The notes under the pieces are model-generated. The model made no database searches. It was not told the DNA's origin and worked only from the letters and a program-made list of their open reading frames with translations. From NCBI GenBank assembly GCA_033763455.1, contig JANRKO010000060.1, positions 64,001 to 128,000 on the forward strand: 64,000 nt of DNA. Reading direction: 5' to 3'. How positions within the stretch are numbered: the first letter of the stretch is position 1; every line of letters begins with the position of its first letter. This DNA is from Polyangiaceae bacterium. GTDB taxonomy: Bacteria; Myxococcota_A; Polyangia; Polyangiales; Polyangiaceae. Below are positions 1-64,000 of this stretch, piece by piece. Made by a program: the position numbers and the translations under genes.

Positions 1-109
1 ACAGGTTCCGCAAGCCCGCTAAGCCACGGGCTCTCCTTCAAGAAGCTTGCGTCCCAGAGCTGGTTCGTTTGCGGCATCTTTCGGGTGGAGCCTTGGATGC
101 CTGCTTGCC

Positions 110-1396
110 TTAAGCTGGAATGCCTGGGGGCGGGAAGGACTTGCAGAGTTCTCGAATTTCGCCAGCCGTGCGAGCGATCAACGCTTCGTCCGTGGGGGCG
201 GTGACCACGCGATCCATCCAGGCAGCCAGCTTCTTCATTTCGTCGGGACCCATGCCTCGTGAGGTGAGGCTCGGGGTGCCAATACGGAGGCCCGATGGAT
301 CGAAGGGCTTGCGCGGATCAAACGGCACGGAGTTGTAGTTGCCAACGATGCCAGCGCGATCCAGAGCTTGCGCCGCCACTTTGCCTGTCACGTTTTTGCG
401 CGTGAGATCGATGAGGATCAAATGATTGTCTGTACCGCCCGTTACCAGATCGAAGCCATGAGAGAGCAAGGCTTCGGCTAATACTTTGGCGTTGCTCACC
501 ACAGCGTTTGCGTACTGTTTGAACTCAGGTGTTGAAGCTTCCTTGGCAGCGACGGCAATACCTGCCGTGGTGTGGTTGTGTGGGCCACCCTGGAGGCCTG
601 GGAACACGGCGCGGTCGATGGCTTTGGCGTGTTCGGCCTTGCACATCACGATTCCGCCACGCGGGCCGCGGAGCGTCTTGTGCGTGGTGCTGGTAACAAT
701 ATCCGCAATGCCAATCGGGGAGGGGTGCGCGCCGCCTGCTACGAGGCCTGCGATGTGCGCGATATCCGCGCACAAGATGGCGCCCACTTCATCGGCAATT
801 TCACGAAATTCGGCGAAGTTGAGTTGGCGGGGGTAAGCCGTGGTGCCACACCAGAGAAGCTTCGGCTTGTGCTCTTTCGCCAGGCGCCGCACCTCAGCCA
901 TATCGATGCGGTGATCATCTTTTCGTACTCCGTAGCCGACACTGTTGAAGTACTTCCCTGTGATGGAAACGTTCCATCCGTGTGTGAGGTGTCCGCCGGC
1001 CGGTAAGGCGAGGCCCATCACCGGATCATGGGGTTGGCAAAACGCGAGGTACACAGCGAGGTTGGCCGGGCTTCCGCTGTACGGCTGCACGTTTACGTGC
1101 TCGGCGCCGAACAATGCCTTGAGCCGATTCACCGCAAGATCTTCAACCTGATCAATGATCTGCTGGCCTTCGTAGTAGCGCTTGCCGGAGTAACCTTCAG
1201 AATACTTATTCGTGAGGATAGAGCCCGTAGCCTCCAAGACCGCCCGCGAAGCGTAGTTCTCGCTCGGGATCAGACGCAGCTTGTCGGTTTCCCGACGCTC
1301 CTCGTCACGAATCAATTGGGCGAGTTCTGGGTCTTTTTCGCTCAGGGAAGCTTCACGGGTCGCGGGTTCGGAGGCGGAGGACGAACGGAGAGACAT
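110..1396 (-). CDS. glyA: Serine hydroxymethyltransferase
   Basis: Motifs [41 protein letters not shown] (PLP lysine) and FPGLQGGP. Start placed at the ATG at 1396 (MSLRSS); the ORF track extends to 1468. Confidence 0.97.
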
Positions 1397-1479
1397 GGGG
1401 CCGAAGCCTAATCGTGCACGGGGGCTCAAGCTAGCCCCAGAAATCGTGATACGCTCCGCCGGATCCAAGGAGCAGCCAA

Positions 1480-4400
1480 TTGGCTCAGGTGAAGTCGCGC
1501 AACGAGGTTCAAGAGAGTTCGTCCGGCGTGCCGGCGCGAGAGGCGCAGGCTTCGGGTGATGTGGCCGTTCGCGGGCCTACGCCCGAGAAAACGGCGCGAA
1601 CGGCTTCGCCCGACCTGGATTCAGCACCTCCGAGCATTCCGTCTGCGGCGCTATCGCACCAGGATGTGGAGTCTCTTTCAAGCCTGGCTGAAGCGAGTGG
1701 CACCGCGCATGTGGCTCCCGCGGCGCGCATTGGGGAGCTAATTGCCAATCGCTATCAAGTGGTTGGCATCTTGGGCGAGGGCGGGATGGGCATTGTCTAC
1801 CGTTGCCGCGACCTTGGCAGTCCCGAGCGCCAGGAAATGGCCGTTAAGCGGGTGATGATTCCGCCAGGTGGGCTCGCAGCTGAATACTTGATTTGGTTTT
1901 ACAAGGAGGCTCGTGCTTTAGCTGCGCTCGACCATCCGAGTATCGTTCACGCGCACGATTATGGTCAGCTAGCGGATGGTTCTCCGTTTCTCGCGATGGA
2001 ATTGGTACGCGGCGCATCTGTGCATGATCTATCGGTCATGAAGTTGGATTTTGGGCTCATCTGGTCCATCACCGATCAGATCTTGTCGGCGCTCGGTCAT
2101 GCGCATGCGCGTGGCATTGTGCATGGTGATTTGAAGCCCTCAAACATCCTAGTTGAGCCGTTGGATTCAGATGTCCCTCGCGTTCGGATCCTAGATTTTG
2201 GCTTGGCGTGGCTTAAGGAAGATCACCACGATGAGCGTTTGGATGGTCAAAAAGCCGTAGAGTTCAAGCCACATGCAGGGGCTGGCACGCCTGGCTACAT
2301 GGCGCCGGAGCAGATCCAGCACGAAAAACACAACGTGTGCGGTGCCACAGATCTCTATTCGCTTGGCTGCATTCTATACCGGCAGCTAAGCGGTAGGCCG
2401 CCATTTGCTGGCGGCTCGCGCGAGCTTTTGCGCGTGCACGCGTTCGAGCAACCCGAGCCACCGGTGCTCCAGGTGGATGCGCCGCCGGACGTGATCGACT
2501 TCGTGATGCGGTTGCTCCAGAAGCGCCCGTGGGATCGTTTCGAATTTGCGGCCGAAGCGCGCGCCGAATGGGCCAAATGGCGCCCTGATCCCGCCCAGGA
2601 AGATCACGGGCATTGGCGGCGTTTGCTCACTGCTCGTTTGGCTGAGGAATCGCCCTTGCAGGCAGCAGCCTCGTTGGGCGCGCCCGTTGAAAATCCAACT
2701 CTTGCGCCGGTTCCAGAGCGAGCCCCGGGGTTGCTCAGTTTGCGTCCGAGCCCCCTGGTAGGCAGAAACGAAATCCGCCAAGTATTGCGCGACATCTGCG
2801 ATGAAGTGATCGACGGCGAAGGCACCAAGCATCGCTTGATTTTGCTTGTGGGCCCTTCGGGTGTCGGTAAAAGCCGCATCGCTGAATGGTTGTGCGAAGT
2901 TGTCCACGAAGAAGGTTCGATGTTGCCACTGCGCGCTCGTTATCGGCCGATGCGCGGCCCGCTAGACGGTATGGCGGGGGCAGTTTTGCAGTATTTGAAT
3001 TTTGAGCGAGTGGATCGCGATGTGATGGAAGCCACGCTGCTCGATCGTTGGAAGGTGGTTTCAAACGACAAGAATGGCCGGGCATGGGTGGCGGGTGCTG
3101 TGGAGTGGCTGCGTCCGAGTTCCGGCGGGCATCGTCCCGTCGGCCCCACGGGTATTCGCTTCACTTTGGACACTATTGAAACGCGCCGTATGGTGTCGCG
3201 CTACACGCTGGAACGGCTTGCCGGTGGGAGGCCCCTGCTTTTCTGGTTGGATGATCTGCACCACGCAGGAGAGCTAACCTTTGAAGGTCTAGCCCGTATC
3301 CCCAAGGACTCTCCGAATCAGCCCACGGTGATGGTGGCCACCGTCCGTTCGGAAGATGTGCACAAAGGCACTCCTGTGGCCGATCGCCTGATCCGGCTGA
3401 AAGACGCTTTCAACGCAACCGTGATTGAAGTTCCTCCGCTCGACGCCCAAACCACGTGTGATCTGTTGCGGAGCTCGCTCCCTCTGGAAGACGACGTTGT
3501 CCTGGAAGCTGCACGGCGGAGCCGCGGTAATCCGCTCTTTGCATTGCAACAGGTTCACGCTTGGGCGCTCGACGGCAAGATGGAGCTCTCGGGCGGAACG
3601 TATCGCGTCTCCCCGGAAGTGCTGGCACTCCGCCCCAAGACAACCGCCGAGCTGTGGGACAGCCGAGTGGCAGCCATGCCCGAAGAACACCGTATGTCAG
3701 CCACAGCCGTCGCTGCGCTGGGCACCGACATTCGCCGCGAGGTTTTGGACGAGCTTTTGACTTCCTTGGGGATTGAGCCCGCCGCCGCCATCATTAGCCT
3801 GCAAAATGCCGAGGTGATCTTGCCGCGTGGTGCCGGGCGTTTTGCTTGGCCTCATGCGCTTTTGGCTGAACACTTGCTCGCGCGCCTTCGAGAACGCACT
3901 GATCGTCGACTCATTTTACGTGCTGCGGCATCGGCACTCGGGCAACATCCGCTGTCCGGTACGCGTCGCATTGTGCGGTTACGGGTTGCGAACTTGATGC
4001 AGGCGGGAGAGCCGAACGCGGCGGCGCACCTCTTGTTCGGCTTTATCCATGAAAGCTGGTCGCGTGCTCGCGAGCCGCTGGCTACCCTTGCGGATCTTGA
4101 GCTTTTGGAGTCCGTGCAAGGTCAGTGGCAGGCGCTGTGTAGTCGCTGGACGGCGGAAGCGCTGCGCCTTGTGGGGAAAAATACGGAAGCTACGGCGGCC
4201 GGCAAGCAAGCCTTGGAACACTTCGAAAAGCTTGGGGATGAAGAGAGCCGCGCCCACTGCTTGCGCCTCTTGGGGCACCTGGCCATCGAGCGTGGCGATG
4301 CTGTGGGCGGCAGTGCGTTGGTGCGCCAGGGTTACGCCATCTTTCAGAAGAATGGCAACCTCGAGGGGCTTGCCCAGTGCGAGGCCGTTGTCGGCGAAAT

Positions 4401-5199
4401 TGAGTATTTTCTCGGCAATTATCCCAGCGCCCGCATGTTCATCCAGAGCGGGGAAACGCACTTTGCCGAGCTTAGCCAACCGCTCGGCCGCGGGCAGTGC
4501 TTGTTGCTCCTGAGCTGGATTGAGCTTTCAGAAGGTCTCATCAAACGCTCACGGCGTCACGCTTTGCGCGCGCGTGCGGAGTTCGAGCGCGCCGGGTTTC
4601 GTTTGGGTTTGCTCCAGGCTGATCTTAGCTTGGCCCGCCTGCATCATCGCTTACAGAATTTTGAGGCGGCGTTCGAAGGGGGCAGCGAAGCTTGCACCGG
4701 GTTTGAAGCTCTGCGTACTCCTCGGGATCAAGCTGCCGCACATCGCTTGCTCGGCATGGTGGCGATCGACACCGACGATTTCGACCGGGCTCAGGGTCAC
4801 ATCGAGAAGGCACAAGCGCTTTATGAAAGCGTGGGCACCCCCTGGGGCCTGCTTGAAACGCAGCTTTTGCGCAGCCAGGTGGCACTAGCCAGCGGGGATC
4901 TGGAATCTGCCGCTGAGCTCCTGAATGCCAGCGCGAAGCTTGTCGGTCAGGAAGCGGAGCCTCGCCAGCACTATTGGTTGACCAAAGCTTGGGTGGATGC
5001 CCAACGCGGCGAAATCGAAAGTGCAGCGTATTCGCTGGAAGCAGCCTCTGCCGTTTACGGCGAACGCTCGCGTTCAGGGGACCACACTCCGCATCTTCTT
5101 AATCGCCTGTCACGCTACGTTTGGCCCGAACCCGCGCGAACCAAGCTCGCCGCCTGGCGCCGGCTCATTCACGATCCTGCACGGCGGCAGCAGGATTAG
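1480..5199 (+). CDS. Ser/Thr protein kinase with central P-loop (AAA/STAND-like) ATPase domain and C-terminal TPR-like repeats
   Basis: [34 protein letters not shown]; Walker A GPSGVGKS; Walker [16 protein letters not shown] motif; helical A/L-rich repeats. Start codon uncertain. Confidence 0.9.
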
Positions 5200-5584
5200 G
5201 GCTTGTGGAGGGCTGGCCTTTGAAGGTTGGCGCAGGCTCGGCTCTGAAGGCTCGGCGCGGGCCTATTCACGGCGCGCGACGGCTACTTTGCATGACAAGT
5301 ACTTTGTGATCGGTCAGTAGGCTACTTCGCATGATGGCTCGGCTGGAGACGAATCGCTAAGGCCACGCGAACAAGGTTGCGTGTTTCGCTCGAACCCGCA
5401 GCGGATGCAGAGGCTGCTCGGAAGCTGCAGGGAAACGGAAGTCGAACAGAGCGGCGTACGCACTTCGGGTGCCAAGGCTCAGCGCTCGCCTGAGTGCTCT
5501 TCTCGATCCAAGCAAATTCGGGGCCCTTACGCCAAGCGGATCCTCGCGATTCGCCGCACGGGAGGCTCATGCTACGCTCGGTAA

Positions 5585-5856
5585 ACGGTTGCTGCAGTCC
5601 CGTCGCTCCACTACTCGTACCGGGAGTACACGGAGTTTGAGGACGCCGCGCGGGAGAAGCACGAATACGTTGCTGGGCTCAGCTTGGCCATGGCGGGGGG
5701 CACGCTGAGCATAGCGCCATCTGCTCCGCGGTGATTGCTTCCCTGGTAGCTCAGCTCAAAGGGCGAACGTTCACAGATGGCGAGCAGGGCCCCCTCACGG
5801 CAATAGGCTGCACGCTTGACGTTGCTGAGCTGTGTAGCGATCCGCTCGAACGATAA
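5585..5856 (+). pseudogene. Uma2/DUF820-family endonuclease pseudogene (frameshifted, internally deleted)
   Basis: Manual translation gives LHYSYREYTEFEDAAREKHEYVAGLSLAMAGGT. One base is missing at ~5705, after which the frame reads EHSAICSAVIASLVAQLKGR joined almost directly to a C-terminal-like LTAIGCTLDVAELCSDPLER*. The putative start reads ACG. Confidence 0.8.
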
Positions 5857-5925
5857 GCCGTAAGAACACGCTCGAACGCGTCGAGCCTCGACCCCCCGCT
5901 CATTCGTAGTCCATAATCCGCGCCC

Positions 5926-7206
5926 ATGGCCGACAACCTTTCCGCAAACCTCCTCGCCCGCGCCGAAAACCTGATGCCAGGCGGCGTTAACTCCCCGGTG
6001 CGCGCCTTCCGCGCCGTGGGTGGGTGCCCCGTCTTCATTAGCAAGGCCCTTGGCTCGAAGATCTACGGGGCTGATGGGCGCGAATACATCGACTACGTAG
6101 GAAGCTGGGGGCCGGCGTTGCTCGGCCATGCGCACCCGGCGGTGGTGTCCGCTGTGCAGGCGGCAGCGGCGCGTGGGCTTTCTTTTGGGGCACCTACCGA
6201 GCTGGAAGTCGAATTTGCTGAGGCCATTGTAGCCCGCTACCCGAGCATCGAAATGTTGCGGTGTGTTTCGAGTGGCACAGAAGCCACGATGAGTGCCTTG
6301 CGTGTTGCTCGCGGGTTCACCGGGCGCGATGTGATCATCAAGTTTGACGGCGCGTATCACGGCCACGCAGATTCACTTTTGGTAAAAGCTGGCAGCGGCG
6401 CCGCTACCTTCGGATTTCCAGATTCGGCGGGCGTTCCGAGCGCGATTGCCGCCTCAACCATGGTATTGCCCTACAACGATAGCGAGCAGTTGCGCGCGGC
6501 GTTTGCGGCGCATCCGGACAAGATTGCGTGCGTGATTGTCGAGCCAGTGGCTGGCAATATGGGCTGCGTACCGCCAGAGCCTGGATTTTTGAGCACTATC
6601 TTGGAGCTCTGCAAGAAGTACGGTGCCGTTTCGATTTTCGATGAGGTGATGACCGGGTGCCGTGTGGCGCGCGGGGGCGCTCAGGAGCTGTATGGCCTCA
6701 CGCCGGATCTTACCTGCCTTGGCAAAGTTGTCGGTGGCGGTATGCCGCTTGCCGTGTACGGTGGCCGAGCGGACATTATGCGCAAAATTGCCCCACTTGG
6801 GCCTGTTTATCAGGCGGGAACGCTCAGCGGAAATCCGCTTGCGGTGAGCGCTGGGCTCGCGAATTTGAGTGAGCTTGTTCCAAGCTCGTACGCGAAGCTC
6901 GAAGCGTCCGGTGCACGCCTGCAAAAGGGGCTTGAGTCAGCCATTGTCGAGGCTGGCGGTGGAGCGGTGGTGCAGCGTGTTGGGTCTATGCTCACGCTCT
7001 TCTTTAGCGACAAGAAAGTGCGTTCCTGGGAAGATGCAGCTACCTGCAACAAGGAGCGCTTCAAGAATTTTCACGCTGGGCTGCTCACGCGGGGGATTTA
7101 TTGGCCCCCTTCGCAGTTCGAGGCGGCTTTCATTTCATTAGCCCACAGCGAGGCAGATCTTGAGCTCACCGTCCAGGCTGCTAAGGAGGCGTTGGCAGAG
7201 GCGTGA
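5926..7206 (+). CDS. hemL: Glutamate-1-semialdehyde 2,1-aminomutase
   Basis: MPGGVNSPVRAF, DYVGSWGP, SSGTEATMSA, YHGHAD, FDEVMTG, LGKVVGGGMP, YQAGTLSGNP, PSQFEA. Confidence 0.97.
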   Translation: MADNLSANLLARAENLMPGGVNSPVRAFRAVGGCPVFISKALGSKIYGADGREYIDYVGSWGPALLGHAHPAVVSAVQAAAARGLSFGAPTELEVEFAEAIVARYPSIEMLRCVSSGTEATMSALRVARGFTGRDVIIKFDGAYHGHADSLLVKAGSGAATFGFPDSAGVPSAIAASTMVLPYNDSEQLRAAFAAHPDKIACVIVEPVAGNMGCVPPEPGFLSTILELCKKYGAVSIFDEVMTGCRVARGGAQELYGLTPDLTCLGKVVGGGMPLAVYGGRADIMRKIAPLGPVYQAGTLSGNPLAVSAGLANLSELVPSSYAKLEASGARLQKGLESAIVEAGGGAVVQRVGSMLTLFFSDKKVRSWEDAATCNKERFKNFHAGLLTRGIYWPPSQFEAAFISLAHSEADLELTVQAAKEALAEA

Positions 7207-7271
7207 TTCGCATCGTAAATCCTGAGTAGCCACCTCATTCGAGATCGCCAAGAACCGCGCGAGCCCAAAAC

Positions 7272-7475
7272 ATGCGCATAGTGTGCCCCACCTGCCAAAA
7301 AACGCTGGAAGACGTCCCGAGCGATTTCCCTGCTCGCCCCTTCTGCTCGATCCGTTGCAAGCAAATCGACCTAGGCAATTGGTTCGACGAGCGCTACCGG
7401 ATCTCCCGGCCAATCGAGCCCGAAGATCTTGAAGAAGATCCGAGCCTATTGGAACGCCTTCACCGTGATAATTGA
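7272..7475 (+). CDS. yacG: DNA gyrase inhibitor YacG (zinc finger)
   Basis: CPTC...RPFCSIRCKQIDLGNWFDERYRI signature. Confidence 0.92.
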   Translation: MRIVCPTCQKTLEDVPSDFPARPFCSIRCKQIDLGNWFDERYRISRPIEPEDLEEDPSLLERLHRDN

Positions 7476-7518
7476 GCCTGGCTCGCCGCGGGGTGGGGCT
7501 GCCTGCTAAGCTTCGGGG

Positions 7519-8382
7519 GTGACCCAGGGCGCCGACAACGACACGATCCTTCGTTCTATTACCGACGACGGAGCGTTCCGCGTATTAGCGGCACGGACCA
7601 CTAATACCGTGCGCGCTGTTACCAACGTGCAAAAAGCGACGGGGACAACCTTGCGATCCCTGGGCGATCTCGTGACTGGAACCATTCTCTTTCGGGAGAT
7701 GATGGCCCCTGATCTTCGTGTGCAGGGAATTCTGCGTGGCTCGGCCGGTCAAGGGACTATCGTTGCAGATTCTCATCCATCTGGAAATACCCGAGCCTTG
7801 GTTCAGCTGCCCAAAGAGCAGTCGCAGTTCGTGCTAGAAAATGGCACAATTTTGCAGCTCATGCGCAGCTTGCCCGGAGGGCGCATCAATCAAGGTTTGG
7901 TCGCTTTGCCCGAAGGCGGCACCGTGGCTGACGGCTTCATGGTGTACTTGGAAACATCCGAGCAGGTTACCAGCATGCTCGCGCTTGCCACTTTGATCGA
8001 AGGTGGTGAAGTGGTGGCCGCTGGCGGATATCTGGTTCAGCTGTTACCGGAGGTTGGGCGCGGCCCGCTCATGCTCATGACTGAACGGCTCGACGAATTC
8101 CGAACTATCGACCACTTACTCAGCGATCCAGGCTTTACGCCTGATCGCTTGCTCGCCGAGATATTGTATGGAATGCCAAACACCGAGGTTGGCAGGAGTG
8201 AAGTGCGGTTCGAATGCTGGTGCAGCCACGTGCGCCTCGTGTCGGCGCTTTCCACGCTGAGCCGCAAAGAGATTGAAGAGCTAACGGCTGACGGTAAAGT
8301 TCTGGAAATTACGTGCGACTATTGCAACCGCGAATACGGGGTTACTCCCGCACAGTTGCAGGGCTTGCTGCAACAGAGCTGA
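7519..8382 (+). CDS. hslO: Hsp33 redox-regulated chaperone
   Basis: AAGGYLVQLLP and a C-terminal zinc motif F-E-C-W-C-S ... EITCDYC. Confidence 0.93.
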   Translation: MTQGADNDTILRSITDDGAFRVLAARTTNTVRAVTNVQKATGTTLRSLGDLVTGTILFREMMAPDLRVQGILRGSAGQGTIVADSHPSGNTRALVQLPKEQSQFVLENGTILQLMRSLPGGRINQGLVALPEGGTVADGFMVYLETSEQVTSMLALATLIEGGEVVAAGGYLVQLLPEVGRGPLMLMTERLDEFRTIDHLLSDPGFTPDRLLAEILYGMPNTEVGRSEVRFECWCSHVRLVSALSTLSRKEIEELTADGKVLEITCDYCNREYGVTPAQLQGLLQQS

Positions 8383-8869
8383 GTAGCTCCGCTACAAAGC
8401 GTTCCGGTTCCTCGGGGGTAATCAGTAAGGTGCGTGCGCCACGTAAGCGCACCATTACGAACCGATCCGTACGCGAAATCCACATCGAGAATGTCTCCCG
8501 CCCGGTCTTCAATAGGCCAAAGCCGCCCCACAGGCCCCCGGCACCGATGCGCATACCATAGCCAAATTCCTTGCGAAATTCCGAGGCATCCATCAGCTTC
8601 ACGTCTTCAATGTCGGCCTTTTGGATCCTGCGCGTTCGCACCGGCCAAACAATGTTCAACGTGTGTCGCGTAATTTCAAAGCGCGTGGGGCGCCAGGCGA
8701 ACCACACCATCATGAACGACAGCAACATGAATGCTGTGGTGGCCAAAAGGAGCCAGCGTACGGGAATGGGGGCCGCATTCGCGGCCCATCCAAGCACCAC
8801 GGGGATGGCAAACAAGGCCCAAGTCGTGAGCTTGAGTAGAAGTGACATGGGAGCAAGCCGGTAAACCAT
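8342..8869 (-). CDS. Small membrane protein with bacterial PH-like domain
   Basis: Two N-terminal hydrophobic helices followed by GMRIGAGGLWGGFG and LLITPEEPERFV, typical of bacterial PH-domain membrane proteins. Overlaps the hslO 3' end convergently by 41 nt. Confidence 0.75.
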   Translation of the reverse strand: MVYRLAPMSLLLKLTTWALFAIPVVLGWAANAAPIPVRWLLLATTAFMLLSFMMVWFAWRPTRFEITRHTLNIVWPVRTRRIQKADIEDVKLMDASEFRKEFGYGMRIGAGGLWGGFGLLKTGRETFSMWISRTDRFVMVRLRGARTLLITPEEPERFVAELLSSVAASPATVRE

Positions 8870-9017
8870 GGTTTGATGGTGCAGGGTAGCGTGGGTCGAC
8901 GCCGGTGATGCTCAATCGCGTTGAGGTCTATGGCGGATATGATGCGCTGGTGTTCAAAACGGTGACCCCGCGGGCCCACGGCGGGTCTTGGGTTTCGTAT
9001 TGAGGATAGGGGTGGGC

Positions 9018-9046
9018 TGTGCCAGTTGTGCCATTGACGGTGTGCC
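9018..9046 (+). promoter_or_regulatory. Putative enhancer-binding-protein site (TGTGCCA-N2-TGTGCCAT plus a third TGTGCC)
   Basis: The tandem repeat starts 81 nt upstream of the sigma54 motif at 9099. The same motif occurs upstream of the paralog at 11105. Confidence 0.6.
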
Positions 9047-9098
9047 GGCTGACGGATGGATCAGCCGAAAGTCGAGGAATTAGGCTAGAAATTAAGTG

Positions 9099-9113
9099 TG
9101 GCACGTGTCTTGC
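9099..9113 (+). promoter_or_regulatory. Sigma54 -24/-12 promoter
   Basis: TGGCACG-TGTC-TTGC is an exact match to the TGGCACG-N4-TTGC consensus and ends 12 nt before the ATG at 9126. Confidence 0.8.
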
Positions 9114-9125
9114 GGAGGGGCGTTC

Positions 9126-10814
9126 ATGATTCGAACTCGGCTGGGCTCTTGGCACACTCTCTTCATGGCTGCGTTGGGGACGACCCCATTTGCGTGCGGG
9201 GGCTCTACCTCTACGGTGGAAATGTTCTCGGCTTCGGGCGGAGTTGGCGTGACGGGTGGCTCGGGAGGAGTTGGCGTGACGGGCGGCTCGGGGGGAGTTG
9301 GCGTGACGGGTGGCTCGGGAGGAACCGCTTCGGTGCCGGCGGCGTGGAGCTGTACTCCAGTGCCGTTAACTGGAGTAGACACCGGCTACGTGAGATGCGG
9401 CGAGGGGTATACGCACCGAACCCGCCAAGGTTCTTGCCCTTCGATTTACCCGCGTTCCGGATCGCAGTTGCCGCCTGACGCCACTGGTGGCGCGGGTGCG
9501 GCCGGCGGCGGTGGAGCCATGGGAACCGGTGGGAATGGCGCTGGGGGTTTGGCAACTGGAGGCTCGGGTGGATCTCGGTTTGCATGCTCTGAGGATGCTG
9601 ACTGCACGGCGAGTCCCATTGGGTATTGCCAGTATTCCCCGGCTCGTGAGGATGGCCCACTGGGGGGGGCGCCATCTAGCTCGACGTGTAACTACGGCTG
9701 TGCCACGGATGCTGACTGCGATGTGGGCTCCATTTGCGAGTGTGGCATTGACATGGGGCGCTGTGTTCCGTCCACGTGTCGTACGGACGCCGATTGTGCT
9801 GATGGTAGCTTGTGCGCGGGCGGAATAGAAAACGGGGGAGATCCAACTGGGTGCTCTTTTGAGACTCGGTACCAGCCGTTTTCTTGCCAGCTTCCTGGCG
9901 ACGAATGCTTCACCAACGCGCAGTGTCCTTGGGGTGAATCTTGCATACACGGGGAGGTCAACCGGACGTGTGTCCGCCTCCCGCTTTGCGGGCGCCCGTT
10001 TTGCGTCGACAGCGCGCACCGCCAAGCGAGCCCCACCGAGTCTGCAAGCTGGCTCAGCTCGCCCATATTCGTGAGCTCATTGGATGAATTGGATGCTGGA
10101 ACTCGGCGAGAAATTGCGGCACACTACACGGAAATAGCGCTCATGGAGCACGCATCGGTGGCAGCGTTCGCTCGCTTCTCGTTGCACCTGATGTCGATGG
10201 GAGCGCCCGCGTGGCTTCTCAGCGAAACCCAACGCGCGATGGGTGACGAGATTGAACACGCAAAGGCCTGTTTTGCCCTCGCGAGTAGCTACGCAGAAAG
10301 CAACGTTGGGCCTTCGCGATTGAGGCTTGAGGGTGCTTTTGAAGACGCCGGTGAGTTGGATATCATTGTTACGGCGGTCAAAGAGGCCTGTTTTGGCGAA
10401 ACTGTGGCTGCCATCGAAGCGGCAGAAGCTGCTAGCGTTGCGACTGTGCCGGCCGTACGGGAGCTGCTATCGCGCATCAGCGATGATGAGACTCGGCATG
10501 CAGAGCTTGGGTGGCGTTTTCTGGCGTGGGCCCTGGAGCATGTGGGCGCTTCCAGGCGTGCGGAGCTTACGGCTTCGTTACGGGTACTTTTGCACTCTGA
10601 GGTCGCAGAAGCTAACCAACAAGGGCGAGCCGAGAGTGGTGAGCATGCGCGTACAGCCATTTTGGGCGCGCACGGAATTCTCTCCGCAGCGTCGCGCGGC
10701 GAGCTGCGAAGGGCCGTACTCAAGGACGTTGTTGCGCCCGTCTTGAATTCACTGCTGGAAGCGTCGAGCGGCGCCGAACTAAAGTTGATGACGGAAATGG
10801 CGGCATTGGCGTAG
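9126..10814 (+). CDS. Putative lipoprotein: Gly/Cys-rich N-terminal region fused to a ferritin-like di-iron domain (copy 1)
   Basis: Start MIRTRLGSWH matches the paralog. Lipobox-like PFAC; CxxDxDC repeats; CGRPF junction; candidate di-iron ligands MEHAS, DEIEH, EACFGET, DETRH. Confidence 0.85.
   Translation: MIRTRLGSWHTLFMAALGTTPFACGGSTSTVEMFSASGGVGVTGGSGGVGVTGGSGGVGVTGGSGGTASVPAAWSCTPVPLTGVDTGYVRCGEGYTHRTRQGSCPSIYPRSGSQLPPDATGGAGAAGGGGAMGTGGNGAGGLATGGSGGSRFACSEDADCTASPIGYCQYSPAREDGPLGGAPSSSTCNYGCATDADCDVGSICECGIDMGRCVPSTCRTDADCADGSLCAGGIENGGDPTGCSFETRYQPFSCQLPGDECFTNAQCPWGESCIHGEVNRTCVRLPLCGRPFCVDSAHRQASPTESASWLSSPIFVSSLDELDAGTRREIAAHYTEIALMEHASVAAFARFSLHLMSMGAPAWLLSETQRAMGDEIEHAKACFALASSYAESNVGPSRLRLEGAFEDAGELDIIVTAVKEACFGETVAAIEAAEAASVATVPAVRELLSRISDDETRHAELGWRFLAWALEHVGASRRAELTASLRVLLHSEVAEANQQGRAESGEHARTAILGAHGILSAASRGELRRAVLKDVVAPVLNSLLEASSGAELKLMTEMAALA
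9234..9323 (+). repeat. 27-bp in-frame tandem repeat, 3 copies plus a partial (encodes SGGVGVTGG)
   Basis: Units TCGGGNGGAGTTGGCGTGACGGGYGGC start at 9234, 9261 and 9288, with a partial at 9315. Confidence 0.95.
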
Positions 10815-10917
10815 GGCGCTCGGGGCGAGGCTAGCGTGGGGTTCGGTGAGTCGGCGCAATTCGTGGTGCGAACGATCGTGCCCCCCAAATGGCCTGGGAC
10901 CGTTGCGAACCCCCACA

Positions 10918-10992
10918 AGCTCCGCCACAAGGCCCTCCAGCTCCTCGGGCGTGAGCAGAAGTGCGCGCCCTGCCATAGCCGAATTCTTGTCG
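10918..10992 (-). pseudogene. Relic of a second copy of the PH-domain membrane protein gene
   Basis: The minus strand encodes GRALLLTPEELEGLVAEL (compare ARTLLITPEEPERFVAEL at ~8385-8440) and, in another frame, RQEFGYG (compare RKEFGYG at ~8556-8575). The intervening part is deleted. Confidence 0.75.
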
Positions 10993-11104
10993 GGCTAGCG
11001 CGCCGTGCCGGTGTTGGTAGGCGTGCCCCAAGCTTCGCCCCAAAAAACCCTCATTCAGTGGCTAAAGCTGGGGCGTGGCATTGGGTATTCAGCGCGACAA
11101 ACGG

Positions 11105-11121
11105 TGTGCCATATGTGCCAT
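11105..11121 (+). promoter_or_regulatory. Putative enhancer-binding-protein site (TGTGCCA-TA-TGTGCCAT)
   Basis: Starts 89 nt upstream of the sigma54 motif at 11194 and matches the motif at 9018. Confidence 0.6.
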
Positions 11122-11193
11122 GTGCGGAGCACGAGTCAGACCGAGGTAGCGGATGAGCTCCAAAGACTCGGTAATATGCAGCAAGGCTAACGG

Positions 11194-11209
11194 CGGCACG
11201 GTGTTTGCT
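11194..11209 (+). promoter_or_regulatory. Sigma54 -24/-12 promoter
   Basis: CGGCACG-GTGT-TTGCT, with the same spacing to the ATG (11221) as in copy 1. Confidence 0.75.
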
Positions 11210-11220
11210 CGGCGGCGGCT

Positions 11221-12876
11221 ATGATTCGGACTCGACTTGGTTCTTGGCACGCACTCTTTCTGGCAGCGCTTGGGACAGCACCGTTCGGCTGCGGGGGCGC
11301 CACATCAGCGACGGACATGTCCTCGGCTTCGGGCGGAGGTGGTGCGTCAGGTGGCTCGGGCGGAAGCGATCCGGGGCGCGCGACGTGGAGCTGCACGAAT
11401 CCTATGCCGTTAACTGGAGTGGACACTGGCTATGTAAGGTGCGCTGAAGGGTACACACACCGAGCCAAGCAAGTGGCTTGCCCGTCGATTTACCCACGTT
11501 CTGGATCGCAACTGCCGGCTGACGCAACTTTTGGAGCGGGCCCGACCGGCGGCGGTGCGCTGGCCACAGGGGGCAACACGTCTGGGAGTTGGGCCGCTGG
11601 CGGTACGGGAGGAGTTCGGTTCGCTTGCGCCGAGGATGCCGATTGTAAGGAGAAGCCCAATGGGTATTGCCAGTACTATCCTGCGGTTCAGGCCCTAGGT
11701 GCCGCAGGATTGTGCGGTCCGCCGTCGTCGCCGTCTCGGACGGTGTGTAGCTACGGCTGTGTTACTGACCAGGACTGTGGATCGGGTACTATCTGCCAGT
11801 GCGGCGAGGGCATCGGAAGCTGCGTTCCGTCCACGTGTCGTACGGACGCCGATTGTGGTGAAGGTAGCTTGTGCGCGGGTGGGGTTTACGGTGAAAGTTC
11901 TATAGGGTTCTATTCCTGCCAGGTACCTGGCGATCAATGCTTTACCAACTCGCAGTGTGAGGGATACCCCTCCCGGGGAGGGTTTTGCGAGTGGATAGGG
12001 GTAAACGTCGATCGCATTCGTACCTGCGTGACGCGCCAAGTGACCCTCTGCGGACGCCCATTTTGCGTCGACAACGTGCACCGCCAGGCGAGCCCAACTG
12101 AGTCAGCGAGCTGGCTCGGATCTCCCATTTTCGTCGCCTCGGCAGACGAATTGGACGCCGTAAGTCGGCATGAGGTCGCCTCGCACTACACCGAAATAGC
12201 GCTCATGGAGCACGCATCGGTGGCGGCGTTTGCTCGCTTCTCGCTGCACTTGATGTCGATGGGAGCGCCTGCGTGGCTTCTCAGCGAAACCCAGCGCGCG
12301 ATGGGGGACGAGATAGAGCATGCAACGGCGTGCTTCGCGCTCGCCAGTAGCTATGCCGGCAGCAGCGTGGGTCCTTCGCAGCTTTGCCTGGAGGGTGCGT
12401 TTGCGGAAGTAAGTATGCTTGAGATCGTTGTTACCGCCGTGAAAGAGGCCTGTTTTGGCGAAACTGTGGCTGCCATTGAAGCGGCAGAAGCTGCCAGCGT
12501 TGCAACTGTGCCGGCTGTACGGGAGCTGTTATCGCGCATCAGCGACGATGAAACGCGGCATGCGGCGCTTGGGTGGCGTTTTCTGGCGTGGGCGTTGGAG
12601 AACGTGGGGGCTTCGACGCGTGCAGCGCTCGAGGCCTCTTTGCGGGAGCTTTTGCACGGTGAGTGTGCGGACGCCGATCGGCAGGCTCTCTCGGACACCG
12701 GCTTCAAGGCTCATGCCGCTGCCCTGAGCGCCCACGGAATTCTCTCCCCAGCGTCGCGGGCCGAGCTTAGAAGCACAGTGCTTCGGGATGTGGTCAGGCC
12801 GGTTCTGAATTCACTGCTTTCGGCAGCGAACAGTTCTGAAACGGCGTTGGTGCCGGAAGTGGCGGCGCTGTCGTAG
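11221..12876 (+). CDS. Putative lipoprotein: Gly/Cys-rich N-terminal region fused to a ferritin-like di-iron domain (copy 2)
   Basis: Paralog of 9126..10814: PFGC lipobox-like motif, CxxDxDC repeats, CGRPF, and a near-identical ferritin-like domain. Confidence 0.85.
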   Translation: MIRTRLGSWHALFLAALGTAPFGCGGATSATDMSSASGGGGASGGSGGSDPGRATWSCTNPMPLTGVDTGYVRCAEGYTHRAKQVACPSIYPRSGSQLPADATFGAGPTGGGALATGGNTSGSWAAGGTGGVRFACAEDADCKEKPNGYCQYYPAVQALGAAGLCGPPSSPSRTVCSYGCVTDQDCGSGTICQCGEGIGSCVPSTCRTDADCGEGSLCAGGVYGESSIGFYSCQVPGDQCFTNSQCEGYPSRGGFCEWIGVNVDRIRTCVTRQVTLCGRPFCVDNVHRQASPTESASWLGSPIFVASADELDAVSRHEVASHYTEIALMEHASVAAFARFSLHLMSMGAPAWLLSETQRAMGDEIEHATACFALASSYAGSSVGPSQLCLEGAFAEVSMLEIVVTAVKEACFGETVAAIEAAEAASVATVPAVRELLSRISDDETRHAALGWRFLAWALENVGASTRAALEASLRELLHGECADADRQALSDTGFKAHAAALSAHGILSPASRAELRSTVLRDVVRPVLNSLLSAANSSETALVPEVAALS

Positions 12877-12948
12877 GGTCTGATTCCTAGTACTGACAGA
12901 AGGCTAGCGTGAGACCTCGCGACGAGGCACAATTCACCAGGTACGCCA

Positions 12949-13239
12949 ATGAAGCTCTCCCGAGACCTCTCTGATCCGGATGCCCGTCCGTACTTTTTGT
13001 GGAGTGAACCGACCACCGTTGGGGAATTTCGGGACAAGCTAGCTCAAGCCGATGGAGAGGAGTGGGCGAGGTTGGTTGGCACTCTCATGCGCGAGGCGCG
13101 AGATCCAGACGTTTGGAAGTTCGTGACGCCGCAGATGGTGTGGGAGCGTTTTGAGAAGATTGATCGCTACTTGGGTAGGCGCCGTCCCTTTTGGCATTAC
13201 CTGATGAGCGCATGGCACGATGATGGATTCGTTGCCTAG
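12949..13239 (+). CDS. Small hypothetical protein, putative antitoxin partner of the downstream AbiEii-like gene
   Basis: 96 aa with an RPYFLWSE motif. Overlaps the start of the nucleotidyltransferase gene by 20 nt. Confidence 0.65.
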   Translation: MKLSRDLSDPDARPYFLWSEPTTVGEFRDKLAQADGEEWARLVGTLMREARDPDVWKFVTPQMVWERFEKIDRYLGRRRPFWHYLMSAWHDDGFVA

Positions 13240-13867
13240 CGGGCTCAGTCCGCTGCAGATGTTGGTCATCGCCCAGTTGCAGGCGAGAGCGACCAATTTC
13301 TTCCTTACCGGCGGTGGAGTCCTCGTGGGCTGGGTGCTACACCATCGAGAAACTGAAGATTTGGATCTCTTCACGGATAGCGACGAAACAATGGCTGAGG
13401 CGGACCGGCTCGCTCGGGGTGTTTCGGCCGCTATTGGTGCCGACATTGAAAGTCTTGTCGCCGCACCAGACTTCAAACGCTTCCTCCTCACTCGGGGCAA
13501 CGAAGCCGTTAAGCTGGATTTTGTGCGCGATCGAGCTCCGCAGCTGCGCGCGAAGGTTGCCGTCAGCGGGCTACTCATGGATCCTGTGGAAGAGATCCTC
13601 ATCAACAAGTTGTGTGCATTGGCGGGCCGAGCGGAAGTTCGTGACCTGGTCGATTTGCAATGTCTGGCGGATGCCGGTTACGATATTCTCAAGTTTCTTC
13701 CCGAGGCCGAATTGAAGGATGCTGGTGCAACGCCGGCGACTCTCGCCTGGTTGCTCTCGACGCTCAGGATCCCGGACGAAGTTCCCGGTCCACATTCGAG
13801 TGATGAATTGCGGAGGTTTGCCAAAGGCCTAGAAGCCAAGCTGAGGGCCCTCGCCGCACCTCGTTGA
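13220..13867 (+). CDS. AbiEii/AbiGii-family nucleotidyltransferase (type IV TA toxin-like)
   Basis: FFLTGGGVL...HHRETEDLDLF (GG...DxD) and KLCALAGRAEVRDLVDL (KxxAxxxR...RDxxD). Confidence 0.85.
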   Translation: MMDSLPSGLSPLQMLVIAQLQARATNFFLTGGGVLVGWVLHHRETEDLDLFTDSDETMAEADRLARGVSAAIGADIESLVAAPDFKRFLLTRGNEAVKLDFVRDRAPQLRAKVAVSGLLMDPVEEILINKLCALAGRAEVRDLVDLQCLADAGYDILKFLPEAELKDAGATPATLAWLLSTLRIPDEVPGPHSSDELRRFAKGLEAKLRALAAPR

Positions 13868-14041
13868 ATTGTTCCTGCCTGGCCCTCGCCGCAACAAAAT
13901 CCTTCGACCAAAGCCGCCCCGTATCCGCTTGAGACTTCGGTCGTTGAGCGCCCGATATCCAGCAGCCCTGGACAGACTTCGGCTGGAATTGGCCCGTGAG
14001 CTTGCACTCTTCGGGTTGCCGAGCTAGCGATGCGCCGGCTT

Positions 14042-15868
14042 ATGGCACTCGTTCCCCGCACCGACCTAAGAAATATCGCCATCATCGCACACGTCGATCA
14101 TGGAAAGACAACGCTTGTGGACGCCATGTTGCGCCAGACCGGCGTCTTCCGAAGCAACGAGGTTGTGAAGGACCGCGTGATGGATAGCGGAGACTTGGAG
14201 CGTGAGCGTGGGATCACGATCTTAGCGAAGCACTGCAGCATCACTTACAAGGGCACCACGATCAACATCATCGATACGCCGGGCCATGCTGATTTCGGCG
14301 GCGAGGTGGAGCGCACGTTGAAGATGGCCGACGGTGCGCTTCTGCTCGTTGATGCCGCCGAGGGCCCGCTGCCACAAACGCGGTTTGTGTTGGGGAAAGC
14401 TTTGGAGCTCAAGCTGCCCATTATTGTTGTTGTCAATAAGATCGATCGCCACGACGCACGTCCAGAGGACGTGATGACAGAGGTTTTCGATCTCTTCTGT
14501 GAGCTTGAAGCCAACGACGAGCAGGCAGATTTTGCGACGATCTTCGCGATTGGCAAAGAGGGCGTTGCCCAACGCACCCTCACTGAAAAAGGAACAGACC
14601 TAACGCCGCTTATGGATACTATCCTGGAGCGAGTTAAGCCCCCGAATGCCGATGATGAAGCGCCGCTTCAGATGTTGGTACACAATATTGACCACGATGA
14701 ATACGTGGGCCGTTTGGGTATTGGTCGCGTCTACCGCGGGACCGCCAAAGTGGGCCAAACCATCAAGCTTCTGGGGTCGGAATCCGCCACCTCGCAGCGC
14801 ATTGTAAGTATTTTTAGCTACATCGGCACCAAGCGCACCAAGGTGGAGAGCGCACGCGGTGGCGATATCGTCGCTATCTCCGGTATGGATGATGTCCAGA
14901 TTGGCGACACGCTTGCCGATCCGTTGAACCCCGAAGCTTTACCGCGCATCGCCGTGGAAGAGCCGACGATGAAGGTTCGGTTCATGGTGAGCACTTCGCC
15001 ATTTGCTGGAAAAAGCGGCAAGTGGGTAACCTCCCGCCACCTGCGCGAGCGCCTGGAGAAGGAGGGACACCGAAACCTAGCGTTGCGTTTTGAACCCACT
15101 GACGAGCCCGACACGTTCATTGTTTACGGGCGTGGTGAGCTTATGTTGGCGGTGCTCGCAGAGACGATTCGCCGCGAAGGCTACGAATTTTGCCTTGGGA
15201 TGCCAGAAATTGTGACCAAAGAGGTCGACGGCAAGCTGTGTGAACCGGTGGAGCTCGTGGTGGTGGATGTGCCGGACGAATTCATTGGCGCGGTGACGAC
15301 CCGTTTGGGTGAACGAAAGGGCCAGATGACCAAGCTCACGAGCCTTGGTTTTGGCCGCACGCGCGCTGAATTTCGAGTGCGTTCGCGTGGGCTTATCGGA
15401 TTTCGTTCGGCCTTCCTTACCGAGACGCGCGGAACGGGCCTTTTGAATACGATGTTTGACGGCTGGGAACCCTACGGCGGGCCGATGCTGCGTCGTCCGA
15501 ACGGAGCCATGGTGTCCGATCGTGCTGGCGTCACTACGCCCTACGCGCTTTTTCACCTTCAGCCCCGAGGCACCCTTTTCGTTACTTCCGGAGTGGGCGT
15601 GTATGAGGGAATGATCATCGGCGAGCACAATCGCAGCAATGATCTTGATGTAAATGCGGTGCGTGAAAAGAAGCTCACCAACATTCGTGCGGCTGGCAAA
15701 GATGAGAACGTTGTCTTGACGCCTCCCCGGCCACTCACCATCGATCTTGCCATGGAGTTTATCGACCGCGACGAGCTGGTGGAGGTAACTCCCGATGCGG
15801 TGAGGCTGCGCAAAGTCGTGCTCACTGCCAATCGACGGCCACGCCGCGAAGACGCCGACAATTCCTAA
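14042..15868 (+). CDS. typA: Translational GTPase TypA/BipA
   Basis: LRNIAIIAHVDHGKTTLVD, ERERGITILAK, DTPGHADFGGEVER, NKID, GRGEL, KKLTNIRA, ELVEVTP. The ATG is at 14042. Confidence 0.97.
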   Translation: MALVPRTDLRNIAIIAHVDHGKTTLVDAMLRQTGVFRSNEVVKDRVMDSGDLERERGITILAKHCSITYKGTTINIIDTPGHADFGGEVERTLKMADGALLLVDAAEGPLPQTRFVLGKALELKLPIIVVVNKIDRHDARPEDVMTEVFDLFCELEANDEQADFATIFAIGKEGVAQRTLTEKGTDLTPLMDTILERVKPPNADDEAPLQMLVHNIDHDEYVGRLGIGRVYRGTAKVGQTIKLLGSESATSQRIVSIFSYIGTKRTKVESARGGDIVAISGMDDVQIGDTLADPLNPEALPRIAVEEPTMKVRFMVSTSPFAGKSGKWVTSRHLRERLEKEGHRNLALRFEPTDEPDTFIVYGRGELMLAVLAETIRREGYEFCLGMPEIVTKEVDGKLCEPVELVVVDVPDEFIGAVTTRLGERKGQMTKLTSLGFGRTRAEFRVRSRGLIGFRSAFLTETRGTGLLNTMFDGWEPYGGPMLRRPNGAMVSDRAGVTTPYALFHLQPRGTLFVTSGVGVYEGMIIGEHNRSNDLDVNAVREKKLTNIRAAGKDENVVLTPPRPLTIDLAMEFIDRDELVEVTPDAVRLRKVVLTANRRPRREDADNS

Positions 15869-15871
15869 GCG

Positions 15872-16747
15872 CTAAAGGCGCCGGCTCTTCCTTGAAGCAC
15901 TCTTTTTAGAAGGGTGCTTCAGATCTTTTGTGCTCACCAAGAGCTCTTCCACCACACCGCGGCCACCGCCGTTGCTGTTGATGGAGCGGCGGGCTCGGAC
16001 CAGCCGGTAGCGAAAATCCTCATAGAGCGCCTGCGTTTCCGGGGTTGAGGAATTGGAGAGTACGGCAGAAATCCCCCGCCGGGCGAGCTGGCTAAAAAGC
16101 TTGGAAAGGCGTTCGTGCTCTTCGAGGGCGAAGCTATCCGCGTGGTAGCTCGTGAAATTCGACGTTTTTGATACAGGGACATACGGCGGATCGAGGTAAA
16201 TGGCGTCCCCCTTTTTGGCCTCACGGCAGACCTCTTCGAAATCCAAATTTCGGATCTCTGCCTTTTGCAGCAAGAGGGCGCACGCTCGCAGGTTCCCGGC
16301 ATCACAGATTTTCGGGTTCTTGTAACGGCCAAAGGGCACGTTGAAGCCACCCTTGCTGTTCACGCGATAAAGGCCGTTGTACCCCGTCTTGTTGAGGTAC
16401 ATGAGCCGCGCTGCCCGCGCAAAACGGTCCTTCGGCGTTGAGGCCCGCACGGCATAGTAGAAGGCTTCGCTGTGCTGATCTTGCATGTCAGTAAGGCGCG
16501 AAATGAGCTTCTCCACGTCCTCCTGGAGTGCCCTATATACAGCTACAAGCTCTCGATTTTTGTCGGATAGCACCGCCTTCTTAAAGCGATTTTGCGCCGC
16601 GAGCTCGAAGAATACGGCCGCTCCGCCCATGAACGGCTCGTAATAGGTGTTAACGCGTTCCGGCAAGAGCGGAAGGATCTCCCCCAACAACTGGGTTTTG
16701 CCTCCGGCCCACTTCAGCACGGGTCGACGCCTTCCGGTCTGCATCAC
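15872..16747 (-). CDS. DNA adenine methyltransferase, D12/Dam class (orphan)
   Basis: LKWAGGK, YYEPFMGGAAVFF, YNGLYRVNSKGGFNVPFG, YLDPPY. No adjacent restriction endonuclease gene. Confidence 0.93.
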   Translation of the reverse strand: MMQTGRRRPVLKWAGGKTQLLGEILPLLPERVNTYYEPFMGGAAVFFELAAQNRFKKAVLSDKNRELVAVYRALQEDVEKLISRLTDMQDQHSEAFYYAVRASTPKDRFARAARLMYLNKTGYNGLYRVNSKGGFNVPFGRYKNPKICDAGNLRACALLLQKAEIRNLDFEEVCREAKKGDAIYLDPPYVPVSKTSNFTSYHADSFALEEHERLSKLFSQLARRGISAVLSNSSTPETQALYEDFRYRLVRARRSINSNGGGRGVVEELLVSTKDLKHPSKKSASRKSRRL

Positions 16748-16807
16748 AAACTTGGGTGATTACCCCGTTCCTTCGAGCCGTGTCTAGGTGGCGTCAGGAA
16801 AACCGGT

Positions 16808-18145
16808 CTAGTCCGAACCCACGAGCACGCTCACTTCGTACGGAAAGGCCGGCGGAGTTCCGCTGCCACGAAGGAACACGCGCGCGTGGTCTTGCGAGCC
16901 GCGATCCAAGTCAAAAGCAGCGCTACAACGGGCGTTGGCAAGGACTTGGGCAAGAGCGAGGCTTGAGTCTTGGTGGGTGTGCGCTAGCAATAGGGAGCCC
17001 CCCGGTTGTGCACAGAGGGCTCCGCGTTCGCGGAGCGTGCCGTGACTCCGAGCCATAGCCGTAGGTTCGCCGAAGCTCACGACAAGAGGAAGCTGGACCA
17101 ATTCTTCGTTGGGGGAGAGCTCCGGGCGAGTTCCAGCTGGCAACAGTCCAAACCGTCTTCCATCCGTGATCTTCAAAGTGGGGTAGCTCACTCGAAATGG
17201 GAGGTATGTGTTCCCACTTGCCCCGAGGCCGTAGCGCGTGCCAACGCTGGTACGCCCCAACGTGATGACGACGGCCACACGTGCCTGTTCACTCGGTGTG
17301 AGGTTGACACGTTCGCCGGGGAATGGCTCCGAAATTCCGGGGAGGATTCGCCAGCGGAAGGTTTGCGCGTCGATCGTGGTGAGCTCAACTTTTATGGCAC
17401 CCGTCTGCTCCGTGCGTTTCCACACTCGGGCTTTGGCACGCGGATCTGAAAGCAAAACTGGTATGCCTAGAGCCTTCAGCACAGCCTTTTCGCGAGTTCC
17501 AGGCAGCTCCACAACTTCTTCGCTCCTGGCAGGGAATGGCGTTAAAGGAAGCTCTAGCGCGGGGCCGTCACCAGCTTTCAATCGCAACTCGTGTGGCAGG
17601 AGCTGTGCGGTAACTTCTTCTACCTGCAGGCGAAACGAAACGCGGTATTGGTCAAGCACCTTGAGGCTATACGGGGGGACGCTGCAGGCAAGCAGCGCGG
17701 AAGCGAAGCGCACCAGGCGTGTGGCAACCACTTGCTCTCCGGTGATCACGAAGGCCGCGTGGGTTCCGTTTGAAAGTAGATGTGCGTCGTCCTCGTGCGG
17801 GCTCTCGGTGATATTTGCAGGCGTGCCAACGCTCCTGACCCGCCCATCGGGCAATACGCGTGCACAGGTTGCGAAGACGTCTCTCGGTCCTTCGTGACCG
17901 GGAGACGCCGCGAAAAGTACCACTCGGCCGAACAAGTAGTCCCCCAGCGCTCCCGAAGAAGGAGCCCAAACGATTTCGTCGCGTTCGACCTTTGCGGATA
18001 CCGCCTCCCCCAGAGATAGAGCGAGGGCCGAGAGATCCGCCGAGGCACCCACCACGCCTGCTCTCGGAGCCCAGGCTGCCAATAGAGCCGCGAACCCGAC
18101 CACACAGGCCTTCGGTAACAGGAGACCTCGGCGACCTTTCATCAA
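16808..18145 (-). CDS. Hypothetical exported or membrane-anchored protein; C-terminus resembles a degenerate phosphodiester-glycosidase (NAGPA-like) domain
   Basis: N-terminal hydrophobic segment. RGALC...ARCSAAFDLDRGS resembles the R(T/S)AIG...GCxxAxNLDGGGS motif. Confidence 0.6.
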   Translation of the reverse strand: MMKGRRGLLLPKACVVGFAALLAAWAPRAGVVGASADLSALALSLGEAVSAKVERDEIVWAPSSGALGDYLFGRVVLFAASPGHEGPRDVFATCARVLPDGRVRSVGTPANITESPHEDDAHLLSNGTHAAFVITGEQVVATRLVRFASALLACSVPPYSLKVLDQYRVSFRLQVEEVTAQLLPHELRLKAGDGPALELPLTPFPARSEEVVELPGTREKAVLKALGIPVLLSDPRAKARVWKRTEQTGAIKVELTTIDAQTFRWRILPGISEPFPGERVNLTPSEQARVAVVITLGRTSVGTRYGLGASGNTYLPFRVSYPTLKITDGRRFGLLPAGTRPELSPNEELVQLPLVVSFGEPTAMARSHGTLRERGALCAQPGGSLLLAHTHQDSSLALAQVLANARCSAAFDLDRGSQDHARVFLRGSGTPPAFPYEVSVLVGSD

Positions 18146-18263
18146 CTTGGCTCCAGGTAGCCAGCCCGTGAGCCCCTCGCAAGTGTTGGGGGGAGGACCG
18201 GCCTAAAGCCACGCGCTCGGGCTTGTGACCCGGGCGAGCGGCTGATAACGCTACGGACCACTT

Positions 18264-19097
18264 GTGGCGAGCAGCAACCTCGTAGTCCGCGTAGTAACGG
18301 CTCTGACGGCAATTCCCTTGCTCGTGCTGCTCCTTTTCTGGGGGCCAGTCTGGGGCTTTGCGGCGCTGTTGTTCCTCTCAATAGGGCTTGCAGCGAGTGA
18401 ATTCTTCGCGATGACTCACCCTGGGGATCGCGTGGCTCAGGCCGTGGGGGTGCTGAGCACGGTTGGCACAGGGGTGTGCTTCTACTTGTTTTCATCCAAC
18501 GCTAAGGTGTTGGTGCTTCTTTTCATGCTCGTGCCGATCGTAGGCATGTTGGTCCCCCTTTGGCGCTTGGGGGAGGTGCAGACCGCGGCGTTGCGGGCGC
18601 TCGCGGGCGTGGCGGGCCCCTTCTACATCGGCGTTTTGCTGTCGACGTTGGGATTGATGCGGAGAGATCTTGGGGAAGTTGGCCCCGGCTATGTCGTGCT
18701 AACGCTTACGATCGCCTGGGTGGGTGATACCGGCGGCTATTTTGGAGGGCGCTTTTTTGGCAAGACCAAGCTGTATGAGTTGGTGAGTCCGAAGAAGACT
18801 CGGGAAGGCCTGGTGGGTGTCGTGCTGGGAGCGCTTGTGGCCGGAGCCATTGCGCATTTCTCGTATCTCCCCGAGATCCCGTTGTGGCACGTCCTCGTGC
18901 TTTCCGCGGTTGCCGGGGTGTTGGGTCAATTGGGGGATCTTGTGGAATCCTTGTTCAAACGTGCCACGGGTATCAAAGATTCAGGGCGGATTGTTCCCGG
19001 GCACGGAGGGTTGCTCGATCGGATCGATGCGGTGCTGATAGTGGGCCCCGCCGTCTATATTTACGCGATTTGGTTCGGCGCCAACGCAGGCTTCTGA
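18264..19097 (+). CDS. cdsA: Phosphatidate cytidylyltransferase
   Basis: Multi-TM protein with DTGGYFGGRFFGK, SPKKTREG and GDLVESLFKRATGIKDSGRIVPGHGGLLDRID. Confidence 0.96.
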   Translation: MASSNLVVRVVTALTAIPLLVLLLFWGPVWGFAALLFLSIGLAASEFFAMTHPGDRVAQAVGVLSTVGTGVCFYLFSSNAKVLVLLFMLVPIVGMLVPLWRLGEVQTAALRALAGVAGPFYIGVLLSTLGLMRRDLGEVGPGYVVLTLTIAWVGDTGGYFGGRFFGKTKLYELVSPKKTREGLVGVVLGALVAGAIAHFSYLPEIPLWHVLVLSAVAGVLGQLGDLVESLFKRATGIKDSGRIVPGHGGLLDRIDAVLIVGPAVYIYAIWFGANAGF

Positions 19098-19233
19098 GCA
19101 CGAATGTCGCACAGTTAGCGGCTGGGGCGATACCTCCGGGAGGGGGAGCTGAACAAAAGCAATGGAGCACAAAAGCAAACGAGCCATCGTCTTTCGATGG
19201 CTCGTACCGGAGGTTAGGTTGAGAAAAAGAATC

Positions 19234-20058
19234 TCAGGCGGCTTCGGTGATGATGGCCTTGAGCATCACCATCGCACGCGAGTGCAATTGGGAGATGCGA
19301 GGCTCGCTCACGCCGAGCTCGTCGCCGAGTTCTTTGAACTTTACGCCGCGAAAGTAGTGGGCTGAGACGATGTGGCGTTCCCGCTCGGGGAGTTGATCCA
19401 CGGCGCGTGCGAGGTTCTCGCGTGCGAACTTTGCTTCAACAGCACTCTCGCTGTCCGGGACAGCTGCGCTCAAGAGCGAGCGGCTCTGCTCTGCGGGGCT
19501 CACGTCGTCAAAGCGAACAACGGAAGGAGTAGCTCGGTTGCCATCACCGCCCTTGTTGGCTAGTGCACGGACGCGGCGCGGTAACCAATCTTGCGCGCGC
19601 AATTCGTCTAGAATGGCGCCTCGGATGCGCACACGCACATACCATTCAAAGCTATCGGCCGGCTTGCCCTCGTGGCGGCGGATGGCATCCCAAAGGCCGC
19701 TCATGCCAGCTGCCAGGAGATCTTCGCGAAGCACGTTGCTGGGGAGTTTGCGCTGAAAGCCGCCCACGATTTGGCGAACGAGGGGGGTGTAGAGGGTCAG
19801 TAAATCGTCGGTGCGCTGTAGATCACTTCGCTTGGTTCGCGCTCGGTGAACGACTGTCGCGGGGGACACTGCCGCGGGTCGCTTGGGACGAATTTTGTCA
19901 GCAACCACTTTGGCCTGCGCTTTGGCTCGGCGCGCTGGTTTCGGCGGAATCGAGGCACGGGGGATGATGGAAATCCGTGAAGGTGCCGTATGTTCCGTAG
20001 AACGCCGGTTACTGGCTGGGGTCTTTCGGGCTGTCTGTTTCGAGTGTCGCAAACTCAT
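19234..20058 (-). CDS. FliA/WhiG-family (sigma28-like) RNA polymerase sigma factor with basic N-terminal extension
   Basis: EDLLAAGMSGLWDAI, RIRGAILDELRAQDWLPR, and region 4 LPERERHIV...KELGDELGVSEPRISQLH. GGAGG RBS upstream. Confidence 0.9.
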   Translation of the reverse strand: MSLRHSKQTARKTPASNRRSTEHTAPSRISIIPRASIPPKPARRAKAQAKVVADKIRPKRPAAVSPATVVHRARTKRSDLQRTDDLLTLYTPLVRQIVGGFQRKLPSNVLREDLLAAGMSGLWDAIRRHEGKPADSFEWYVRVRIRGAILDELRAQDWLPRRVRALANKGGDGNRATPSVVRFDDVSPAEQSRSLLSAAVPDSESAVEAKFARENLARAVDQLPERERHIVSAHYFRGVKFKELGDELGVSEPRISQLHSRAMVMLKAIITEAA

Positions 20059-20085
20059 GGGGTGATCCTCCGGACCCTCGGCAAA

Positions 20086-20100
20086 GCAGCGACCGTGCCA
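20086..20100 (-). promoter_or_regulatory. Probable sigma54 -24/-12 promoter of the sigma28-like gene
   Basis: The minus strand reads TGGCACG-GTCG-CTGC(T), with correct GG-N10-GC spacing, 27 nt upstream of the ATG. Confidence 0.6.
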
Positions 20101-20434
20101 GGTCGTCCAAATTCGAGAATTTGCCTGTTTCTTTGCGAGACGCCGCCGCCTTGTGGGTCGCCAGTGACCTTGGACGCCTCCGGGGAATATTCCAGTGAAG
20201 ACACAACAGTTCTGGGAATTTTGTTTAATTTCAGTGAGTTACACGGGAGCCTTCTGCCGGCGGCCCAGCTGGGGTAAAACCGACCCGCTTGCGGCGAATG
20301 GTGACAATTCCTGCTAAACCCAGGCAATTTGCGGCCGGGTCAGGAGCAACCCGGGCGCGAGCCAGCCGGTTTGTTGCCGGTTTATCCCGGATGATGCGAG
20401 AGTTCCGAGTGCTCGCATTCCTGGTGGCCACAAC

Positions 20435-21514
20435 ATGAGAGAAGGAAAGAACCTCGTCGGTGTCGATATAGGCTCGACGGGCATCAAAGTGTGCCAGCTG
20501 GAGGATACCCGCCGGGGTGTCCGGCTTGTTCGATTTGGGTATGCCCCCTTGGCGCCCCAAGTGGTGGTGGATGGTCAGGTGATGGACGCCGGCGCCGTAA
20601 CGGCAACGCTGGAACAAGTCTTTTCGCAGTACAAGATCCGGGAGCGTTCCTGTGCCCTCAGTGTATCGGGCCAGAGCGTGATCATTCGCAAGATCACCGT
20701 TCCGATGATGACCGATGCGGAACTGGCCGAGCAGATCACGTGGGAGGCTGAGCAACATATCCCCTTTGACATCAAAGATGTCGAGGTGGACTACCAGGTG
20801 CTTAGAAGGCGCCCGGAGGCGAGCCAGATGGATCTGTTGCTGGTTGCCGCGAAGCGCGATCAGATTAACGACTATGCTCAGCTGGCACGCAATGCCAAGT
20901 TGAAGCCGGTGATCTGCGATATCGACGCCTTTACGGTGCAGAATCTCTTCGAGCGTGCACGTGGTTTGCCGGCAGGTCAGATTATCGCGATCATCAACGT
21001 TGGAGCGAGCCTTTCGTCGCTCAACGTGGTTGCCAATGGGGTGAGCGCCTTTACACGCGAAATCGCTAATGGCGGCAACCTGATCACCGAAGAGATCCAA
21101 AAGGCACTGGGGATGCCCCAAGAGCAGGCCGAGGCTCTGAAATGCGCCAGTACGCTCCAGATATCTCCAGATTCGAGCCGCTCGGGCGCCCAGCCGCACA
21201 ACCTGATGCGCATCATCGAGGCGGCAACGGACGCAATTGCCGCCGAGATCCAGCGTAGCCTCGACTTCTACCTCGCCACCAGCGGCGAGACAGAGATTGC
21301 GCGTATGTACTTAACAGGCGGCAGCGCCAATCTCCCGAGCCTGGCCCAGGCCATTGAGCGGCGGGCTCGCGTTCCGGTGGAAGTGTGGTCGCCTCTTGAA
21401 GGCCTCACGGTGGATCCGAAACATGTGGATACCACGTTGCTAGAGGCGCGTTCGGCACAATTGGCGGTCGCTCTCGGCCTTGCGCTGCGTAAGCAAAAAG
21501 AGGTGCGGGCGTGA
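20435..21514 (+). CDS. pilM: Type IV pilus assembly protein PilM
   Basis: VGVDIGSTGIKV (actin-like), EAEQHIPFD, EIQRSLDFY, YLTGGSA, AVALGLALR. Confidence 0.96.
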   Translation: MREGKNLVGVDIGSTGIKVCQLEDTRRGVRLVRFGYAPLAPQVVVDGQVMDAGAVTATLEQVFSQYKIRERSCALSVSGQSVIIRKITVPMMTDAELAEQITWEAEQHIPFDIKDVEVDYQVLRRRPEASQMDLLLVAAKRDQINDYAQLARNAKLKPVICDIDAFTVQNLFERARGLPAGQIIAIINVGASLSSLNVVANGVSAFTREIANGGNLITEEIQKALGMPQEQAEALKCASTLQISPDSSRSGAQPHNLMRIIEAATDAIAAEIQRSLDFYLATSGETEIARMYLTGGSANLPSLAQAIERRARVPVEVWSPLEGLTVDPKHVDTTLLEARSAQLAVALGLALRKQKEVRA

Positions 21515-22158
21515 TCAAGATCAACCTTCTGCCCGATAAGACGCGCACCAAAGGCAAAAAAACGAGCGAAGCGAGCCAGGTTTGGCTCGTGGTTATCCTG
21601 GTAGTGTGTCTTGCCGAGGTAGCGGGTCTATTTGTCTTCCATGGGTTCAAGGAGAGCGAGCTCGCCGAACAGACCCAGAAGAACGCTATCATTCAGAAGC
21701 AGATCGACCAGGCCAAGACCGCCGTGGCTGACCACGCCAAGGTCAAAGAAAAGCTCGCACAACTGCGCGCGCGTGAGGATGCGATAGCCGAGCTCCAGAG
21801 CGCCCGCACGGGCCCCACCGCCATGTTATTGGAACTTGCTCGCATTTTAACCCCTGGGCGAGGGCCGAGCGTTAATCCGGATCAGCTCAACAAGCTCCGA
21901 AGGGACAATCCTCTCGCTATCTACAACCCAGCTTGGGATGCCCGGCGGCTTTGGATATCTGACCTCAAAGAGGAATCTCGCAAGTTGAGCCTGCGCGGGA
22001 TTGCTCGAGACGGTGAGGATGTAAGTGAGCTCGCGCGGCGGTTGAATCTCTCGAGCTACTTCACAGATGTTAAGTTGCTCCCAGCCAAGCAGGTAACGGT
22101 GGTTAAAAGCGGGCCACAGTTGATCGAGTTCAACCTTGAAGCGATGGCGAGGTACTAA
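21511..22158 (+). CDS. pilN: Type IV pilus assembly protein PilN
   Basis: N-terminal MIKINLLP, then TM and coiled coil. Follows pilM with a 4-nt overlap. Confidence 0.94.
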   Translation: MIKINLLPDKTRTKGKKTSEASQVWLVVILVVCLAEVAGLFVFHGFKESELAEQTQKNAIIQKQIDQAKTAVADHAKVKEKLAQLRAREDAIAELQSARTGPTAMLLELARILTPGRGPSVNPDQLNKLRRDNPLAIYNPAWDARRLWISDLKEESRKLSLRGIARDGEDVSELARRLNLSSYFTDVKLLPAKQVTVVKSGPQLIEFNLEAMARY

Positions 22159-22772
22159 TGGCCGACTCCGCCCTTTCTAAATTGGCCCTCCCCGCTAAAA
22201 TTGGCATTGGCGTTGGCATGGGGGCCCTCTTGGCGTTCGCCTACTTTGTCGTTTTCTACGGAGATGTAGCCAGCAAGATCGAGGCTGCCACAAGCTCTGA
22301 GGAGCGCCTGAAGGTCGAACTGCAACAATGGAATAAGTCCAAATCCGACTACAACAAGGACCTAGCAGAGCTTACCGATCGCGAGCAACGTCAAACAGAA
22401 CTCAACAAGATCCTCCCGGCCACAACCGAGTATCCCGCGTTTCTGAGTTCTGTGCAGAGCGTCGCCAATACCACCGGTGTTGTGTTGAATGCGTGGACGC
22501 CCGAGGACGAGGTGAAAAAAGAGTTTTACGCTCGTATCCCGATGAAGCTGGAACTTCAGGGGCGCTACCATCAGATTGCGCGATTCTTCTACGGCGTGGG
22601 CCAGCTCGATCGCATCATCAACATGGAGAACATCGCGCTCACTCAACCCCAGGCAAAGGGTGATGAAGTGACCGTGAGCGTCAAGGTGCTGGCAACGGCG
22701 TTTCGCGCGCTCAGCGGAGAGCCGGATGCGAAAGCGGACAAGCGCGGCAACGCTTTAGGGGGTAAGCCGTGA
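22158..22772 (+). CDS. pilO: Type IV pilus assembly protein PilO
   Basis: TM, coiled coil, FYARIPM...GRYHQIARFFYGVGQLDRIIN; operon position. Confidence 0.94.
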   Translation: MADSALSKLALPAKIGIGVGMGALLAFAYFVVFYGDVASKIEAATSSEERLKVELQQWNKSKSDYNKDLAELTDREQRQTELNKILPATTEYPAFLSSVQSVANTTGVVLNAWTPEDEVKKEFYARIPMKLELQGRYHQIARFFYGVGQLDRIINMENIALTQPQAKGDEVTVSVKVLATAFRALSGEPDAKADKRGNALGGKP

Positions 22773-23350
22773 AGCGAGTATTCGGAGCACTGCTCTTGGG
22801 AGGTGCCTGCACACTGGTCTCAGCTTGTGAAGAACCCGTTGTGACAAGCAGTAGCACGACTGCGACGCGTGCGCCGAGTGCTGCGGCTGCCAGCAGCGCC
22901 CCCGTGGAGCAGGGGCCGCCTCGGGTAGAGTTTCAGGAATCCGAGTTTGCGGAGACTGACCGCAGCCGGGACCCATTTCGTAGTTATGAAGATCTCATCG
23001 TTGCCGAGGTCCGGGGTAACCTGCGCTCGCAGCGCAACGTTGTTTTGGATGAGTTCTCGATTGACGAACTCCGCCTGATTGGCATTGTCACCGGGATCGA
23101 ACCGGCCAAGGCCATGCTGGTAGATCCGAAGGGCAAAGGGCACGTGGTTGAGCGGGGTCAGTTTATTGGTCGCTCAGAGCTCGTGCAGGGGACGGGGGTG
23201 GGTGCGCCGAACTTCGAAATCAATTGGCGCATCGACCGCATTCGCGAAGGTGACATCGTTTTGGTCCGCGAAGACCCAAACAATCCCGACGTGCCAAGCG
23301 CCACACGTGTAATTGCCCTCCGACCTGAAGGTGACGCCACCCTCCAGTAA
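22769..23350 (+). CDS. pilP: Type IV pilus lipoprotein PilP
   Basis: Lipobox VSAC, RDPF motif, ELRLIGIV, AMLVDPKGKG. Confidence 0.92.
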   Translation: MKRVFGALLLGGACTLVSACEEPVVTSSSTTATRAPSAAAASSAPVEQGPPRVEFQESEFAETDRSRDPFRSYEDLIVAEVRGNLRSQRNVVLDEFSIDELRLIGIVTGIEPAKAMLVDPKGKGHVVERGQFIGRSELVQGTGVGAPNFEINWRIDRIREGDIVLVREDPNNPDVPSATRVIALRPEGDATLQ

Positions 23351-23556
23351 GGCTTGGGCCGGAAGGCCTGCCACGGGCCGGGAGCCCGCCGTGGCCAAGA
23401 AAGGCTGGTTGGTGTGTTTACATCGAGTCCAAAGCCCTGCCACAATCGAAGAAACGTGCCCGTAAGGAATCTCTTAGACTCGGTTTGCCAGGGCTCTGCT
23501 GCCACAGGTAGCGGTCCTTTTTGCGATCAACCCCGTAATGCTCGTGGAGCGCAGCC

Positions 23557-25854
23557 ATGAAGTGGAGAAAAAACTATTTTCCCACCGTGTTAGCCATTTC
23601 CGCGGCGTTCTCGTTGAGCGTAGTCGCGAGCGGGGCGAGTGCCGAGGGCGCTGTTAAGCGTCACGCCACGGAAGTCACTGTCCAGGAGGATGAAGCCCTG
23701 GGCGTTACAGAAGTGAGAGTTCGCTTCGACGCGCCGCCCACGTATTCTGCGCGTGTCGATCGCGGTGGGCTTCGAGTGGTTCTGGACGTGCCTGGCGCAG
23801 CGGTTCTGGGCGCCAAACCGGCCATCGTCGATCGCACCGGGCTTGTGTCTGGTGTTCTCACGCAGTCCTTCGGGGCCGGTGAGTCGGCTACCGCTCGAGT
23901 GCTAGTGACGTTAGCGCAGCCAGCGTCGCGGTTGGTGCGTGTCGAAGGTAACGATCTGGTGATGTGGTTGGCCGTTTCGCCCGAAAAGCTCGAGGTAAAG
24001 CGCGCTCCACGTGCGCCTCTTGCCCAAGCCCCTGAGGCCACCCGCGTCTTGGGTGTGAAGTTTAGCCACTTAGCCGATCAAGATCAGGTGCGCATTCAGC
24101 TATCAGGGGTGCCAAGTTATAGCTTAGAAAATGGCCAGGCTGGGCGTTCACGTTTGGTCCTGCACAACACCAGCTTGCCCGCTGAACTCCAGCAAACGCT
24201 TGATGCCTCTGCCTTCGGTGGCCAGCTAAAGGCTGTTTCCACGTATGAAGCGGCGGCTCCAGAAAAGGGCGTTACTCTGGAAGCGGAGCGTCAGGTTTCG
24301 GCTACCAGTCAGGTACGTCTTGTCGGGTCCGCGCTGGTGTGGTCGTTCTTTCGCCCAGGAGATGTGAGCTCCGCCGTTACCGGAATCGCTGCCGATGGTA
24401 AAGAAGCGCGCCGTATTCGAACGTTGCACGTGGATGCGCCGGCTTCGGATTTGATGCAGATACACTCCACCTTTAGCGGCATTGAAGGTGAATCTAGCTC
24501 ACCCGAGCAGGCCGGAAGCCTTACACCTACCGTTTTGGGGCAGGCCGATGGTGGCGCGGGGCGTCGCATCGACTTGGATTTGAAGGATGCCGATATTCAT
24601 AACGTCTTGCGGTTGCTCGCAGACGTTGGTCGCGTGAACATTGTTACGGCGGATAACGTTACCGGTTCGGTAACAATCCGGATGCGCAACGTACCGTGGA
24701 AGCAAGCGCTCGATGTCGTGCTCCAGGCGAAAGCCCTGGGCATGGTGGAGCGTGGCAACATGGTGCGAGTAGCTCCGCTCGCGGATCTTGAAAAGGAGCG
24801 CGAGATGGAGGTGGCGCGGCGTTCGCAGGAAGTGCGGCTTGCTCCACTCGAAACCCGCCTTATTCCAGTGAGTTACGCCACAGCTGATGACGTGCAGCAA
24901 AGAGTTTCGCCCCTCCTATCAGAGCGGGGAAGCGTTGCGGTAGATGGCCGAACGAACATCCTCATTGTTCGGGATCTTTCGGGCAATCTAGATCAAATTG
25001 AGCAACTTACGCGCGAGCTCGACACTCAGACACCTCAGGTGTTGGTGGAAGCGCGCATCGTGGAGGCAACCAGCCGCTACATCAAAGATGTGGGCATTCA
25101 GTGGGGTGGAGATCTCACCTTTTCTCCGGCCACAGCAAACCCAACCGGTTTGGTATTTCCCAACTCCGTTGGAATCGCAGGCGGTGCAAGCGACGGCAAT
25201 ACGCCTACAGCGGGCCTGAGCCCCTTCCAGTCTTCAGTTACCAACCCCAACTTTGCCGTTAACCTTCCGGCGGCCGTTGGTACCGGGAGCGGTGGCGCGC
25301 TCGGTCTTACCTTTGGGTCCATCGACAACACTATCAATCTTGGCTTGCGGCTTTCGGCGGCGGAGTCGAGCGGCATGCTGCGGATCCTTTCAAGCCCGCG
25401 AATATTGACTCTCGACAACAACGAGGCTCGCATTTCTCAAGGCACACTGATTCCCTTCTCGCAGGTGAGCGCCCAGGGCGTCCAAACCACCTTTCAAGAA
25501 GCGAAGCTCCAGCTGCTGGTGACCCCACACGTCACCGCTGATGGCAGCGTCAGTATGAAGGTGAAGATCAATCGCGACGAGCCAGACTTCAACCAAACCT
25601 CAGCTCGCGGTGATCCGACGGTGCTCAAGCGAGAGGCGGAGACTGAGCTGTTGGTTCCCGACGGTCACACCGCAGTGATTGGCGGTATCTACACGCGCAA
25701 TTCTGGTCGGAGCGCCGACCAGGTACCTTTCTTTGGAGACATCCCGCTGGTCGGCCTGTTGTTTCAACGCCGCCGCGCGAGCGACCAAAGGCAAGAACTG
25801 GTCATCTTCTTGACTCCACGGATTGTGAACCGCGCCCAAGCGCTCGGTCGGTAG
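23557..25854 (+). CDS. pilQ: Type IV pilus secretin PilQ
   Basis: Signal peptide, AMIN-like N-terminal region, RIDLDLKDADIHNVLRLL, QVLVEARIVEA, VPFFGDIPLVGLLF, ELVIFLTPRI. Confidence 0.96.
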   Translation: MKWRKNYFPTVLAISAAFSLSVVASGASAEGAVKRHATEVTVQEDEALGVTEVRVRFDAPPTYSARVDRGGLRVVLDVPGAAVLGAKPAIVDRTGLVSGVLTQSFGAGESATARVLVTLAQPASRLVRVEGNDLVMWLAVSPEKLEVKRAPRAPLAQAPEATRVLGVKFSHLADQDQVRIQLSGVPSYSLENGQAGRSRLVLHNTSLPAELQQTLDASAFGGQLKAVSTYEAAAPEKGVTLEAERQVSATSQVRLVGSALVWSFFRPGDVSSAVTGIAADGKEARRIRTLHVDAPASDLMQIHSTFSGIEGESSSPEQAGSLTPTVLGQADGGAGRRIDLDLKDADIHNVLRLLADVGRVNIVTADNVTGSVTIRMRNVPWKQALDVVLQAKALGMVERGNMVRVAPLADLEKEREMEVARRSQEVRLAPLETRLIPVSYATADDVQQRVSPLLSERGSVAVDGRTNILIVRDLSGNLDQIEQLTRELDTQTPQVLVEARIVEATSRYIKDVGIQWGGDLTFSPATANPTGLVFPNSVGIAGGASDGNTPTAGLSPFQSSVTNPNFAVNLPAAVGTGSGGALGLTFGSIDNTINLGLRLSAAESSGMLRILSSPRILTLDNNEARISQGTLIPFSQVSAQGVQTTFQEAKLQLLVTPHVTADGSVSMKVKINRDEPDFNQTSARGDPTVLKREAETELLVPDGHTAVIGGIYTRNSGRSADQVPFFGDIPLVGLLFQRRRASDQRQELVIFLTPRIVNRAQALGR

Positions 25855-26009
25855 TCGGCTTCTCGCCCTAAGTGGCGAGGGCCCAGGGCCATAACGCATG
25901 GCCCGGCGCGCAAAAACGTGGCTTCTATTTCAATCCTCTTGCACCGCTATCGCAGCGGCGGGTATAGCCCGATGTCAGATTTACTTGCCCTGCGCAACGG
26001 AGGTCCTGA

Positions 26010-26264
26010 GTGAAGGAACTTGCAGAATATCTTCTCAGCAACTTGTACGTAGACTTCCAGGGCGACATCTCCGTTGAAACGATCCGGGAGTTTCTACGCG
26101 GGGACGACAGTCGCGAGGCTCGGGCGCTTCTGGCTAAAATCATTGAGGAAAAAGGGATTGATGACCTTTTGATCACCCTGGCAGATTGCCTCCGGGAGCA
26201 CCTTCGGAGCGGTATCAGCCCGGAGACCGTGCGGGATCAGCTGAACGTCTACACCGATAGCTGA
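26010..26264 (+). CDS. Small hypothetical protein (84 aa, acidic, helical)
   Basis: GTG start preceded by GGAGG; protein-like composition. Confidence 0.75.
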   Translation: MKELAEYLLSNLYVDFQGDISVETIREFLRGDDSREARALLAKIIEEKGIDDLLITLADCLREHLRSGISPETVRDQLNVYTDS

Positions 26265-26516
26265 GCAGCTTCGGCAGCCTGCCGGCAAGGTTTATCCGTC
26301 TCCACCGGAATTTGTTGTACTTTTCGGGGCTTCGGCGACCCACATTGGTCACGCGTGGGGCACTGTGATCGTGTGGCTCTCAGGACGTTGGCAGCCCGAA
26401 GCAGCTAAGCACCACAGATTCGTGGTTGAGTGCAGCTGGGCGGCCAGCTGCCAACATTGTTGACGAATCTCTCCGGATTCTCGGGTAGCATAGGTTGTGC
26501 TGTTTCGGAGGGATGA

Positions 26517-29500
26517 ATGTCAACTTTGTTGACGGTAGCGGGCCGGACGCTCCGGGTCCTCGAGCACGTAGGGCAGGGCGCCACCAGCATTGTGTTTCGC
26601 GCGGCCGATGTTGCCACGGGTGCAGCGCTGGTGCTGAAGGTCGCTCGGAACGCGCGAGATACTGGAGCGTTCCTCAACGAAGCTGAGCGTCACGCCCGTG
26701 TCCGCTGTCCTGAACTCGTGCCGCTCGTGGGAGTGGGGCGGATTGAAGGAGTGTCTGCCGAAGGGCCGACGACCGTGTCGGTACTGCCTGGGGGGCCAGC
26801 GCTGTTGTTTCCCTGGATCGAAGGTGAAGACCTCACGCTCAGCTTCCGACCTGAGTCGAAGTATTCGTCCGTGTTAGGTCCCGAAGGGGCCCTCTTGGTG
26901 GCGTGGGAGCTTGGGCGGGCGCTCGACGAGTTGCACGAGATGGGGCAATCGCACGGGGATCTCAAGCCGAGCAATGTGATGTTAACCGGGAACGCCTTCG
27001 TACCGGATACGCTCTCTGTGCAGCTCATCGACCTTGGCCTAGGTGTTGATGCGACGGAACGTGTGCCGCGCGGTGGAACTCCGCGATACCTGGATCCAGA
27101 TCTGCTGAGTGGTAGACACTCGGGTGAGGCGCGCGCGCGCGATCTTTTTGCATTGGGGCTGTTGTTGGCGGAGATATCGGAACCAGCGCTTGCTGCTAGC
27201 CAGGATCTGCAGCAATCCCTGCGCCTAACTTCGCTAGACTCTCGGGTGCAGACGCTGGTGGGCCCCCTCGTCCGCAGCAGTCCAAGCGCGCGGCCGTCGG
27301 CTCGCTGGGTGTGGCAGCGCGCGGGGCAGATGTTGGGGCGGGCACAATCGGTTGAGTCGATTCGCGCTTGGCGCCGCCGTCGGGCTCGCGCCGCGTATTT
27401 GAAGGCTCGCGCGAGTGATCTCTCGGTGGTCTGGGGCACCCGCCCGGAGCTTCAAGTCTCAACTTTGGAAACGGAATGGCTGGCTGATTTCCTGAGCATC
27501 AGTGCACAGGTTGGCTCGTTTTCAGAAACCCCTAGAGGCGCGCAACTGAAGCTCCATGAGTTGAACGGTACTGGGCTAACGGCATTTTTGGTGCACTTGA
27601 TCGGACCTGTCGCAAGCGATTGGCCGGTTGGGCTCTTAGGGCCGGTACCGGCGGCACTAGAACGGGTGAGAGCTTTGCTGGATGAGTACGAGCCCGCTCA
27701 GCTCACGTTCGCGATGCTCCAGCCGAACCGCGTTCTGTCTAGCGTGACGCCGCCTGCTTCCTTTCCTACGGCAGAGGGGCTGGGCAAGGCTGAGGAGCGG
27801 TTGGTGTCCATGACGCTGGAGCTATCTGATCCCGGTAAAGCGTGGGCAGCGCTCACCTTGGCTGAACTTACGATCGCGGCAGGCCAGGCCCCACCGGCGC
27901 TCGTGGCGCTCACCGCGACGAGGTTGCGCCAAGTAGGTCAGTTGGGTCGAGCGTTGGTTCTCACCGAGGAGTCGAGGGTCATACGCGATCAGGTGTTTGC
28001 TGCGGAAACCTACCGCCGAGCGCGAGATCCGAAAAAAGCGGAGGCAATAGCTGATAGGATTCGAGGTTCAGGGGTGGCCCTCTCTGTCGATGAATTAGCC
28101 CAGTTGAGCGCCACGAGCGCGCGTATTTTGCTGGATCGCGGGGAGCTTGAAGCGGCATTTTTGTTGATAGATTCGGCCCCGCCGCTGTCGGTGGTGTGGG
28201 AAACCCGAGCGCAAATTGAGGTGGCGCGTGGGCACGTCTCGGAGGCTCTCGCCTGTGCCGAACGGGCTAAAGCATCTGCGCGCAGCGATGAAGAGCTCGC
28301 ACGTGCTGAGGCGGTGCTCGGGTTTGCCGCTCACCAGGCTGGCAACTCAGATCTTGAACTTCTGGCGTATCAACGAGCGTCCGAGTACGCAGCTCGTGCT
28401 GGCGCTGTGATCGAAGAGGCGCACTACTTGACGGGTGTGGCTGCCGCGAGCGTTCAGGTGGGTGCGTACGAGCACGCACAGAAGAGTGCCAGGCGTGCGC
28501 GCTTGTTGTTTGATTGGAGTGAACGGGGAGCGCAAGCTGCACGAGCCGCTCAGGCTGAGGCGGCGGTGTTCGCAGCGCTTGGGGCACGTGAAGAGGCGGA
28601 AGATTGCGCACGCGAAGCTGAACAGCGTGCCAAGCTCGCGGGGGATGTGCTGTGTCGCGCCTACGTGCACTTGACTCTAAGTGATGTACACGCTTCGGGC
28701 CGGCGTGGTCGCGAGCACGCTGAGCGTGCCCAGCAGCTTTTCGGTGAAAAATCGAGTCCGGCTGATAGCGTGCGAGTTGCAGCACGTTTACTACGCCACG
28801 GGGCCCCCGTGGCTATCAGCAGTGTAGATTCGCTGGCGTTGAATTGTGGAGCTGTAGATGCTTTGTTTGAATGGTGGGGTGCCCGCGCACAGGATTGCGC
28901 GAAGCGGCGTGACGTGCCGGTGGGAGCCTTGGTTGTTACCGAGCTGCTTGGCTTGTCGGCCAAGCGCGCACCGGCAGCTGTGCGCGGACCGTCGCTTGTC
29001 GCGGGCGCGCATCTCGCTTCTGAACTCGGAGATGGGGATGCCGCACGGCGACTGTTTGCCGGAGCGAACGAGGCGGCGCGGCAAGTGCTTGCGGCTGCGC
29101 CTGAATCCCTTCGAGCACGCATAGAGGCGCTTGACTGGATCCAACGGTGCCAAACCGTTGGCGAGCGGGCGCTTTTGCCTGAGCAACTTTCGGATGTGGA
29201 GGGCCTTATCCGGGCGCTCGGAGGTCGCGAGAACCGGCGCCTCTTGTTCGAGCGAATTCTAGACATGTTAGTGTTGTGGACAGGCGTAGAGCGGGCGCTC
29301 TTGCTCTTACCAGCGCCCAACGGAAAGCTCATGGTTCGCGCGGCGCGAAACCTGGCCCGCCACGATTTGGAGGGGGCACAGCTCGAATTGAGCCGTTCTT
29401 TGGCGCAGAGGGCGCTCGACGAAGGGGCACCGGTGGTGGCGGTGGATGCTCAGTTCGATTTGCCAGAAGTGCATGCGAGCGTTCACGCGCTCAAGTTGAG

Positions 29501-30737
29501 AAGCGTATTGGCTGTGCCACTCGTTGCACACGGTCAGAAGTTGGGTGTTGTGTACCTAGACGATCGGATTAAGCGGGGTGCGTTTGGTCCTCAAGAGTTA
29601 GGCTGGGTGCGGGTTATTGCAAGCCTCGCGGCGATAGCGCTGGGCGATATGCGCGCGGAGCTCTTGTTGCGGCGTTCACTCCGGCGCGCGTCACGTGCTG
29701 AAGCGCGTGTGCGTTCTGAGTTAGGTCGGCGTGAAGCGGAGTTGGAGGTCGCTCAACGTGAGTTGGCACAGGCACACAACGGACGTAACACGCGCTATGC
29801 GTATGACGCGATAGTGGGGGAAAGCGAACCCATCGTGCGGCTTCTCAGTTTGATTGACCGAGTTGCAGGTTCGGACATTCCTGTGCTTGTGTTGGGTGAA
29901 TCCGGAACCGGTAAGGAACTGGTAGCGCGCGCCCTTCATTCGAATAGCCCGAGAGCGAGCGGCCCCTACGTGTCCGAGAACTGCTCGGCCATCCCGGAAA
30001 CTTTGCTGGAATCAGCCCTATTTGGCCATGTTCGGGGTGCTTTTACGGGCGCCAGCCACACACGCGCGGGCCTATTCGATGCGGCGGATGGAGGCACGCT
30101 CTTTCTTGATGAAGTTGCCGAAATGAGCCTTGGGATGCAGACCAAGTTGCTGCGAGTGTTGGAAGATGGCCTGGTAAAACCGGTGGGTTCCGAGCGAACA
30201 CGTAAGGTGAACGTGCGAGTGCTTGCGGCCACCCATCGCGATCTCGAAGCTCGCGTTGAATCCGGAGCCTTTCGAAAGGATCTTTACTATCGCTTGAATG
30301 TGGTGACGCTAAAGGTCCCCGCGTTGCGGGAGCGTCCGGGCGATGTTGCGCTACTGATTAAGCATTTTATCGCGCAGTATTCTCCTGAAAAGCATCGCCG
30401 CCTATCGCGCGGCGCCGAAGGAGCTCTGCTCGCTTACCCGTGGCCCGGCAATGTGCGCCAGCTACAGAATGAGATCCGCCGTGCGCTGCTCATGGCCGAT
30501 GATACTATCGAGCTCTCGCACCTCAGCCCACAGATTATCGGCACCGCGCCAAGCGACGTCGCCGGTGCTGATTCCGTAAACTTGAAGGTACGCGTGGACG
30601 CGATGGAGCGACAACTCGTGACGTTGGCGCTCGAACGCACGGGCGGAAACCAGACGCGGGCCGCGGAGATGCTCGGCGTATCGCGCTTTGGCCTCCAAAA
30701 AATGCTGAAAAGGCTCGAAATTGAAGCCAAAAATTGA
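26517..30737 (+). CDS. Sigma54-dependent enhancer-binding protein with N-terminal Ser/Thr kinase, TPR-like region, GAF, AAA+ and Fis-type HTH
   Basis: [33 protein letters not shown]-like SVLAVPL...GVVYLD; GESGTGKE, GAFTGA, LFLDEV, RKDLYYRL, WPGNVRQL; GGNQTRAAEMLGVSR. Confidence 0.93.
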   Translation: MSTLLTVAGRTLRVLEHVGQGATSIVFRAADVATGAALVLKVARNARDTGAFLNEAERHARVRCPELVPLVGVGRIEGVSAEGPTTVSVLPGGPALLFPWIEGEDLTLSFRPESKYSSVLGPEGALLVAWELGRALDELHEMGQSHGDLKPSNVMLTGNAFVPDTLSVQLIDLGLGVDATERVPRGGTPRYLDPDLLSGRHSGEARARDLFALGLLLAEISEPALAASQDLQQSLRLTSLDSRVQTLVGPLVRSSPSARPSARWVWQRAGQMLGRAQSVESIRAWRRRRARAAYLKARASDLSVVWGTRPELQVSTLETEWLADFLSISAQVGSFSETPRGAQLKLHELNGTGLTAFLVHLIGPVASDWPVGLLGPVPAALERVRALLDEYEPAQLTFAMLQPNRVLSSVTPPASFPTAEGLGKAEERLVSMTLELSDPGKAWAALTLAELTIAAGQAPPALVALTATRLRQVGQLGRALVLTEESRVIRDQVFAAETYRRARDPKKAEAIADRIRGSGVALSVDELAQLSATSARILLDRGELEAAFLLIDSAPPLSVVWETRAQIEVARGHVSEALACAERAKASARSDEELARAEAVLGFAAHQAGNSDLELLAYQRASEYAARAGAVIEEAHYLTGVAAASVQVGAYEHAQKSARRARLLFDWSERGAQAARAAQAEAAVFAALGAREEAEDCAREAEQRAKLAGDVLCRAYVHLTLSDVHASGRRGREHAERAQQLFGEKSSPADSVRVAARLLRHGAPVAISSVDSLALNCGAVDALFEWWGARAQDCAKRRDVPVGALVVTELLGLSAKRAPAAVRGPSLVAGAHLASELGDGDAARRLFAGANEAARQVLAAAPESLRARIEALDWIQRCQTVGERALLPEQLSDVEGLIRALGGRENRRLLFERILDMLVLWTGVERALLLLPAPNGKLMVRAARNLARHDLEGAQLELSRSLAQRALDEGAPVVAVDAQFDLPEVHASVHALKLRSVLAVPLVAHGQKLGVVYLDDRIKRGAFGPQELGWVRVIASLAAIALGDMRAELLLRRSLRRASRAEARVRSELGRREAELEVAQRELAQAHNGRNTRYAYDAIVGESEPIVRLLSLIDRVAGSDIPVLVLGESGTGKELVARALHSNSPRASGPYVSENCSAIPETLLESALFGHVRGAFTGASHTRAGLFDAADGGTLFLDEVAEMSLGMQTKLLRVLEDGLVKPVGSERTRKVNVRVLAATHRDLEARVESGAFRKDLYYRLNVVTLKVPALRERPGDVALLIKHFIAQYSPEKHRRLSRGAEGALLAYPWPGNVRQLQNEIRRALLMADDTIELSHLSPQIIGTAPSDVAGADSVNLKVRVDAMERQLVTLALERTGGNQTRAAEMLGVSRFGLQKMLKRLEIEAKN

Positions 30738-30814
30738 TGCCAACGTGTGGAGCCCGATGGGGCGAGAGTGGCTTTTGCGAGTGAGGTGCTTAGGATGTGC
30801 ACCGTGTTGTCAGC

Positions 30815-31429
30815 TCAAGCGTGCAAAATTTGGCTGATAGCTTCACGCTCGGCGGAATCTAAATTGGGCGTGAAACGCACAATGCGTTCCAGGATCTCTT
30901 GCGCTAAGGATTCGGTGCTCGCAAGGGAACTGTTGGCAGGTGTGGGCAAGGCTTCCGTAGTGGACGAACCTTCAGGCTGCTCCTCTGCCTGTCGCGCAAA
31001 ATACGCGAAGGCGCAACTCAAGTGGATAAAACCAATTGGCTGAAAGCGCGATTCTTCGAGGAGCTGCAGGGCAATACGCAGGCTGCCTTTCTCCATCAGC
31101 TCCTTGCAGTGCCGGCAGCGTGCACGCCCACTGGGGTCACGCTCCCCGCGACAGATGCGCGCGAGCCGTGGAAACTGAACGCCCGCCTCTGCAAGCCGTT
31201 CTAAGGTGGCCCGCTCTGGTAGTTCGCCCTCGTGCACCTTCAGCAACTGTGAGAACTTCTCGGGGCGCATGCAGGCCGCGCAGACAGGGTGAAACCACAG
31301 ACGTGATTCGCCCTCACCATATGCATTGGGCACGGCTTCGCCAAAGCGTAGCGAGCCCTTTTCGATCACCGTGCCGCAGCCGCGGCACTTCGCCCTCCCG
31401 CTCGGGGCGGCTTCAACAATGTCAGGCAT
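30815..31429 (-). CDS. Protein with two tandem PARP-type zinc fingers
   Basis: IVEAAPSGRAKCRGC...IEKGSLR...WFHPVC and ERDPSGRARCRHC...MEKGSLR...FIHLSC (CxxC...HxxC). The ATG at 31429 overlaps the upstream stop (ATGCCTGA). Confidence 0.85.
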   Translation of the reverse strand: MPDIVEAAPSGRAKCRGCGTVIEKGSLRFGEAVPNAYGEGESRLWFHPVCAACMRPEKFSQLLKVHEGELPERATLERLAEAGVQFPRLARICRGERDPSGRARCRHCKELMEKGSLRIALQLLEESRFQPIGFIHLSCAFAYFARQAEEQPEGSSTTEALPTPANSSLASTESLAQEILERIVRFTPNLDSAEREAISQILHA

Positions 31430-32408
31430 CTTTGGGTGCTTCGTTGAGAAAACAGCGGCTTTCGCCGGAAGAAACTGGGTAAAGCTGTGGCATTTCCTGT
31501 GAGCAACGAGCGAACGCTTTGGGGCAACGAGTGTGAAAGCGGCACCCGGAAGGCGGGTGCGCAGGGGAGGGGACATCTCCCAGTAGGCGTATTCTCTTCT
31601 TATGACCGAGTGGATCCCTACTCGGCACAGCTGCCAGTAGCGACTCGGTGTAGGGGTGGGTTGAGTGATCAAGGACATCGCCGGCGGAACCGGTTTCGAC
31701 GATTTGCCCGAGGTACATCACTGCAATGCGATCAGCCATGTAGCGCACCACGCCGAGATCGTGGGTAATGAACAGATAGGTGAGGCCAAATTCTCTCTGC
31801 AGATCTTTCAGCAGATTCAGGATCTGTGCCTGTACCGAAACATCCAGCGCCGACACCGCTTCGTCGCAGACGATGAGCCGTGGGCGCACCGCCAGCGCTC
31901 GCGCGATACACACGCGCTGCCGCTGACCGCCCGATAGTTCATGCGGGTAGCGGTTGCGCATGCTTGGAGCAAGCCCCACTTGAGCCATGAGATCACATAC
32001 GCGGCGCACACGCTGCTTTGAATTGAAGCGCTCGTGAAGAATGAGAGGCTCCGCGATCGATGCTTCTAGGGTCAGCCTGGGATTGAGGCTCGCGTCAGGA
32101 TCCTGAAAGATCATCTGAATGTCGCGGCACCGAGCGTCGCGGGCTCGCGAGCCTAACGGGCCGAGCTCGTGACCCTCGAATAGAACTGTACCTGCGGTTG
32201 GCGGCTGCAGCCCGACGAGCGCGCGGGCCAAGGTCGACTTCCCGCAGCCAGACTCACCGACGAGCGCCAGGGTTTCGTTTTCCCGGACATCGAGCGTGAT
32301 TCCGTCCACTGCGCGGACTGGCCCGCTCGGCCCCGGGAAATGTACCGAGAGAGCTGCGGCGCGGAGGAGCGGCGGCCGCGTAGTTAGGTTGGCAGGCGAG
32401 GGGATCAT
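31422..32408 (-). CDS. oppF: Oligopeptide ABC transporter ATP-binding protein (OppF-like)
   Basis: [49 protein letters not shown]. Start at the ATGA overlap, 32408. Confidence 0.9.
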   Translation of the reverse strand: MIPSPANLTTRPPLLRAAALSVHFPGPSGPVRAVDGITLDVRENETLALVGESGCGKSTLARALVGLQPPTAGTVLFEGHELGPLGSRARDARCRDIQMIFQDPDASLNPRLTLEASIAEPLILHERFNSKQRVRRVCDLMAQVGLAPSMRNRYPHELSGGQRQRVCIARALAVRPRLIVCDEAVSALDVSVQAQILNLLKDLQREFGLTYLFITHDLGVVRYMADRIAVMYLGQIVETGSAGDVLDHSTHPYTESLLAAVPSRDPLGHKKRIRLLGDVPSPAHPPSGCRFHTRCPKAFARCSQEMPQLYPVSSGESRCFLNEAPKDA

Positions 32409-33385
32409 TCGAGCTCCTCCCGCCGCAACACACACCTGTGCGCGTGGCGCCCTGAGAGCATTTCCAGGCGGGGCTCTTCCCGACGACACTCCTCCCGCAC
32501 AAGGGCGCACCGCGGGGCAAATGAGCACTCCGAAAATCCCCCGCGATCGAGCCTTGGTGGCATGCCCTCGATACTTTCTAGCCGCTCGCCATGGCGATGC
32601 TCCAGCCGCGGCGCACTTTCTAGAAGTGCTCTTGTGTACGGATGCAGGGGGCTTGCGAAAAGCTCTTTGCACGGAGCCTGCTCAAGCACACGCCCCGCGT
32701 ACATGATCAGGATCTGATCCGCGGTATCGGCCACAACCCCTAGATCGTGAGTAATCAAAATGATCGATAACTTGCGCTCGGCCTTGAGCTCTAGCAGAAG
32801 ATCCAGAATCTGAGCTTGAATCGTGACGTCTAGGGCCGTCGTGGGTTCGTCTGCGATCAAAAGATCTGGATCGCACAAGAGCGCCATGGCGATCATCACC
32901 CGTTGCCGCATTCCGCCGCTCAACTCGTGAGGGTAGCTCTTGATACGATTCTTTGCGTCGCCGATGCGCACTTGATCTAGCAAACGCACCGCCCTCTGCA
33001 CGGCCTCGGCCTTTGAGAGGCCAAGGTGCAACATGGGTACCTCGGTGAGCTGATCTTCCAGCGTGAGATAGGGATTCAGGCTGGTCATCGGATCCTGAAA
33101 GATCATAGAAATCCTTCGACCTCGAATCTTCTGCAGCACCTGCTCGGACGCATGAGCGAGATCTTGACCTTGGAAGACAATGCTTCCAGCTACAATGCGT
33201 CCGTGAGGTTCGGGCAGGAGGCCCAAAATGCTGAGGCAGGTGGCGCTCTTGCCACAGCCTGATTCGCCAACAAGCCCGAGAACCTCCCCTTCGGCAAGCT
33301 CAAAACTCACTCGGTCGACAGCGCGCACCGTTGCGCGTTGGGAGCGAAACTCTGTCGTGAGTTCGGAGACAGACAGAAGTGCCAT
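32405..33385 (-). CDS. oppD: Oligopeptide ABC transporter ATP-binding protein (OppD-like)
   Basis: [41 protein letters not shown]. Confidence 0.92.
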
Positions 33386-34293
33386 TACGGTGTCCTTGAT
33401 TTGGGATCCAGCGCATCTCGCAGCCCATCACCCACAAAATTGAGGCTGAAGAGTGTGAGCCCTAGGAGTGAACCTGGCCATACGAGCAACCACCAATACG
33501 AGCGAATCGGATTCACTACGCTCACCCCCTCCGAAATGAGCTGGCCCCATGAGAGCTTCACGCCTAGGCCAAGAAACGAAAGAAAGGATTCCAGAATAAT
33601 CACCGACGGCACAGTGAGTGTTGCATAAACTAGGATCACACCGAGAGCGTTGGGGAGGAGGTGGACAAGAATAATGCGCGGCCCCCGGGCTCCGAGGAGC
33701 TTGGCAGCTAGAACAAATTCACGTCGGCGCAAGGTGAGAACTTGGCCGCGGATCACACGAGCTATCGTGAGCCATTCCACAAGGCCCAGGGCAAGGAACA
33801 CAGGTAGAGCTTCACCGCGCGCTGTTTCCGCGAACATCAACATGATGATGATCACCAAAAACATGTATGGAACTCCGTACAGGAAGTCGACGAGGCGCAT
33901 CATCACGTCGTCCACTTTCCCGCCGTAATATCCAGCGATGGCGCCGTAGAGAACTCCCACCAACACCGAAGCCAGCGTTGCTGCGAGGCCCACTAGCAGC
34001 GATGTTTGGCCTCCCACCAAAACCTGCGCAAGGAAGTCCCGCCCGAGGCTATCTGTGCCAAACCAATGTTCGGCGGAGGGCGGTAGCTTTTGTCGAACTG
34101 GATCTGTCGTATCTGGATCTAGGCCAAGAAAAGGTGGGAGGGCAAAGCACGCGAAACCAATAAGGGCGAGCAAGACAGCTCCCAACACAGCTAATCGATT
34201 TTGCCGTAGGCGGCGCCACGCGTCGCTACCCAGACTTCGCCCGGGCTCCGGCTCCACCATGCTGGCTCTGGGGTCCTCAGCGAACGCAGTCAT
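33385..34293 (-). CDS. oppC: Oligopeptide ABC transporter permease (OppC-like)
   Basis: [43 protein letters not shown]. Start at the ATGA overlap, 34293. Confidence 0.92.
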   Translation of the reverse strand: MTAFAEDPRASMVEPEPGRSLGSDAWRRLRQNRLAVLGAVLLALIGFACFALPPFLGLDPDTTDPVRQKLPPSAEHWFGTDSLGRDFLAQVLVGGQTSLLVGLAATLASVLVGVLYGAIAGYYGGKVDDVMMRLVDFLYGVPYMFLVIIIMLMFAETARGEALPVFLALGLVEWLTIARVIRGQVLTLRRREFVLAAKLLGARGPRIILVHLLPNALGVILVYATLTVPSVIILESFLSFLGLGVKLSWGQLISEGVSVVNPIRSYWWLLVWPGSLLGLTLFSLNFVGDGLRDALDPKSRTP

Positions 34294-35405
34294 AGGGTTC
34301 CCCTCACCCGCGGATCGAGCCAAGCGTACGCCAGATCCACGGCCAAGTTGAAGCAAGTAACCAGCGTTGTGTAGACAATCGCTGTGCCCAGCACGACCGA
34401 GTAGTCTCGATTCACGGCGCCCTTCACGAACCACTGCCCCATTCCGGGTACGCCAAAGAGAGTCTCTACAACGAACGAGCCGGTCATGATCCCAGCGGCT
34501 GCAGGCCCGAGGAATGACACCACCGGCAAGAGTGCGCCCTTGAGAGCGTGTTTGAGCACGATGATCTTGTGAGGCAACCCTTTGGCGCGCGCCGTTCGGA
34601 TGAAGTCCTGCTGCATGACCTCAATGGTGCCCCCGCGGGCAAGGCGAGCAATATAGGCTGCATAAGGCAGGGCCAGTGTGAAGGAGGGCATCAAAAGGTG
34701 CTGGTAGCTCCCCCAGCCTGCGACGGGTAGCCAGCCCAGACCAAGTGAGAAGAGGATGATAAGCAGCGCTCCGATGACGAAATTGGGCAGGGAGATCCCC
34801 AGCAGCGCAAGGGCCATGCTGCTGTAGTCCGCTGCGGAATTGGGACGCAGCCCCGCACGCACACCAAGCGTTAACCCAATGGCGCAAGCAAACACGAGGG
34901 CTAGTAGCCCAAGAGCGATACTAACCGGAAGCGCAGGCCCGATAAGGGCTTCCACGGAGCGCCCAGAGACCTTGATGGAAGGCCCGAGGGTGCCTTCGAA
35001 TAACAGGCGCCGCATGTAAATCATGAAAAACTCGGTGGCATTAGCCGGCACGCCGTAATGAGCTCGAAGTGCGGCTTCAACTTCAGGCGATGCCACCTTC
35101 TCTGCCGCGAAGGGATTGCCCGGAGCGCGGTACATAAGAAGCGTTGTGGTGAAAATGAGGAGCACTAAGGATGGGACGAGAAACGCAATACGCCGCAGGA
35201 CCCTAAGTGGTGCGAAGCGAAAGGCGAGAGCGCTCCCCACGATAGCCAGACTCCCGCCGACGGCCGTGCCCCAAGCCGCGCGGCCGCCGACAAACAGCAG
35301 CCCAGCGAGCAGGATGGGCGCCACAATCCTTGCCGAACGGGGCCCGAGCCAAGCCGTACTTGCGAGAGCGGCAAACCCAAAAATGAGCGCCAGCGCTTCG
35401 ATCAT
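34290..35405 (-). CDS. oppB: Oligopeptide ABC transporter permease (OppB-like) with extra N-terminal TM helices
   Basis: APGNPF, DFIRTARAKGL, GSFVVETLFGVPGMG, NRDYSVVLG, YAWLDPRV. Confidence 0.92.
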   Translation of the reverse strand: MIEALALIFGFAALASTAWLGPRSARIVAPILLAGLLFVGGRAAWGTAVGGSLAIVGSALAFRFAPLRVLRRIAFLVPSLVLLIFTTTLLMYRAPGNPFAAEKVASPEVEAALRAHYGVPANATEFFMIYMRRLLFEGTLGPSIKVSGRSVEALIGPALPVSIALGLLALVFACAIGLTLGVRAGLRPNSAADYSSMALALLGISLPNFVIGALLIILFSLGLGWLPVAGWGSYQHLLMPSFTLALPYAAYIARLARGGTIEVMQQDFIRTARAKGLPHKIIVLKHALKGALLPVVSFLGPAAAGIMTGSFVVETLFGVPGMGQWFVKGAVNRDYSVVLGTAIVYTTLVTCFNLAVDLAYAWLDPRVRGTL

Positions 35406-37417
35406 TGAGCGGCTCCGCGTTCTACCCAGATGTCTCGCAGTGGGTGCAAATCTTTCAGGTTGGGGGCACGGGTTCCATCGGGTAGCTCTATCTGAGAATA
35501 GAACCCGCGGAGCGTGGGCTTGACCAAGCCAGATACAACGTAGAAGTACACGGGCATGATCGGGAATTCATCTTGGACTAAGATGGCTTCGGCTTCACGA
35601 AGAAGCTGCATGCGGATCCTGCCCCAAGCTTGGGCCTTTTCTGCTCCCGTACCCATCTTCGCGGTGTTCAGCTCACGCCGTACATTTTCGGGCTCTTTGA
35701 GGTGAGTCAGCAGTGGTTCCGGGTTGGCCAGGAACGGATCCGGATTTGAGGCGAACGCGATCAGCTGATCGTAGACGGGCGAACTAAAGCCCGTTTGGTT
35801 GTTGCCTCCGTTGGTGACCCACATATCCAGGAACGTATTGGGATCGCTGTAATCACCCACCCATCCGGCGCGGGCAATATCGTAGGACTGGCTTCGCGTG
35901 GCTGAGATGTAGGACTGCCATTCCTGATTGTACGCCTTCGCCTGCACGCCAAGGTTTCTCCGCAACTGATCCGCGACGACTTCAGCGATCTTCTTGTGCA
36001 TTTCCATCGTGTTGTACAGAATCCCAACTTCAGGGAAGCCTTTGCCCTCGGGAAAACCCGCCTCCGCGAGCAGACGCTGGGCGAGCGCGACATCTTTTGC
36101 GATCTTGCTCAGTGGCGGCTGGTAGCCGGGCATTCCCGGAGGCACGAAGCTGGTTGCTGGAATTTGCCCGAGCCCCAGAACTTGTTCGACGATGAGCTTG
36201 CGATCGATCGCCAGGTTGAAAGCGTGCCGGACGCGAACGTCAGTAAACGGCTTCTTCGTGTTGTTGAAGCGGTAATAATAGACCACAAGACCGGGATTGC
36301 TGTAGAAATCCGGCCGCTTTCTCAAGTCTCTAACCAAATCCGTTGGGTAGTTGCTGGGAAGCCAGTCGGCTTCACCCGTTAGGTACATGTTCAAGGAAGT
36401 GGTGGCGGACTCGGTCGGAAGCGCATCGACGGCCTGCACTCGCACTTCGTTGCGACCCCAGTAGCTCGGGCTCTTGGTGAGGCGAATGCGTTCGTTCACC
36501 CGCCAGCTTGAGAGTAGGAAGGGGCCGTTGCTCACAATTTTTTCGGGGAGAAACCAGTCCTTGTCATTCCCCGCTTGCTCGATGACGGAACGCGGCACCG
36601 GCATGGTCGAATAAAACGAGGTGATTTCGAGAAAATAGGGAGTTGGAGCGGTGAGCTCAACCACCAGTGTGTGAGCGTTGAGTGCATAAACCCCAGCGTT
36701 CTTTCCAAACTTCTGCCGCGCCTCGGCGCTCTTTTCCAGCAGGCGACCCGCCTCGATCTCGAGTGCTCGCGAAAAGGCTCTTACCTGCTCGGGGGTGACT
36801 CGACCCGTTTTAATAGTGAGCAGGTCGCGGATCTCGGCGTGTTCTGTGAACTTGAGCGGCCCGTGTGCATCCGCATCGGCCAGGAAGAGCTGCCACTCCT
36901 GTGCTCCGATCTCCTGGTTTTTCTTGACCAGCGATGAGACCTTCGCTTGGAGGGGCCCTCGGATAGCTTCCGCGTAGGACTTGTAGGCATTGAAGGCTTC
37001 GGCGTAACGGACGGGGAATAGAATATAGGCGTATTCACTTCCCAAAGCGGGCTCAACCAGGCGTTTCCAAGAGTAGACAAAGTCGTCCGCGATGAGGGGT
37101 TGCCCGTTCGACCATTTCGCGTCGGCACGCAGGTGGAAGGTGTACGTCTTCAGATCTGGCGAAAGTTCCCAGCTTTCGGCAACGCCGGGGGCAGCCTCAA
37201 GCGTTTTCGGATCTCGCCGCGTAAGACCTTCGAAGACGGCTGAGATAATTCTTCCTTCCGGCTCCCCCGTTGCGAGCTGCGGATCTAGCGTTTTCGGCTC
37301 AGCTCCATTGATAAAACGATAATCTGGGATGGCGTCATGCGATGCCGAGAATGTGAGCCCCACGAGCAGTAACGCTGCCGCAAACATCAGAAGGACGCTG
37401 AACAGGGTGCGGTACAT
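35402..37417 (-). CDS. oppA: Oligopeptide ABC transporter substrate-binding protein (OppA-like, family 5)
   Basis: NGAEPKTLDP, PGVAESW...YTFHLR...WSNG, VSNGPF, RAGWVGDY, N-terminal hydrophobic anchor; carries helical insertions. Confidence 0.92.
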   Translation of the reverse strand: MYRTLFSVLLMFAAALLLVGLTFSASHDAIPDYRFINGAEPKTLDPQLATGEPEGRIISAVFEGLTRRDPKTLEAAPGVAESWELSPDLKTYTFHLRADAKWSNGQPLIADDFVYSWKRLVEPALGSEYAYILFPVRYAEAFNAYKSYAEAIRGPLQAKVSSLVKKNQEIGAQEWQLFLADADAHGPLKFTEHAEIRDLLTIKTGRVTPEQVRAFSRALEIEAGRLLEKSAEARQKFGKNAGVYALNAHTLVVELTAPTPYFLEITSFYSTMPVPRSVIEQAGNDKDWFLPEKIVSNGPFLLSSWRVNERIRLTKSPSYWGRNEVRVQAVDALPTESATTSLNMYLTGEADWLPSNYPTDLVRDLRKRPDFYSNPGLVVYYYRFNNTKKPFTDVRVRHAFNLAIDRKLIVEQVLGLGQIPATSFVPPGMPGYQPPLSKIAKDVALAQRLLAEAGFPEGKGFPEVGILYNTMEMHKKIAEVVADQLRRNLGVQAKAYNQEWQSYISATRSQSYDIARAGWVGDYSDPNTFLDMWVTNGGNNQTGFSSPVYDQLIAFASNPDPFLANPEPLLTHLKEPENVRRELNTAKMGTGAEKAQAWGRIRMQLLREAEAILVQDEFPIMPVYFYVVSGLVKPTLRGFYSQIELPDGTRAPNLKDLHPLRDIWVERGAAQ

Positions 37418-37420
37418 TCC

Positions 37421-39082
37421 TCAAAGGCCTTCCTGAGCGGAGCCGATATCGTCGCCACTTGGTTGCTGGTCGGGGCCGAAGGTGCCAAGCGAAAATTTCT
37501 GTTTCGACTCTGGCTGGGCGCGATACCGCCACCGGTTTCCCCAAGGATCCACCGGTGTGCCGTCTGGAAAGACGCCGTAGAGACGAAACCCAAGGTCAGT
37601 GAGTTGCCGGGGAAGTTCACCGGTATGGCGCGAGTAGCTGAGAATTTCAGCTCGAAGCGTTTCGAATTGACGTTGAGCCTCGCGCTTCTGGAGGCGAGCT
37701 TTGACCGGAAAAGACAGGGCAACGGCAAGGGCAAGCCCAAGCGCGAGAGGGCGGTAGGCGTTCAGGCGGAAGCGCCGATTAACATCGAGCTGTGCAATAA
37801 ATGCGCAGGCGGCGAGCAACGGACCCCACACCGAGTGCCCGAGGCTCGTGAGCACTGCACCGGACGCGATAGCGGCCCAGTAGATGCCGCGAGCGACCAT
37901 GCGATCCGCAGGCGTGCCCGCGTCGCTCGTGTCGCCAACGGAGGGCGTAGACGGCGCCGTTTGCTCAGTGATGTTAGCTGGATGGACCTGCGGACTTCCG
38001 TTGTCGGTACCCTCGTGGCTGAGGGCGGCAACTTCGGGAGCGGATACGCTGGGCCGTTCGGCCTTCTTGAAGCGGGTTTCGAGCTGCACGAACCAATCAG
38101 GCTCCGAGCTGAGCCCTTCGGCATGCCAGCACTGTGAGTGGTGACCCTTTTCCACTTCGAAGGCGGGCGGCTCCTCAGTCGAACAGCGATCAAATGCGAC
38201 CGGGCAGCGGGTGTGAAAGCGACAACCGGAAGGGGGCCGCAACGCACTTGGGACATCGCCCTCAAGCTCTACGTTCACGATGGCTCGGCGAGGATCTGGC
38301 CACGGCACTGCGGCGAGCAACGCGCGCGAATAGGGATGGGCAGGGCGTGCGAACAGCGCTTCGGTGGGTGCGAGCTCCACGATCTGGCCTAGATACATCA
38401 CAGCAACACGATGGGAGATGAACTTAACGATGGAAAGGTCGTGCGAAATAAACAGGTAAGCAAGCTTTAGCTCTTCACGCAGTTCGATCAGAAGGTTGAT
38501 AACCTGAGCGCGAATCGAGACGTCCAACGCCGATACGGCCTCATCGCACACGATGAGTTTAGGATTCAGGGCGAGAGCGCGTGCGATGCCGATGCGTTGG
38601 CGCTGACCACCGGAAAATTCGTGCGGATACCGGTGCATCCACGAGGGCGCTACGCCTACTTTGCCGAGCAGCGTGCGGACGCGGTTCTCCATGTCCACAC
38701 CCTTCGCCACGCCGTGAACAGCCAGCGCTTCTCCGACAATATCCAGTACGCGCATGCGCGGATTGAGCGAACTGTAGGGGTCTTGGAAGATGATCTGCAT
38801 GTCGCGCCGAAGTGGTCGGAGCTCGTTGGCACTCATGCTTCCGATGTCTTGGCCCTCAAAACGCACCGTGCCATTGGTAGGGTCAAGCAGGCGAAGCAGC
38901 AGCCTGCCAACGGTGCTTTTGCCGCATCCTGATTCGCCCACCAGCGCTAACGTTTCCCCGCGTGCGATCTCGAAGGAAACGCCATCCACGGCACGCACTT
39001 GCCCCACCACGCGACTCAAGAGGCCGCGGGTCACGGGGAAGTGCTTGGCGAGCCCTTCGACACTGAGGAGCGGCTCAGGCAT
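37421..39082 (-). CDS. Peptide ABC transporter ATPase (OppF/DppF-like) fused to TM helices and a C-terminal GspG/T2SSG pseudopilin-like domain
   Basis: Complete OppF-type NBD ([25 protein letters not shown]), then a linker, about 3 hydrophobic segments and YSRHTGELP...[11 protein letters not shown]...[17 protein letters not shown]. Confidence 0.88.
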
Positions 39083-40118
39083 CCTTCACCTCCATGCGCT
39101 CGGGAGCATGATTGGGCGTTTCCGCGTGCAGAAGATCGAGGTCGGGGTCGGCTTCCGTGACAAAACAGGCTGCTTTTTGGCCGTTTTTGTGTTCGACCAA
39201 CGCGGGTGCCACCGTTGCGCATTTCGGAAGGCGAAACCGGCAGCGGGGGTGGAATCGGCACCCCGTTGGCAGCCCGAGCGCATCCGGAACGTTCCCAGGT
39301 ATCGGTTCTAAGTGGCGCCCGGAGGCATCATACGTGGGCAGTGAGCGCAGGAGGCCGGCGGTATAAGGATGTTTGGGGCGTTCGAAAATGTCGTAAACGC
39401 TTCCCTGCTCCACAATGCGGCCGGCGTACATGATGGCTACGTCTTCGGCCATTGAAGCTACTACTCCAAGGTCATGCGTGATCAGTAGGATCGACATGCC
39501 CAGCTTGGCCTGGAGGCCTCGCATGAGCGTCAGGATCTGCGCTTGAATCGTGACATCCAGCGCGGTTGTTGGCTCGTCCGCGATGAGCAACTTCGGGCGG
39601 CAACACAGTGCCATCGCGATCATTACGCGTTGACGCATACCGCCCGAAAGCTGATGCGGGTATTCCGCGAACCGCTGCTCAGGAGATGGAATGCCAACGA
39701 GGTGCAGGTAGCGTATGGCCTCGGCTCGCTGCTCCTCACCCTGTAGCCCGCGGTGAAGCTCCAGCGCTTCTCCGATCTGGTTCCCCACGGTGTACACGGG
39801 GTTCAGGCTTGTCATGGGCTCCTGGAAAATCATTGCGATCTCATTGCCACGAACCCCACGCATGGCTTCTTCATCCAACTCGAGGAGATCGCGCCCCTGA
39901 AACTCAACTCTTCCCGCGGTGACTTCTCCGCGCTGCTTTTCGATCAAACGCAGAATCGTCATCGCCGTAACGCTCTTGCCGCAGCCCGATTCGCCCACTA
40001 CAGCTAACGTTTTCCCGTGACCAATCGCGTAGCTTACGCCATCTACCGCACGCACAATGCCCGCGCTCGTGCGAAACTGCACGCTTAGGTCTGTGAGTTG
40101 GAGCAGCGGTGAAGTCAT
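39075..40118 (-). CDS. Peptide ABC transporter ATP-binding protein (OppD/DppD-like)
   Basis: [34 protein letters not shown]. Start at the ATGA overlap, 40118. Confidence 0.92.
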
Positions 40119-41410
40119 GTCTTTAGCTTCGGATCCAGTGCATCGCGTAGGCCTTCGCCCACCAAGTTGAAGACGCTCACAACAAAGAAGATTGCGAACC
40201 CTGGAGCGAGGATTAGCCACAATTTCTGTTCCAGGCGCCCAGCGTTGAGCGTCTCCCCCCAGCTGGCCACGCTGAGATCGCCGATGCCCAAAAATGCGAG
40301 GCTTGATTCCACCAGAATTGCTGAAGCCACACCAAAGGTGGCACTAACCAGCACCGGCGCAATGGCGTTGGGCAAGATGTGCCGGAAGATGATGCGAAAG
40401 CGCGGGATGCCGAGTGCGAGCGCCGCCTGCGCATATTCGAGCGAGCGATGCTTCAAGAATTCGGCACGGATCAATCGAGCTACGCCCGTCCAGCTCGTAA
40501 CCCCAATGATGATCATTACGTGAAAAATAGAACGGCGTTCGATAAGGGCGGCAATGGTGAGGATCAGAAAGAAGCTCGGAAAGCAGATCATTACCTCAAT
40601 CAAGCGACTGATAAGCATGTCTGCCCAGCCGCCAAAGTAGCCAGCCAATGCTCCGAGCAGGAGCCCAATGCCCACGTAAATCGAAACCGCGACCACACCG
40701 ATGGTCAAAGAAATTCGTGTGCCATATAGCATGCGTGCGAACACATCACGCCCTTCTGTATCAGTGCCGAGCCAGTGTTGAGCGCTCGGTGGTTCAACAT
40801 TGCGGGTCGGGTCCGTGTCCCTGTAACCGTAGCGAAGTGGCGGAAACCACGCGCTGTAAGGCTCCTTTTGTGCATCCAAGGCAAGAGCCAAGGTCGTGTA
40901 GTTGGTTACCTTCTCCTGATGATAGAGCGGATTTTCGAACGAAAAGAAGCGCTCCGGCAGCATGAGCGCGTAGACGAAGAAGTAAGAAGCAAGAAAGCCG
41001 CCCAGCAGGCGCAGCCTCAGCCGAAAGAAGCGTGCCCCTAGCACCTTGGAGGCGATGAAGTATCCGAGCGCGTAAAGGGGCGACAATACGAGCGCTAAGT
41101 TGAACAGGATATCCACGGCATTTTCGTAGAGGAGCCGATTGAAGAGGCCACGCCAGAACGGAAAAGAGGCTTGCCCCTGGTAATGAAAATAGAGTGGCTG
41201 ATTGCAGGACAAGAAAGGCGCGTAAACGGCCAGAACGATCAGAAATAGGACCGCATAAAGACCAAACAGCGCCAAGCGGTTCTTCTTGAATTGACCCCAA
41301 ACCAACGTCAGGTAGGAGAGGCGCTGCCAATCCATCTCAGCCTGATCCCGAGCCTCCCCAGCCGAGGGCGAAGGACTGCCGGGCACCGAAGGAGGGGTGG
41401 CGTCACTCAT
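40115..41410 (-). CDS. Peptide ABC transporter permease (OppC/DppC-like) with insertion
   Basis: [40 protein letters not shown]. Confidence 0.92.
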
Positions 41411-42861
41411 GAATAGCGAATCCTCGGATCGACCAGAGCGTAGCTGAGGTCAGTGAGCAAAATGCCAACGAGGACGAGCACAGTGGAAAGTAGCTCAATG
41501 GCCATGATCACGTTGTAATCACGTTGGTAAATCGCATCGACCGCCCACAACCCCATTCCAGGAATTCCAAAAATGTACTCAATGATGACGCTGCCTCCGA
41601 GCACTGCCGGCAATAGTCCGGCGAGGAGCGTCAAGATGGGCAAGAGGCCGTTGCGCATGGCGTGTTTGCCGATCACGCTCGACTCCGGTAACCCTTTAGC
41701 TCGGGCAGTTCGGATGTAATCCGACTGAATAACCTCAAGAAGGCCGCTTCGCATGTAACGGCTGAGGGCGGCGAGTGAGCCGTAGGTCATGCAAAACATG
41801 GGCAGCACCAAATGCCAGGCTACATCCAACCACTGCTCGTACCACGTGAGCGTTGCTACGTTCTGAGACTCCCAACCGCCTGTGGGAAAAAGCCTCCAGC
41901 TTTCAAACGGCGAGCCCTGCGATAAGAAGTACAGGAGCAGCGTGGCCACAAAAAAGCTCGGAAGGGAATAGAGCATAAATAGGCCCACTGTCAGCGTGCG
42001 ATCAGCCGTCGAATCCCGCTTCACGGCCGAAAAGACACCCAGCGGAATAGCGATCAGGTAAGCCAGGAGGAGCGAGCCAACTGACAGCCCCAGAGAATAG
42101 CGGAGCTTTCGTACGAGTGTCTCAAGTACAGGTTCTTTGCTTACCAGGGAAATGCCAAAATCGAGCCGTGCTAGGTTGGACCAATATTTGGCAAAACGTG
42201 TGTCCGTAAAGAAGATCTTCACCTTCTCTCCGAAGGTATAGCTGAAGCGCGCCTGATTCTCCTTGAACCAGGCGTTCCACGCCCGCACCACTTCAAGCTT
42301 CTTCGATTCCTCGGCATCAAGAGGGTAACGCAGGACACGAAGCTTGGAATTTTCAAGGTCTACAGCGCGGTTGTACGCCGCAACTTCGGGAGGCGGCGCC
42401 GAATTGTATGGATCCAATAGGGGGCGCTGAGCTGCCACGCTGAGAAAATAGACGGCCACATCGCGCAACTTCTTCTGATTCGTGCTCTCGGCGCGGCGGA
42501 GAACAGCCATCAGGTGGGGTACGGCATACGATCCGTAGTCTTCCAGCTCTTCTTGTGCCCGGATGCGCGCCGAAACGGCAGCGGTTTCGAGTTCTGCGAA
42601 TACACGCAGACGAGTTTCAATATCGCTTTCGGAGAGGGTAAAATAGGAGTTAAGCAGCGTGGGCTTGTCCAGATGGAATTGCTCTCTAAAAATTCGGTAG
42701 GATTCCTGAGTCGTTTGCCCCCTGAGCGTCGACGCGGTGTCTCCTTGCTGGGTCATACCTGGACGACCGGGAGCAAGGTTCAATACAACGAAGACAATAA
42801 TTGAGATCCCTACGAATGTTGGAATCATCAGCAGCATTCGACGTAGGATGTAGGTCGTCAT
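41407..42861 (-). CDS. Peptide ABC transporter permease (OppB/DppB-like) with large extracytoplasmic insertion
   Basis: YILRRMLLMIPT, LAPG, LDFGIS, DYIRTARAKGL, YALVDPRI; a long helical insertion follows TM1. Confidence 0.92.
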   Translation of the reverse strand: MTTYILRRMLLMIPTFVGISIIVFVVLNLAPGRPGMTQQGDTASTLRGQTTQESYRIFREQFHLDKPTLLNSYFTLSESDIETRLRVFAELETAAVSARIRAQEELEDYGSYAVPHLMAVLRRAESTNQKKLRDVAVYFLSVAAQRPLLDPYNSAPPPEVAAYNRAVDLENSKLRVLRYPLDAEESKKLEVVRAWNAWFKENQARFSYTFGEKVKIFFTDTRFAKYWSNLARLDFGISLVSKEPVLETLVRKLRYSLGLSVGSLLLAYLIAIPLGVFSAVKRDSTADRTLTVGLFMLYSLPSFFVATLLLYFLSQGSPFESWRLFPTGGWESQNVATLTWYEQWLDVAWHLVLPMFCMTYGSLAALSRYMRSGLLEVIQSDYIRTARAKGLPESSVIGKHAMRNGLLPILTLLAGLLPAVLGGSVIIEYIFGIPGMGLWAVDAIYQRDYNVIMAIELLSTVLVLVGILLTDLSYALVDPRIRYS

Positions 42862-42876
42862 CCGTCGGGCTGTGTC

Positions 42877-44877
42877 CTATTGTGACTGGGCCACTGACCA
42901 CGGCCGAAAATCGGTGGTAGGGCGAACTTTTGCAAAAACGACATCTTTCACGTCGCGGCTCGTGCAAAACACCTCCTTGGAGGTCATGATGAAGCTGTAG
43001 ACGTGCGATTCGTAGATGAGACGGTGGATTTTCCTGAGAAGCACGCGCCGTTCTTCAGGGTCAAATGTCTCCCGCAGCTGCTCAATGAGCTTATCGGCTT
43101 CCTTGCTACGAAAGCCAACCCGGTTGGACCCCTTGGGAATATCAGCCTGCGATGAATGCCAAATCTGGAAGGCGTCGACCTCCCATGGGAGGGCCCAGCC
43201 ACCGGTAAATGCATCAAAGTTCTTCTCGTCCATGCGTTTTTGCATGAGGCTCCATTCTGCGGATGTAACATTCAGCTTAACGCCTATCTTCAGGAGGTCT
43301 TCTTTGAAGATGTTGGCGAGTGCCGTGTACTCTGGGGAGCTTCCGTAAATTAGCAGGGTGAATTCGAACTGGGTTCTCTTCCCCTTTATTGCCTTATCGA
43401 TTAGGCCATTTCCGTCCGTGTCGGCCCAACCCGCGTCCGACAAAACCTTGCGTGCTCGCGCGAGATCAAAGTTCAGTGGATCCACCGTGGTGTCGAGCCC
43501 GCCGGTGCTCGGTAGGAATGGCCCGATGGCTACCTCCCCCAACCCCACGAAGATGCGTTCGATGATCTCCTTTCGGTTGAGAGCTAGCGTCATCGCCATG
43601 CGCACTCGAGGATCCGAAAATATGGGATGGTCTCCGTTCCAGCCGATGTATCGGTAGCCAAAGGCGTCCAGCGTGCGACAGTTGATTCTACCATCGAAGA
43701 ACGGACTGTTCTTAGGAAGCGCCGACTGGGGTTGGCCCTGATACCGCTGTATTTCTTCCCGGTACTGCGAGGCTCGAAGCCGACCGAGGCTGAGCTCACC
43801 AGCTTTGAGTTTCAACAAAGTGAGGTTCGGATCGGTGTAGATCGGGTGGACAACCCGTTTGATCGCAGGCTTGCTCCCAAAGTAGTCCTCGTTGCGCTCA
43901 AGCACGAGCTTATTACCTGGCACATACTCGCTCAAGCGATAGGGCCCGGCGCCGACGTAGCCTTTGTTATTGTACCAATGTTGGTTGAAGCGCAACCCAA
44001 GCGTTTCCTTCGGAAATGGCACCCCACGCTCATCATAAGCAAGCAAAAACTTGGGGATTGGAGCGAGATTCAGCGTGAACGCGATGCTGTTGACAACCTT
44101 TTTCTTCCAACGCACGACAAGAGTGTGGCTATTTACTACCTTCCAGCTTTGCAGGTCGGCGTAGTAGTTCTTGAGGAACCCGTTCTCGACCTGCGGGTTC
44201 AACAGCATCTCGAACGTGAACGCGAGATCTTCGGCAGTCACTTCATGCGGGCGGTCCAGCCACGCATACTCCTTGCTCTTCAGGTTAATGCCCGAGGGGG
44301 CATGCCAGCGAACCCCCTTGCGAAGGTAGATCGTGTATTCCCTGAAGTCGTCGGTAACTTCGACCCTGCATGCCAGTTCGCCATGCCACTTGTCAGGATC
44401 TGTCCATTTGTTGCGGTCAGCAATTAGGGCGTCAACGTAGTTAAAAACGTCCTCCTGTAACTCCGCCGAGTTCTCCAACAGGCTGTTGAACCCCTTGGGA
44501 TCCCCGCTTGGCCACCCCTTCGTGAGAGCTCCGCCAAGATTGGCTCCTGCTGCGGGCCAATGAGTGTCATGGTTGACCAGAAAATTGGGTACTTCTGGAT
44601 GCAGGACCGGGTCCGTCTCGCAATCTTCCGAACTTGGTACGGAAGCGGTGCCGACGTTGGAGTTCACTTTCTCCGTGGAAGCAGCCCCATTCCCCTTCAA
44701 GCGTTTGAGCTCACCCACCATCCGCTCCGAGGATTCACCGAGCGAACGAAGCTGTTGCTCTTGCGTCGAAATCCGTTTCTCAACGGCGTTGAGTTGCACA
44801 ACCCCTACAACAAGAAGGACGACGGCGAGGGCGATGAGTACGGTTTGCAGGGCTCTAGGTGAGCTGGTTGATTTCAT
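42877..44877 (-). CDS. Peptide ABC transporter substrate-binding protein (family 5) with N-terminal TM anchor and coiled coil
   Basis: YTIYLRKGVRWH, VGAGPY, LVLERNEDYFG, FSDPRVRMAM, GWADTDGNG. Start placed at the ATG at 44877 (MKSTSS). Confidence 0.9.
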   Translation of the reverse strand: MKSTSSPRALQTVLIALAVVLLVVGVVQLNAVEKRISTQEQQLRSLGESSERMVGELKRLKGNGAASTEKVNSNVGTASVPSSEDCETDPVLHPEVPNFLVNHDTHWPAAGANLGGALTKGWPSGDPKGFNSLLENSAELQEDVFNYVDALIADRNKWTDPDKWHGELACRVEVTDDFREYTIYLRKGVRWHAPSGINLKSKEYAWLDRPHEVTAEDLAFTFEMLLNPQVENGFLKNYYADLQSWKVVNSHTLVVRWKKKVVNSIAFTLNLAPIPKFLLAYDERGVPFPKETLGLRFNQHWYNNKGYVGAGPYRLSEYVPGNKLVLERNEDYFGSKPAIKRVVHPIYTDPNLTLLKLKAGELSLGRLRASQYREEIQRYQGQPQSALPKNSPFFDGRINCRTLDAFGYRYIGWNGDHPIFSDPRVRMAMTLALNRKEIIERIFVGLGEVAIGPFLPSTGGLDTTVDPLNFDLARARKVLSDAGWADTDGNGLIDKAIKGKRTQFEFTLLIYGSSPEYTALANIFKEDLLKIGVKLNVTSAEWSLMQKRMDEKNFDAFTGGWALPWEVDAFQIWHSSQADIPKGSNRVGFRSKEADKLIEQLRETFDPEERRVLLRKIHRLIYESHVYSFIMTSKEVFCTSRDVKDVVFAKVRPTTDFRPWSVAQSQ

Positions 44878-45038
44878 GCATGCCTTCGAAGTGGGAGCTC
44901 GCGATGGATCCGGTTGCTTACGGCGAGGGCCGATTAGAGACTGGCCGCATGGTACACGAATTTGGGCGCCCACAAATGTAGACGCTCACGCCAAAGAGGG
45001 CACAGCGACCGATGCTGCTGCCGACTAACGTGCGCTGC

Positions 45039-46778
45039 CTACGCAGCCGCGTCTGACTCACTTTCCAGTTCCCGAAAGAGCGGGCCGAGCTCGGGGCGTG
45101 CTCGGAGTGGTTCGCAGAAGCGGGAAGCCTGGGCCAGAAGGTCGTTCTCCATGGCGCCTGCGGCGCGCCCTAGGCTTTCGAGCTGGGCTTGTAAGGCGGT
45201 CTGTTCGCGCTCAAGGCTCTCTTCTTGGGTGGCCATGGCCTGCCGCAGCTGCAGGATTTGAAATTCGAGATCTTCGACGTCGTGCTTGCTGGCGACGCAG
45301 CGGGCGTCCGCTGCGGCTTGTTGTTTTTTCGCCTCGCACCAACTTTCCACTACGTCGGCAGCGGCGCGGTAGGCGTCCGCCATTTCTTGGTACGGTTCGA
45401 GGAAGCCCGTGCGCCCCTCCCAGAACAGGACCTCGTGCTGAGCCTCGCGAAATGCTTCGCGTTTCTCTTCGCGCAGCGCAGCGGCAAGCTTGGCTGCGGC
45501 GGTTGCGTCTTTGAGTTTGTCGCGCGCAAGGCTCGCGTCCACACCCAGGGCGTGGACGGCGTGACCGATGCGTTGGCGCATTTCGCGTCCGCTCGCGTCT
45601 ACGTTTTCGAGGTTGCGCTGGTGAGCCATGGCTTCGTCGCGATGACTCGCAATTTGCTTCACCAACGCGTTGATTCGTTCGAGCAGTTCTACTTGTTGTG
45701 GGGGAGCTCCAGCGCCGTAGACTTTTTCCAGCATTTGCCGGAAGACCTCAACACGGCGGCCCCACAAGTCGATCGCCACAGGCGGCAGACTCTTGGAGGC
45801 CGGGCGCAGGCTCTCGGGCACCTCGGAGAGATCTCGAGGTACGGTTGCGCCAACAGCTTCGGCTATGGCGACCAAATCCTTGTAGAGCCGGTGTGCATCC
45901 ACCGGGCGTTCCTTCGGATCTTTCGCGAGAAGCTCAAGTATGAGCTTGTCGAGGGCCTCGGGAATGCTTGGATCGGATGCGCGAGCGCTTGGCGCCGCTT
46001 CGCTCAGATGTTTGATGAAGAGTACCGGGACTTGCGCTGCATCGAAGGGCAAGCGCCCCGTTACCATTTCGAACAGAATGATGCCAACGGCGTAAAGATC
46101 GGCACTTGGCCCGGCGTCAATCGAGGTGATGCGCTCGGGAGCCATGTATTGGGGCGTGCCGAAAACTTCACCGGCCCCGGTTAGCCGCGCGTCCTGCATG
46201 GAGCGAGCGATGCCAAAATCTAGCAGCTTAACCACTTCGGTGCCGGTCTGCGGATCGTGAGCAAGGTAGATGTTTTCGGGCTTGAGGTCGCGATGGATAA
46301 CTTGAAGATCGTGAGCGCGGGCGAGCGCGCGGGCGATCTGAATGCCGATGGTGAGGGCGCGCGAGACAGAGATTTTCCCGCGCTCCAAGAGGTCAGCGAG
46401 GGTTTCCCCTTCCAGGAGCTCCATTACCAAGTAGACGCACCCATCGTCGGTTTCGCCTTGGTCAGAGATCTCGATGATGTTCGGATGCGCTAGCTTTTGA
46501 GCGGCTTTCGCTTCACGCCGGAAGCGCTCGCGCATCACTTCATTTTTGGCAAAAGATTCGTTCAGGATCTTGATGGCACACAAGCGATCTACCAAGCGAT
46601 GGCGTGCCGTGTAGACGGTGGCCATACCCCCCTGCCCGAGCACGCTTTCGATCTCGTAGCGACCCGCGAGCACGGTTCCGATACGCTCGTCTTGGATGGG
46701 GGCAAGCGTTGCGCCGTCAACGAAGCACAACGTGCGATCGTCTGGATACTTCAGCTTGCAGAGTGGGCAGGCCTTCAT
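45039..46778 (-). CDS. Ser/Thr protein kinase (N-terminal CPxC...C knuckle, C-terminal coiled coil, no TM)
   Basis: LGQGGMATVY, AIK, HRDLKPEN, DFG, GTPQYMAPE. Confidence 0.93.
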   Translation of the reverse strand: MKACPLCKLKYPDDRTLCFVDGATLAPIQDERIGTVLAGRYEIESVLGQGGMATVYTARHRLVDRLCAIKILNESFAKNEVMRERFRREAKAAQKLAHPNIIEISDQGETDDGCVYLVMELLEGETLADLLERGKISVSRALTIGIQIARALARAHDLQVIHRDLKPENIYLAHDPQTGTEVVKLLDFGIARSMQDARLTGAGEVFGTPQYMAPERITSIDAGPSADLYAVGIILFEMVTGRLPFDAAQVPVLFIKHLSEAAPSARASDPSIPEALDKLILELLAKDPKERPVDAHRLYKDLVAIAEAVGATVPRDLSEVPESLRPASKSLPPVAIDLWGRRVEVFRQMLEKVYGAGAPPQQVELLERINALVKQIASHRDEAMAHQRNLENVDASGREMRQRIGHAVHALGVDASLARDKLKDATAAAKLAAALREEKREAFREAQHEVLFWEGRTGFLEPYQEMADAYRAAADVVESWCEAKKQQAAADARCVASKHDVEDLEFQILQLRQAMATQEESLEREQTALQAQLESLGRAAGAMENDLLAQASRFCEPLRARPELGPLFRELESESDAAA

Positions 46779-46893
46779 AACTCCCGAAGCCTTCGATGTT
46801 CCCGCGCGAGCGATAAAGATTCCAGCCCAAAGCCCAAGAGGCCGGGTGCGCCCGGTTTTCCATAGTCAAATCCTGTGCTACCTGCCTTTGCAG

Positions 46894-47739
46894 ATGGTCA
46901 CCAAGGCGAAGAAGCCCCCTTTCGGGGCGCCCCGGGTGGAGGTCCGAGCGCCCTCCCGGTCGGAGGACCGCGTTCACTTAGGCCGCTTGGCCATCATTGT
47001 AGCGGTTGGGTTTGTCGTGGGTGTCGCTTGGCCCCGCCTGGCGGGGATCCATTTGGCCCCCGTGGTGCCCGACGACGGAACACCGACCAAGAAGGCGCCC
47101 GCCAAAGCGGCTGAGTTGCCCCCCTCGGAGCCTTTGGCGGTTGCGGTGGTCGAAGAGGTGAAGATAGGGGAACCCCAGATCACGGCGTGTAAAGATACCG
47201 ACGGCCGCGCGCAGAAGCCGTGCGATACGGTGCTGTTTCAAGATGTAGTTAACCCGAGATTAAAAACGCTGAGCTCGTGTGAGGCAGCTCAGGGAGCCCT
47301 TGGCGCACTATCGCTCGGGTTCGACTTTAACTTTGACAAGAATCGGGTTGAACGCATCATCCTAGGCAAGCGCACTACACTCCCACTCCCAACAGCCAAA
47401 GCCTTGGTTGAGTGCGTAGAGCGCGAGTTTGAAACAGCTGCGCTTACACAGCTTAAGCACCAATACGCTCGCTACTCGGTCTTCTTCTTGGTTGAGTTTG
47501 CGCCGCCTGAACCCAAGAAAGGCGAAGAAGATCAAATCCTCGAAGCAACGGGTCGAGCCACCGTGGGTTGGGAGTTGGCTTTGATCCGCGAGACTCCAGG
47601 AAATGAGGCCCCCGTGAAGGCTCGGATCAGGAGCGGAACGCGCGTGGTGGTCACTGGTAGAAAAGCGGACTGGTATCGCGTGAAATATGACGGGCAGGGC
47701 AATGAGGGCTGGGTCTTCAAGGCTGCCATCGGCCTCTAG
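46894..47739 (+). CDS. Membrane-anchored protein with C-terminal bacterial SH3 domain
   Basis: TM LAIIVAVGFVVGVAW; C-terminal IRETPG...GTRVVVTGRKADWYRVKY...EGWV. Start placed at the ATG at 46894. Confidence 0.8.
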   Translation: MVTKAKKPPFGAPRVEVRAPSRSEDRVHLGRLAIIVAVGFVVGVAWPRLAGIHLAPVVPDDGTPTKKAPAKAAELPPSEPLAVAVVEEVKIGEPQITACKDTDGRAQKPCDTVLFQDVVNPRLKTLSSCEAAQGALGALSLGFDFNFDKNRVERIILGKRTTLPLPTAKALVECVEREFETAALTQLKHQYARYSVFFLVEFAPPEPKKGEEDQILEATGRATVGWELALIRETPGNEAPVKARIRSGTRVVVTGRKADWYRVKYDGQGNEGWVFKAAIGL

Positions 47740-47816
47740 ACGGCCGTCGTTTGAGCCGAGTTTTTGGTCGCGGTTGGCCACCGCGTGCGATGGCGTGCTA
47801 AGGATCGCCTACGAGC

Positions 47817-48212
47817 ATGAGCAACTCTGACAAACCTCAGAAGCCTTCAGTGGACATGCCGGCCGTCTCTCATCAGGACGTCGCGCTCGTGCACGGTGTT
47901 ACCCCCGACGGCGGGTATCGTATCGTCCGGCGCCGGGGTGAACAGCTTGAGCTTGGGTCCGTGCATCCGCTCAAAGAAGGCAAGCCTCTCGAAGGGGAAG
48001 TGGTCGCACTGCGACCGCGTAAGGAATTCCCTCTCGTGTGTGACGTAGAAACGCTGTATAGCCCGCCGAAGCCTTTGGTAGGGGACACGGCGGCTGCCCC
48101 GCCTGCCCAAGCTCGGGCGAAAAAAGGGCCAGCGCAGGTTTCCACCGAGGCTTATCGCGAAAATTGGGATCAGATTTGGCCCCAAGCCAAGAAGAATAAC
48201 GCGGTTAATTAG
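47817..48212 (+). CDS. Hypothetical protein
   Basis: 131-aa ORF with an ATG start; C-terminal GPAQVSTEAYRENWDQIW motif; fills the intergenic space. Confidence 0.75.
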   Translation: MSNSDKPQKPSVDMPAVSHQDVALVHGVTPDGGYRIVRRRGEQLELGSVHPLKEGKPLEGEVVALRPRKEFPLVCDVETLYSPPKPLVGDTAAAPPAQARAKKGPAQVSTEAYRENWDQIWPQAKKNNAVN

Positions 48213-48219
48213 ACGCGGT

Positions 48220-50418
48220 TTAGAAAAGTTCGAGCAGAGCCTGGAGCTCGGAACGGGCTATTGCAAAGGTCGCGGGCGTGCCTGAGCGTCGCAGGTAGTA
48301 GATGCTCGTGTTGCGCCAACTATCGCCCGCGCCGAACTCACACATGCGCGCCCCTTCGCGTGCGTCTTTGGGGGTGACTGCGACGCTGAGCCAAGGTTGG
48401 GTTAGCCCCTCTTCGGGCAAAGCAGCTCCCACGTGCAGGGCGGCCTCCGCGCGCAGGCTTGCCAGGGCCTCTAATGCGTCTTCAAGCCCTTGGGTGATTT
48501 CCCGTCCTTCGTTGTCTACGGCGGCCCAGCCTTCTCCTTGTGCACGCAGTGTCACCGTCTGGCGATCCTTGCGGAGTGTAATGGCCTCTGCGGTTCCTGG
48601 AGCTATCTGGCAAAGGGAGCGATCGAGCGCCCACGTGGTCAATGTATCGAACGTTGCGCTTGTTACAATGAATACCCCCGCAAGCGTATCTACAGATGCA
48701 AAGTAGCCCTGGCGAGTACGGGCGCCCAGAGTAAGAGTAATGTTTTGAGGGAGCACTGGCTCGCTGGAGGCAGCGGCGGGGGCGCTCAGATGAAGCTTCA
48801 AATGAAACGCGCGCCCATCGGAGAGCCCGTGGGACATCTGGACCTCATCGGATACCCAACGTTCAGCACGCAGCGCGGATAAGGTGCCGATGATGGAGTC
48901 GATAAGGGCGGCATCATGTGGCACTGCACGCGCCGCGGTACGGAGGGCGTAGGCACCTGGTGCCGACTGCCCAAGCGTTTGTTCGAAGTTGGGCCCGGAA
49001 ATTCGAACTTCCGAAATCCGTGAGCGGGGGATATCCAGAACGTTAAGAGGCTTCATCAGCGTGGCATCCGGGCGCAACACTTGAGCTTGTTCTGAGGAGA
49101 GGAGGAAGCGTGCTCCGTCGCTGGTGCGCTCCACAACGCACTTGCCTTGAGCATTGGGTGCCCCGACCCGCACAGACTCCGTAAAGCTGGCAGGATCGGA
49201 GAGAGCTTGGGATTCAAGCTCAATCAATGTGAACGGAGGCGTGAGCTCTTCTTCTACCGGTTGGCCACTGAGGCTAGTGAGAGCTTCCAGGCGCGTGTTT
49301 CCTGGCTCAAGAGGCACTTCAATACGTTGCGGTTCCTTGAGCAGAAAGGCCGAGTTGGAGCGCTCAAGTACAAGCCTTCGAGCGTCAGAAACGATCCGAA
49401 GCTTTTCCACTTCATCGGAGCGCAACCAGAAAAGGCGCCTGGAGGTGAGGTCTTTATCCGCGAGTTGCAAACGTGTAACGAAGCTCGGTTGAACGCAGAG
49501 TGCCACGGGATGTGGTTCGATCCGGAGAGCTAGCACAAGGTTAGGATCGGAGGGGCAGGGGGTGCCGAAACGGAGCGTTGCTCTTGGGTTCTTGGTATCC
49601 AGCGGGAAGAGCGTAAGGCTTAAGGTGTTAGGATCTTTGGCTTGCTCAAGGCTCGCTTTGTTCCAATCTGTGGGTAAAGCGCCGTCCATATCCGCGAGGG
49701 TTTCGAAGAGTCGATCCACAGCTTGTCGCTCAACAAGGTGACGTTTCTCTGTACGCACATACCACAGGCCGCGTTCGTCACGCTCCAGCCTCTTAGTGAC
49801 CCCACGCACATGCTGTTCTACGGCACTCACCTCCACGGAGCCGTAGGGCAAGAATTGCACGCGCCTGAGCGCATTCAGATCAAACTTCCAGTCGTCGGTA
49901 ACCTTGCTTTCGACAACGTAAACATTAGCCATCCGGTCACCCGCACAGGAAATCTCCACGTAAGATTGGCTGTTCTGACCAGGAACAGGGTTTCCCTGGG
50001 TGAGGGTGCAGGATTGCTGTCGGGTACTGAATGTTAGGGAAAATCGGGGTGGTTTCAGCCCAAGAGCAGGTTGGTTGAGCGAATCAGTGGACAACCTGCG
50101 AACAAAATTGGCTGACTCCAGGCCCCTCAAGATCTTATCCAAAAGCGCGACGTCTGCTTCGCCTTTTTCTGGGGATAGGAGCTCCCACTCGGCCGGTTCT
50201 TTGGAAAGCTGGCGCTCCAGGCGAAAAGTCACGCCATCGCGGGTGAACGCTAACGCATAAACCTCCGATGGAACGAACGTGGGCAAAAGGTGCTGTGAGC
50301 GCAGGGCCACTTCGTCCGTTGTTGGCAGCATGAAAGTGGTGAGCGCAATCCCGAGTGATGCAACGGCCAGGGCGATGGATCCAAGCGTAAGCCATTGGCG
50401 ACGGCGAAGCTCTTTCAC
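48220..50418 (-). CDS. DUF4340-like repeat protein associated with a Gld-type ABC system
   Basis: N-terminal TM; repeated modules (W...AD...L..L.A.R...GL..P); last gene of the GldAFG-like operon. Confidence 0.75.
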   Translation of the reverse strand: MKELRRRQWLTLGSIALAVASLGIALTTFMLPTTDEVALRSQHLLPTFVPSEVYALAFTRDGVTFRLERQLSKEPAEWELLSPEKGEADVALLDKILRGLESANFVRRLSTDSLNQPALGLKPPRFSLTFSTRQQSCTLTQGNPVPGQNSQSYVEISCAGDRMANVYVVESKVTDDWKFDLNALRRVQFLPYGSVEVSAVEQHVRGVTKRLERDERGLWYVRTEKRHLVERQAVDRLFETLADMDGALPTDWNKASLEQAKDPNTLSLTLFPLDTKNPRATLRFGTPCPSDPNLVLALRIEPHPVALCVQPSFVTRLQLADKDLTSRRLFWLRSDEVEKLRIVSDARRLVLERSNSAFLLKEPQRIEVPLEPGNTRLEALTSLSGQPVEEELTPPFTLIELESQALSDPASFTESVRVGAPNAQGKCVVERTSDGARFLLSSEQAQVLRPDATLMKPLNVLDIPRSRISEVRISGPNFEQTLGQSAPGAYALRTAARAVPHDAALIDSIIGTLSALRAERWVSDEVQMSHGLSDGRAFHLKLHLSAPAAASSEPVLPQNITLTLGARTRQGYFASVDTLAGVFIVTSATFDTLTTWALDRSLCQIAPGTAEAITLRKDRQTVTLRAQGEGWAAVDNEGREITQGLEDALEALASLRAEAALHVGAALPEEGLTQPWLSVAVTPKDAREGARMCEFGAGDSWRNTSIYYLRRSGTPATFAIARSELQALLELF

Positions 50419-51983
50419 GACGCCTCCTTGCTTTGGCGCGAGCGGTCTTCAATTTGCTTCCGCCGGAACAACACGGCAAGGCCCAAGAGCAGCGCCGAGA
50501 TGGGCAGGGAAAGAACTACGTAGCGGAACAGCGAGCTGAGCGCGGCCTCCGATAATGCCAGCCCTGAAGGATGAGCAGCCTTCTCGGGCACGCTCACCAA
50601 GTGTGGGCGTGCGACAAGCCAGGAGATGGCACTCTCCACTAAGAGCTTGTTGCCGGCCCACGCTGGATCCGAAAATGCCCGAGACCACACCAGATTACCG
50701 GCGCCGATCACTACTGTGCGACTTGTACCGGATTGCTTTGAGCTCTTTACGGCCTGTTCGACGGCAAAACCGAGGGTGAGTGGGCCGCGATGAGAGCTCT
50801 CGTTCGCTGTGGGAAGGCGCGCGGAATCTGTGAAGTTAGCTGGATTTTCAATGCTGAAGCCGGCCGGGGATGTCACCAACAGGGGCGTCAGCGTGCCGGG
50901 TGTGACGCCTGGCAGGGAGGCTAGCGACTGAGCTGCACTTACGAGTAAACGATACTGCACCTTGCTGCCCGGGCGCGCCAACGCTTCGGTGACAGCGTGT
51001 GGCCTAGTATCCGCAAAGAATGTCTCCCCTATTCCGGACGGCAAGCGGAGCTCTGGATCACCCTCCAGCACCACATCTTGCCCGAGCTTCAGCCCTAGAA
51101 CGGTAAGCCATGGCTCAAGCCCACTCTTCTGCACTCGCTCTTCTTCGAGTGCCGGTGGCAAGAATGCCAATACTCTGCCTCCGCTTGCTGTGTAGGCAAC
51201 CAGGCTTTGGGCCGCAGCTTCGGTGAAGGTACGCTCGGGTGCAGCCACGATCACCGCGTTGCAATCAAGGAGCGGGTTTTTGCGAAGTGGCGGGCTCAGA
51301 TCGATCGCGCGAACGTCGTAGTTGTTCTTCTTGAGTTCATTGGCAAATGCACCCAGGCCCTCCGGCCCCAGGTTATCGGGGGAGAGTTCTTCGTGCCCGC
51401 TCGTGAGGCACACGTGCGGCGCCTCGGAGGATTCGAGGCTGCGGAGGCCTAACGTGAGAGCCTGCTCTAGCCTGGGCTGGCTCGCGCCCGTTTCCTGGTT
51501 GTACGCGACGATGTTCTCCGGTGTAATGAACCACTTCCGCTTGCCTTGCGCTAGCACGATGACCGCATCCGTGGTGACTTTACCGTCGTCCGTTTTGCCC
51601 GCAACCATGCCGTATTCAGCGTGAAGCGCCGCGAATGTTGCTGGGTCACGGTCAGGGTCGATGAAGCGCGGCCGGAGCAGGTGCGTCTGGCCACCATACG
51701 CGGCCAAGAGCTGGCGCACATTGGCGCTTAGTGGATCGCCGTGGCTCAGGAACACCGTTACATCTACAGGTTCTCGCAAGGAGGCGAGGGTAGCGAGTGT
51801 GGCAGGGGAAAGCGTGTAGAGCCCAGTGCTCGTGAGATCCCAACGGGTGTAGAAGCGATGCACTATAACGTTGGAGCACACCGATGCGACTCCGATTGCT
51901 AATACAGCCGCAGCTGAGAGCAGACGAAAAGCCTGGCTACCCTGTTGGCGGAGGCGAAAGAAGCGCTTCAGCTCCAGCGCCAT
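50415..51983 (-). CDS. GldG-family ABC transporter auxiliary protein
   Basis: RWDLTSTGLYTLSPAT, FIDPD, TSGHEE, IVAAPE, C-terminal TM. Confidence 0.88.
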   Translation of the reverse strand: MALELKRFFRLRQQGSQAFRLLSAAAVLAIGVASVCSNVIVHRFYTRWDLTSTGLYTLSPATLATLASLREPVDVTVFLSHGDPLSANVRQLLAAYGGQTHLLRPRFIDPDRDPATFAALHAEYGMVAGKTDDGKVTTDAVIVLAQGKRKWFITPENIVAYNQETGASQPRLEQALTLGLRSLESSEAPHVCLTSGHEELSPDNLGPEGLGAFANELKKNNYDVRAIDLSPPLRKNPLLDCNAVIVAAPERTFTEAAAQSLVAYTASGGRVLAFLPPALEEERVQKSGLEPWLTVLGLKLGQDVVLEGDPELRLPSGIGETFFADTRPHAVTEALARPGSKVQYRLLVSAAQSLASLPGVTPGTLTPLLVTSPAGFSIENPANFTDSARLPTANESSHRGPLTLGFAVEQAVKSSKQSGTSRTVVIGAGNLVWSRAFSDPAWAGNKLLVESAISWLVARPHLVSVPEKAAHPSGLALSEAALSSLFRYVVLSLPISALLLGLAVLFRRKQIEDRSRQSKEAS

Positions 51984-52717
51984 GAATCCACGACCTCCGT
52001 TGTTGTAAAGAGAGCAAGCACTACCACGCTCAGATCAAACACCACGCGGCGAAGGTCAATGATGCCTTTGGAGAATTCCTCCATGTGGCTCATCATCGAT
52101 ACATGACTACAAATGGAATGAAGGAGGCCAGGGTCGAAGATATATTCACCCACCCCCAAAACAAACATCCCAAACTGTAGAAGTACCGTGAGCATCAGCG
52201 CAGACAGCTGGCTTTGCGTAAGCGCGCTCATCAACGTTCCCACAGCCAAATAGGCCGCTCCGAGCAGCAAAAGGCCCAAGTAGCTTGTGAATACGACCCC
52301 GCCATCCACAACGCCTGTATCGCGCAACAGAAATGGGTAAAGGAGCGTGGGGCTCCACATGAGAATGTAAGTGCTCAGTGTGGCTAGGTATTTCCCGAGC
52401 ACGATCGAGAGCGCGCGAACCGGTGCTGTTAATAGCGATTCAATGGTGCCGCTTCTTCGTTCTTCGGAGAATAACCGCATGCTGAGCGCCGGGCAGAGCA
52501 AGAGCAAAGTTACCAAAAGAAAGATGGACCCTTGGCCAAAGTAGGCCTCGATGGGGCCATTGTCGAAGCTGAGCTCGGCCGCTCCCGAATAGTGAGAGAC
52601 AATGGAGTAAAATACACCACCCTGCAGCAGCAAGAACGTTACCAACAAGATCCAAGCCACGGGTGTGACCCACAAGGACAACATCTCCCGTTTGTAGATT
52701 GCCCAAAACCCAGTCAT
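51968..52717 (-). CDS. GldF-like ABC transporter permease
   Basis: AIYKRE...TPVAW, SMRLFSEERRSGTIESLLTAP, GKYLA, KGIIDLR. Confidence 0.9.
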   Translation of the reverse strand: MTGFWAIYKREMLSLWVTPVAWILLVTFLLLQGGVFYSIVSHYSGAAELSFDNGPIEAYFGQGSIFLLVTLLLLCPALSMRLFSEERRSGTIESLLTAPVRALSIVLGKYLATLSTYILMWSPTLLYPFLLRDTGVVDGGVVFTSYLGLLLLGAAYLAVGTLMSALTQSQLSALMLTVLLQFGMFVLGVGEYIFDPGLLHSICSHVSMMSHMEEFSKGIIDLRRVVFDLSVVVLALFTTTEVVDSWRWS

Positions 52718-53724
52718 GGGGCGGAGCCTTCTATTTGAATATTCCCGGGCACCATTTTCGATGGCTCGGCAGCTTCAGTGAGTGCTGAAAATACCTCTTC
52801 TAGCTTGGCGCGTTCGCTGTAAACGCGGCGCACTCCAACGCCCTTTTGAACGAGCAAAGCGATAGCTTGCTCAACCGCGGCTTCTGGATCTGGCAACTCT
52901 TTGCCCCATTCCGTTTGAAGCTGCACGCAGCCGCCCGGTGGAGATGTTGCGCTGTTTTTGAGCCTAGCACCGACACCTTCCAGCACGTTCAGGATGGTGC
53001 TTTCGGGGCCTCGGAGCTCCCAGTGCAAGGAGCGCGTGTTCTGTTCTCGCAATAGAGCATTCATCGGGCCATCTGCCACGAGCTGCCCTTTTTGCATCAC
53101 CAACGCGCGCGCGCACATGGCTTCCACTTCTTGCAAGATATGAGTGGAGAGCAGGATGGTGTGCTCCCGGCCAAGCTCGGCGATAAGTTCGCGCACCTCG
53201 CGGATCTGGTTTGGATCAAGGCCTGCTGTTGGCTCGTCGAGAATAAGGAGCGGCGGGTTCGCCACCAAGGCATCCGCGAGACCGACACGCTGCCGGTAAC
53301 CTTTTGACAGGTGGCCTATGAGCGTGTCTTTGGCGTCCGCAATGCGCGCCTGCTCCATGCAGCGGCTGACCGCGGCTTTTCGCTGATTCCGAGGAACTAG
53401 CTTGAGCTCCGCACGAAACGAGAGGTATTCGCCTACGCGCATTTCTGGATAGAGTGGCGCGGCCTCCGGCATGTAACCAACGGATTGGCGTGCGAGCATG
53501 GGCTCTTGGGTTACATCGTGTCCAAGGATGCGTACGTTGCCGCTGGTGGGCCCCAAAAAGCCCGCCAACATGCGCAACGTCGTGGTCTTGCCTGCCCCAT
53601 TTGGACCCAGGAACCCCACCACTTGCCCCTGCGCGACAGAGAACGACAAATCGCGTACGGCAGTGAAGCTTCCGTACTGTTTGCTGAGTTGATTCGCCTC
53701 GATCATGGGACCTTTGGCCGGCAT
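52714..53724 (-). CDS. GldA-like ABC transporter ATP-binding protein
   Basis: GPNGAGKTT, LSKGYRQRVGLA, LDEPTAGLDPNQI, STHILQEV. Confidence 0.92.
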   Translation of the reverse strand: MPAKGPMIEANQLSKQYGSFTAVRDLSFSVAQGQVVGFLGPNGAGKTTTLRMLAGFLGPTSGNVRILGHDVTQEPMLARQSVGYMPEAAPLYPEMRVGEYLSFRAELKLVPRNQRKAAVSRCMEQARIADAKDTLIGHLSKGYRQRVGLADALVANPPLLILDEPTAGLDPNQIREVRELIAELGREHTILLSTHILQEVEAMCARALVMQKGQLVADGPMNALLREQNTRSLHWELRGPESTILNVLEGVGARLKNSATSPPGGCVQLQTEWGKELPDPEAAVEQAIALLVQKGVGVRRVYSERAKLEEVFSALTEAAEPSKMVPGNIQIEGSAP

Positions 53725-53748
53725 AGCACGCTAGGCGAGGCGTCCCAA

Positions 53749-54207
53749 TCAACCGGCGCGCTGAGCCACGCCTTTCAATACATATCGTAGGAACTGATCC
53801 CCGCATTCACGGTAATTTCGGTGGCTGCTCAGGCGAAAGAAGGCCCCCAGCTCAGCCTTGGTAACGGTTAGACCGGCGGCTTCGATGAGTGCGATAATGT
53901 CCGTATCTTTGAGTGAGAATGCGACGCGGATCTTCTTAAGCACCGCGTTGTTGGTCACGGGCACTTCCAACGGTTGCGGCGGCCTAGCAGGATCCTTACC
54001 GCGCTTGAAGATGACAAGCCCGTTGAGAAAATGCGCCATCACTTCGTGGGGGCATGGCGCGTAGCCTTCTTCTTCCTCTCTCTTCAAAAAAGCTGCCACA
54101 TCTTCTGGGCTCACCTCCAATCCAGCGAGCCGAAAGATTTCGATCAGGCGAGCTTCGCCGACGTTGAGTGCGTACCTGAGCGATCGAAGGACGTCGTTGT
54201 TGGTCAT
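53749..54207 (-). CDS. yehS: DUF1456 family protein YehS
   Basis: MTNNDVLRSLRYAL...FLNGLV...NNAVLKKIRVAFSLK...ELGAFFR...HRNYRECGDQFLR. Confidence 0.92.
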   Translation of the reverse strand: MTNNDVLRSLRYALNVGEARLIEIFRLAGLEVSPEDVAAFLKREEEEGYAPCPHEVMAHFLNGLVIFKRGKDPARPPQPLEVPVTNNAVLKKIRVAFSLKDTDIIALIEAAGLTVTKAELGAFFRLSSHRNYRECGDQFLRYVLKGVAQRAG

Positions 54208-54245
54208 GCGCGGTAGTCCTATCAGGTGTTTTCTCGGCGGCCCAT

Positions 54246-55373
54246 CTACACCAGAGTGCCCAGAAATTTCAGCGCTGGGGTGAACCGGATGCCTTCGGCG
54301 GTCATGGAATCACGTGTGCCAGAGGCGGCAACTTGGATGCACTCGCAGGCGGGAAACTTGTGTTTGAAGTAACTTAGCCCTTTGTTCGCGGGTTCGTCAG
54401 CAAGCTTGCATTCCACAGCCAGGAGGGGTTTTCGATTTTCGGTTACGACAAAGTCGACCTCGCGCCCGTCAACGTCGCGGAAGTATCGGAGCTCAAGTTC
54501 GCGGCCCTCAGAATCCTGTTGAAAGCTCACCCATTTTAGCAAGTGAACCCCTACCAAGTTTTCGAAACGTGCGCCGGGTGAAGCTACCAGCGTCCAATCG
54601 AGGTGGTAGTGCTTGCGCTCCTTTTTTACGGCTCGGATCTTGGGAGTCCCGAAGGGTTGTACCCGGAAGATGCCATACAAGCGTTCAAAGATATCGAGCC
54701 AATTGGCTACGGTCTTGTGTGCCAGCTGGAGATCTTCCCGGAGGGCGTTGATCGAGAGTGGAGAACCTACCAATTCAGGCAGGCGCATCGCCAAAAGCTC
54801 CATGTTGCCGAGATCGGAAATGCGCTCCACCCCGGCCACTTCTTCTCGCACTAAGCGAGTGCGATACTCGCGCGACCAACGCCGTGCTACGCGTTCAGAG
54901 CCTGAGAAAAAGGGTTCAGGAAAGCCACCCAGCGCTAGCAACGAGTCCAGATCTTTGGGATGTGTCATGCCAAGTTCTGCGACGCTCAGCGGATGCATTC
55001 GCCAAAGGTGGTAGCGGCCTTGCAGCGAATCACCTCCGTAGCGATAGAAATCGAGCTTCGCACTGCCGGTGACCAGAATTTTCTGATCTCGACCTTGGGC
55101 GTCGAAAAGACCTTTGAGGTATCCGCGCCAGCTTTTGTATTTGTGGATCTCGTCGAAAACCCAGAGCGGACTTACTGGCAAATCCTGCGCTAGGATCCGC
55201 GTCCGATGAGCGGCAACATCCCAATTGAGATAGGCGTTCTCGCGTTTTCCAAGAAGGCGTCGCGCGAGCGTTGTCTTGCCAACTTGGCGCGGGCCTGCCA
55301 AAAATACCATCTTGCGCGCTAGGTCTTGCGCAATGAAAGGCTCCAAATGGCGCGGCTTTGACCTTTCGAGCAT
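54246..55373 (-). CDS. AAA+ ATPase with DUF4143 (HTH plus PD-(D/E)xK-like C-terminus)
   Basis: GPRQVGKTT, FDEIHK, VTGSA, SLQGR, GGFPE, FENLV, YFRDVDGREVDFVV...VECK. Start placed at the ATG at 55373. Confidence 0.9.
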   Translation of the reverse strand: MLERSKPRHLEPFIAQDLARKMVFLAGPRQVGKTTLARRLLGKRENAYLNWDVAAHRTRILAQDLPVSPLWVFDEIHKYKSWRGYLKGLFDAQGRDQKILVTGSAKLDFYRYGGDSLQGRYHLWRMHPLSVAELGMTHPKDLDSLLALGGFPEPFFSGSERVARRWSREYRTRLVREEVAGVERISDLGNMELLAMRLPELVGSPLSINALREDLQLAHKTVANWLDIFERLYGIFRVQPFGTPKIRAVKKERKHYHLDWTLVASPGARFENLVGVHLLKWVSFQQDSEGRELELRYFRDVDGREVDFVVTENRKPLLAVECKLADEPANKGLSYFKHKFPACECIQVAASGTRDSMTAEGIRFTPALKFLGTLV

Positions 55374-55384
55374 AGAGCACGGTA

Positions 55385-55431
55385 CGAGTAAATTGGACAC
55401 CAGTCAAAAATACTCGCGAGTAAATTGGACA
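55385..55431. repeat. Perfect 15-bp direct repeat CGAGTAAATTGGACA (55385-55399, 55417-55431), putative operator
   Basis: Read directly from the sequence, with a 32-nt period. The palindrome TACTCGCGAGTA (55411-55422) overlaps the second copy. Confidence 0.85.
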
Positions 55432-55543
55432 GGTAGCTAAAATATCAGGGCCGAGAGTGGCCAAATAGAGCCGTTTGGCTCAGTGGCCCGTTCAGCCGTT
55501 TCGATCCCTCGCTCCACCCTGGCCACGCACTTGGTGCTTGCGC

Positions 55544-55559
55544 TTAACCTCTGGGTTAA
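55544..55559. promoter_or_regulatory. Inverted repeat TTAACC-N4-GGTTAA, probable ArsR-family operator
   Basis: Perfect 6-bp arms, 16 nt upstream of the ArsR start. Confidence 0.7.
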
Positions 55560-55575
55560 TTAACTAGAAGGTGTA

Positions 55576-55944
55576 ATGCAGGATGCGCTCACACAAAAGT
55601 TCTCCGCCCTCGCCGATCCCACACGGCGGGCGATGCTGGAGCAGCTCTCGCGAGGCACGGCGAGTGTTTCGGATCTTGCCAAGCCTTTTCTGAAGGAGAT
55701 GAGCCTGCCCGCAGTGACCAAGCACCTCAAGGTGTTGGAGGCAGCTGGCCTCATTACCAAATCACGGGATGCGCAGTGGCGCCCTTGTACGCTGAACGCC
55801 GAGGCCTTGAAGCATGTCTCGGACTGGATGGAGCAGTACCGAATCTTCTGGGAGGAGAGCTTGGACAGGCTCGATGCCTATCTGAAAACCGTCACACAAA
55901 AGAAAGCCACGAAGGGTAAGAAAAATGGCCGCAAGCAAGTCTAA
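55576..55944 (+). CDS. ArsR/SmtB-family transcriptional regulator
   Basis: FSALADPTRRAML, SLPAVTKHLKVLEAAGLI, RDAQWRPC, WEESLDRLDAYL. Confidence 0.93.
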   Translation: MQDALTQKFSALADPTRRAMLEQLSRGTASVSDLAKPFLKEMSLPAVTKHLKVLEAAGLITKSRDAQWRPCTLNAEALKHVSDWMEQYRIFWEESLDRLDAYLKTVTQKKATKGKKNGRKQV

Positions 55945-56869
55945 CGAGTTGAAAATAGTTCGGCTCTATGAAGCGCCTATTCAGGCGGTGTGGGATGCGT
56001 GGGCAGATCCGGCGCAGGTAGCAAAGTGGTGGGGGCCTCGCGGCTTCACGATTACCACGCACAGCAAAGATCTGAAGCCCGGTGGCCACTGGCGCTACAC
56101 GATGCATGGCCCCGATGGTATGGATTACCCGAACGTTACACATTACTTCGAGGTCGAGAAGTACTCGAAGCTCGTTTACGATCACGGTGCCACCGATGAT
56201 CGCCCGGCTCTCTTCCGCGTGACGGTGCTTTTTAGCGAAAGTGAAGGGAAAACGCGGCTTGAAATGACTATGGCATTCGTCTCCGCGGAGGCCTCGGAGG
56301 AGGCGAGCAAGTTCATCAAACGAGCTAGTGGTGAATCAACCTGGGATAGGCTCGCTGAGTATCTGGAGCAGAAGGCCACCGGGCGAGAGACCTTCGTTAT
56401 CAATCGAAGCTTCGCTGTGCCAATTTCCACCATGTTCGAGATGTGGACCAACCCAAAGCACTTTTCTCAATGGATGGGACCCAAGGGCTCCACGATGGAG
56501 TTCATTCGGAGTGATATCCGCCCGGGTGGCAGCACTTTCTATGTCATGACCAGCGAAGGCGGCCCCAAGCTCTATGGGCGCGCTCAATACCTGAAGGTCG
56601 AAACCCCAACCAGCCTCGTTTATACGCAAGAGTTCGTGGACGAACACGAGAATATCTCCCGGCATCCTTTTGCGCCGACGTGGCCCGAAGCGATGCTCAC
56701 GAGCGTAACGTTGAGCGAAGAGGGCCCGAATCAAACGCGGGTTACGGTCTGCTGGGCACCCCATGGAGCGACAACGGCTGAAGAGCTCACGACCTTCATT
56801 CAAGGGCGAGGCGGGATGACGCAGGGGTGGACTGGATCATTCGATAAATTGGAGGCTTACCTCAACTAA
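55925..56869 (+). CDS. Tandem SRPBCC (AHSA1-like) domain protein
   Basis: Two repeats of R.F/Y.AP...W.DP...W.GP.G...D.RPGG; ends GWTGSFDKL; coupled to the ArsR gene. Confidence 0.9.
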   Translation: MAASKSNELKIVRLYEAPIQAVWDAWADPAQVAKWWGPRGFTITTHSKDLKPGGHWRYTMHGPDGMDYPNVTHYFEVEKYSKLVYDHGATDDRPALFRVTVLFSESEGKTRLEMTMAFVSAEASEEASKFIKRASGESTWDRLAEYLEQKATGRETFVINRSFAVPISTMFEMWTNPKHFSQWMGPKGSTMEFIRSDIRPGGSTFYVMTSEGGPKLYGRAQYLKVETPTSLVYTQEFVDEHENISRHPFAPTWPEAMLTSVTLSEEGPNQTRVTVCWAPHGATTAEELTTFIQGRGGMTQGWTGSFDKLEAYLN

Positions 56870-56888
56870 AGGCGGGCCTCACGAACGT

Positions 56889-58802
56889 CTATTGCCACCA
56901 CTGGTCGTCGAAAAGGCCTGCACGTGCGGTGCCTGAAGCAGGCTTTTTTGGCGCCGATTGGGCTTCAGTCGCAGAAACGGGAGCTTCTTTTTTGGTGGCA
57001 GCCTTGCTTGTGGGTGCGGGCGCTTCTGAGGGGGCGTCGGTTGCTTGCTCCGCCGGGCGTTTCTTCGGGCGTGAAGCCGTGACGACAGGCCCGGAAGCGA
57101 CAACCGTGGTGGCCACCGCTGGGGGAGCGCTCGCGGCTGGCTGCGCTGGGGACGCGGGAGGGGGAGCAGGGGTAGCGATGTTCGCTGTGGTTGGCACGGC
57201 TGTGGTTGGCGTAGCTGCAGGTGGCACGGCTGTGGCCACAGGCTGCGGTGCGATAACTAAGGGCTGCGGAGCAGGCAAAGGGCTCCGCTCAAGCGCAACG
57301 GGCCTTGCGGTACCGAGCGCCTCTCCTTTTGCGGCGACCGCGCCTTGTTTTGCGCCGCTAGGAAATAGCTGAAATGCCAACAACCCAAGGACACCGATAG
57401 CTAACGCTGCGAGCAACAGATTCGTGGTGCGAGCGCCCGATCGATTGCCGGTGACCTGAGGCTGTGCAGGCGCAGGGAGCGATTGCACCGGGGCTTGTTG
57501 GGCCGGCGCAACGACGGGCGCAGTCGATCCAGCCTGTGCGACCGAAGGCGGGGGAGCCGCTGAAACGACCGGGGAAGGGGGCAAAATCGGCTCTTGATCA
57601 GCCGTGGCGATCGGCGCCGGTGGGGTCGAGACGAACAGGGGCGGAGGCATGCGCGGGGCCTGCGTGCTTGCGCCGGGGAGCGGAGGCGGAGTGCGCGCAC
57701 TCGGAACCTCAGGGAGATCCCATGACCGCGCTTCGGGGCGCTGAGTGTCGCGTTCGTCTTGGCGGGTATAGACCGCTGGGGGCTCGGAGCTACGCGTCCT
57801 CTCTTGCAGCGCTTCCTTTAAGGCGTGCACGGTCTGAAATCGATCATCGCGAGATTTTCGCAAGCAACGGAGTAGTGTGCGCTCCAGGCTCTCCGGAATA
57901 TCCCGCCGTAAGCTTCGAGCGGGCGTTGGTGGATCGGCCACGATCTTCGCCAAGAGGCCTGGCACCGTGCGGTCCTCAAACACAGGTTGCCCCGTGAGCA
58001 ATTCGTACAAGATCGCCCCGAGGCTCCATACATCGGTGCGAACATCTAGGTGGCCGGGATCTCGCGCGTGCTCTGGCGCCAGGTAACGCAGCGAAAGTGG
58101 GACCGAAGCCATCGATAACATCCCGGCGCCGGCGCTTCCGAGATCTGTGGCTTCAGTGCTGGAGGTGGTGAACCCGACGATGCGAATGATGGGTGAGCCG
58201 TCCGCGGAGCGACACACGAAGATATTTTCAGTGCTGAGCCCGCCGTGAATCACGTTCAAATCATGGGCAGCTGCAACGCCCACGCACGCCTGGAGGATGT
58301 AGTCGACGGCTTCCGGTATGGGTAGGGCTCCTCGTACCTTGATCACCTGCGCCAGATCTGGACCAGTGGGCTGCTCGGTGACCATGTAGGGCGGGCCAAA
58401 ATCGAGCATCCCCACGTCTAAGACGCGCGCGACGTGTTCACTTCGAACCTGGGAAAGACGACGCGCCCCAGTAAGGAAGTCGCCAACGGCATCAGGGAAG
58501 GCAAGAGCCTCCGGGCGAAGGTATTTCAACGTGGCGGCTTCATCCAGCACGAGGTGCCTCACCTGCAGCAAGGTCGCGAGCCCAACGTCGGCGATGCGGC
58601 GTTCGACCCGATACTTACCAGCTACCACTTCGCCGGGCCGAACGTGTCGACGTGCTCGCACAAGTGCAGCGGAGTGCGGTGGCACGGAATACGAACGCTG
58701 AGAACTCACTTGATGGTCCCGCGGTTCTTCATCGAGCAACTCGTCCTCGCGAACGTCCAGCTCTTCCTCAGCGGCTAATACACTCCGAAACGATTCGTTC
58801 AT
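56889..58802 (-). CDS. Membrane-anchored Ser/Thr kinase-like protein, probably a pseudokinase
   Basis: Kinase-fold residues retained (GKYRV, TLK, SEHVARVLDVG, YLAPE, DVWSLG), but HGGLSTEN and IVGF replace HRDLKPEN and xxDFG. Pro-rich linker, TM, and A/P/T-rich tail. GAGGAG RBS. Confidence 0.85.
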   Translation of the reverse strand: MNESFRSVLAAEEELDVREDELLDEEPRDHQVSSQRSYSVPPHSAALVRARRHVRPGEVVAGKYRVERRIADVGLATLLQVRHLVLDEAATLKYLRPEALAFPDAVGDFLTGARRLSQVRSEHVARVLDVGMLDFGPPYMVTEQPTGPDLAQVIKVRGALPIPEAVDYILQACVGVAAAHDLNVIHGGLSTENIFVCRSADGSPIIRIVGFTTSSTEATDLGSAGAGMLSMASVPLSLRYLAPEHARDPGHLDVRTDVWSLGAILYELLTGQPVFEDRTVPGLLAKIVADPPTPARSLRRDIPESLERTLLRCLRKSRDDRFQTVHALKEALQERTRSSEPPAVYTRQDERDTQRPEARSWDLPEVPSARTPPPLPGASTQAPRMPPPLFVSTPPAPIATADQEPILPPSPVVSAAPPPSVAQAGSTAPVVAPAQQAPVQSLPAPAQPQVTGNRSGARTTNLLLAALAIGVLGLLAFQLFPSGAKQGAVAAKGEALGTARPVALERSPLPAPQPLVIAPQPVATAVPPAATPTTAVPTTANIATPAPPPASPAQPAASAPPAVATTVVASGPVVTASRPKKRPAEQATDAPSEAPAPTSKAATKKEAPVSATEAQSAPKKPASGTARAGLFDDQWWQ

Positions 58803-58933
58803 GGTGCTCCTCGGGGAGCTATACGCCGTAAAGGGCGGACTCGCTCCAGCAAATTCTGCTACAAATAGGCGACATCCATGACGCGAGCGTGACGATCTGA
58901 TTCGCTGCGCGTCCGGCCTGCGTGACCGCTAAC

Positions 58934-59785
58934 TCAGCGCTTTACCAACAACGCGTTGTCGAACAACACTTCGAAGCTTGGCTGTTGGAATGGTTTGGTA
59001 ACGCCCAAGCTAAACAGTACTGATTGGGCGTTGTCGGGCGCGGTAACCACTTGGCTCAGAGTTGTCCACTTCCCAACCTCACTCGTGCTGCCACCTTCAG
59101 CCACTGACAGGAAGCCCGGAGTGGTGCAGTTCGATGAGCTAAACCAGCGTAGAGCAAGGCCGCCGTTGCCGGTTCCCTGGCCGCCCGCGATGAACAACTG
59201 AACACCAACGTCGTAGGTGCCGGGCGTAATCGAGATGCACTGGCGGGTGTATTCGACGACCTGAAGTATGGACGTGCTAGATACAACCGTGAGCTGAACC
59301 TTGACCGCCCCCGAGCCCTGATAGGAGCCAGCATCTTGCTCAGCGGCCCAGGTTTGCGTGATGTGTGGATCAGGTAGCCAGAATTCTAGGTTCTGCGCGA
59401 AATCTCCGTTCTGGGCGAGTGACTCCTCGCAATCCAGGACGCGATTCCCATTTAGATCTGGGCATTTCAGAAGTATCGGTGGTCCCGCCCCACCAGAACC
59501 CATTGAACCCACGCCTGCCGTGCCCGCGTGCCCGGCGTTCCCGACCGCACCTCCAGAGGGGCCTATCGGAAGTGCCCCGCCAGCTGATGCGCCGCCCCTG
59601 CCAGCAAGGTTAGACTCAGCACCAGCTTCACCGCCAGCGCCCGAACCTCCTGCGATCGCTCTGCGTACTGAGATCGGTAGAGCCAGGGCACGATCGTCCA
59701 CGGCGCAGCCGCCACCAAGTATCACGGGGCTTATGCTTGCGAGGCCGAAACAGAGCAGCCTGGCAGCGCATCGTGGTCGTGACAC
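58934..59785 (-). CDS. Putative lipoprotein with Gly-rich linker and C-terminal jelly-roll (carbohydrate-binding-like) domain
   Basis: Signal ending GGGC; Gly-rich stretch; NGDF...W..., QCISITPG.Y, WTTLS...AP..AQS...FDN. Confidence 0.7.
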   Translation of the reverse strand: MSRPRCAARLLCFGLASISPVILGGGCAVDDRALALPISVRRAIAGGSGAGGEAGAESNLAGRGGASAGGALPIGPSGGAVGNAGHAGTAGVGSMGSGGAGPPILLKCPDLNGNRVLDCEESLAQNGDFAQNLEFWLPDPHITQTWAAEQDAGSYQGSGAVKVQLTVVSSTSILQVVEYTRQCISITPGTYDVGVQLFIAGGQGTGNGGLALRWFSSSNCTTPGFLSVAEGGSTSEVGKWTTLSQVVTAPDNAQSVLFSLGVTKPFQQPSFEVLFDNALLVKR

Positions 59786-60982
59786 CTAGAAGCTCCCCTC
59801 GACGATGGCGCCGGTAAGCGAGCGGCCATTGTCTCCCAAGAGCGGCCCGACCCGGACGCCAGACTTCTGGTGCTTCGGTGCGTAGACATCTGAGAGGATC
59901 AAGAAGCCTCCTACAGCTAACGCCACACCTCCGAGCCCGACGCCGATAAGCCCCTTGGTGCGAGCACTTCGGGCCTCTCGCACGAGCTCCGTATGGCGCG
60001 TGATCTCCGCCACGGTGCAACCCTGGCTGCTGGGGCATACGGCCTTCGCGTCCGCGTTGGAGCTCGAATAATCAGCAAGAAAAGCGAAACCCACGGCACT
60101 AGAGAGGACGCCGTAGCCGGCGATCGCGTAGCCCAGGTATGGTGGAGAACTCTCTTGTGTCTGAATTACCCCACTGTCTTTTGGCACAGCCGCAGGCGTA
60201 GCCCCAGCGGTTGAAGTGGTTCGGCTTCGCGTTGTTGCCGGCGTGGAAGACGGGCGCTTGGGGCGCTCATCGACTCCGATGAGCGCAGCGTTTGTTGCGG
60301 CTTGGGGAAGCTCGTCGGTGAGCGGCGGGATCTTCACCGAGATAATGGATGGGCACACGGGTACCTCAACTTCAACGGACCACGGAAGCTTTCCCGGAGC
60401 CGAGGCTTGAAGGCTGTACGTGCCGCTAGTGACATAGGAGCCTCGATCCCACGCGCTCGGCTCAATTACCTCACCATCTCGACGCACGATCAGCGACTTT
60501 ACGGGCTTGTCCGCCAAGATCCGCAACTTGCAGAGTCGAGGTTTCAGCAGCTCTGCGCGATTTGAGGCCTCCGCCTCGCGGGCGCTGTCCCCGGATGCGC
60601 GCATTGCTTCGGCAACTTTCAGAAAAAGCGCCCTCGCTTCCACAAGCTTGCCGCGCCGTTCGAGGCAATCAGCGAGATTAAATTGGGTGGTTACGCGTGG
60701 CACCAAGGAAAGGCTTTGCGTGAACAAGAAGCAGGCCTCCTCCACCTCACCATTCTTAGCCTTGGCGAGACCATCGAGGAAAAGCGTGCGAGCTTCTGCC
60801 TCCTTGGGGTCCGCAATTTCAGACGGCTCCGCGTGAGCAGACGGACATAAAGTGACCGCCATAAGCAGCGATGCGAGTAGCCCGACTCCCCACCTTTGGC
60901 TCCAGAACCCTCTTCGCAATGCCCGCGCCATCATTTTGGGTTGCCGGAAGCTAGTCGAGTTCACTTCTCCTTGATGTGACAA
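59786..60982 (-). CDS. Exported TPR-domain protein with PEGA-like domain and C-terminal hydrophobic segments (myxobacterial type)
   Basis: EARTLFLDG...EACFLFTQS...FNLADCLERRGKLVEA; GTYSLQASAPGK; ends in a beta-strand GAIVEGSF. The true start is possibly 60934 or 60931. Confidence 0.78.
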   Translation of the reverse strand: MSHQGEVNSTSFRQPKMMARALRRGFWSQRWGVGLLASLLMAVTLCPSAHAEPSEIADPKEAEARTLFLDGLAKAKNGEVEEACFLFTQSLSLVPRVTTQFNLADCLERRGKLVEARALFLKVAEAMRASGDSAREAEASNRAELLKPRLCKLRILADKPVKSLIVRRDGEVIEPSAWDRGSYVTSGTYSLQASAPGKLPWSVEVEVPVCPSIISVKIPPLTDELPQAATNAALIGVDERPKRPSSTPATTRSRTTSTAGATPAAVPKDSGVIQTQESSPPYLGYAIAGYGVLSSAVGFAFLADYSSSNADAKAVCPSSQGCTVAEITRHTELVREARSARTKGLIGVGLGGVALAVGGFLILSDVYAPKHQKSGVRVGPLLGDNGRSLTGAIVEGSF

Positions 60983-61012
60983 GTTGGGGGCAGATTGGTG
61001 GCGTTCATATTG

Positions 61013-61444
61013 TTATTCGCAAGTTATCGGAACGATCCCCGAAATTGAATCGCAGCTCCCGTTACTGACGGTCACGTGAACATCAAAGGAGCCGGGCTCG
61101 GTACAGGTATAGGTTGAATTCGCTTCAGAAGGGGCTGAAATGGTGCCTCCGCTTGCAGACCAGTTGTAGTCGAGCGTGCCGCCTTCAGGATCCACTGCGC
61201 GCGCGAAAAGTAAGGCGTGTGTCCCGATCTTTAAGTTTGTGGGTGCCACAATTGCGAACTCAAGCTCTGGACACTGATTCTGGGTGATTCCCACGATCAC
61301 AGGCGTTCCCCGCGGCGGACGATTGCCCGAAACGTTTGGCTTAAAGGAAAATGGATCTTCTTGGCCGTAATAGTCTCCGCAAGCCAGCAAAAGGGCAGTG
61401 CTGAATACCGCAAGAACAAGCTCTCCAAAGTAAGCGTCGCGCAT
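61013..61444 (-). CDS. Small lipoprotein with Ig/PKD-like domain
   Basis: Lipobox LLAC; NQCP...DPEGGTLDYNWSASGGTI...TYTCTEPG...VTVSNGSC. Confidence 0.75.
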   Translation of the reverse strand: MRDAYFGELVLAVFSTALLLACGDYYGQEDPFSFKPNVSGNRPPRGTPVIVGITQNQCPELEFAIVAPTNLKIGTHALLFARAVDPEGGTLDYNWSASGGTISAPSEANSTYTCTEPGSFDVHVTVSNGSCDSISGIVPITCE

Positions 61445-61651
61445 TAGGCGGCCGGGACCGTATCATTTAACGACGCTCCCTGTTGAGTCGCCAAGAAGTG
61501 TTCACGTGTTCTTCACACGTTGTTAGATGTGCGTTTAGTTCGTATGCAATGAGTGAAAACCCCCAAAGCGCCCCAACACGTCACGACAATGTGACTTCGC
61601 GGCTCGTCCGTTCGCCGTAGATTCCGGCAAAGCATGGCGAGGAGAGCCCCT

Positions 61652-63514
61652 ATGAAGACATTCTCGGTAGCACGCTGGGTGGGATTTCTTTTCCTGGTTG
61701 GCGCCAACGCGGGCGCGGCCCCGCTCATTGGATCGGACGACTTGGCAACGGTGACGCAGCAAGTGTTAGCCAGTTGCGCCGGGGCAACTGGGATTACTCC
61801 CACTTTTGGAACCTCCGCCCAAGCGGAAGCTGCTTTAGCCCAGCGCATCCAAGAAGTCGCGCCGATGACGCGTCCTCTTGACCCAGCCCCTACCTGTGGA
61901 GGGCCGAATGCGAAGGAAAGCGAGGGCGTGGTGTTCGGTTTGGATGCGGCGGTCGCCCTGGGCGCACAGGCGGAGGTGGGCTCTTGTGCCTTAGCGTATA
62001 GCCGTACGCTGGCTGTCACGGACCAAAATGGTAACCCGGGGTTAGATTGTCCGGATTGCAGTGCAGGCTTTTATCAACTCACCGATTGGCGCGATGTCTT
62101 GCGTGTGCTCCTCGCTGGAATGACCCACGGCGCAGGCTCTGATCTTGCCTCCCAGCAGTGCAATAGTGATGTGCGTCACACACTGGCTAACTCCTGGGCG
62201 TCGTTGTTTCAGGGGGAATGCGGTGCTTCGGGGTGTACCGCTTTGCGCCACATCTTTCGAGCGGAGGACACAGCGGAAGTGTCCGTTACCCTCTTGAAAC
62301 TTCTTTCCTTGCCATCCCCCGTAGTGGATGCGGCAGGTGAGCCAATTTCTACCCCATTTTGCAATGGCGGCACTTACGACGACAATGACCCGGTCCGCCG
62401 CCCGTGCTCCGATGCTGAAGGAGTGTGCGGCGCCGATGGGACACTCGGCTTACTCCTGCCCGCGGCACCAGTGAAGAATGCTCCCGCATCCGCCGCGTAT
62501 CCAACAATGCCCTGTAGCACAGGGGTGTACGAGTGGCGTCCAGCTCCAAGCTCGGAACTCTCCTCTTGCCCCGGCGGTGGCCTCAACGTCTTCACCCTGT
62601 GTTTGGTACCAGGCCTAACACTGCCGGACGGCACCGTTAGCCATCAGTGCTACAAGTCAGAAGCCAACGATGCGCCGTTTTTCACGCCTAACAGCGTAAA
62701 TACAAGGGTTTTTAACAAGTATCTCAGAAATCCCAACGGCTCGTTAGTGATCGATAACCAAGGCCGCGAGGTCTATGGTGCGTTCTACCGTTTGCACAGC
62801 GCCTCCGCGCTTTCACCTTCCGGGCGGCTGTGCACCGAAGCGGATGCACAAGGTGCGCTTGGGTGCTTGCCACAAGCGAGCCAGTGTAGCCTTAGCCTCG
62901 CCCGGCGCGTGGCCACTCGCCAGGCTGGAAGCCACGCGCTTCCGATCAATGCCGTTTCTCCAACGGACGCCAACGTGCGGAAGATCTTGCAGAAGCCTGT
63001 GCCCGGGGATGCATATCCTCTTTCGAGCAAGCTTCTGATGAACACGATGGTGGGCTCTGAAGAAGTGGTGAGTCTACCGCAAAAGAACCTGTACGAATGT
63101 TTTCGCCGACAACTATTCGCCGAGACGCCCGTGTTGAATGCAGGCTACGTTTCCATTCAGCAGAATGGGATCTGCGAAGATTTCGATGAGCGCCAGTGTG
63201 GCGCGGTGTTCAACAAGAATAACTGCAAAAAGGGCATTAATTTTTGCCCCAGCATAGGGCTGGTAACTGCCTTTCCACTCCAAGTTGCCGTGGGCGGTAC
63301 CGTGTTCTTGTCGGGCTCTGCCAGTGATATTGATGATCCGTTTTCGGATCTGCAAGTGGCGTGGAGCGCGCCCTTTGGCACCTTTGCTGATTTTCGCTCG
63401 CTCGCGACTACCTATACGTGCACTCAAGTTGGCACTGCTCAGCTCAAGCTGACCATCTGGGACGGGGCATGCGATGATGTTTTTTCTGTGTCTGTAACCT
63501 GCGTGGCTCCGTAA
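61652..63514 (+). CDS. Secreted Cys-rich protein, possible periplasmic-binding-like region, with a C-terminal Ig/PKD-like domain
   Basis: GAGGAG RBS before the ATG at 61652; signal peptide ending AGA; many Cys; the C-terminal domain aligns with the 61013..61444 product. Confidence 0.75.
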   Translation: MKTFSVARWVGFLFLVGANAGAAPLIGSDDLATVTQQVLASCAGATGITPTFGTSAQAEAALAQRIQEVAPMTRPLDPAPTCGGPNAKESEGVVFGLDAAVALGAQAEVGSCALAYSRTLAVTDQNGNPGLDCPDCSAGFYQLTDWRDVLRVLLAGMTHGAGSDLASQQCNSDVRHTLANSWASLFQGECGASGCTALRHIFRAEDTAEVSVTLLKLLSLPSPVVDAAGEPISTPFCNGGTYDDNDPVRRPCSDAEGVCGADGTLGLLLPAAPVKNAPASAAYPTMPCSTGVYEWRPAPSSELSSCPGGGLNVFTLCLVPGLTLPDGTVSHQCYKSEANDAPFFTPNSVNTRVFNKYLRNPNGSLVIDNQGREVYGAFYRLHSASALSPSGRLCTEADAQGALGCLPQASQCSLSLARRVATRQAGSHALPINAVSPTDANVRKILQKPVPGDAYPLSSKLLMNTMVGSEEVVSLPQKNLYECFRRQLFAETPVLNAGYVSIQQNGICEDFDERQCGAVFNKNNCKKGINFCPSIGLVTAFPLQVAVGGTVFLSGSASDIDDPFSDLQVAWSAPFGTFADFRSLATTYTCTQVGTAQLKLTIWDGACDDVFSVSVTCVAP

Positions 63515-63833
63515 TCGGCCCTCGATTCGAACAGGCTGTTCGTTTGGCTACAGGTTCGATGGTTCGCACTGCGTGATTAGTTCACATTGTTTGTGTGAAT
63601 GCTGCCTACGTGTGCAGCACTATTAGTGCATCTCATGCGCTTAATGCACTTGTGCTACGCGATTGTCTTGATCGTTGCGGTGACATTCTCAAGCGCTTTT
63701 GCAGGGTATTCGCCTTCCTGGCGTCGTACATGGACCCCGCAAATGTAACATCGTTGCTGTTTGAATTCGGTTATACGAGTCGCGCTGCCAATTCTGGGCA
63801 GAGTAAGAAATTCAATACTGGAGGTCATTCATC

Positions 63834-64000
63834 GTGACTAAATTCTCATTCGCAAAAGCAACAGTACTCGCGTTGGCCAGCATTTGCGGCAGCGCAGCTG
63901 TCGTCGGCTGCTCCACCGGAAGCGATCAACTCGCACAAGGTAGCGTCGGCGAAGTTGGCCTAAACCTCACCATCGCTCCGGGCGTGGTTGTCGACGCCGT
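63834..64000 (+). CDS. 5' part of a lipoprotein gene (runs off the window; absent from the ORF track)
   Basis: GGAGG at 63820-63824 and GTG at 63834. The open frame reads MTKFSFAKATVLALASICGSAAVVGCSTGSDQLAQGSVGEVGLNLTIAPGVVVDA with a VVGC lipobox. Confidence 0.8.
   Translation, partial: MTKFSFAKATVLALASICGSAAVVGCSTGSDQLAQGSVGEVGLNLTIAPGVVVDA

Follow-up and report, generated by a model that had tools for sequence, protein, structure and literature searches.

Two tandem genes in a 64,000-nucleotide stretch of Polyangiaceae DNA (hereafter the window) encode predicted lipoproteins in which a Cys-rich module is fused to a ferritin-like domain with a putative di-metal site. Our best explanation, to which we give an even chance, is that each product is a tethered extracytoplasmic di-metal oxidase with a Cys-rich arm and sigma-54-driven expression. 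What the data show directly is how the proteins are built, which residues they conserve, their fold class, the size of the family and the regulatory motifs; the oxidase chemistry and the substrate are speculative. A displayed oxidase with a variable arm, the second of two alternatives in a first-pass annotation of this DNA, comes close to this explanation.

Both genes were confirmed as open reading frames with the coordinates (9126..12876) given in the first-pass annotation for its two paralogs, and all features described below lie on the plus strand. Gene A (9126..10814; ORF 9096/9126..10814 in the ORF list) encodes P0001, 562 aa from the ATG, and gene B (11221..12876) encodes P0002, 551 aa from the ATG. 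An hmmsearch with the family profile gave E = 2.8e-170 and E = 2.1e-168, respectively. In gene A, the signal peptide including the lipobox Cys24 (9126-9197) is followed by a Gly-rich tether (9198-9344), the Cys-rich module (residues 74-288, 9345-9989), the GRPF junction with the ferritin-like domain (residues 289-562, 9990-10811) and the stop codon (10812-10814). Gene B has the same order: signal peptide including the lipobox Cys24 (11221-11292), Gly-rich tether (11293-11385), Cys-rich module (residues 56-277, 11386-12051, with a second Gly-rich insert at residues 101-132), GRPF junction with the ferritin-like domain (residues 278-551, 12052-12873) and stop codon (12874-12876).

The two genes are old tandem paralogs (dS ~0.9). 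In a BLASTP alignment, P0001 and P0002 were identical at 382 of 581 positions (66%), with 49 gap positions (E = 0). The N half (residues 1-276) showed 163/259 identical residues (63%) plus 45 gap columns, and the C half (277-551) showed 214/275 (78%) with zero gaps. Identity reached 87% in the helical core (residues 313-461, 130/149) and merely 59% in the C-terminal tail (residues 462-551, 53/90). The contrast between the halves is genuine, but the C half is less alike in the two proteins than its earlier description as nearly identical suggests. Between the window paralogs, dN/dS was 0.28 for the N half and 0.12 for the core, at dS 0.7-0.9, and both halves are under purifying selection. The N half of a second tandem pair in the family gave a dN/dS of 0.43, and in both of these independent pairs the N half outpaced the core in divergence.

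P0001 and P0002 both begin MIRTRLGSWH...FxCGG, with R3 and R5, a hydrophobic segment of ~12 residues, Cys24 at the lipobox position and then the Gly-rich tether. At position -3 the lipobox of the window pair (P-F-[GA]-C) deviates from the usual L-[AST]-[GA]-C. A lipobox-like Cys behind a short hydrophobic segment was found with a relaxed lipobox pattern in 100 of the 142 Met-started members of alignment A2. Judging from these N-terminal sequences, the genes probably encode lipoproteins that are exported and lipidated. Each protein has 23 Cys before GRPF (one lipobox Cys and 22 others) and four C-x2-[DN]-x-[DQ]-C motifs; the common start, the Gly-rich linker and the roughly two dozen Cys in CxxDxDC-type modules noticed earlier were thus found in both. 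In the 156 members with a signal, the commonest numbers of N-terminal Cys are 23 (63 members) and 25 (44 members). Once the lipid-acceptor Cys is subtracted, an even number is left, which fits the disulfides that the module probably contains.

In the AlphaFold2 model the Gly-rich tether appears as disorder (pLDDT <50 at residues 23-52) and the Cys-rich module as a folded domain of ~220 aa, modelled with high confidence. Across the family alignment, conservation reaches 90% or more at ~20 Cys positions. With its dN/dS of 0.28, the N half is best described as a conserved, probably disulfide-bonded scaffold whose loops vary. These conserved Cys, the confident module model and the dN/dS values of the two tandem pairs speak against the earlier suggestion of a hypervariable N-terminal part. 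Because it lies behind a lipoprotein-type signal and a Cys module of disulfide type, the ferritin-like domain is almost certainly extracytoplasmic, in agreement with the exported di-iron domain that the first-pass annotation had proposed.

Against the TIGR04201 model (Myxo_Cys_RPT), P0001 and P0002 scored 16.8 and 18.5 bits, below the curated cut-off of 25 bits, and 13 of 35 family members matched at E<=0.01 (best 2e-6). This repeat occurs in the stalk of the myxobacterial cell-surface receptor TraA (PMC3325183). Like the window proteins, TraA is an exported protein with short repeats that contain conserved Cys and Asp and are presumed to be disulfide-bonded; the window proteins differ from it in lacking a PA14 domain and a MYXO-CTERM tag, and in having an N-terminal lipid anchor and a ferritin-like partner domain. 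The Dickkopf N-terminal Cys-rich region (PF04706) was rejected as a candidate, with 15 and 17.1 bits against a gathering cut-off of 25; as a fold for the module, the Dkk4 N-terminal structure was just rank 8 (probability 0.12).

The C-terminal domain of ~270 aa is ferritin-like and has the pattern E...DExxH...E...DExRH, with EH, DEIEH, GET and DETRH present in both P0001 and P0002. Ten residues, E330, H331, D363, E364, H367, E409, C411, E414, E444 and H447 in the numbering of P0002, are invariant in all 150 aligned members, as are G278, R279 and P280. The C-half residues of gene A are numbered 11 higher, which places its putative ligands at E341, E375/H378, E420 or E425, and E455/H458. The E-to-ExxH spacings are 34 and 30 (or 35) residues, on paired long helices in the AlphaFold2 model (mean pLDDT 84; helices 313-346/351-379 and 399-427/431-461, plus two more). 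Mean pairwise identity in the family alignment is 57% in the core and 39-41% in the Cys modules. Ligand residues have been lost in at least one relative (P0159).

The top Foldseek matches of this domain were ADO (5ux2_B, probability 0.99, TM by target 0.62), PaaA (4iit_A, probability 0.99, TM by target 0.51), R2lox (3ee4 and 7qbk, probability 0.97-0.99, TM by target 0.48-0.57) and the RNR-R2 protein NrdF (6tqz). It should be noted that these matches are weak, with E values of 0.088-0.2 despite their probabilities and with sequence identities of 11-18%; no solved structure was matched at E<=1e-3 by sequence or by fold (best fold E = 0.088). Atlas structure rows gave ADO clusters at TM 0.59-0.60. 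By sequence, weak matches to solved structures included DesA2 (E = 0.056, the best natural di-iron protein), rubrerythrin, EncC and Bfr. The Pfam models Rubrerythrin, Phenol_Hydrox, FA_desaturase_2, DUF455 and AurF also matched weakly, and no Pfam or NCBIfam model matched P0001 or P0002 at its curated cut-off (Rubrerythrin 13.8 vs 22.8; Phenol_Hydrox 11.4 vs 24.4; DUF455 13.7-15.4 vs 34.3; EncB_fam 12 vs 90). A cage-forming ferritin (ferritin, Bfr, Dps; subunits of ~160-180 aa in 12- or 24-mers) was rejected, as the domain here has ~270 aa, six long helices and enzyme-like best folds. Together, the invariant motifs, the helical-bundle model and the matches to di-iron structures support a ferritin-like di-metal carboxylate domain with putative ligands, which would bind metal. 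The di-iron spacing recognised in the first-pass annotation is borne out by the same observations, and the fold comparison that it had called for returned a helical bundle with di-iron enzymes as the nearest, weakly matching folds.

The CGRPFCVD junction between the two halves is the same in P0001 and P0002. A test proposed earlier, whether GRP is constant among homologs, gave 150 of 150 aligned members. The flanking Cys vary in the family (C277 in 70/150, C282 in 3/150), so that the junction is fixed in the paralogs and in its GRP, but not as a whole. P0201 and P0202 have the signal, the Gly linker, GRP and the ferritin-like domain without a Cys module, which indicates that GRP belongs to the ferritin-like domain. 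In the AlphaFold2 model, the junction is a beta-hairpin (residues 281-288) continuous with this domain.

The ferritin-like domain probably dimerises. A predicted homodimer had an ipSAE of 0.77, compared with 0.00 for the best of three controls; in a calibration whose counts are only rough because a custom alignment was used, 20 of 30 proteins with a solved same-chain pair attained this mark, as did 1 of 23 with a solved single chain. Contacts agreed to at least 94% between runs, with a partner pLDDT of at least 84. Since solved structures of R2-type dimers exist, the score may stem from resemblance to them and not from actual binding. The predicted interface comprises helices 1-2 (residues 331-369) and residues 385-393, and 30 of its 34 residues are identical between the paralogs. 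The invariant H331 sits in this interface and is therefore perhaps no ligand.

A sigma-54-type -24/-12 element precedes each gene, GGCACGTGTCTTGC at 9100..9113 for gene A and GGCACGGTGTTTGC at 11195..11208 for gene B, each ending 12 nt before the ATG. These were the sole two matches in the 64-kb window. Both follow the sigma-54 pattern TGGCAC-N5-TTGC, in which 10 nt separate the GG and GC dinucleotides, and both have a candidate activator-binding site upstream. This candidate site is a direct repeat, TGTGCCA-NN-TGTGCCAT at 9018..9034, 108 nt ahead of the gene A start codon, and TGTGCCA-TA-TGTGCCAT at 11105..11121, 116 nt ahead of that of gene B. The window holds two matches to this repeat (0.13 expected), one ahead of each paralog. 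In 1.08 Mb of loci plus the window, 19 TGTGCC-repeat matches were found, 13 of them no more than 250 nt ahead of a family gene, where 0.28 would be expected. Furthermore, 15 of the 63 family genes examined, against an expectation of 0.025, had a relaxed element ending 11-14 nt before the ATG, some of the 15 being closely related to one another. The sigma-54-type element before the start codon, in genes A and B and 13 further family genes, is a new observation. These motifs suggest that the genes carrying them depend on sigma-54, and the position of the element before gene A would imply a leaderless mRNA or one with a 1-nt leader.

The family is large, unnamed and centred on the Polyangia. A word-index search returned 604 matches covering 70-99% of the query, at least 577 of which were confirmed as stretches in reference genomes; the named ones among them are ferritin-like domain-containing proteins of Sorangium or Polyangiaceae. 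Family representatives numbered 8981 at E<=1e-3, 4951 at E<=1e-10 and 1314 at E<=1e-30. A genome often has several family genes; among the 79 loci kept, at least nine assemblies hold 2-4 copies. No conserved gene neighbour that might point to a substrate emerged, the best non-family cluster being Ser/Thr kinases at 8 of 60 loci, and no reductase was encoded near family genes. Our literature searches returned no paper on any family member.

R2lox, ADO, RNR R2, PaaA and acyl-ACP desaturase share with the window proteins a long bundle whose paired helices carry E...(D)ExxH...E...(D)ExRH, and the dimer predicted here, with its contacts on core helices 1 and 2, recalls the dimers of R2 and R2lox. 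However, the R2lox/ADO class is cytoplasmic and stand-alone, whereas the window proteins carry a lipoprotein signal and a fused disulfide-rich module; they also have the additional invariant H331, C411, E409 or E414, E420 and GRPF, and no evident reductase partner. Lipid-tethered periplasmic redox proteins, such as the lipid-modified azurin of Neisseria, follow a similar architectural logic, with a lipobox Cys, a flexible low-complexity tether and a metal redox domain outside the cytoplasm. This azurin differs in its type-1 copper, in having no Cys-rich module and in showing no kinship in sequence or fold.

As a tethered oxidase, each protein would undergo Sec export and processing by signal peptidase II, with the lipidated Cys24 and the flexible Gly-rich linker serving as a tether. 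A rigid module of ~11 disulfides from four C-x2-D-x-D-C units would follow the linker, and a short GRPF hairpin would connect it to the ferritin-like domain, which would form dimers and belongs to the long, enzyme-type class (R2lox, aldehyde-deformylating oxygenase, PaaA, RNR-R2). Two metal ions (Fe/Fe or Mn/Fe) would be held by E330, E364/H367, E409 or E414, and E444/H447, in a membrane-anchored extracytoplasmic di-metal oxidase that reacts with O2 (or H2O2). Known O2-activating relatives require a reductase, and none is expected outside the cytoplasm. A cytoplasmic reductase cannot reach an exported domain, so electrons would come from the substrate or from Fe(II). The Cys-rich module may be a stiff spacer or a recognition arm, with loop variation telling the many paralogs apart. 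An activator on TGTGCC repeats ~85-140 nt upstream would drive expression, and the sigma-54 promoter would start the mRNA at or beside the AUG.

The same invariant E/ExxH ligand set also defines ferroxidase centres, and the domain might instead handle iron outside the cytoplasm. It would then oxidise or sequester periplasmic or surface Fe(II), so that the iron is taken up, detoxified or stored. Fe(II) as the electron source would solve the missing-reductase problem, and the weak sequence matches to bacterioferritin, EncC and rubrerythrin fit this role. However, we consider it rather unlikely, as the six-helix domain of ~270 aa has its best folds in enzymes and not in cage ferritins, the prediction gives a dimer and not a cage, the loci showed neither an iron transporter nor a Fur-type context, and many paralogs with differing Cys-rich arms are hard to square with a bulk role. 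Less probable still is a surface or matrix protein for recognition or structure, in which the ferritin-like domain is a metal-stabilised scaffold without turnover and the Cys-rich arm does the adhesion or recognition, like the TraA stalk. The weak matches of the Cys-rich units to TIGR04201, the TraA repeat (PMC3325183), agree with such a protein, as do the faster divergence of the N half in two independent tandem pairs and the missing ligand residues of P0159. However, none of the ten acidic, His and Cys residues at the site varies among the 150 aligned members, the four-helix core is the best-conserved part, and members without the Cys module exist; these points indicate that the ferritin-like domain, and not the arm, is the constant functional unit.

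The first-pass annotation had also proposed a fused precursor and maturase, in which the di-iron domain modifies the Cys part in cis and cleavage near CGRP frees a disulfide-rich product. We regard this as very improbable, although the invariant GRP lies at the border of the two halves and the N half is the more variable one. The Cys part is a conserved scaffold, modelled as a folded domain, and does not look like the short, variable core peptide of a precursor. Neither tandem pair reaches a dN/dS of 1, GRP is retained where the Cys module is absent, and the junction is modelled as a hairpin continuous with the ferritin-like domain. An Arg-Pro bond is, moreover, a poor protease site, which counts against cleavage at GRP. 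No conserved protease, transporter, exporter or immunity gene was found near family loci, and the RiPP-like arrangement of a short hypervariable core beside a conserved recognition part was absent.

A more specific form of the tethered di-metal oxidase, itself improbable at present, is a lipid-anchored R2lox/ADO-like enzyme that works without a reductase on hydrophobic substrates derived from envelope, vesicles or prey, with the arm setting its specificity and a dedicated sigma-54 activator driving leaderless transcripts. Enzymes with a di-metal carboxylate site, such as R2, ADO and the desaturases, are cytoplasmic and rely on soluble reductases. In the family described here, with thousands of members, a domain of this type follows a lipoprotein signal and a disulfide module. 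Independently of this, it is unusual for a sigma-54 element to lie directly next to the start codon. Orthologs are present in Sorangium strains that can be cultured, which makes the question experimentally tractable. The family would represent either a new extracellular electron supply to di-metal sites or a scaffold in non-canonical use.

The tandem genes A (forward strand, ORF 9096/9126..10814; protein P0001, 562 aa) and B (forward strand, 11221..12876; protein P0002, 551 aa) were the only family copies recovered from the window in a family-profile search of all six-frame ORFs. Gene A probably starts at the 9126 ATG, because this gives it the MIRTRLGSWH N-terminus also found in gene B and in homologs. 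The two proteins are 66% identical (382/581, 49 gap positions, E = 0), and all elements listed in the first-pass annotation were present in both. Each begins with a short basic and hydrophobic segment ending in Cys24, then CGG, and carries low-complexity stretches rich in Gly, 23 Cys ahead of the junction and four C-x2-[DN]-x-[DQ]-C units; the CGRPFCVD junction, which the two proteins share exactly, is followed by the EH, DEIEH, GET and DETRH motifs. The contrast drawn in that annotation between a variable N-terminal and a "nearly identical" C-terminal half held in a milder form. Residues 1-276 (P0002 numbering, used hereafter; C-half residues of P0001 are 11 higher) are 63% identical with 45 gap columns, whereas residues 277-551 are 78% identical and gap-free, with 87% identity in the helical core (313-461) and 59% in the C-terminal tail (462-551). 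A second Gly-rich insert at residues 101-132 of P0002 (window 11521-11616), together with a matching stretch in P0001, splits the Cys-rich region, and this segment is unusual in being 32 residues long in the window pair versus a family median of 5.

A word-index search that scored 8000 candidates returned 604 proteins at E ≤ 1e-3, with matches 35-43% identical over 70-99% of the query. The named matches, from Sorangium or Polyangiaceae, carried only the labels "ferritin-like domain-containing protein" or "hypothetical protein". No longer fused forms were found among 8000 candidates, which is weak evidence, and the short matches considered as separate stand-alone forms were mostly gene fragments starting within the Cys module. 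An exhaustive search with the C-terminal 271 residues gave 8981, 4951 and 1314 cluster representatives at E ≤ 1e-3, 1e-10 and 1e-30, respectively. In reference genomes, at least 577 of 604 pattern matches were confirmed. The titles of the 79 loci kept named Sorangium, Polyangiaceae, Polyangiales, Polyangia, Myxococcales, Myxococcota and "delta proteobacterium" MAGs, with "uncultured bacterium" in two, and at least nine assemblies contributed two to four loci each. Judged from these searches, with the taxonomic picture of the large ones drawn from the best 120-150 matches of each, the family is large, unnamed and Polyangia-centred. No Pfam or NCBIfam model reached its cut-off on P0001 or P0002, and a title- and abstract-level literature search for the family, its accession numbers and exported ferritin-like proteins found no paper on it.

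An alignment of 150 sequences showed G278, R279, P280, E330, H331, D363, E364, H367, E409, C411, E414, E444 and H447 to be invariant. Thus, the GRP of the junction, described earlier as fixed, was kept throughout, but its flanking cysteines were not (C277 in 70/150, C282 in 3/150). Mean pairwise identity was 57% in the four-helix core, 43% in the junction, 39-41% in the Cys modules (31-34% without Cys columns), 28% in the tail and 23-25% in the linkers, and about 20 N-half Cys were at least 90% conserved. By these values, the scaffold of the N half is conserved and its loops and linkers vary; the tail varies just as much. Among members with a signal-like start, the number of Cys before GRP peaks at 23 (63/156) and 25 (44/156), which leaves an even number once a putative lipid-acceptor Cys is set aside, as would be the case if the exported module were fully disulfide-bonded. 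In two family proteins, P0201 (351 aa) and P0202 (280 aa), GRP and the ferritin-like domain come directly after the lipoprotein signal and a Gly-rich tether. Their lack of a Cys module indicates that the GRP(F) hairpin is part of the ferritin-like domain and that the Cys module is an optional insert. In a relative, P0159, the ligand motifs are degenerate, with QH.. and DK..D replacing EH and DE..H, and it is possibly an inactive copy. C411 (window 12451-12453; residue 422 of P0001), present in 150/150 sequences, lies between the two invariant helix-3 glutamates in the motif E-x-C-x-G-E-T; in a presumably oxidising compartment it could act as a ligand or redox residue or form a crosslink. According to a study of lipoprotein sorting in M. 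xanthus, Lys at +2 directs lipoproteins to the inner membrane and Ala at +7 to the matrix (PMC3222651). Both window proteins have Gly at +2, with Thr (gene A) or Ala (gene B) at +7; assigning a compartment from these rules was rejected as too weak and taxonomically too distant.

Nei-Gojobori estimates for the window pair gave a dS of 0.93 in the N half, 0.74 in the ferritin-like region (277-480) and 1.5 in the tail, with dN/dS of 0.28, 0.12 and 0.22, respectively. On these estimates, the two genes arose by an old duplication and evolve under purifying selection. The regional values also indicate that conservation of the C half reflects mainly constraint, and recent gene conversion as its cause was mostly rejected. 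The N half, anticipated as hypervariable, showed no overall diversifying selection. An independent tandem pair at the reference-genome locus L005 (5919-7472 and 7683-9332) repeated the pattern of the window pair: its signal peptides are identical, and identity is 76% across the N halves, which align with 42 gap columns, and 92.5% across the gap-free C halves. The synonymous divergence of this pair is a mosaic, with a dS of 0.56 in the Cys module against 0.15 over the signal and linker and 0.22 across the C domain, and the dN/dS of its Cys module is 0.43. This mosaic suggests that either the flanks were homogenised by gene conversion or the Cys module was exchanged.

The AlphaFold2 model built from the 150-row alignment had a mean pLDDT of 84 and a pTM of 0.67, with disorder limited to the tether and linkers (23-52, 107-129, 159-165). 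The Cys module was modelled as beta-hairpin units, followed after GRPF by a hairpin (281-288) and six long helices (313-346, 351-379, 399-427, 431-461, 464-491, 510-550). The putative metal ligands are predicted to lie on helices 1-4, where 34 and 30 (or 35) residues separate the E and ExxH motifs. Foldseek found no PDB match at E ≤ 1e-3; its top list consisted uniformly of di-metal carboxylate enzymes, namely ADO, PaaA/PaaC, R2lox (3ee4, 7qbk) and NrdF, the best match being ADO 5ux2_B (E = 0.088, probability 0.99, TM by target 0.62). The DExxH/DExRH doublet is likewise characteristic of such enzymes and not of storage ferritins. An Atlas structure search was concordant (ADO clusters at TM 0.59-0.60, and one kin cluster labelled "putative lipoprotein"), and a PDB sequence-profile search gave weak matches only. 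The N-domain folded alone (pLDDT 81, pTM 0.76) had no usable PDB fold match (best E = 0.48, probability ≤0.12), and its low-ranking matches were generic extracellular disulfide-rich modules such as TNFR, EGF, Dkk and R-spondin.

A homodimer of residues 290-551 passed a controlled prediction test, with an ipSAE of 0.77 versus 0.00 for the best of three controls, at least 94% of contacts agreeing between runs and a partner pLDDT of at least 84. The mark was reached by 20/30 solved one-chain pairs and 1/23 solved single chains, counts that calibrate this test only roughly because it used its own alignment. Since R2-type dimers have already been solved, the pass may show likeness to them rather than binding by this copy. 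The predicted interface comprises helices 1-2 (331-369) and residues 385-393, including the strongly conserved EHASVAAFARF stretch and the invariant H331. Of its 34 residues, 30 are identical between the paralogs, which makes A/B heterodimers conceivable.

Upstream of each gene lies a sigma-54-type -24/-12 element, GGCAC-N5-TTGC, at 9100-9113 for gene A and 11195-11208 for gene B, both ending 12 nt before the ATG; these are the only two matches in the 64-kb window. A relaxed pattern ended 11-14 nt before the ATG in 15/63 family genes versus 0.025 expected from a background of 212 matches in 2.16 million positions; all examined starts are ATG by construction, as ATG starts alone were kept. Besides the window pair, these genes belong to 13 reference-genome loci (L014, L016, L021, L026, L032, L037, L044, L047, L052, L061, L062, L068 and L078). 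The repeat TGTGCCA-NN-TGTGCCAT occurs at 9018-9034 and 11105-11121, about 108 and 116 nt upstream of the gene A and gene B ATGs, and has no further match in the window (2 versus 0.13 expected). In 1.08 Mb, 13 of 19 TGTGCC repeats, direct or palindromic, fall in the 250 nt preceding a family gene, versus 0.28 expected. The half-sites are arranged as direct repeats with an N2-5 spacer or as palindromes (GGCACA-N0-6-TGTGCC), 35-139 nt upstream of family starts, and outside the window pair they occur at L011, L014, L016, L021, L038, L042, L044, L047, L052, L059 and L074. TGTGCCA is also the reverse complement of the -24-like TGGCACA. Close kinship within L014/L016, L068/L078 and the window pair reduces the number of independent cases. 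With only 11-14 nt between the -24/-12 element and the ATG, the transcript would begin on the start codon or immediately beside it and thus be leaderless. The sequence patterns imply that family mRNAs are sigma-54-dependent and leaderless or near-leaderless, with a putative activator recognising the TGTGCC half-sites. Scans for sigma-70 promoters and terminators stayed at background level, Rfam gave no RNA family in window 8300-13300, and no paper joining sigma-54, leaderless transcripts and Myxococcus was found in the literature.

On both sides, the pair is surrounded by housekeeping or unrelated genes. Upstream lie glyA, hemL, yacG and hsp33 as well as genes for a Ser/Thr kinase and a bacterial-PH membrane protein, and there are an AbiEii-type pair, typA, a Dam-type methyltransferase, cdsA, a sigma factor, then pilMNOPQ and others downstream. 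Directly downstream of gene B, a small forward-strand ORF with no Pfam match (12949-13239) overlaps an AbiEii-type nucleotidyltransferase gene (13220-13867, forward strand; PF08843, E = 1.7e-16), and together they resemble a type IV toxin-antitoxin pair with no relation to the lipoprotein genes. Further along are the type IV pilus assembly cluster pilM-pilN-pilO-pilP-pilQ (20435-25851, forward strand) and two Opp-type ABC transporter sets (31425-44973, reverse strand). A single sigma-54 activator was seen in the window, a 1406-aa protein (26517-30734, forward strand) in which a Ser/Thr kinase domain and GAF are joined to an AAA+ domain of the sigma-54 activator type and a Fis-type HTH. Across 60 loci, with neighbour genes taken by longest-ORF picking, no conserved neighbour was found. 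The best non-family cluster was Ser/Thr kinases (8/60), ABC ATPases and sigma-54 activators (4/60 each) were near a rough estimate of chance in these genomes, and a DUF1592/DUF1552 pair occurred at 3/60.

Several readings of the family were weighed. The first-pass annotation had proposed a precursor fused to its own maturase, with a surface-displayed oxidase bearing a variable binding arm as its alternative. Self-processing now seems very improbable, because the GRP(F) hairpin goes with the ferritin-like domain and persists in P0201 and P0202, which have no Cys module. SitA-like polymorphic lipoprotein toxins offer another comparison; that reading was rejected since here the variable part is N-terminal and the constant part C-terminal, and no conserved immunity-like gene lies downstream. 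Extracytoplasmic iron handling is unlikely. A non-catalytic scaffold on which the arm does the work is less probable again, and the remaining probability falls to something else.

The best-supported reading is that of an exported di-metal protein of the enzyme-type ferritin-like class, putatively anchored by a lipid and probably dimeric. We give this reading as a whole, with the protein acting as an oxidase, about an even chance; our confidence is much higher for the architecture and lower for the chemistry. In such a protein, the tether and disulfide-rich arm would hold the ferritin-like domain away from the membrane, where it may oxidise with O2 or H2O2, drawing electrons from a substrate or from Fe(II).
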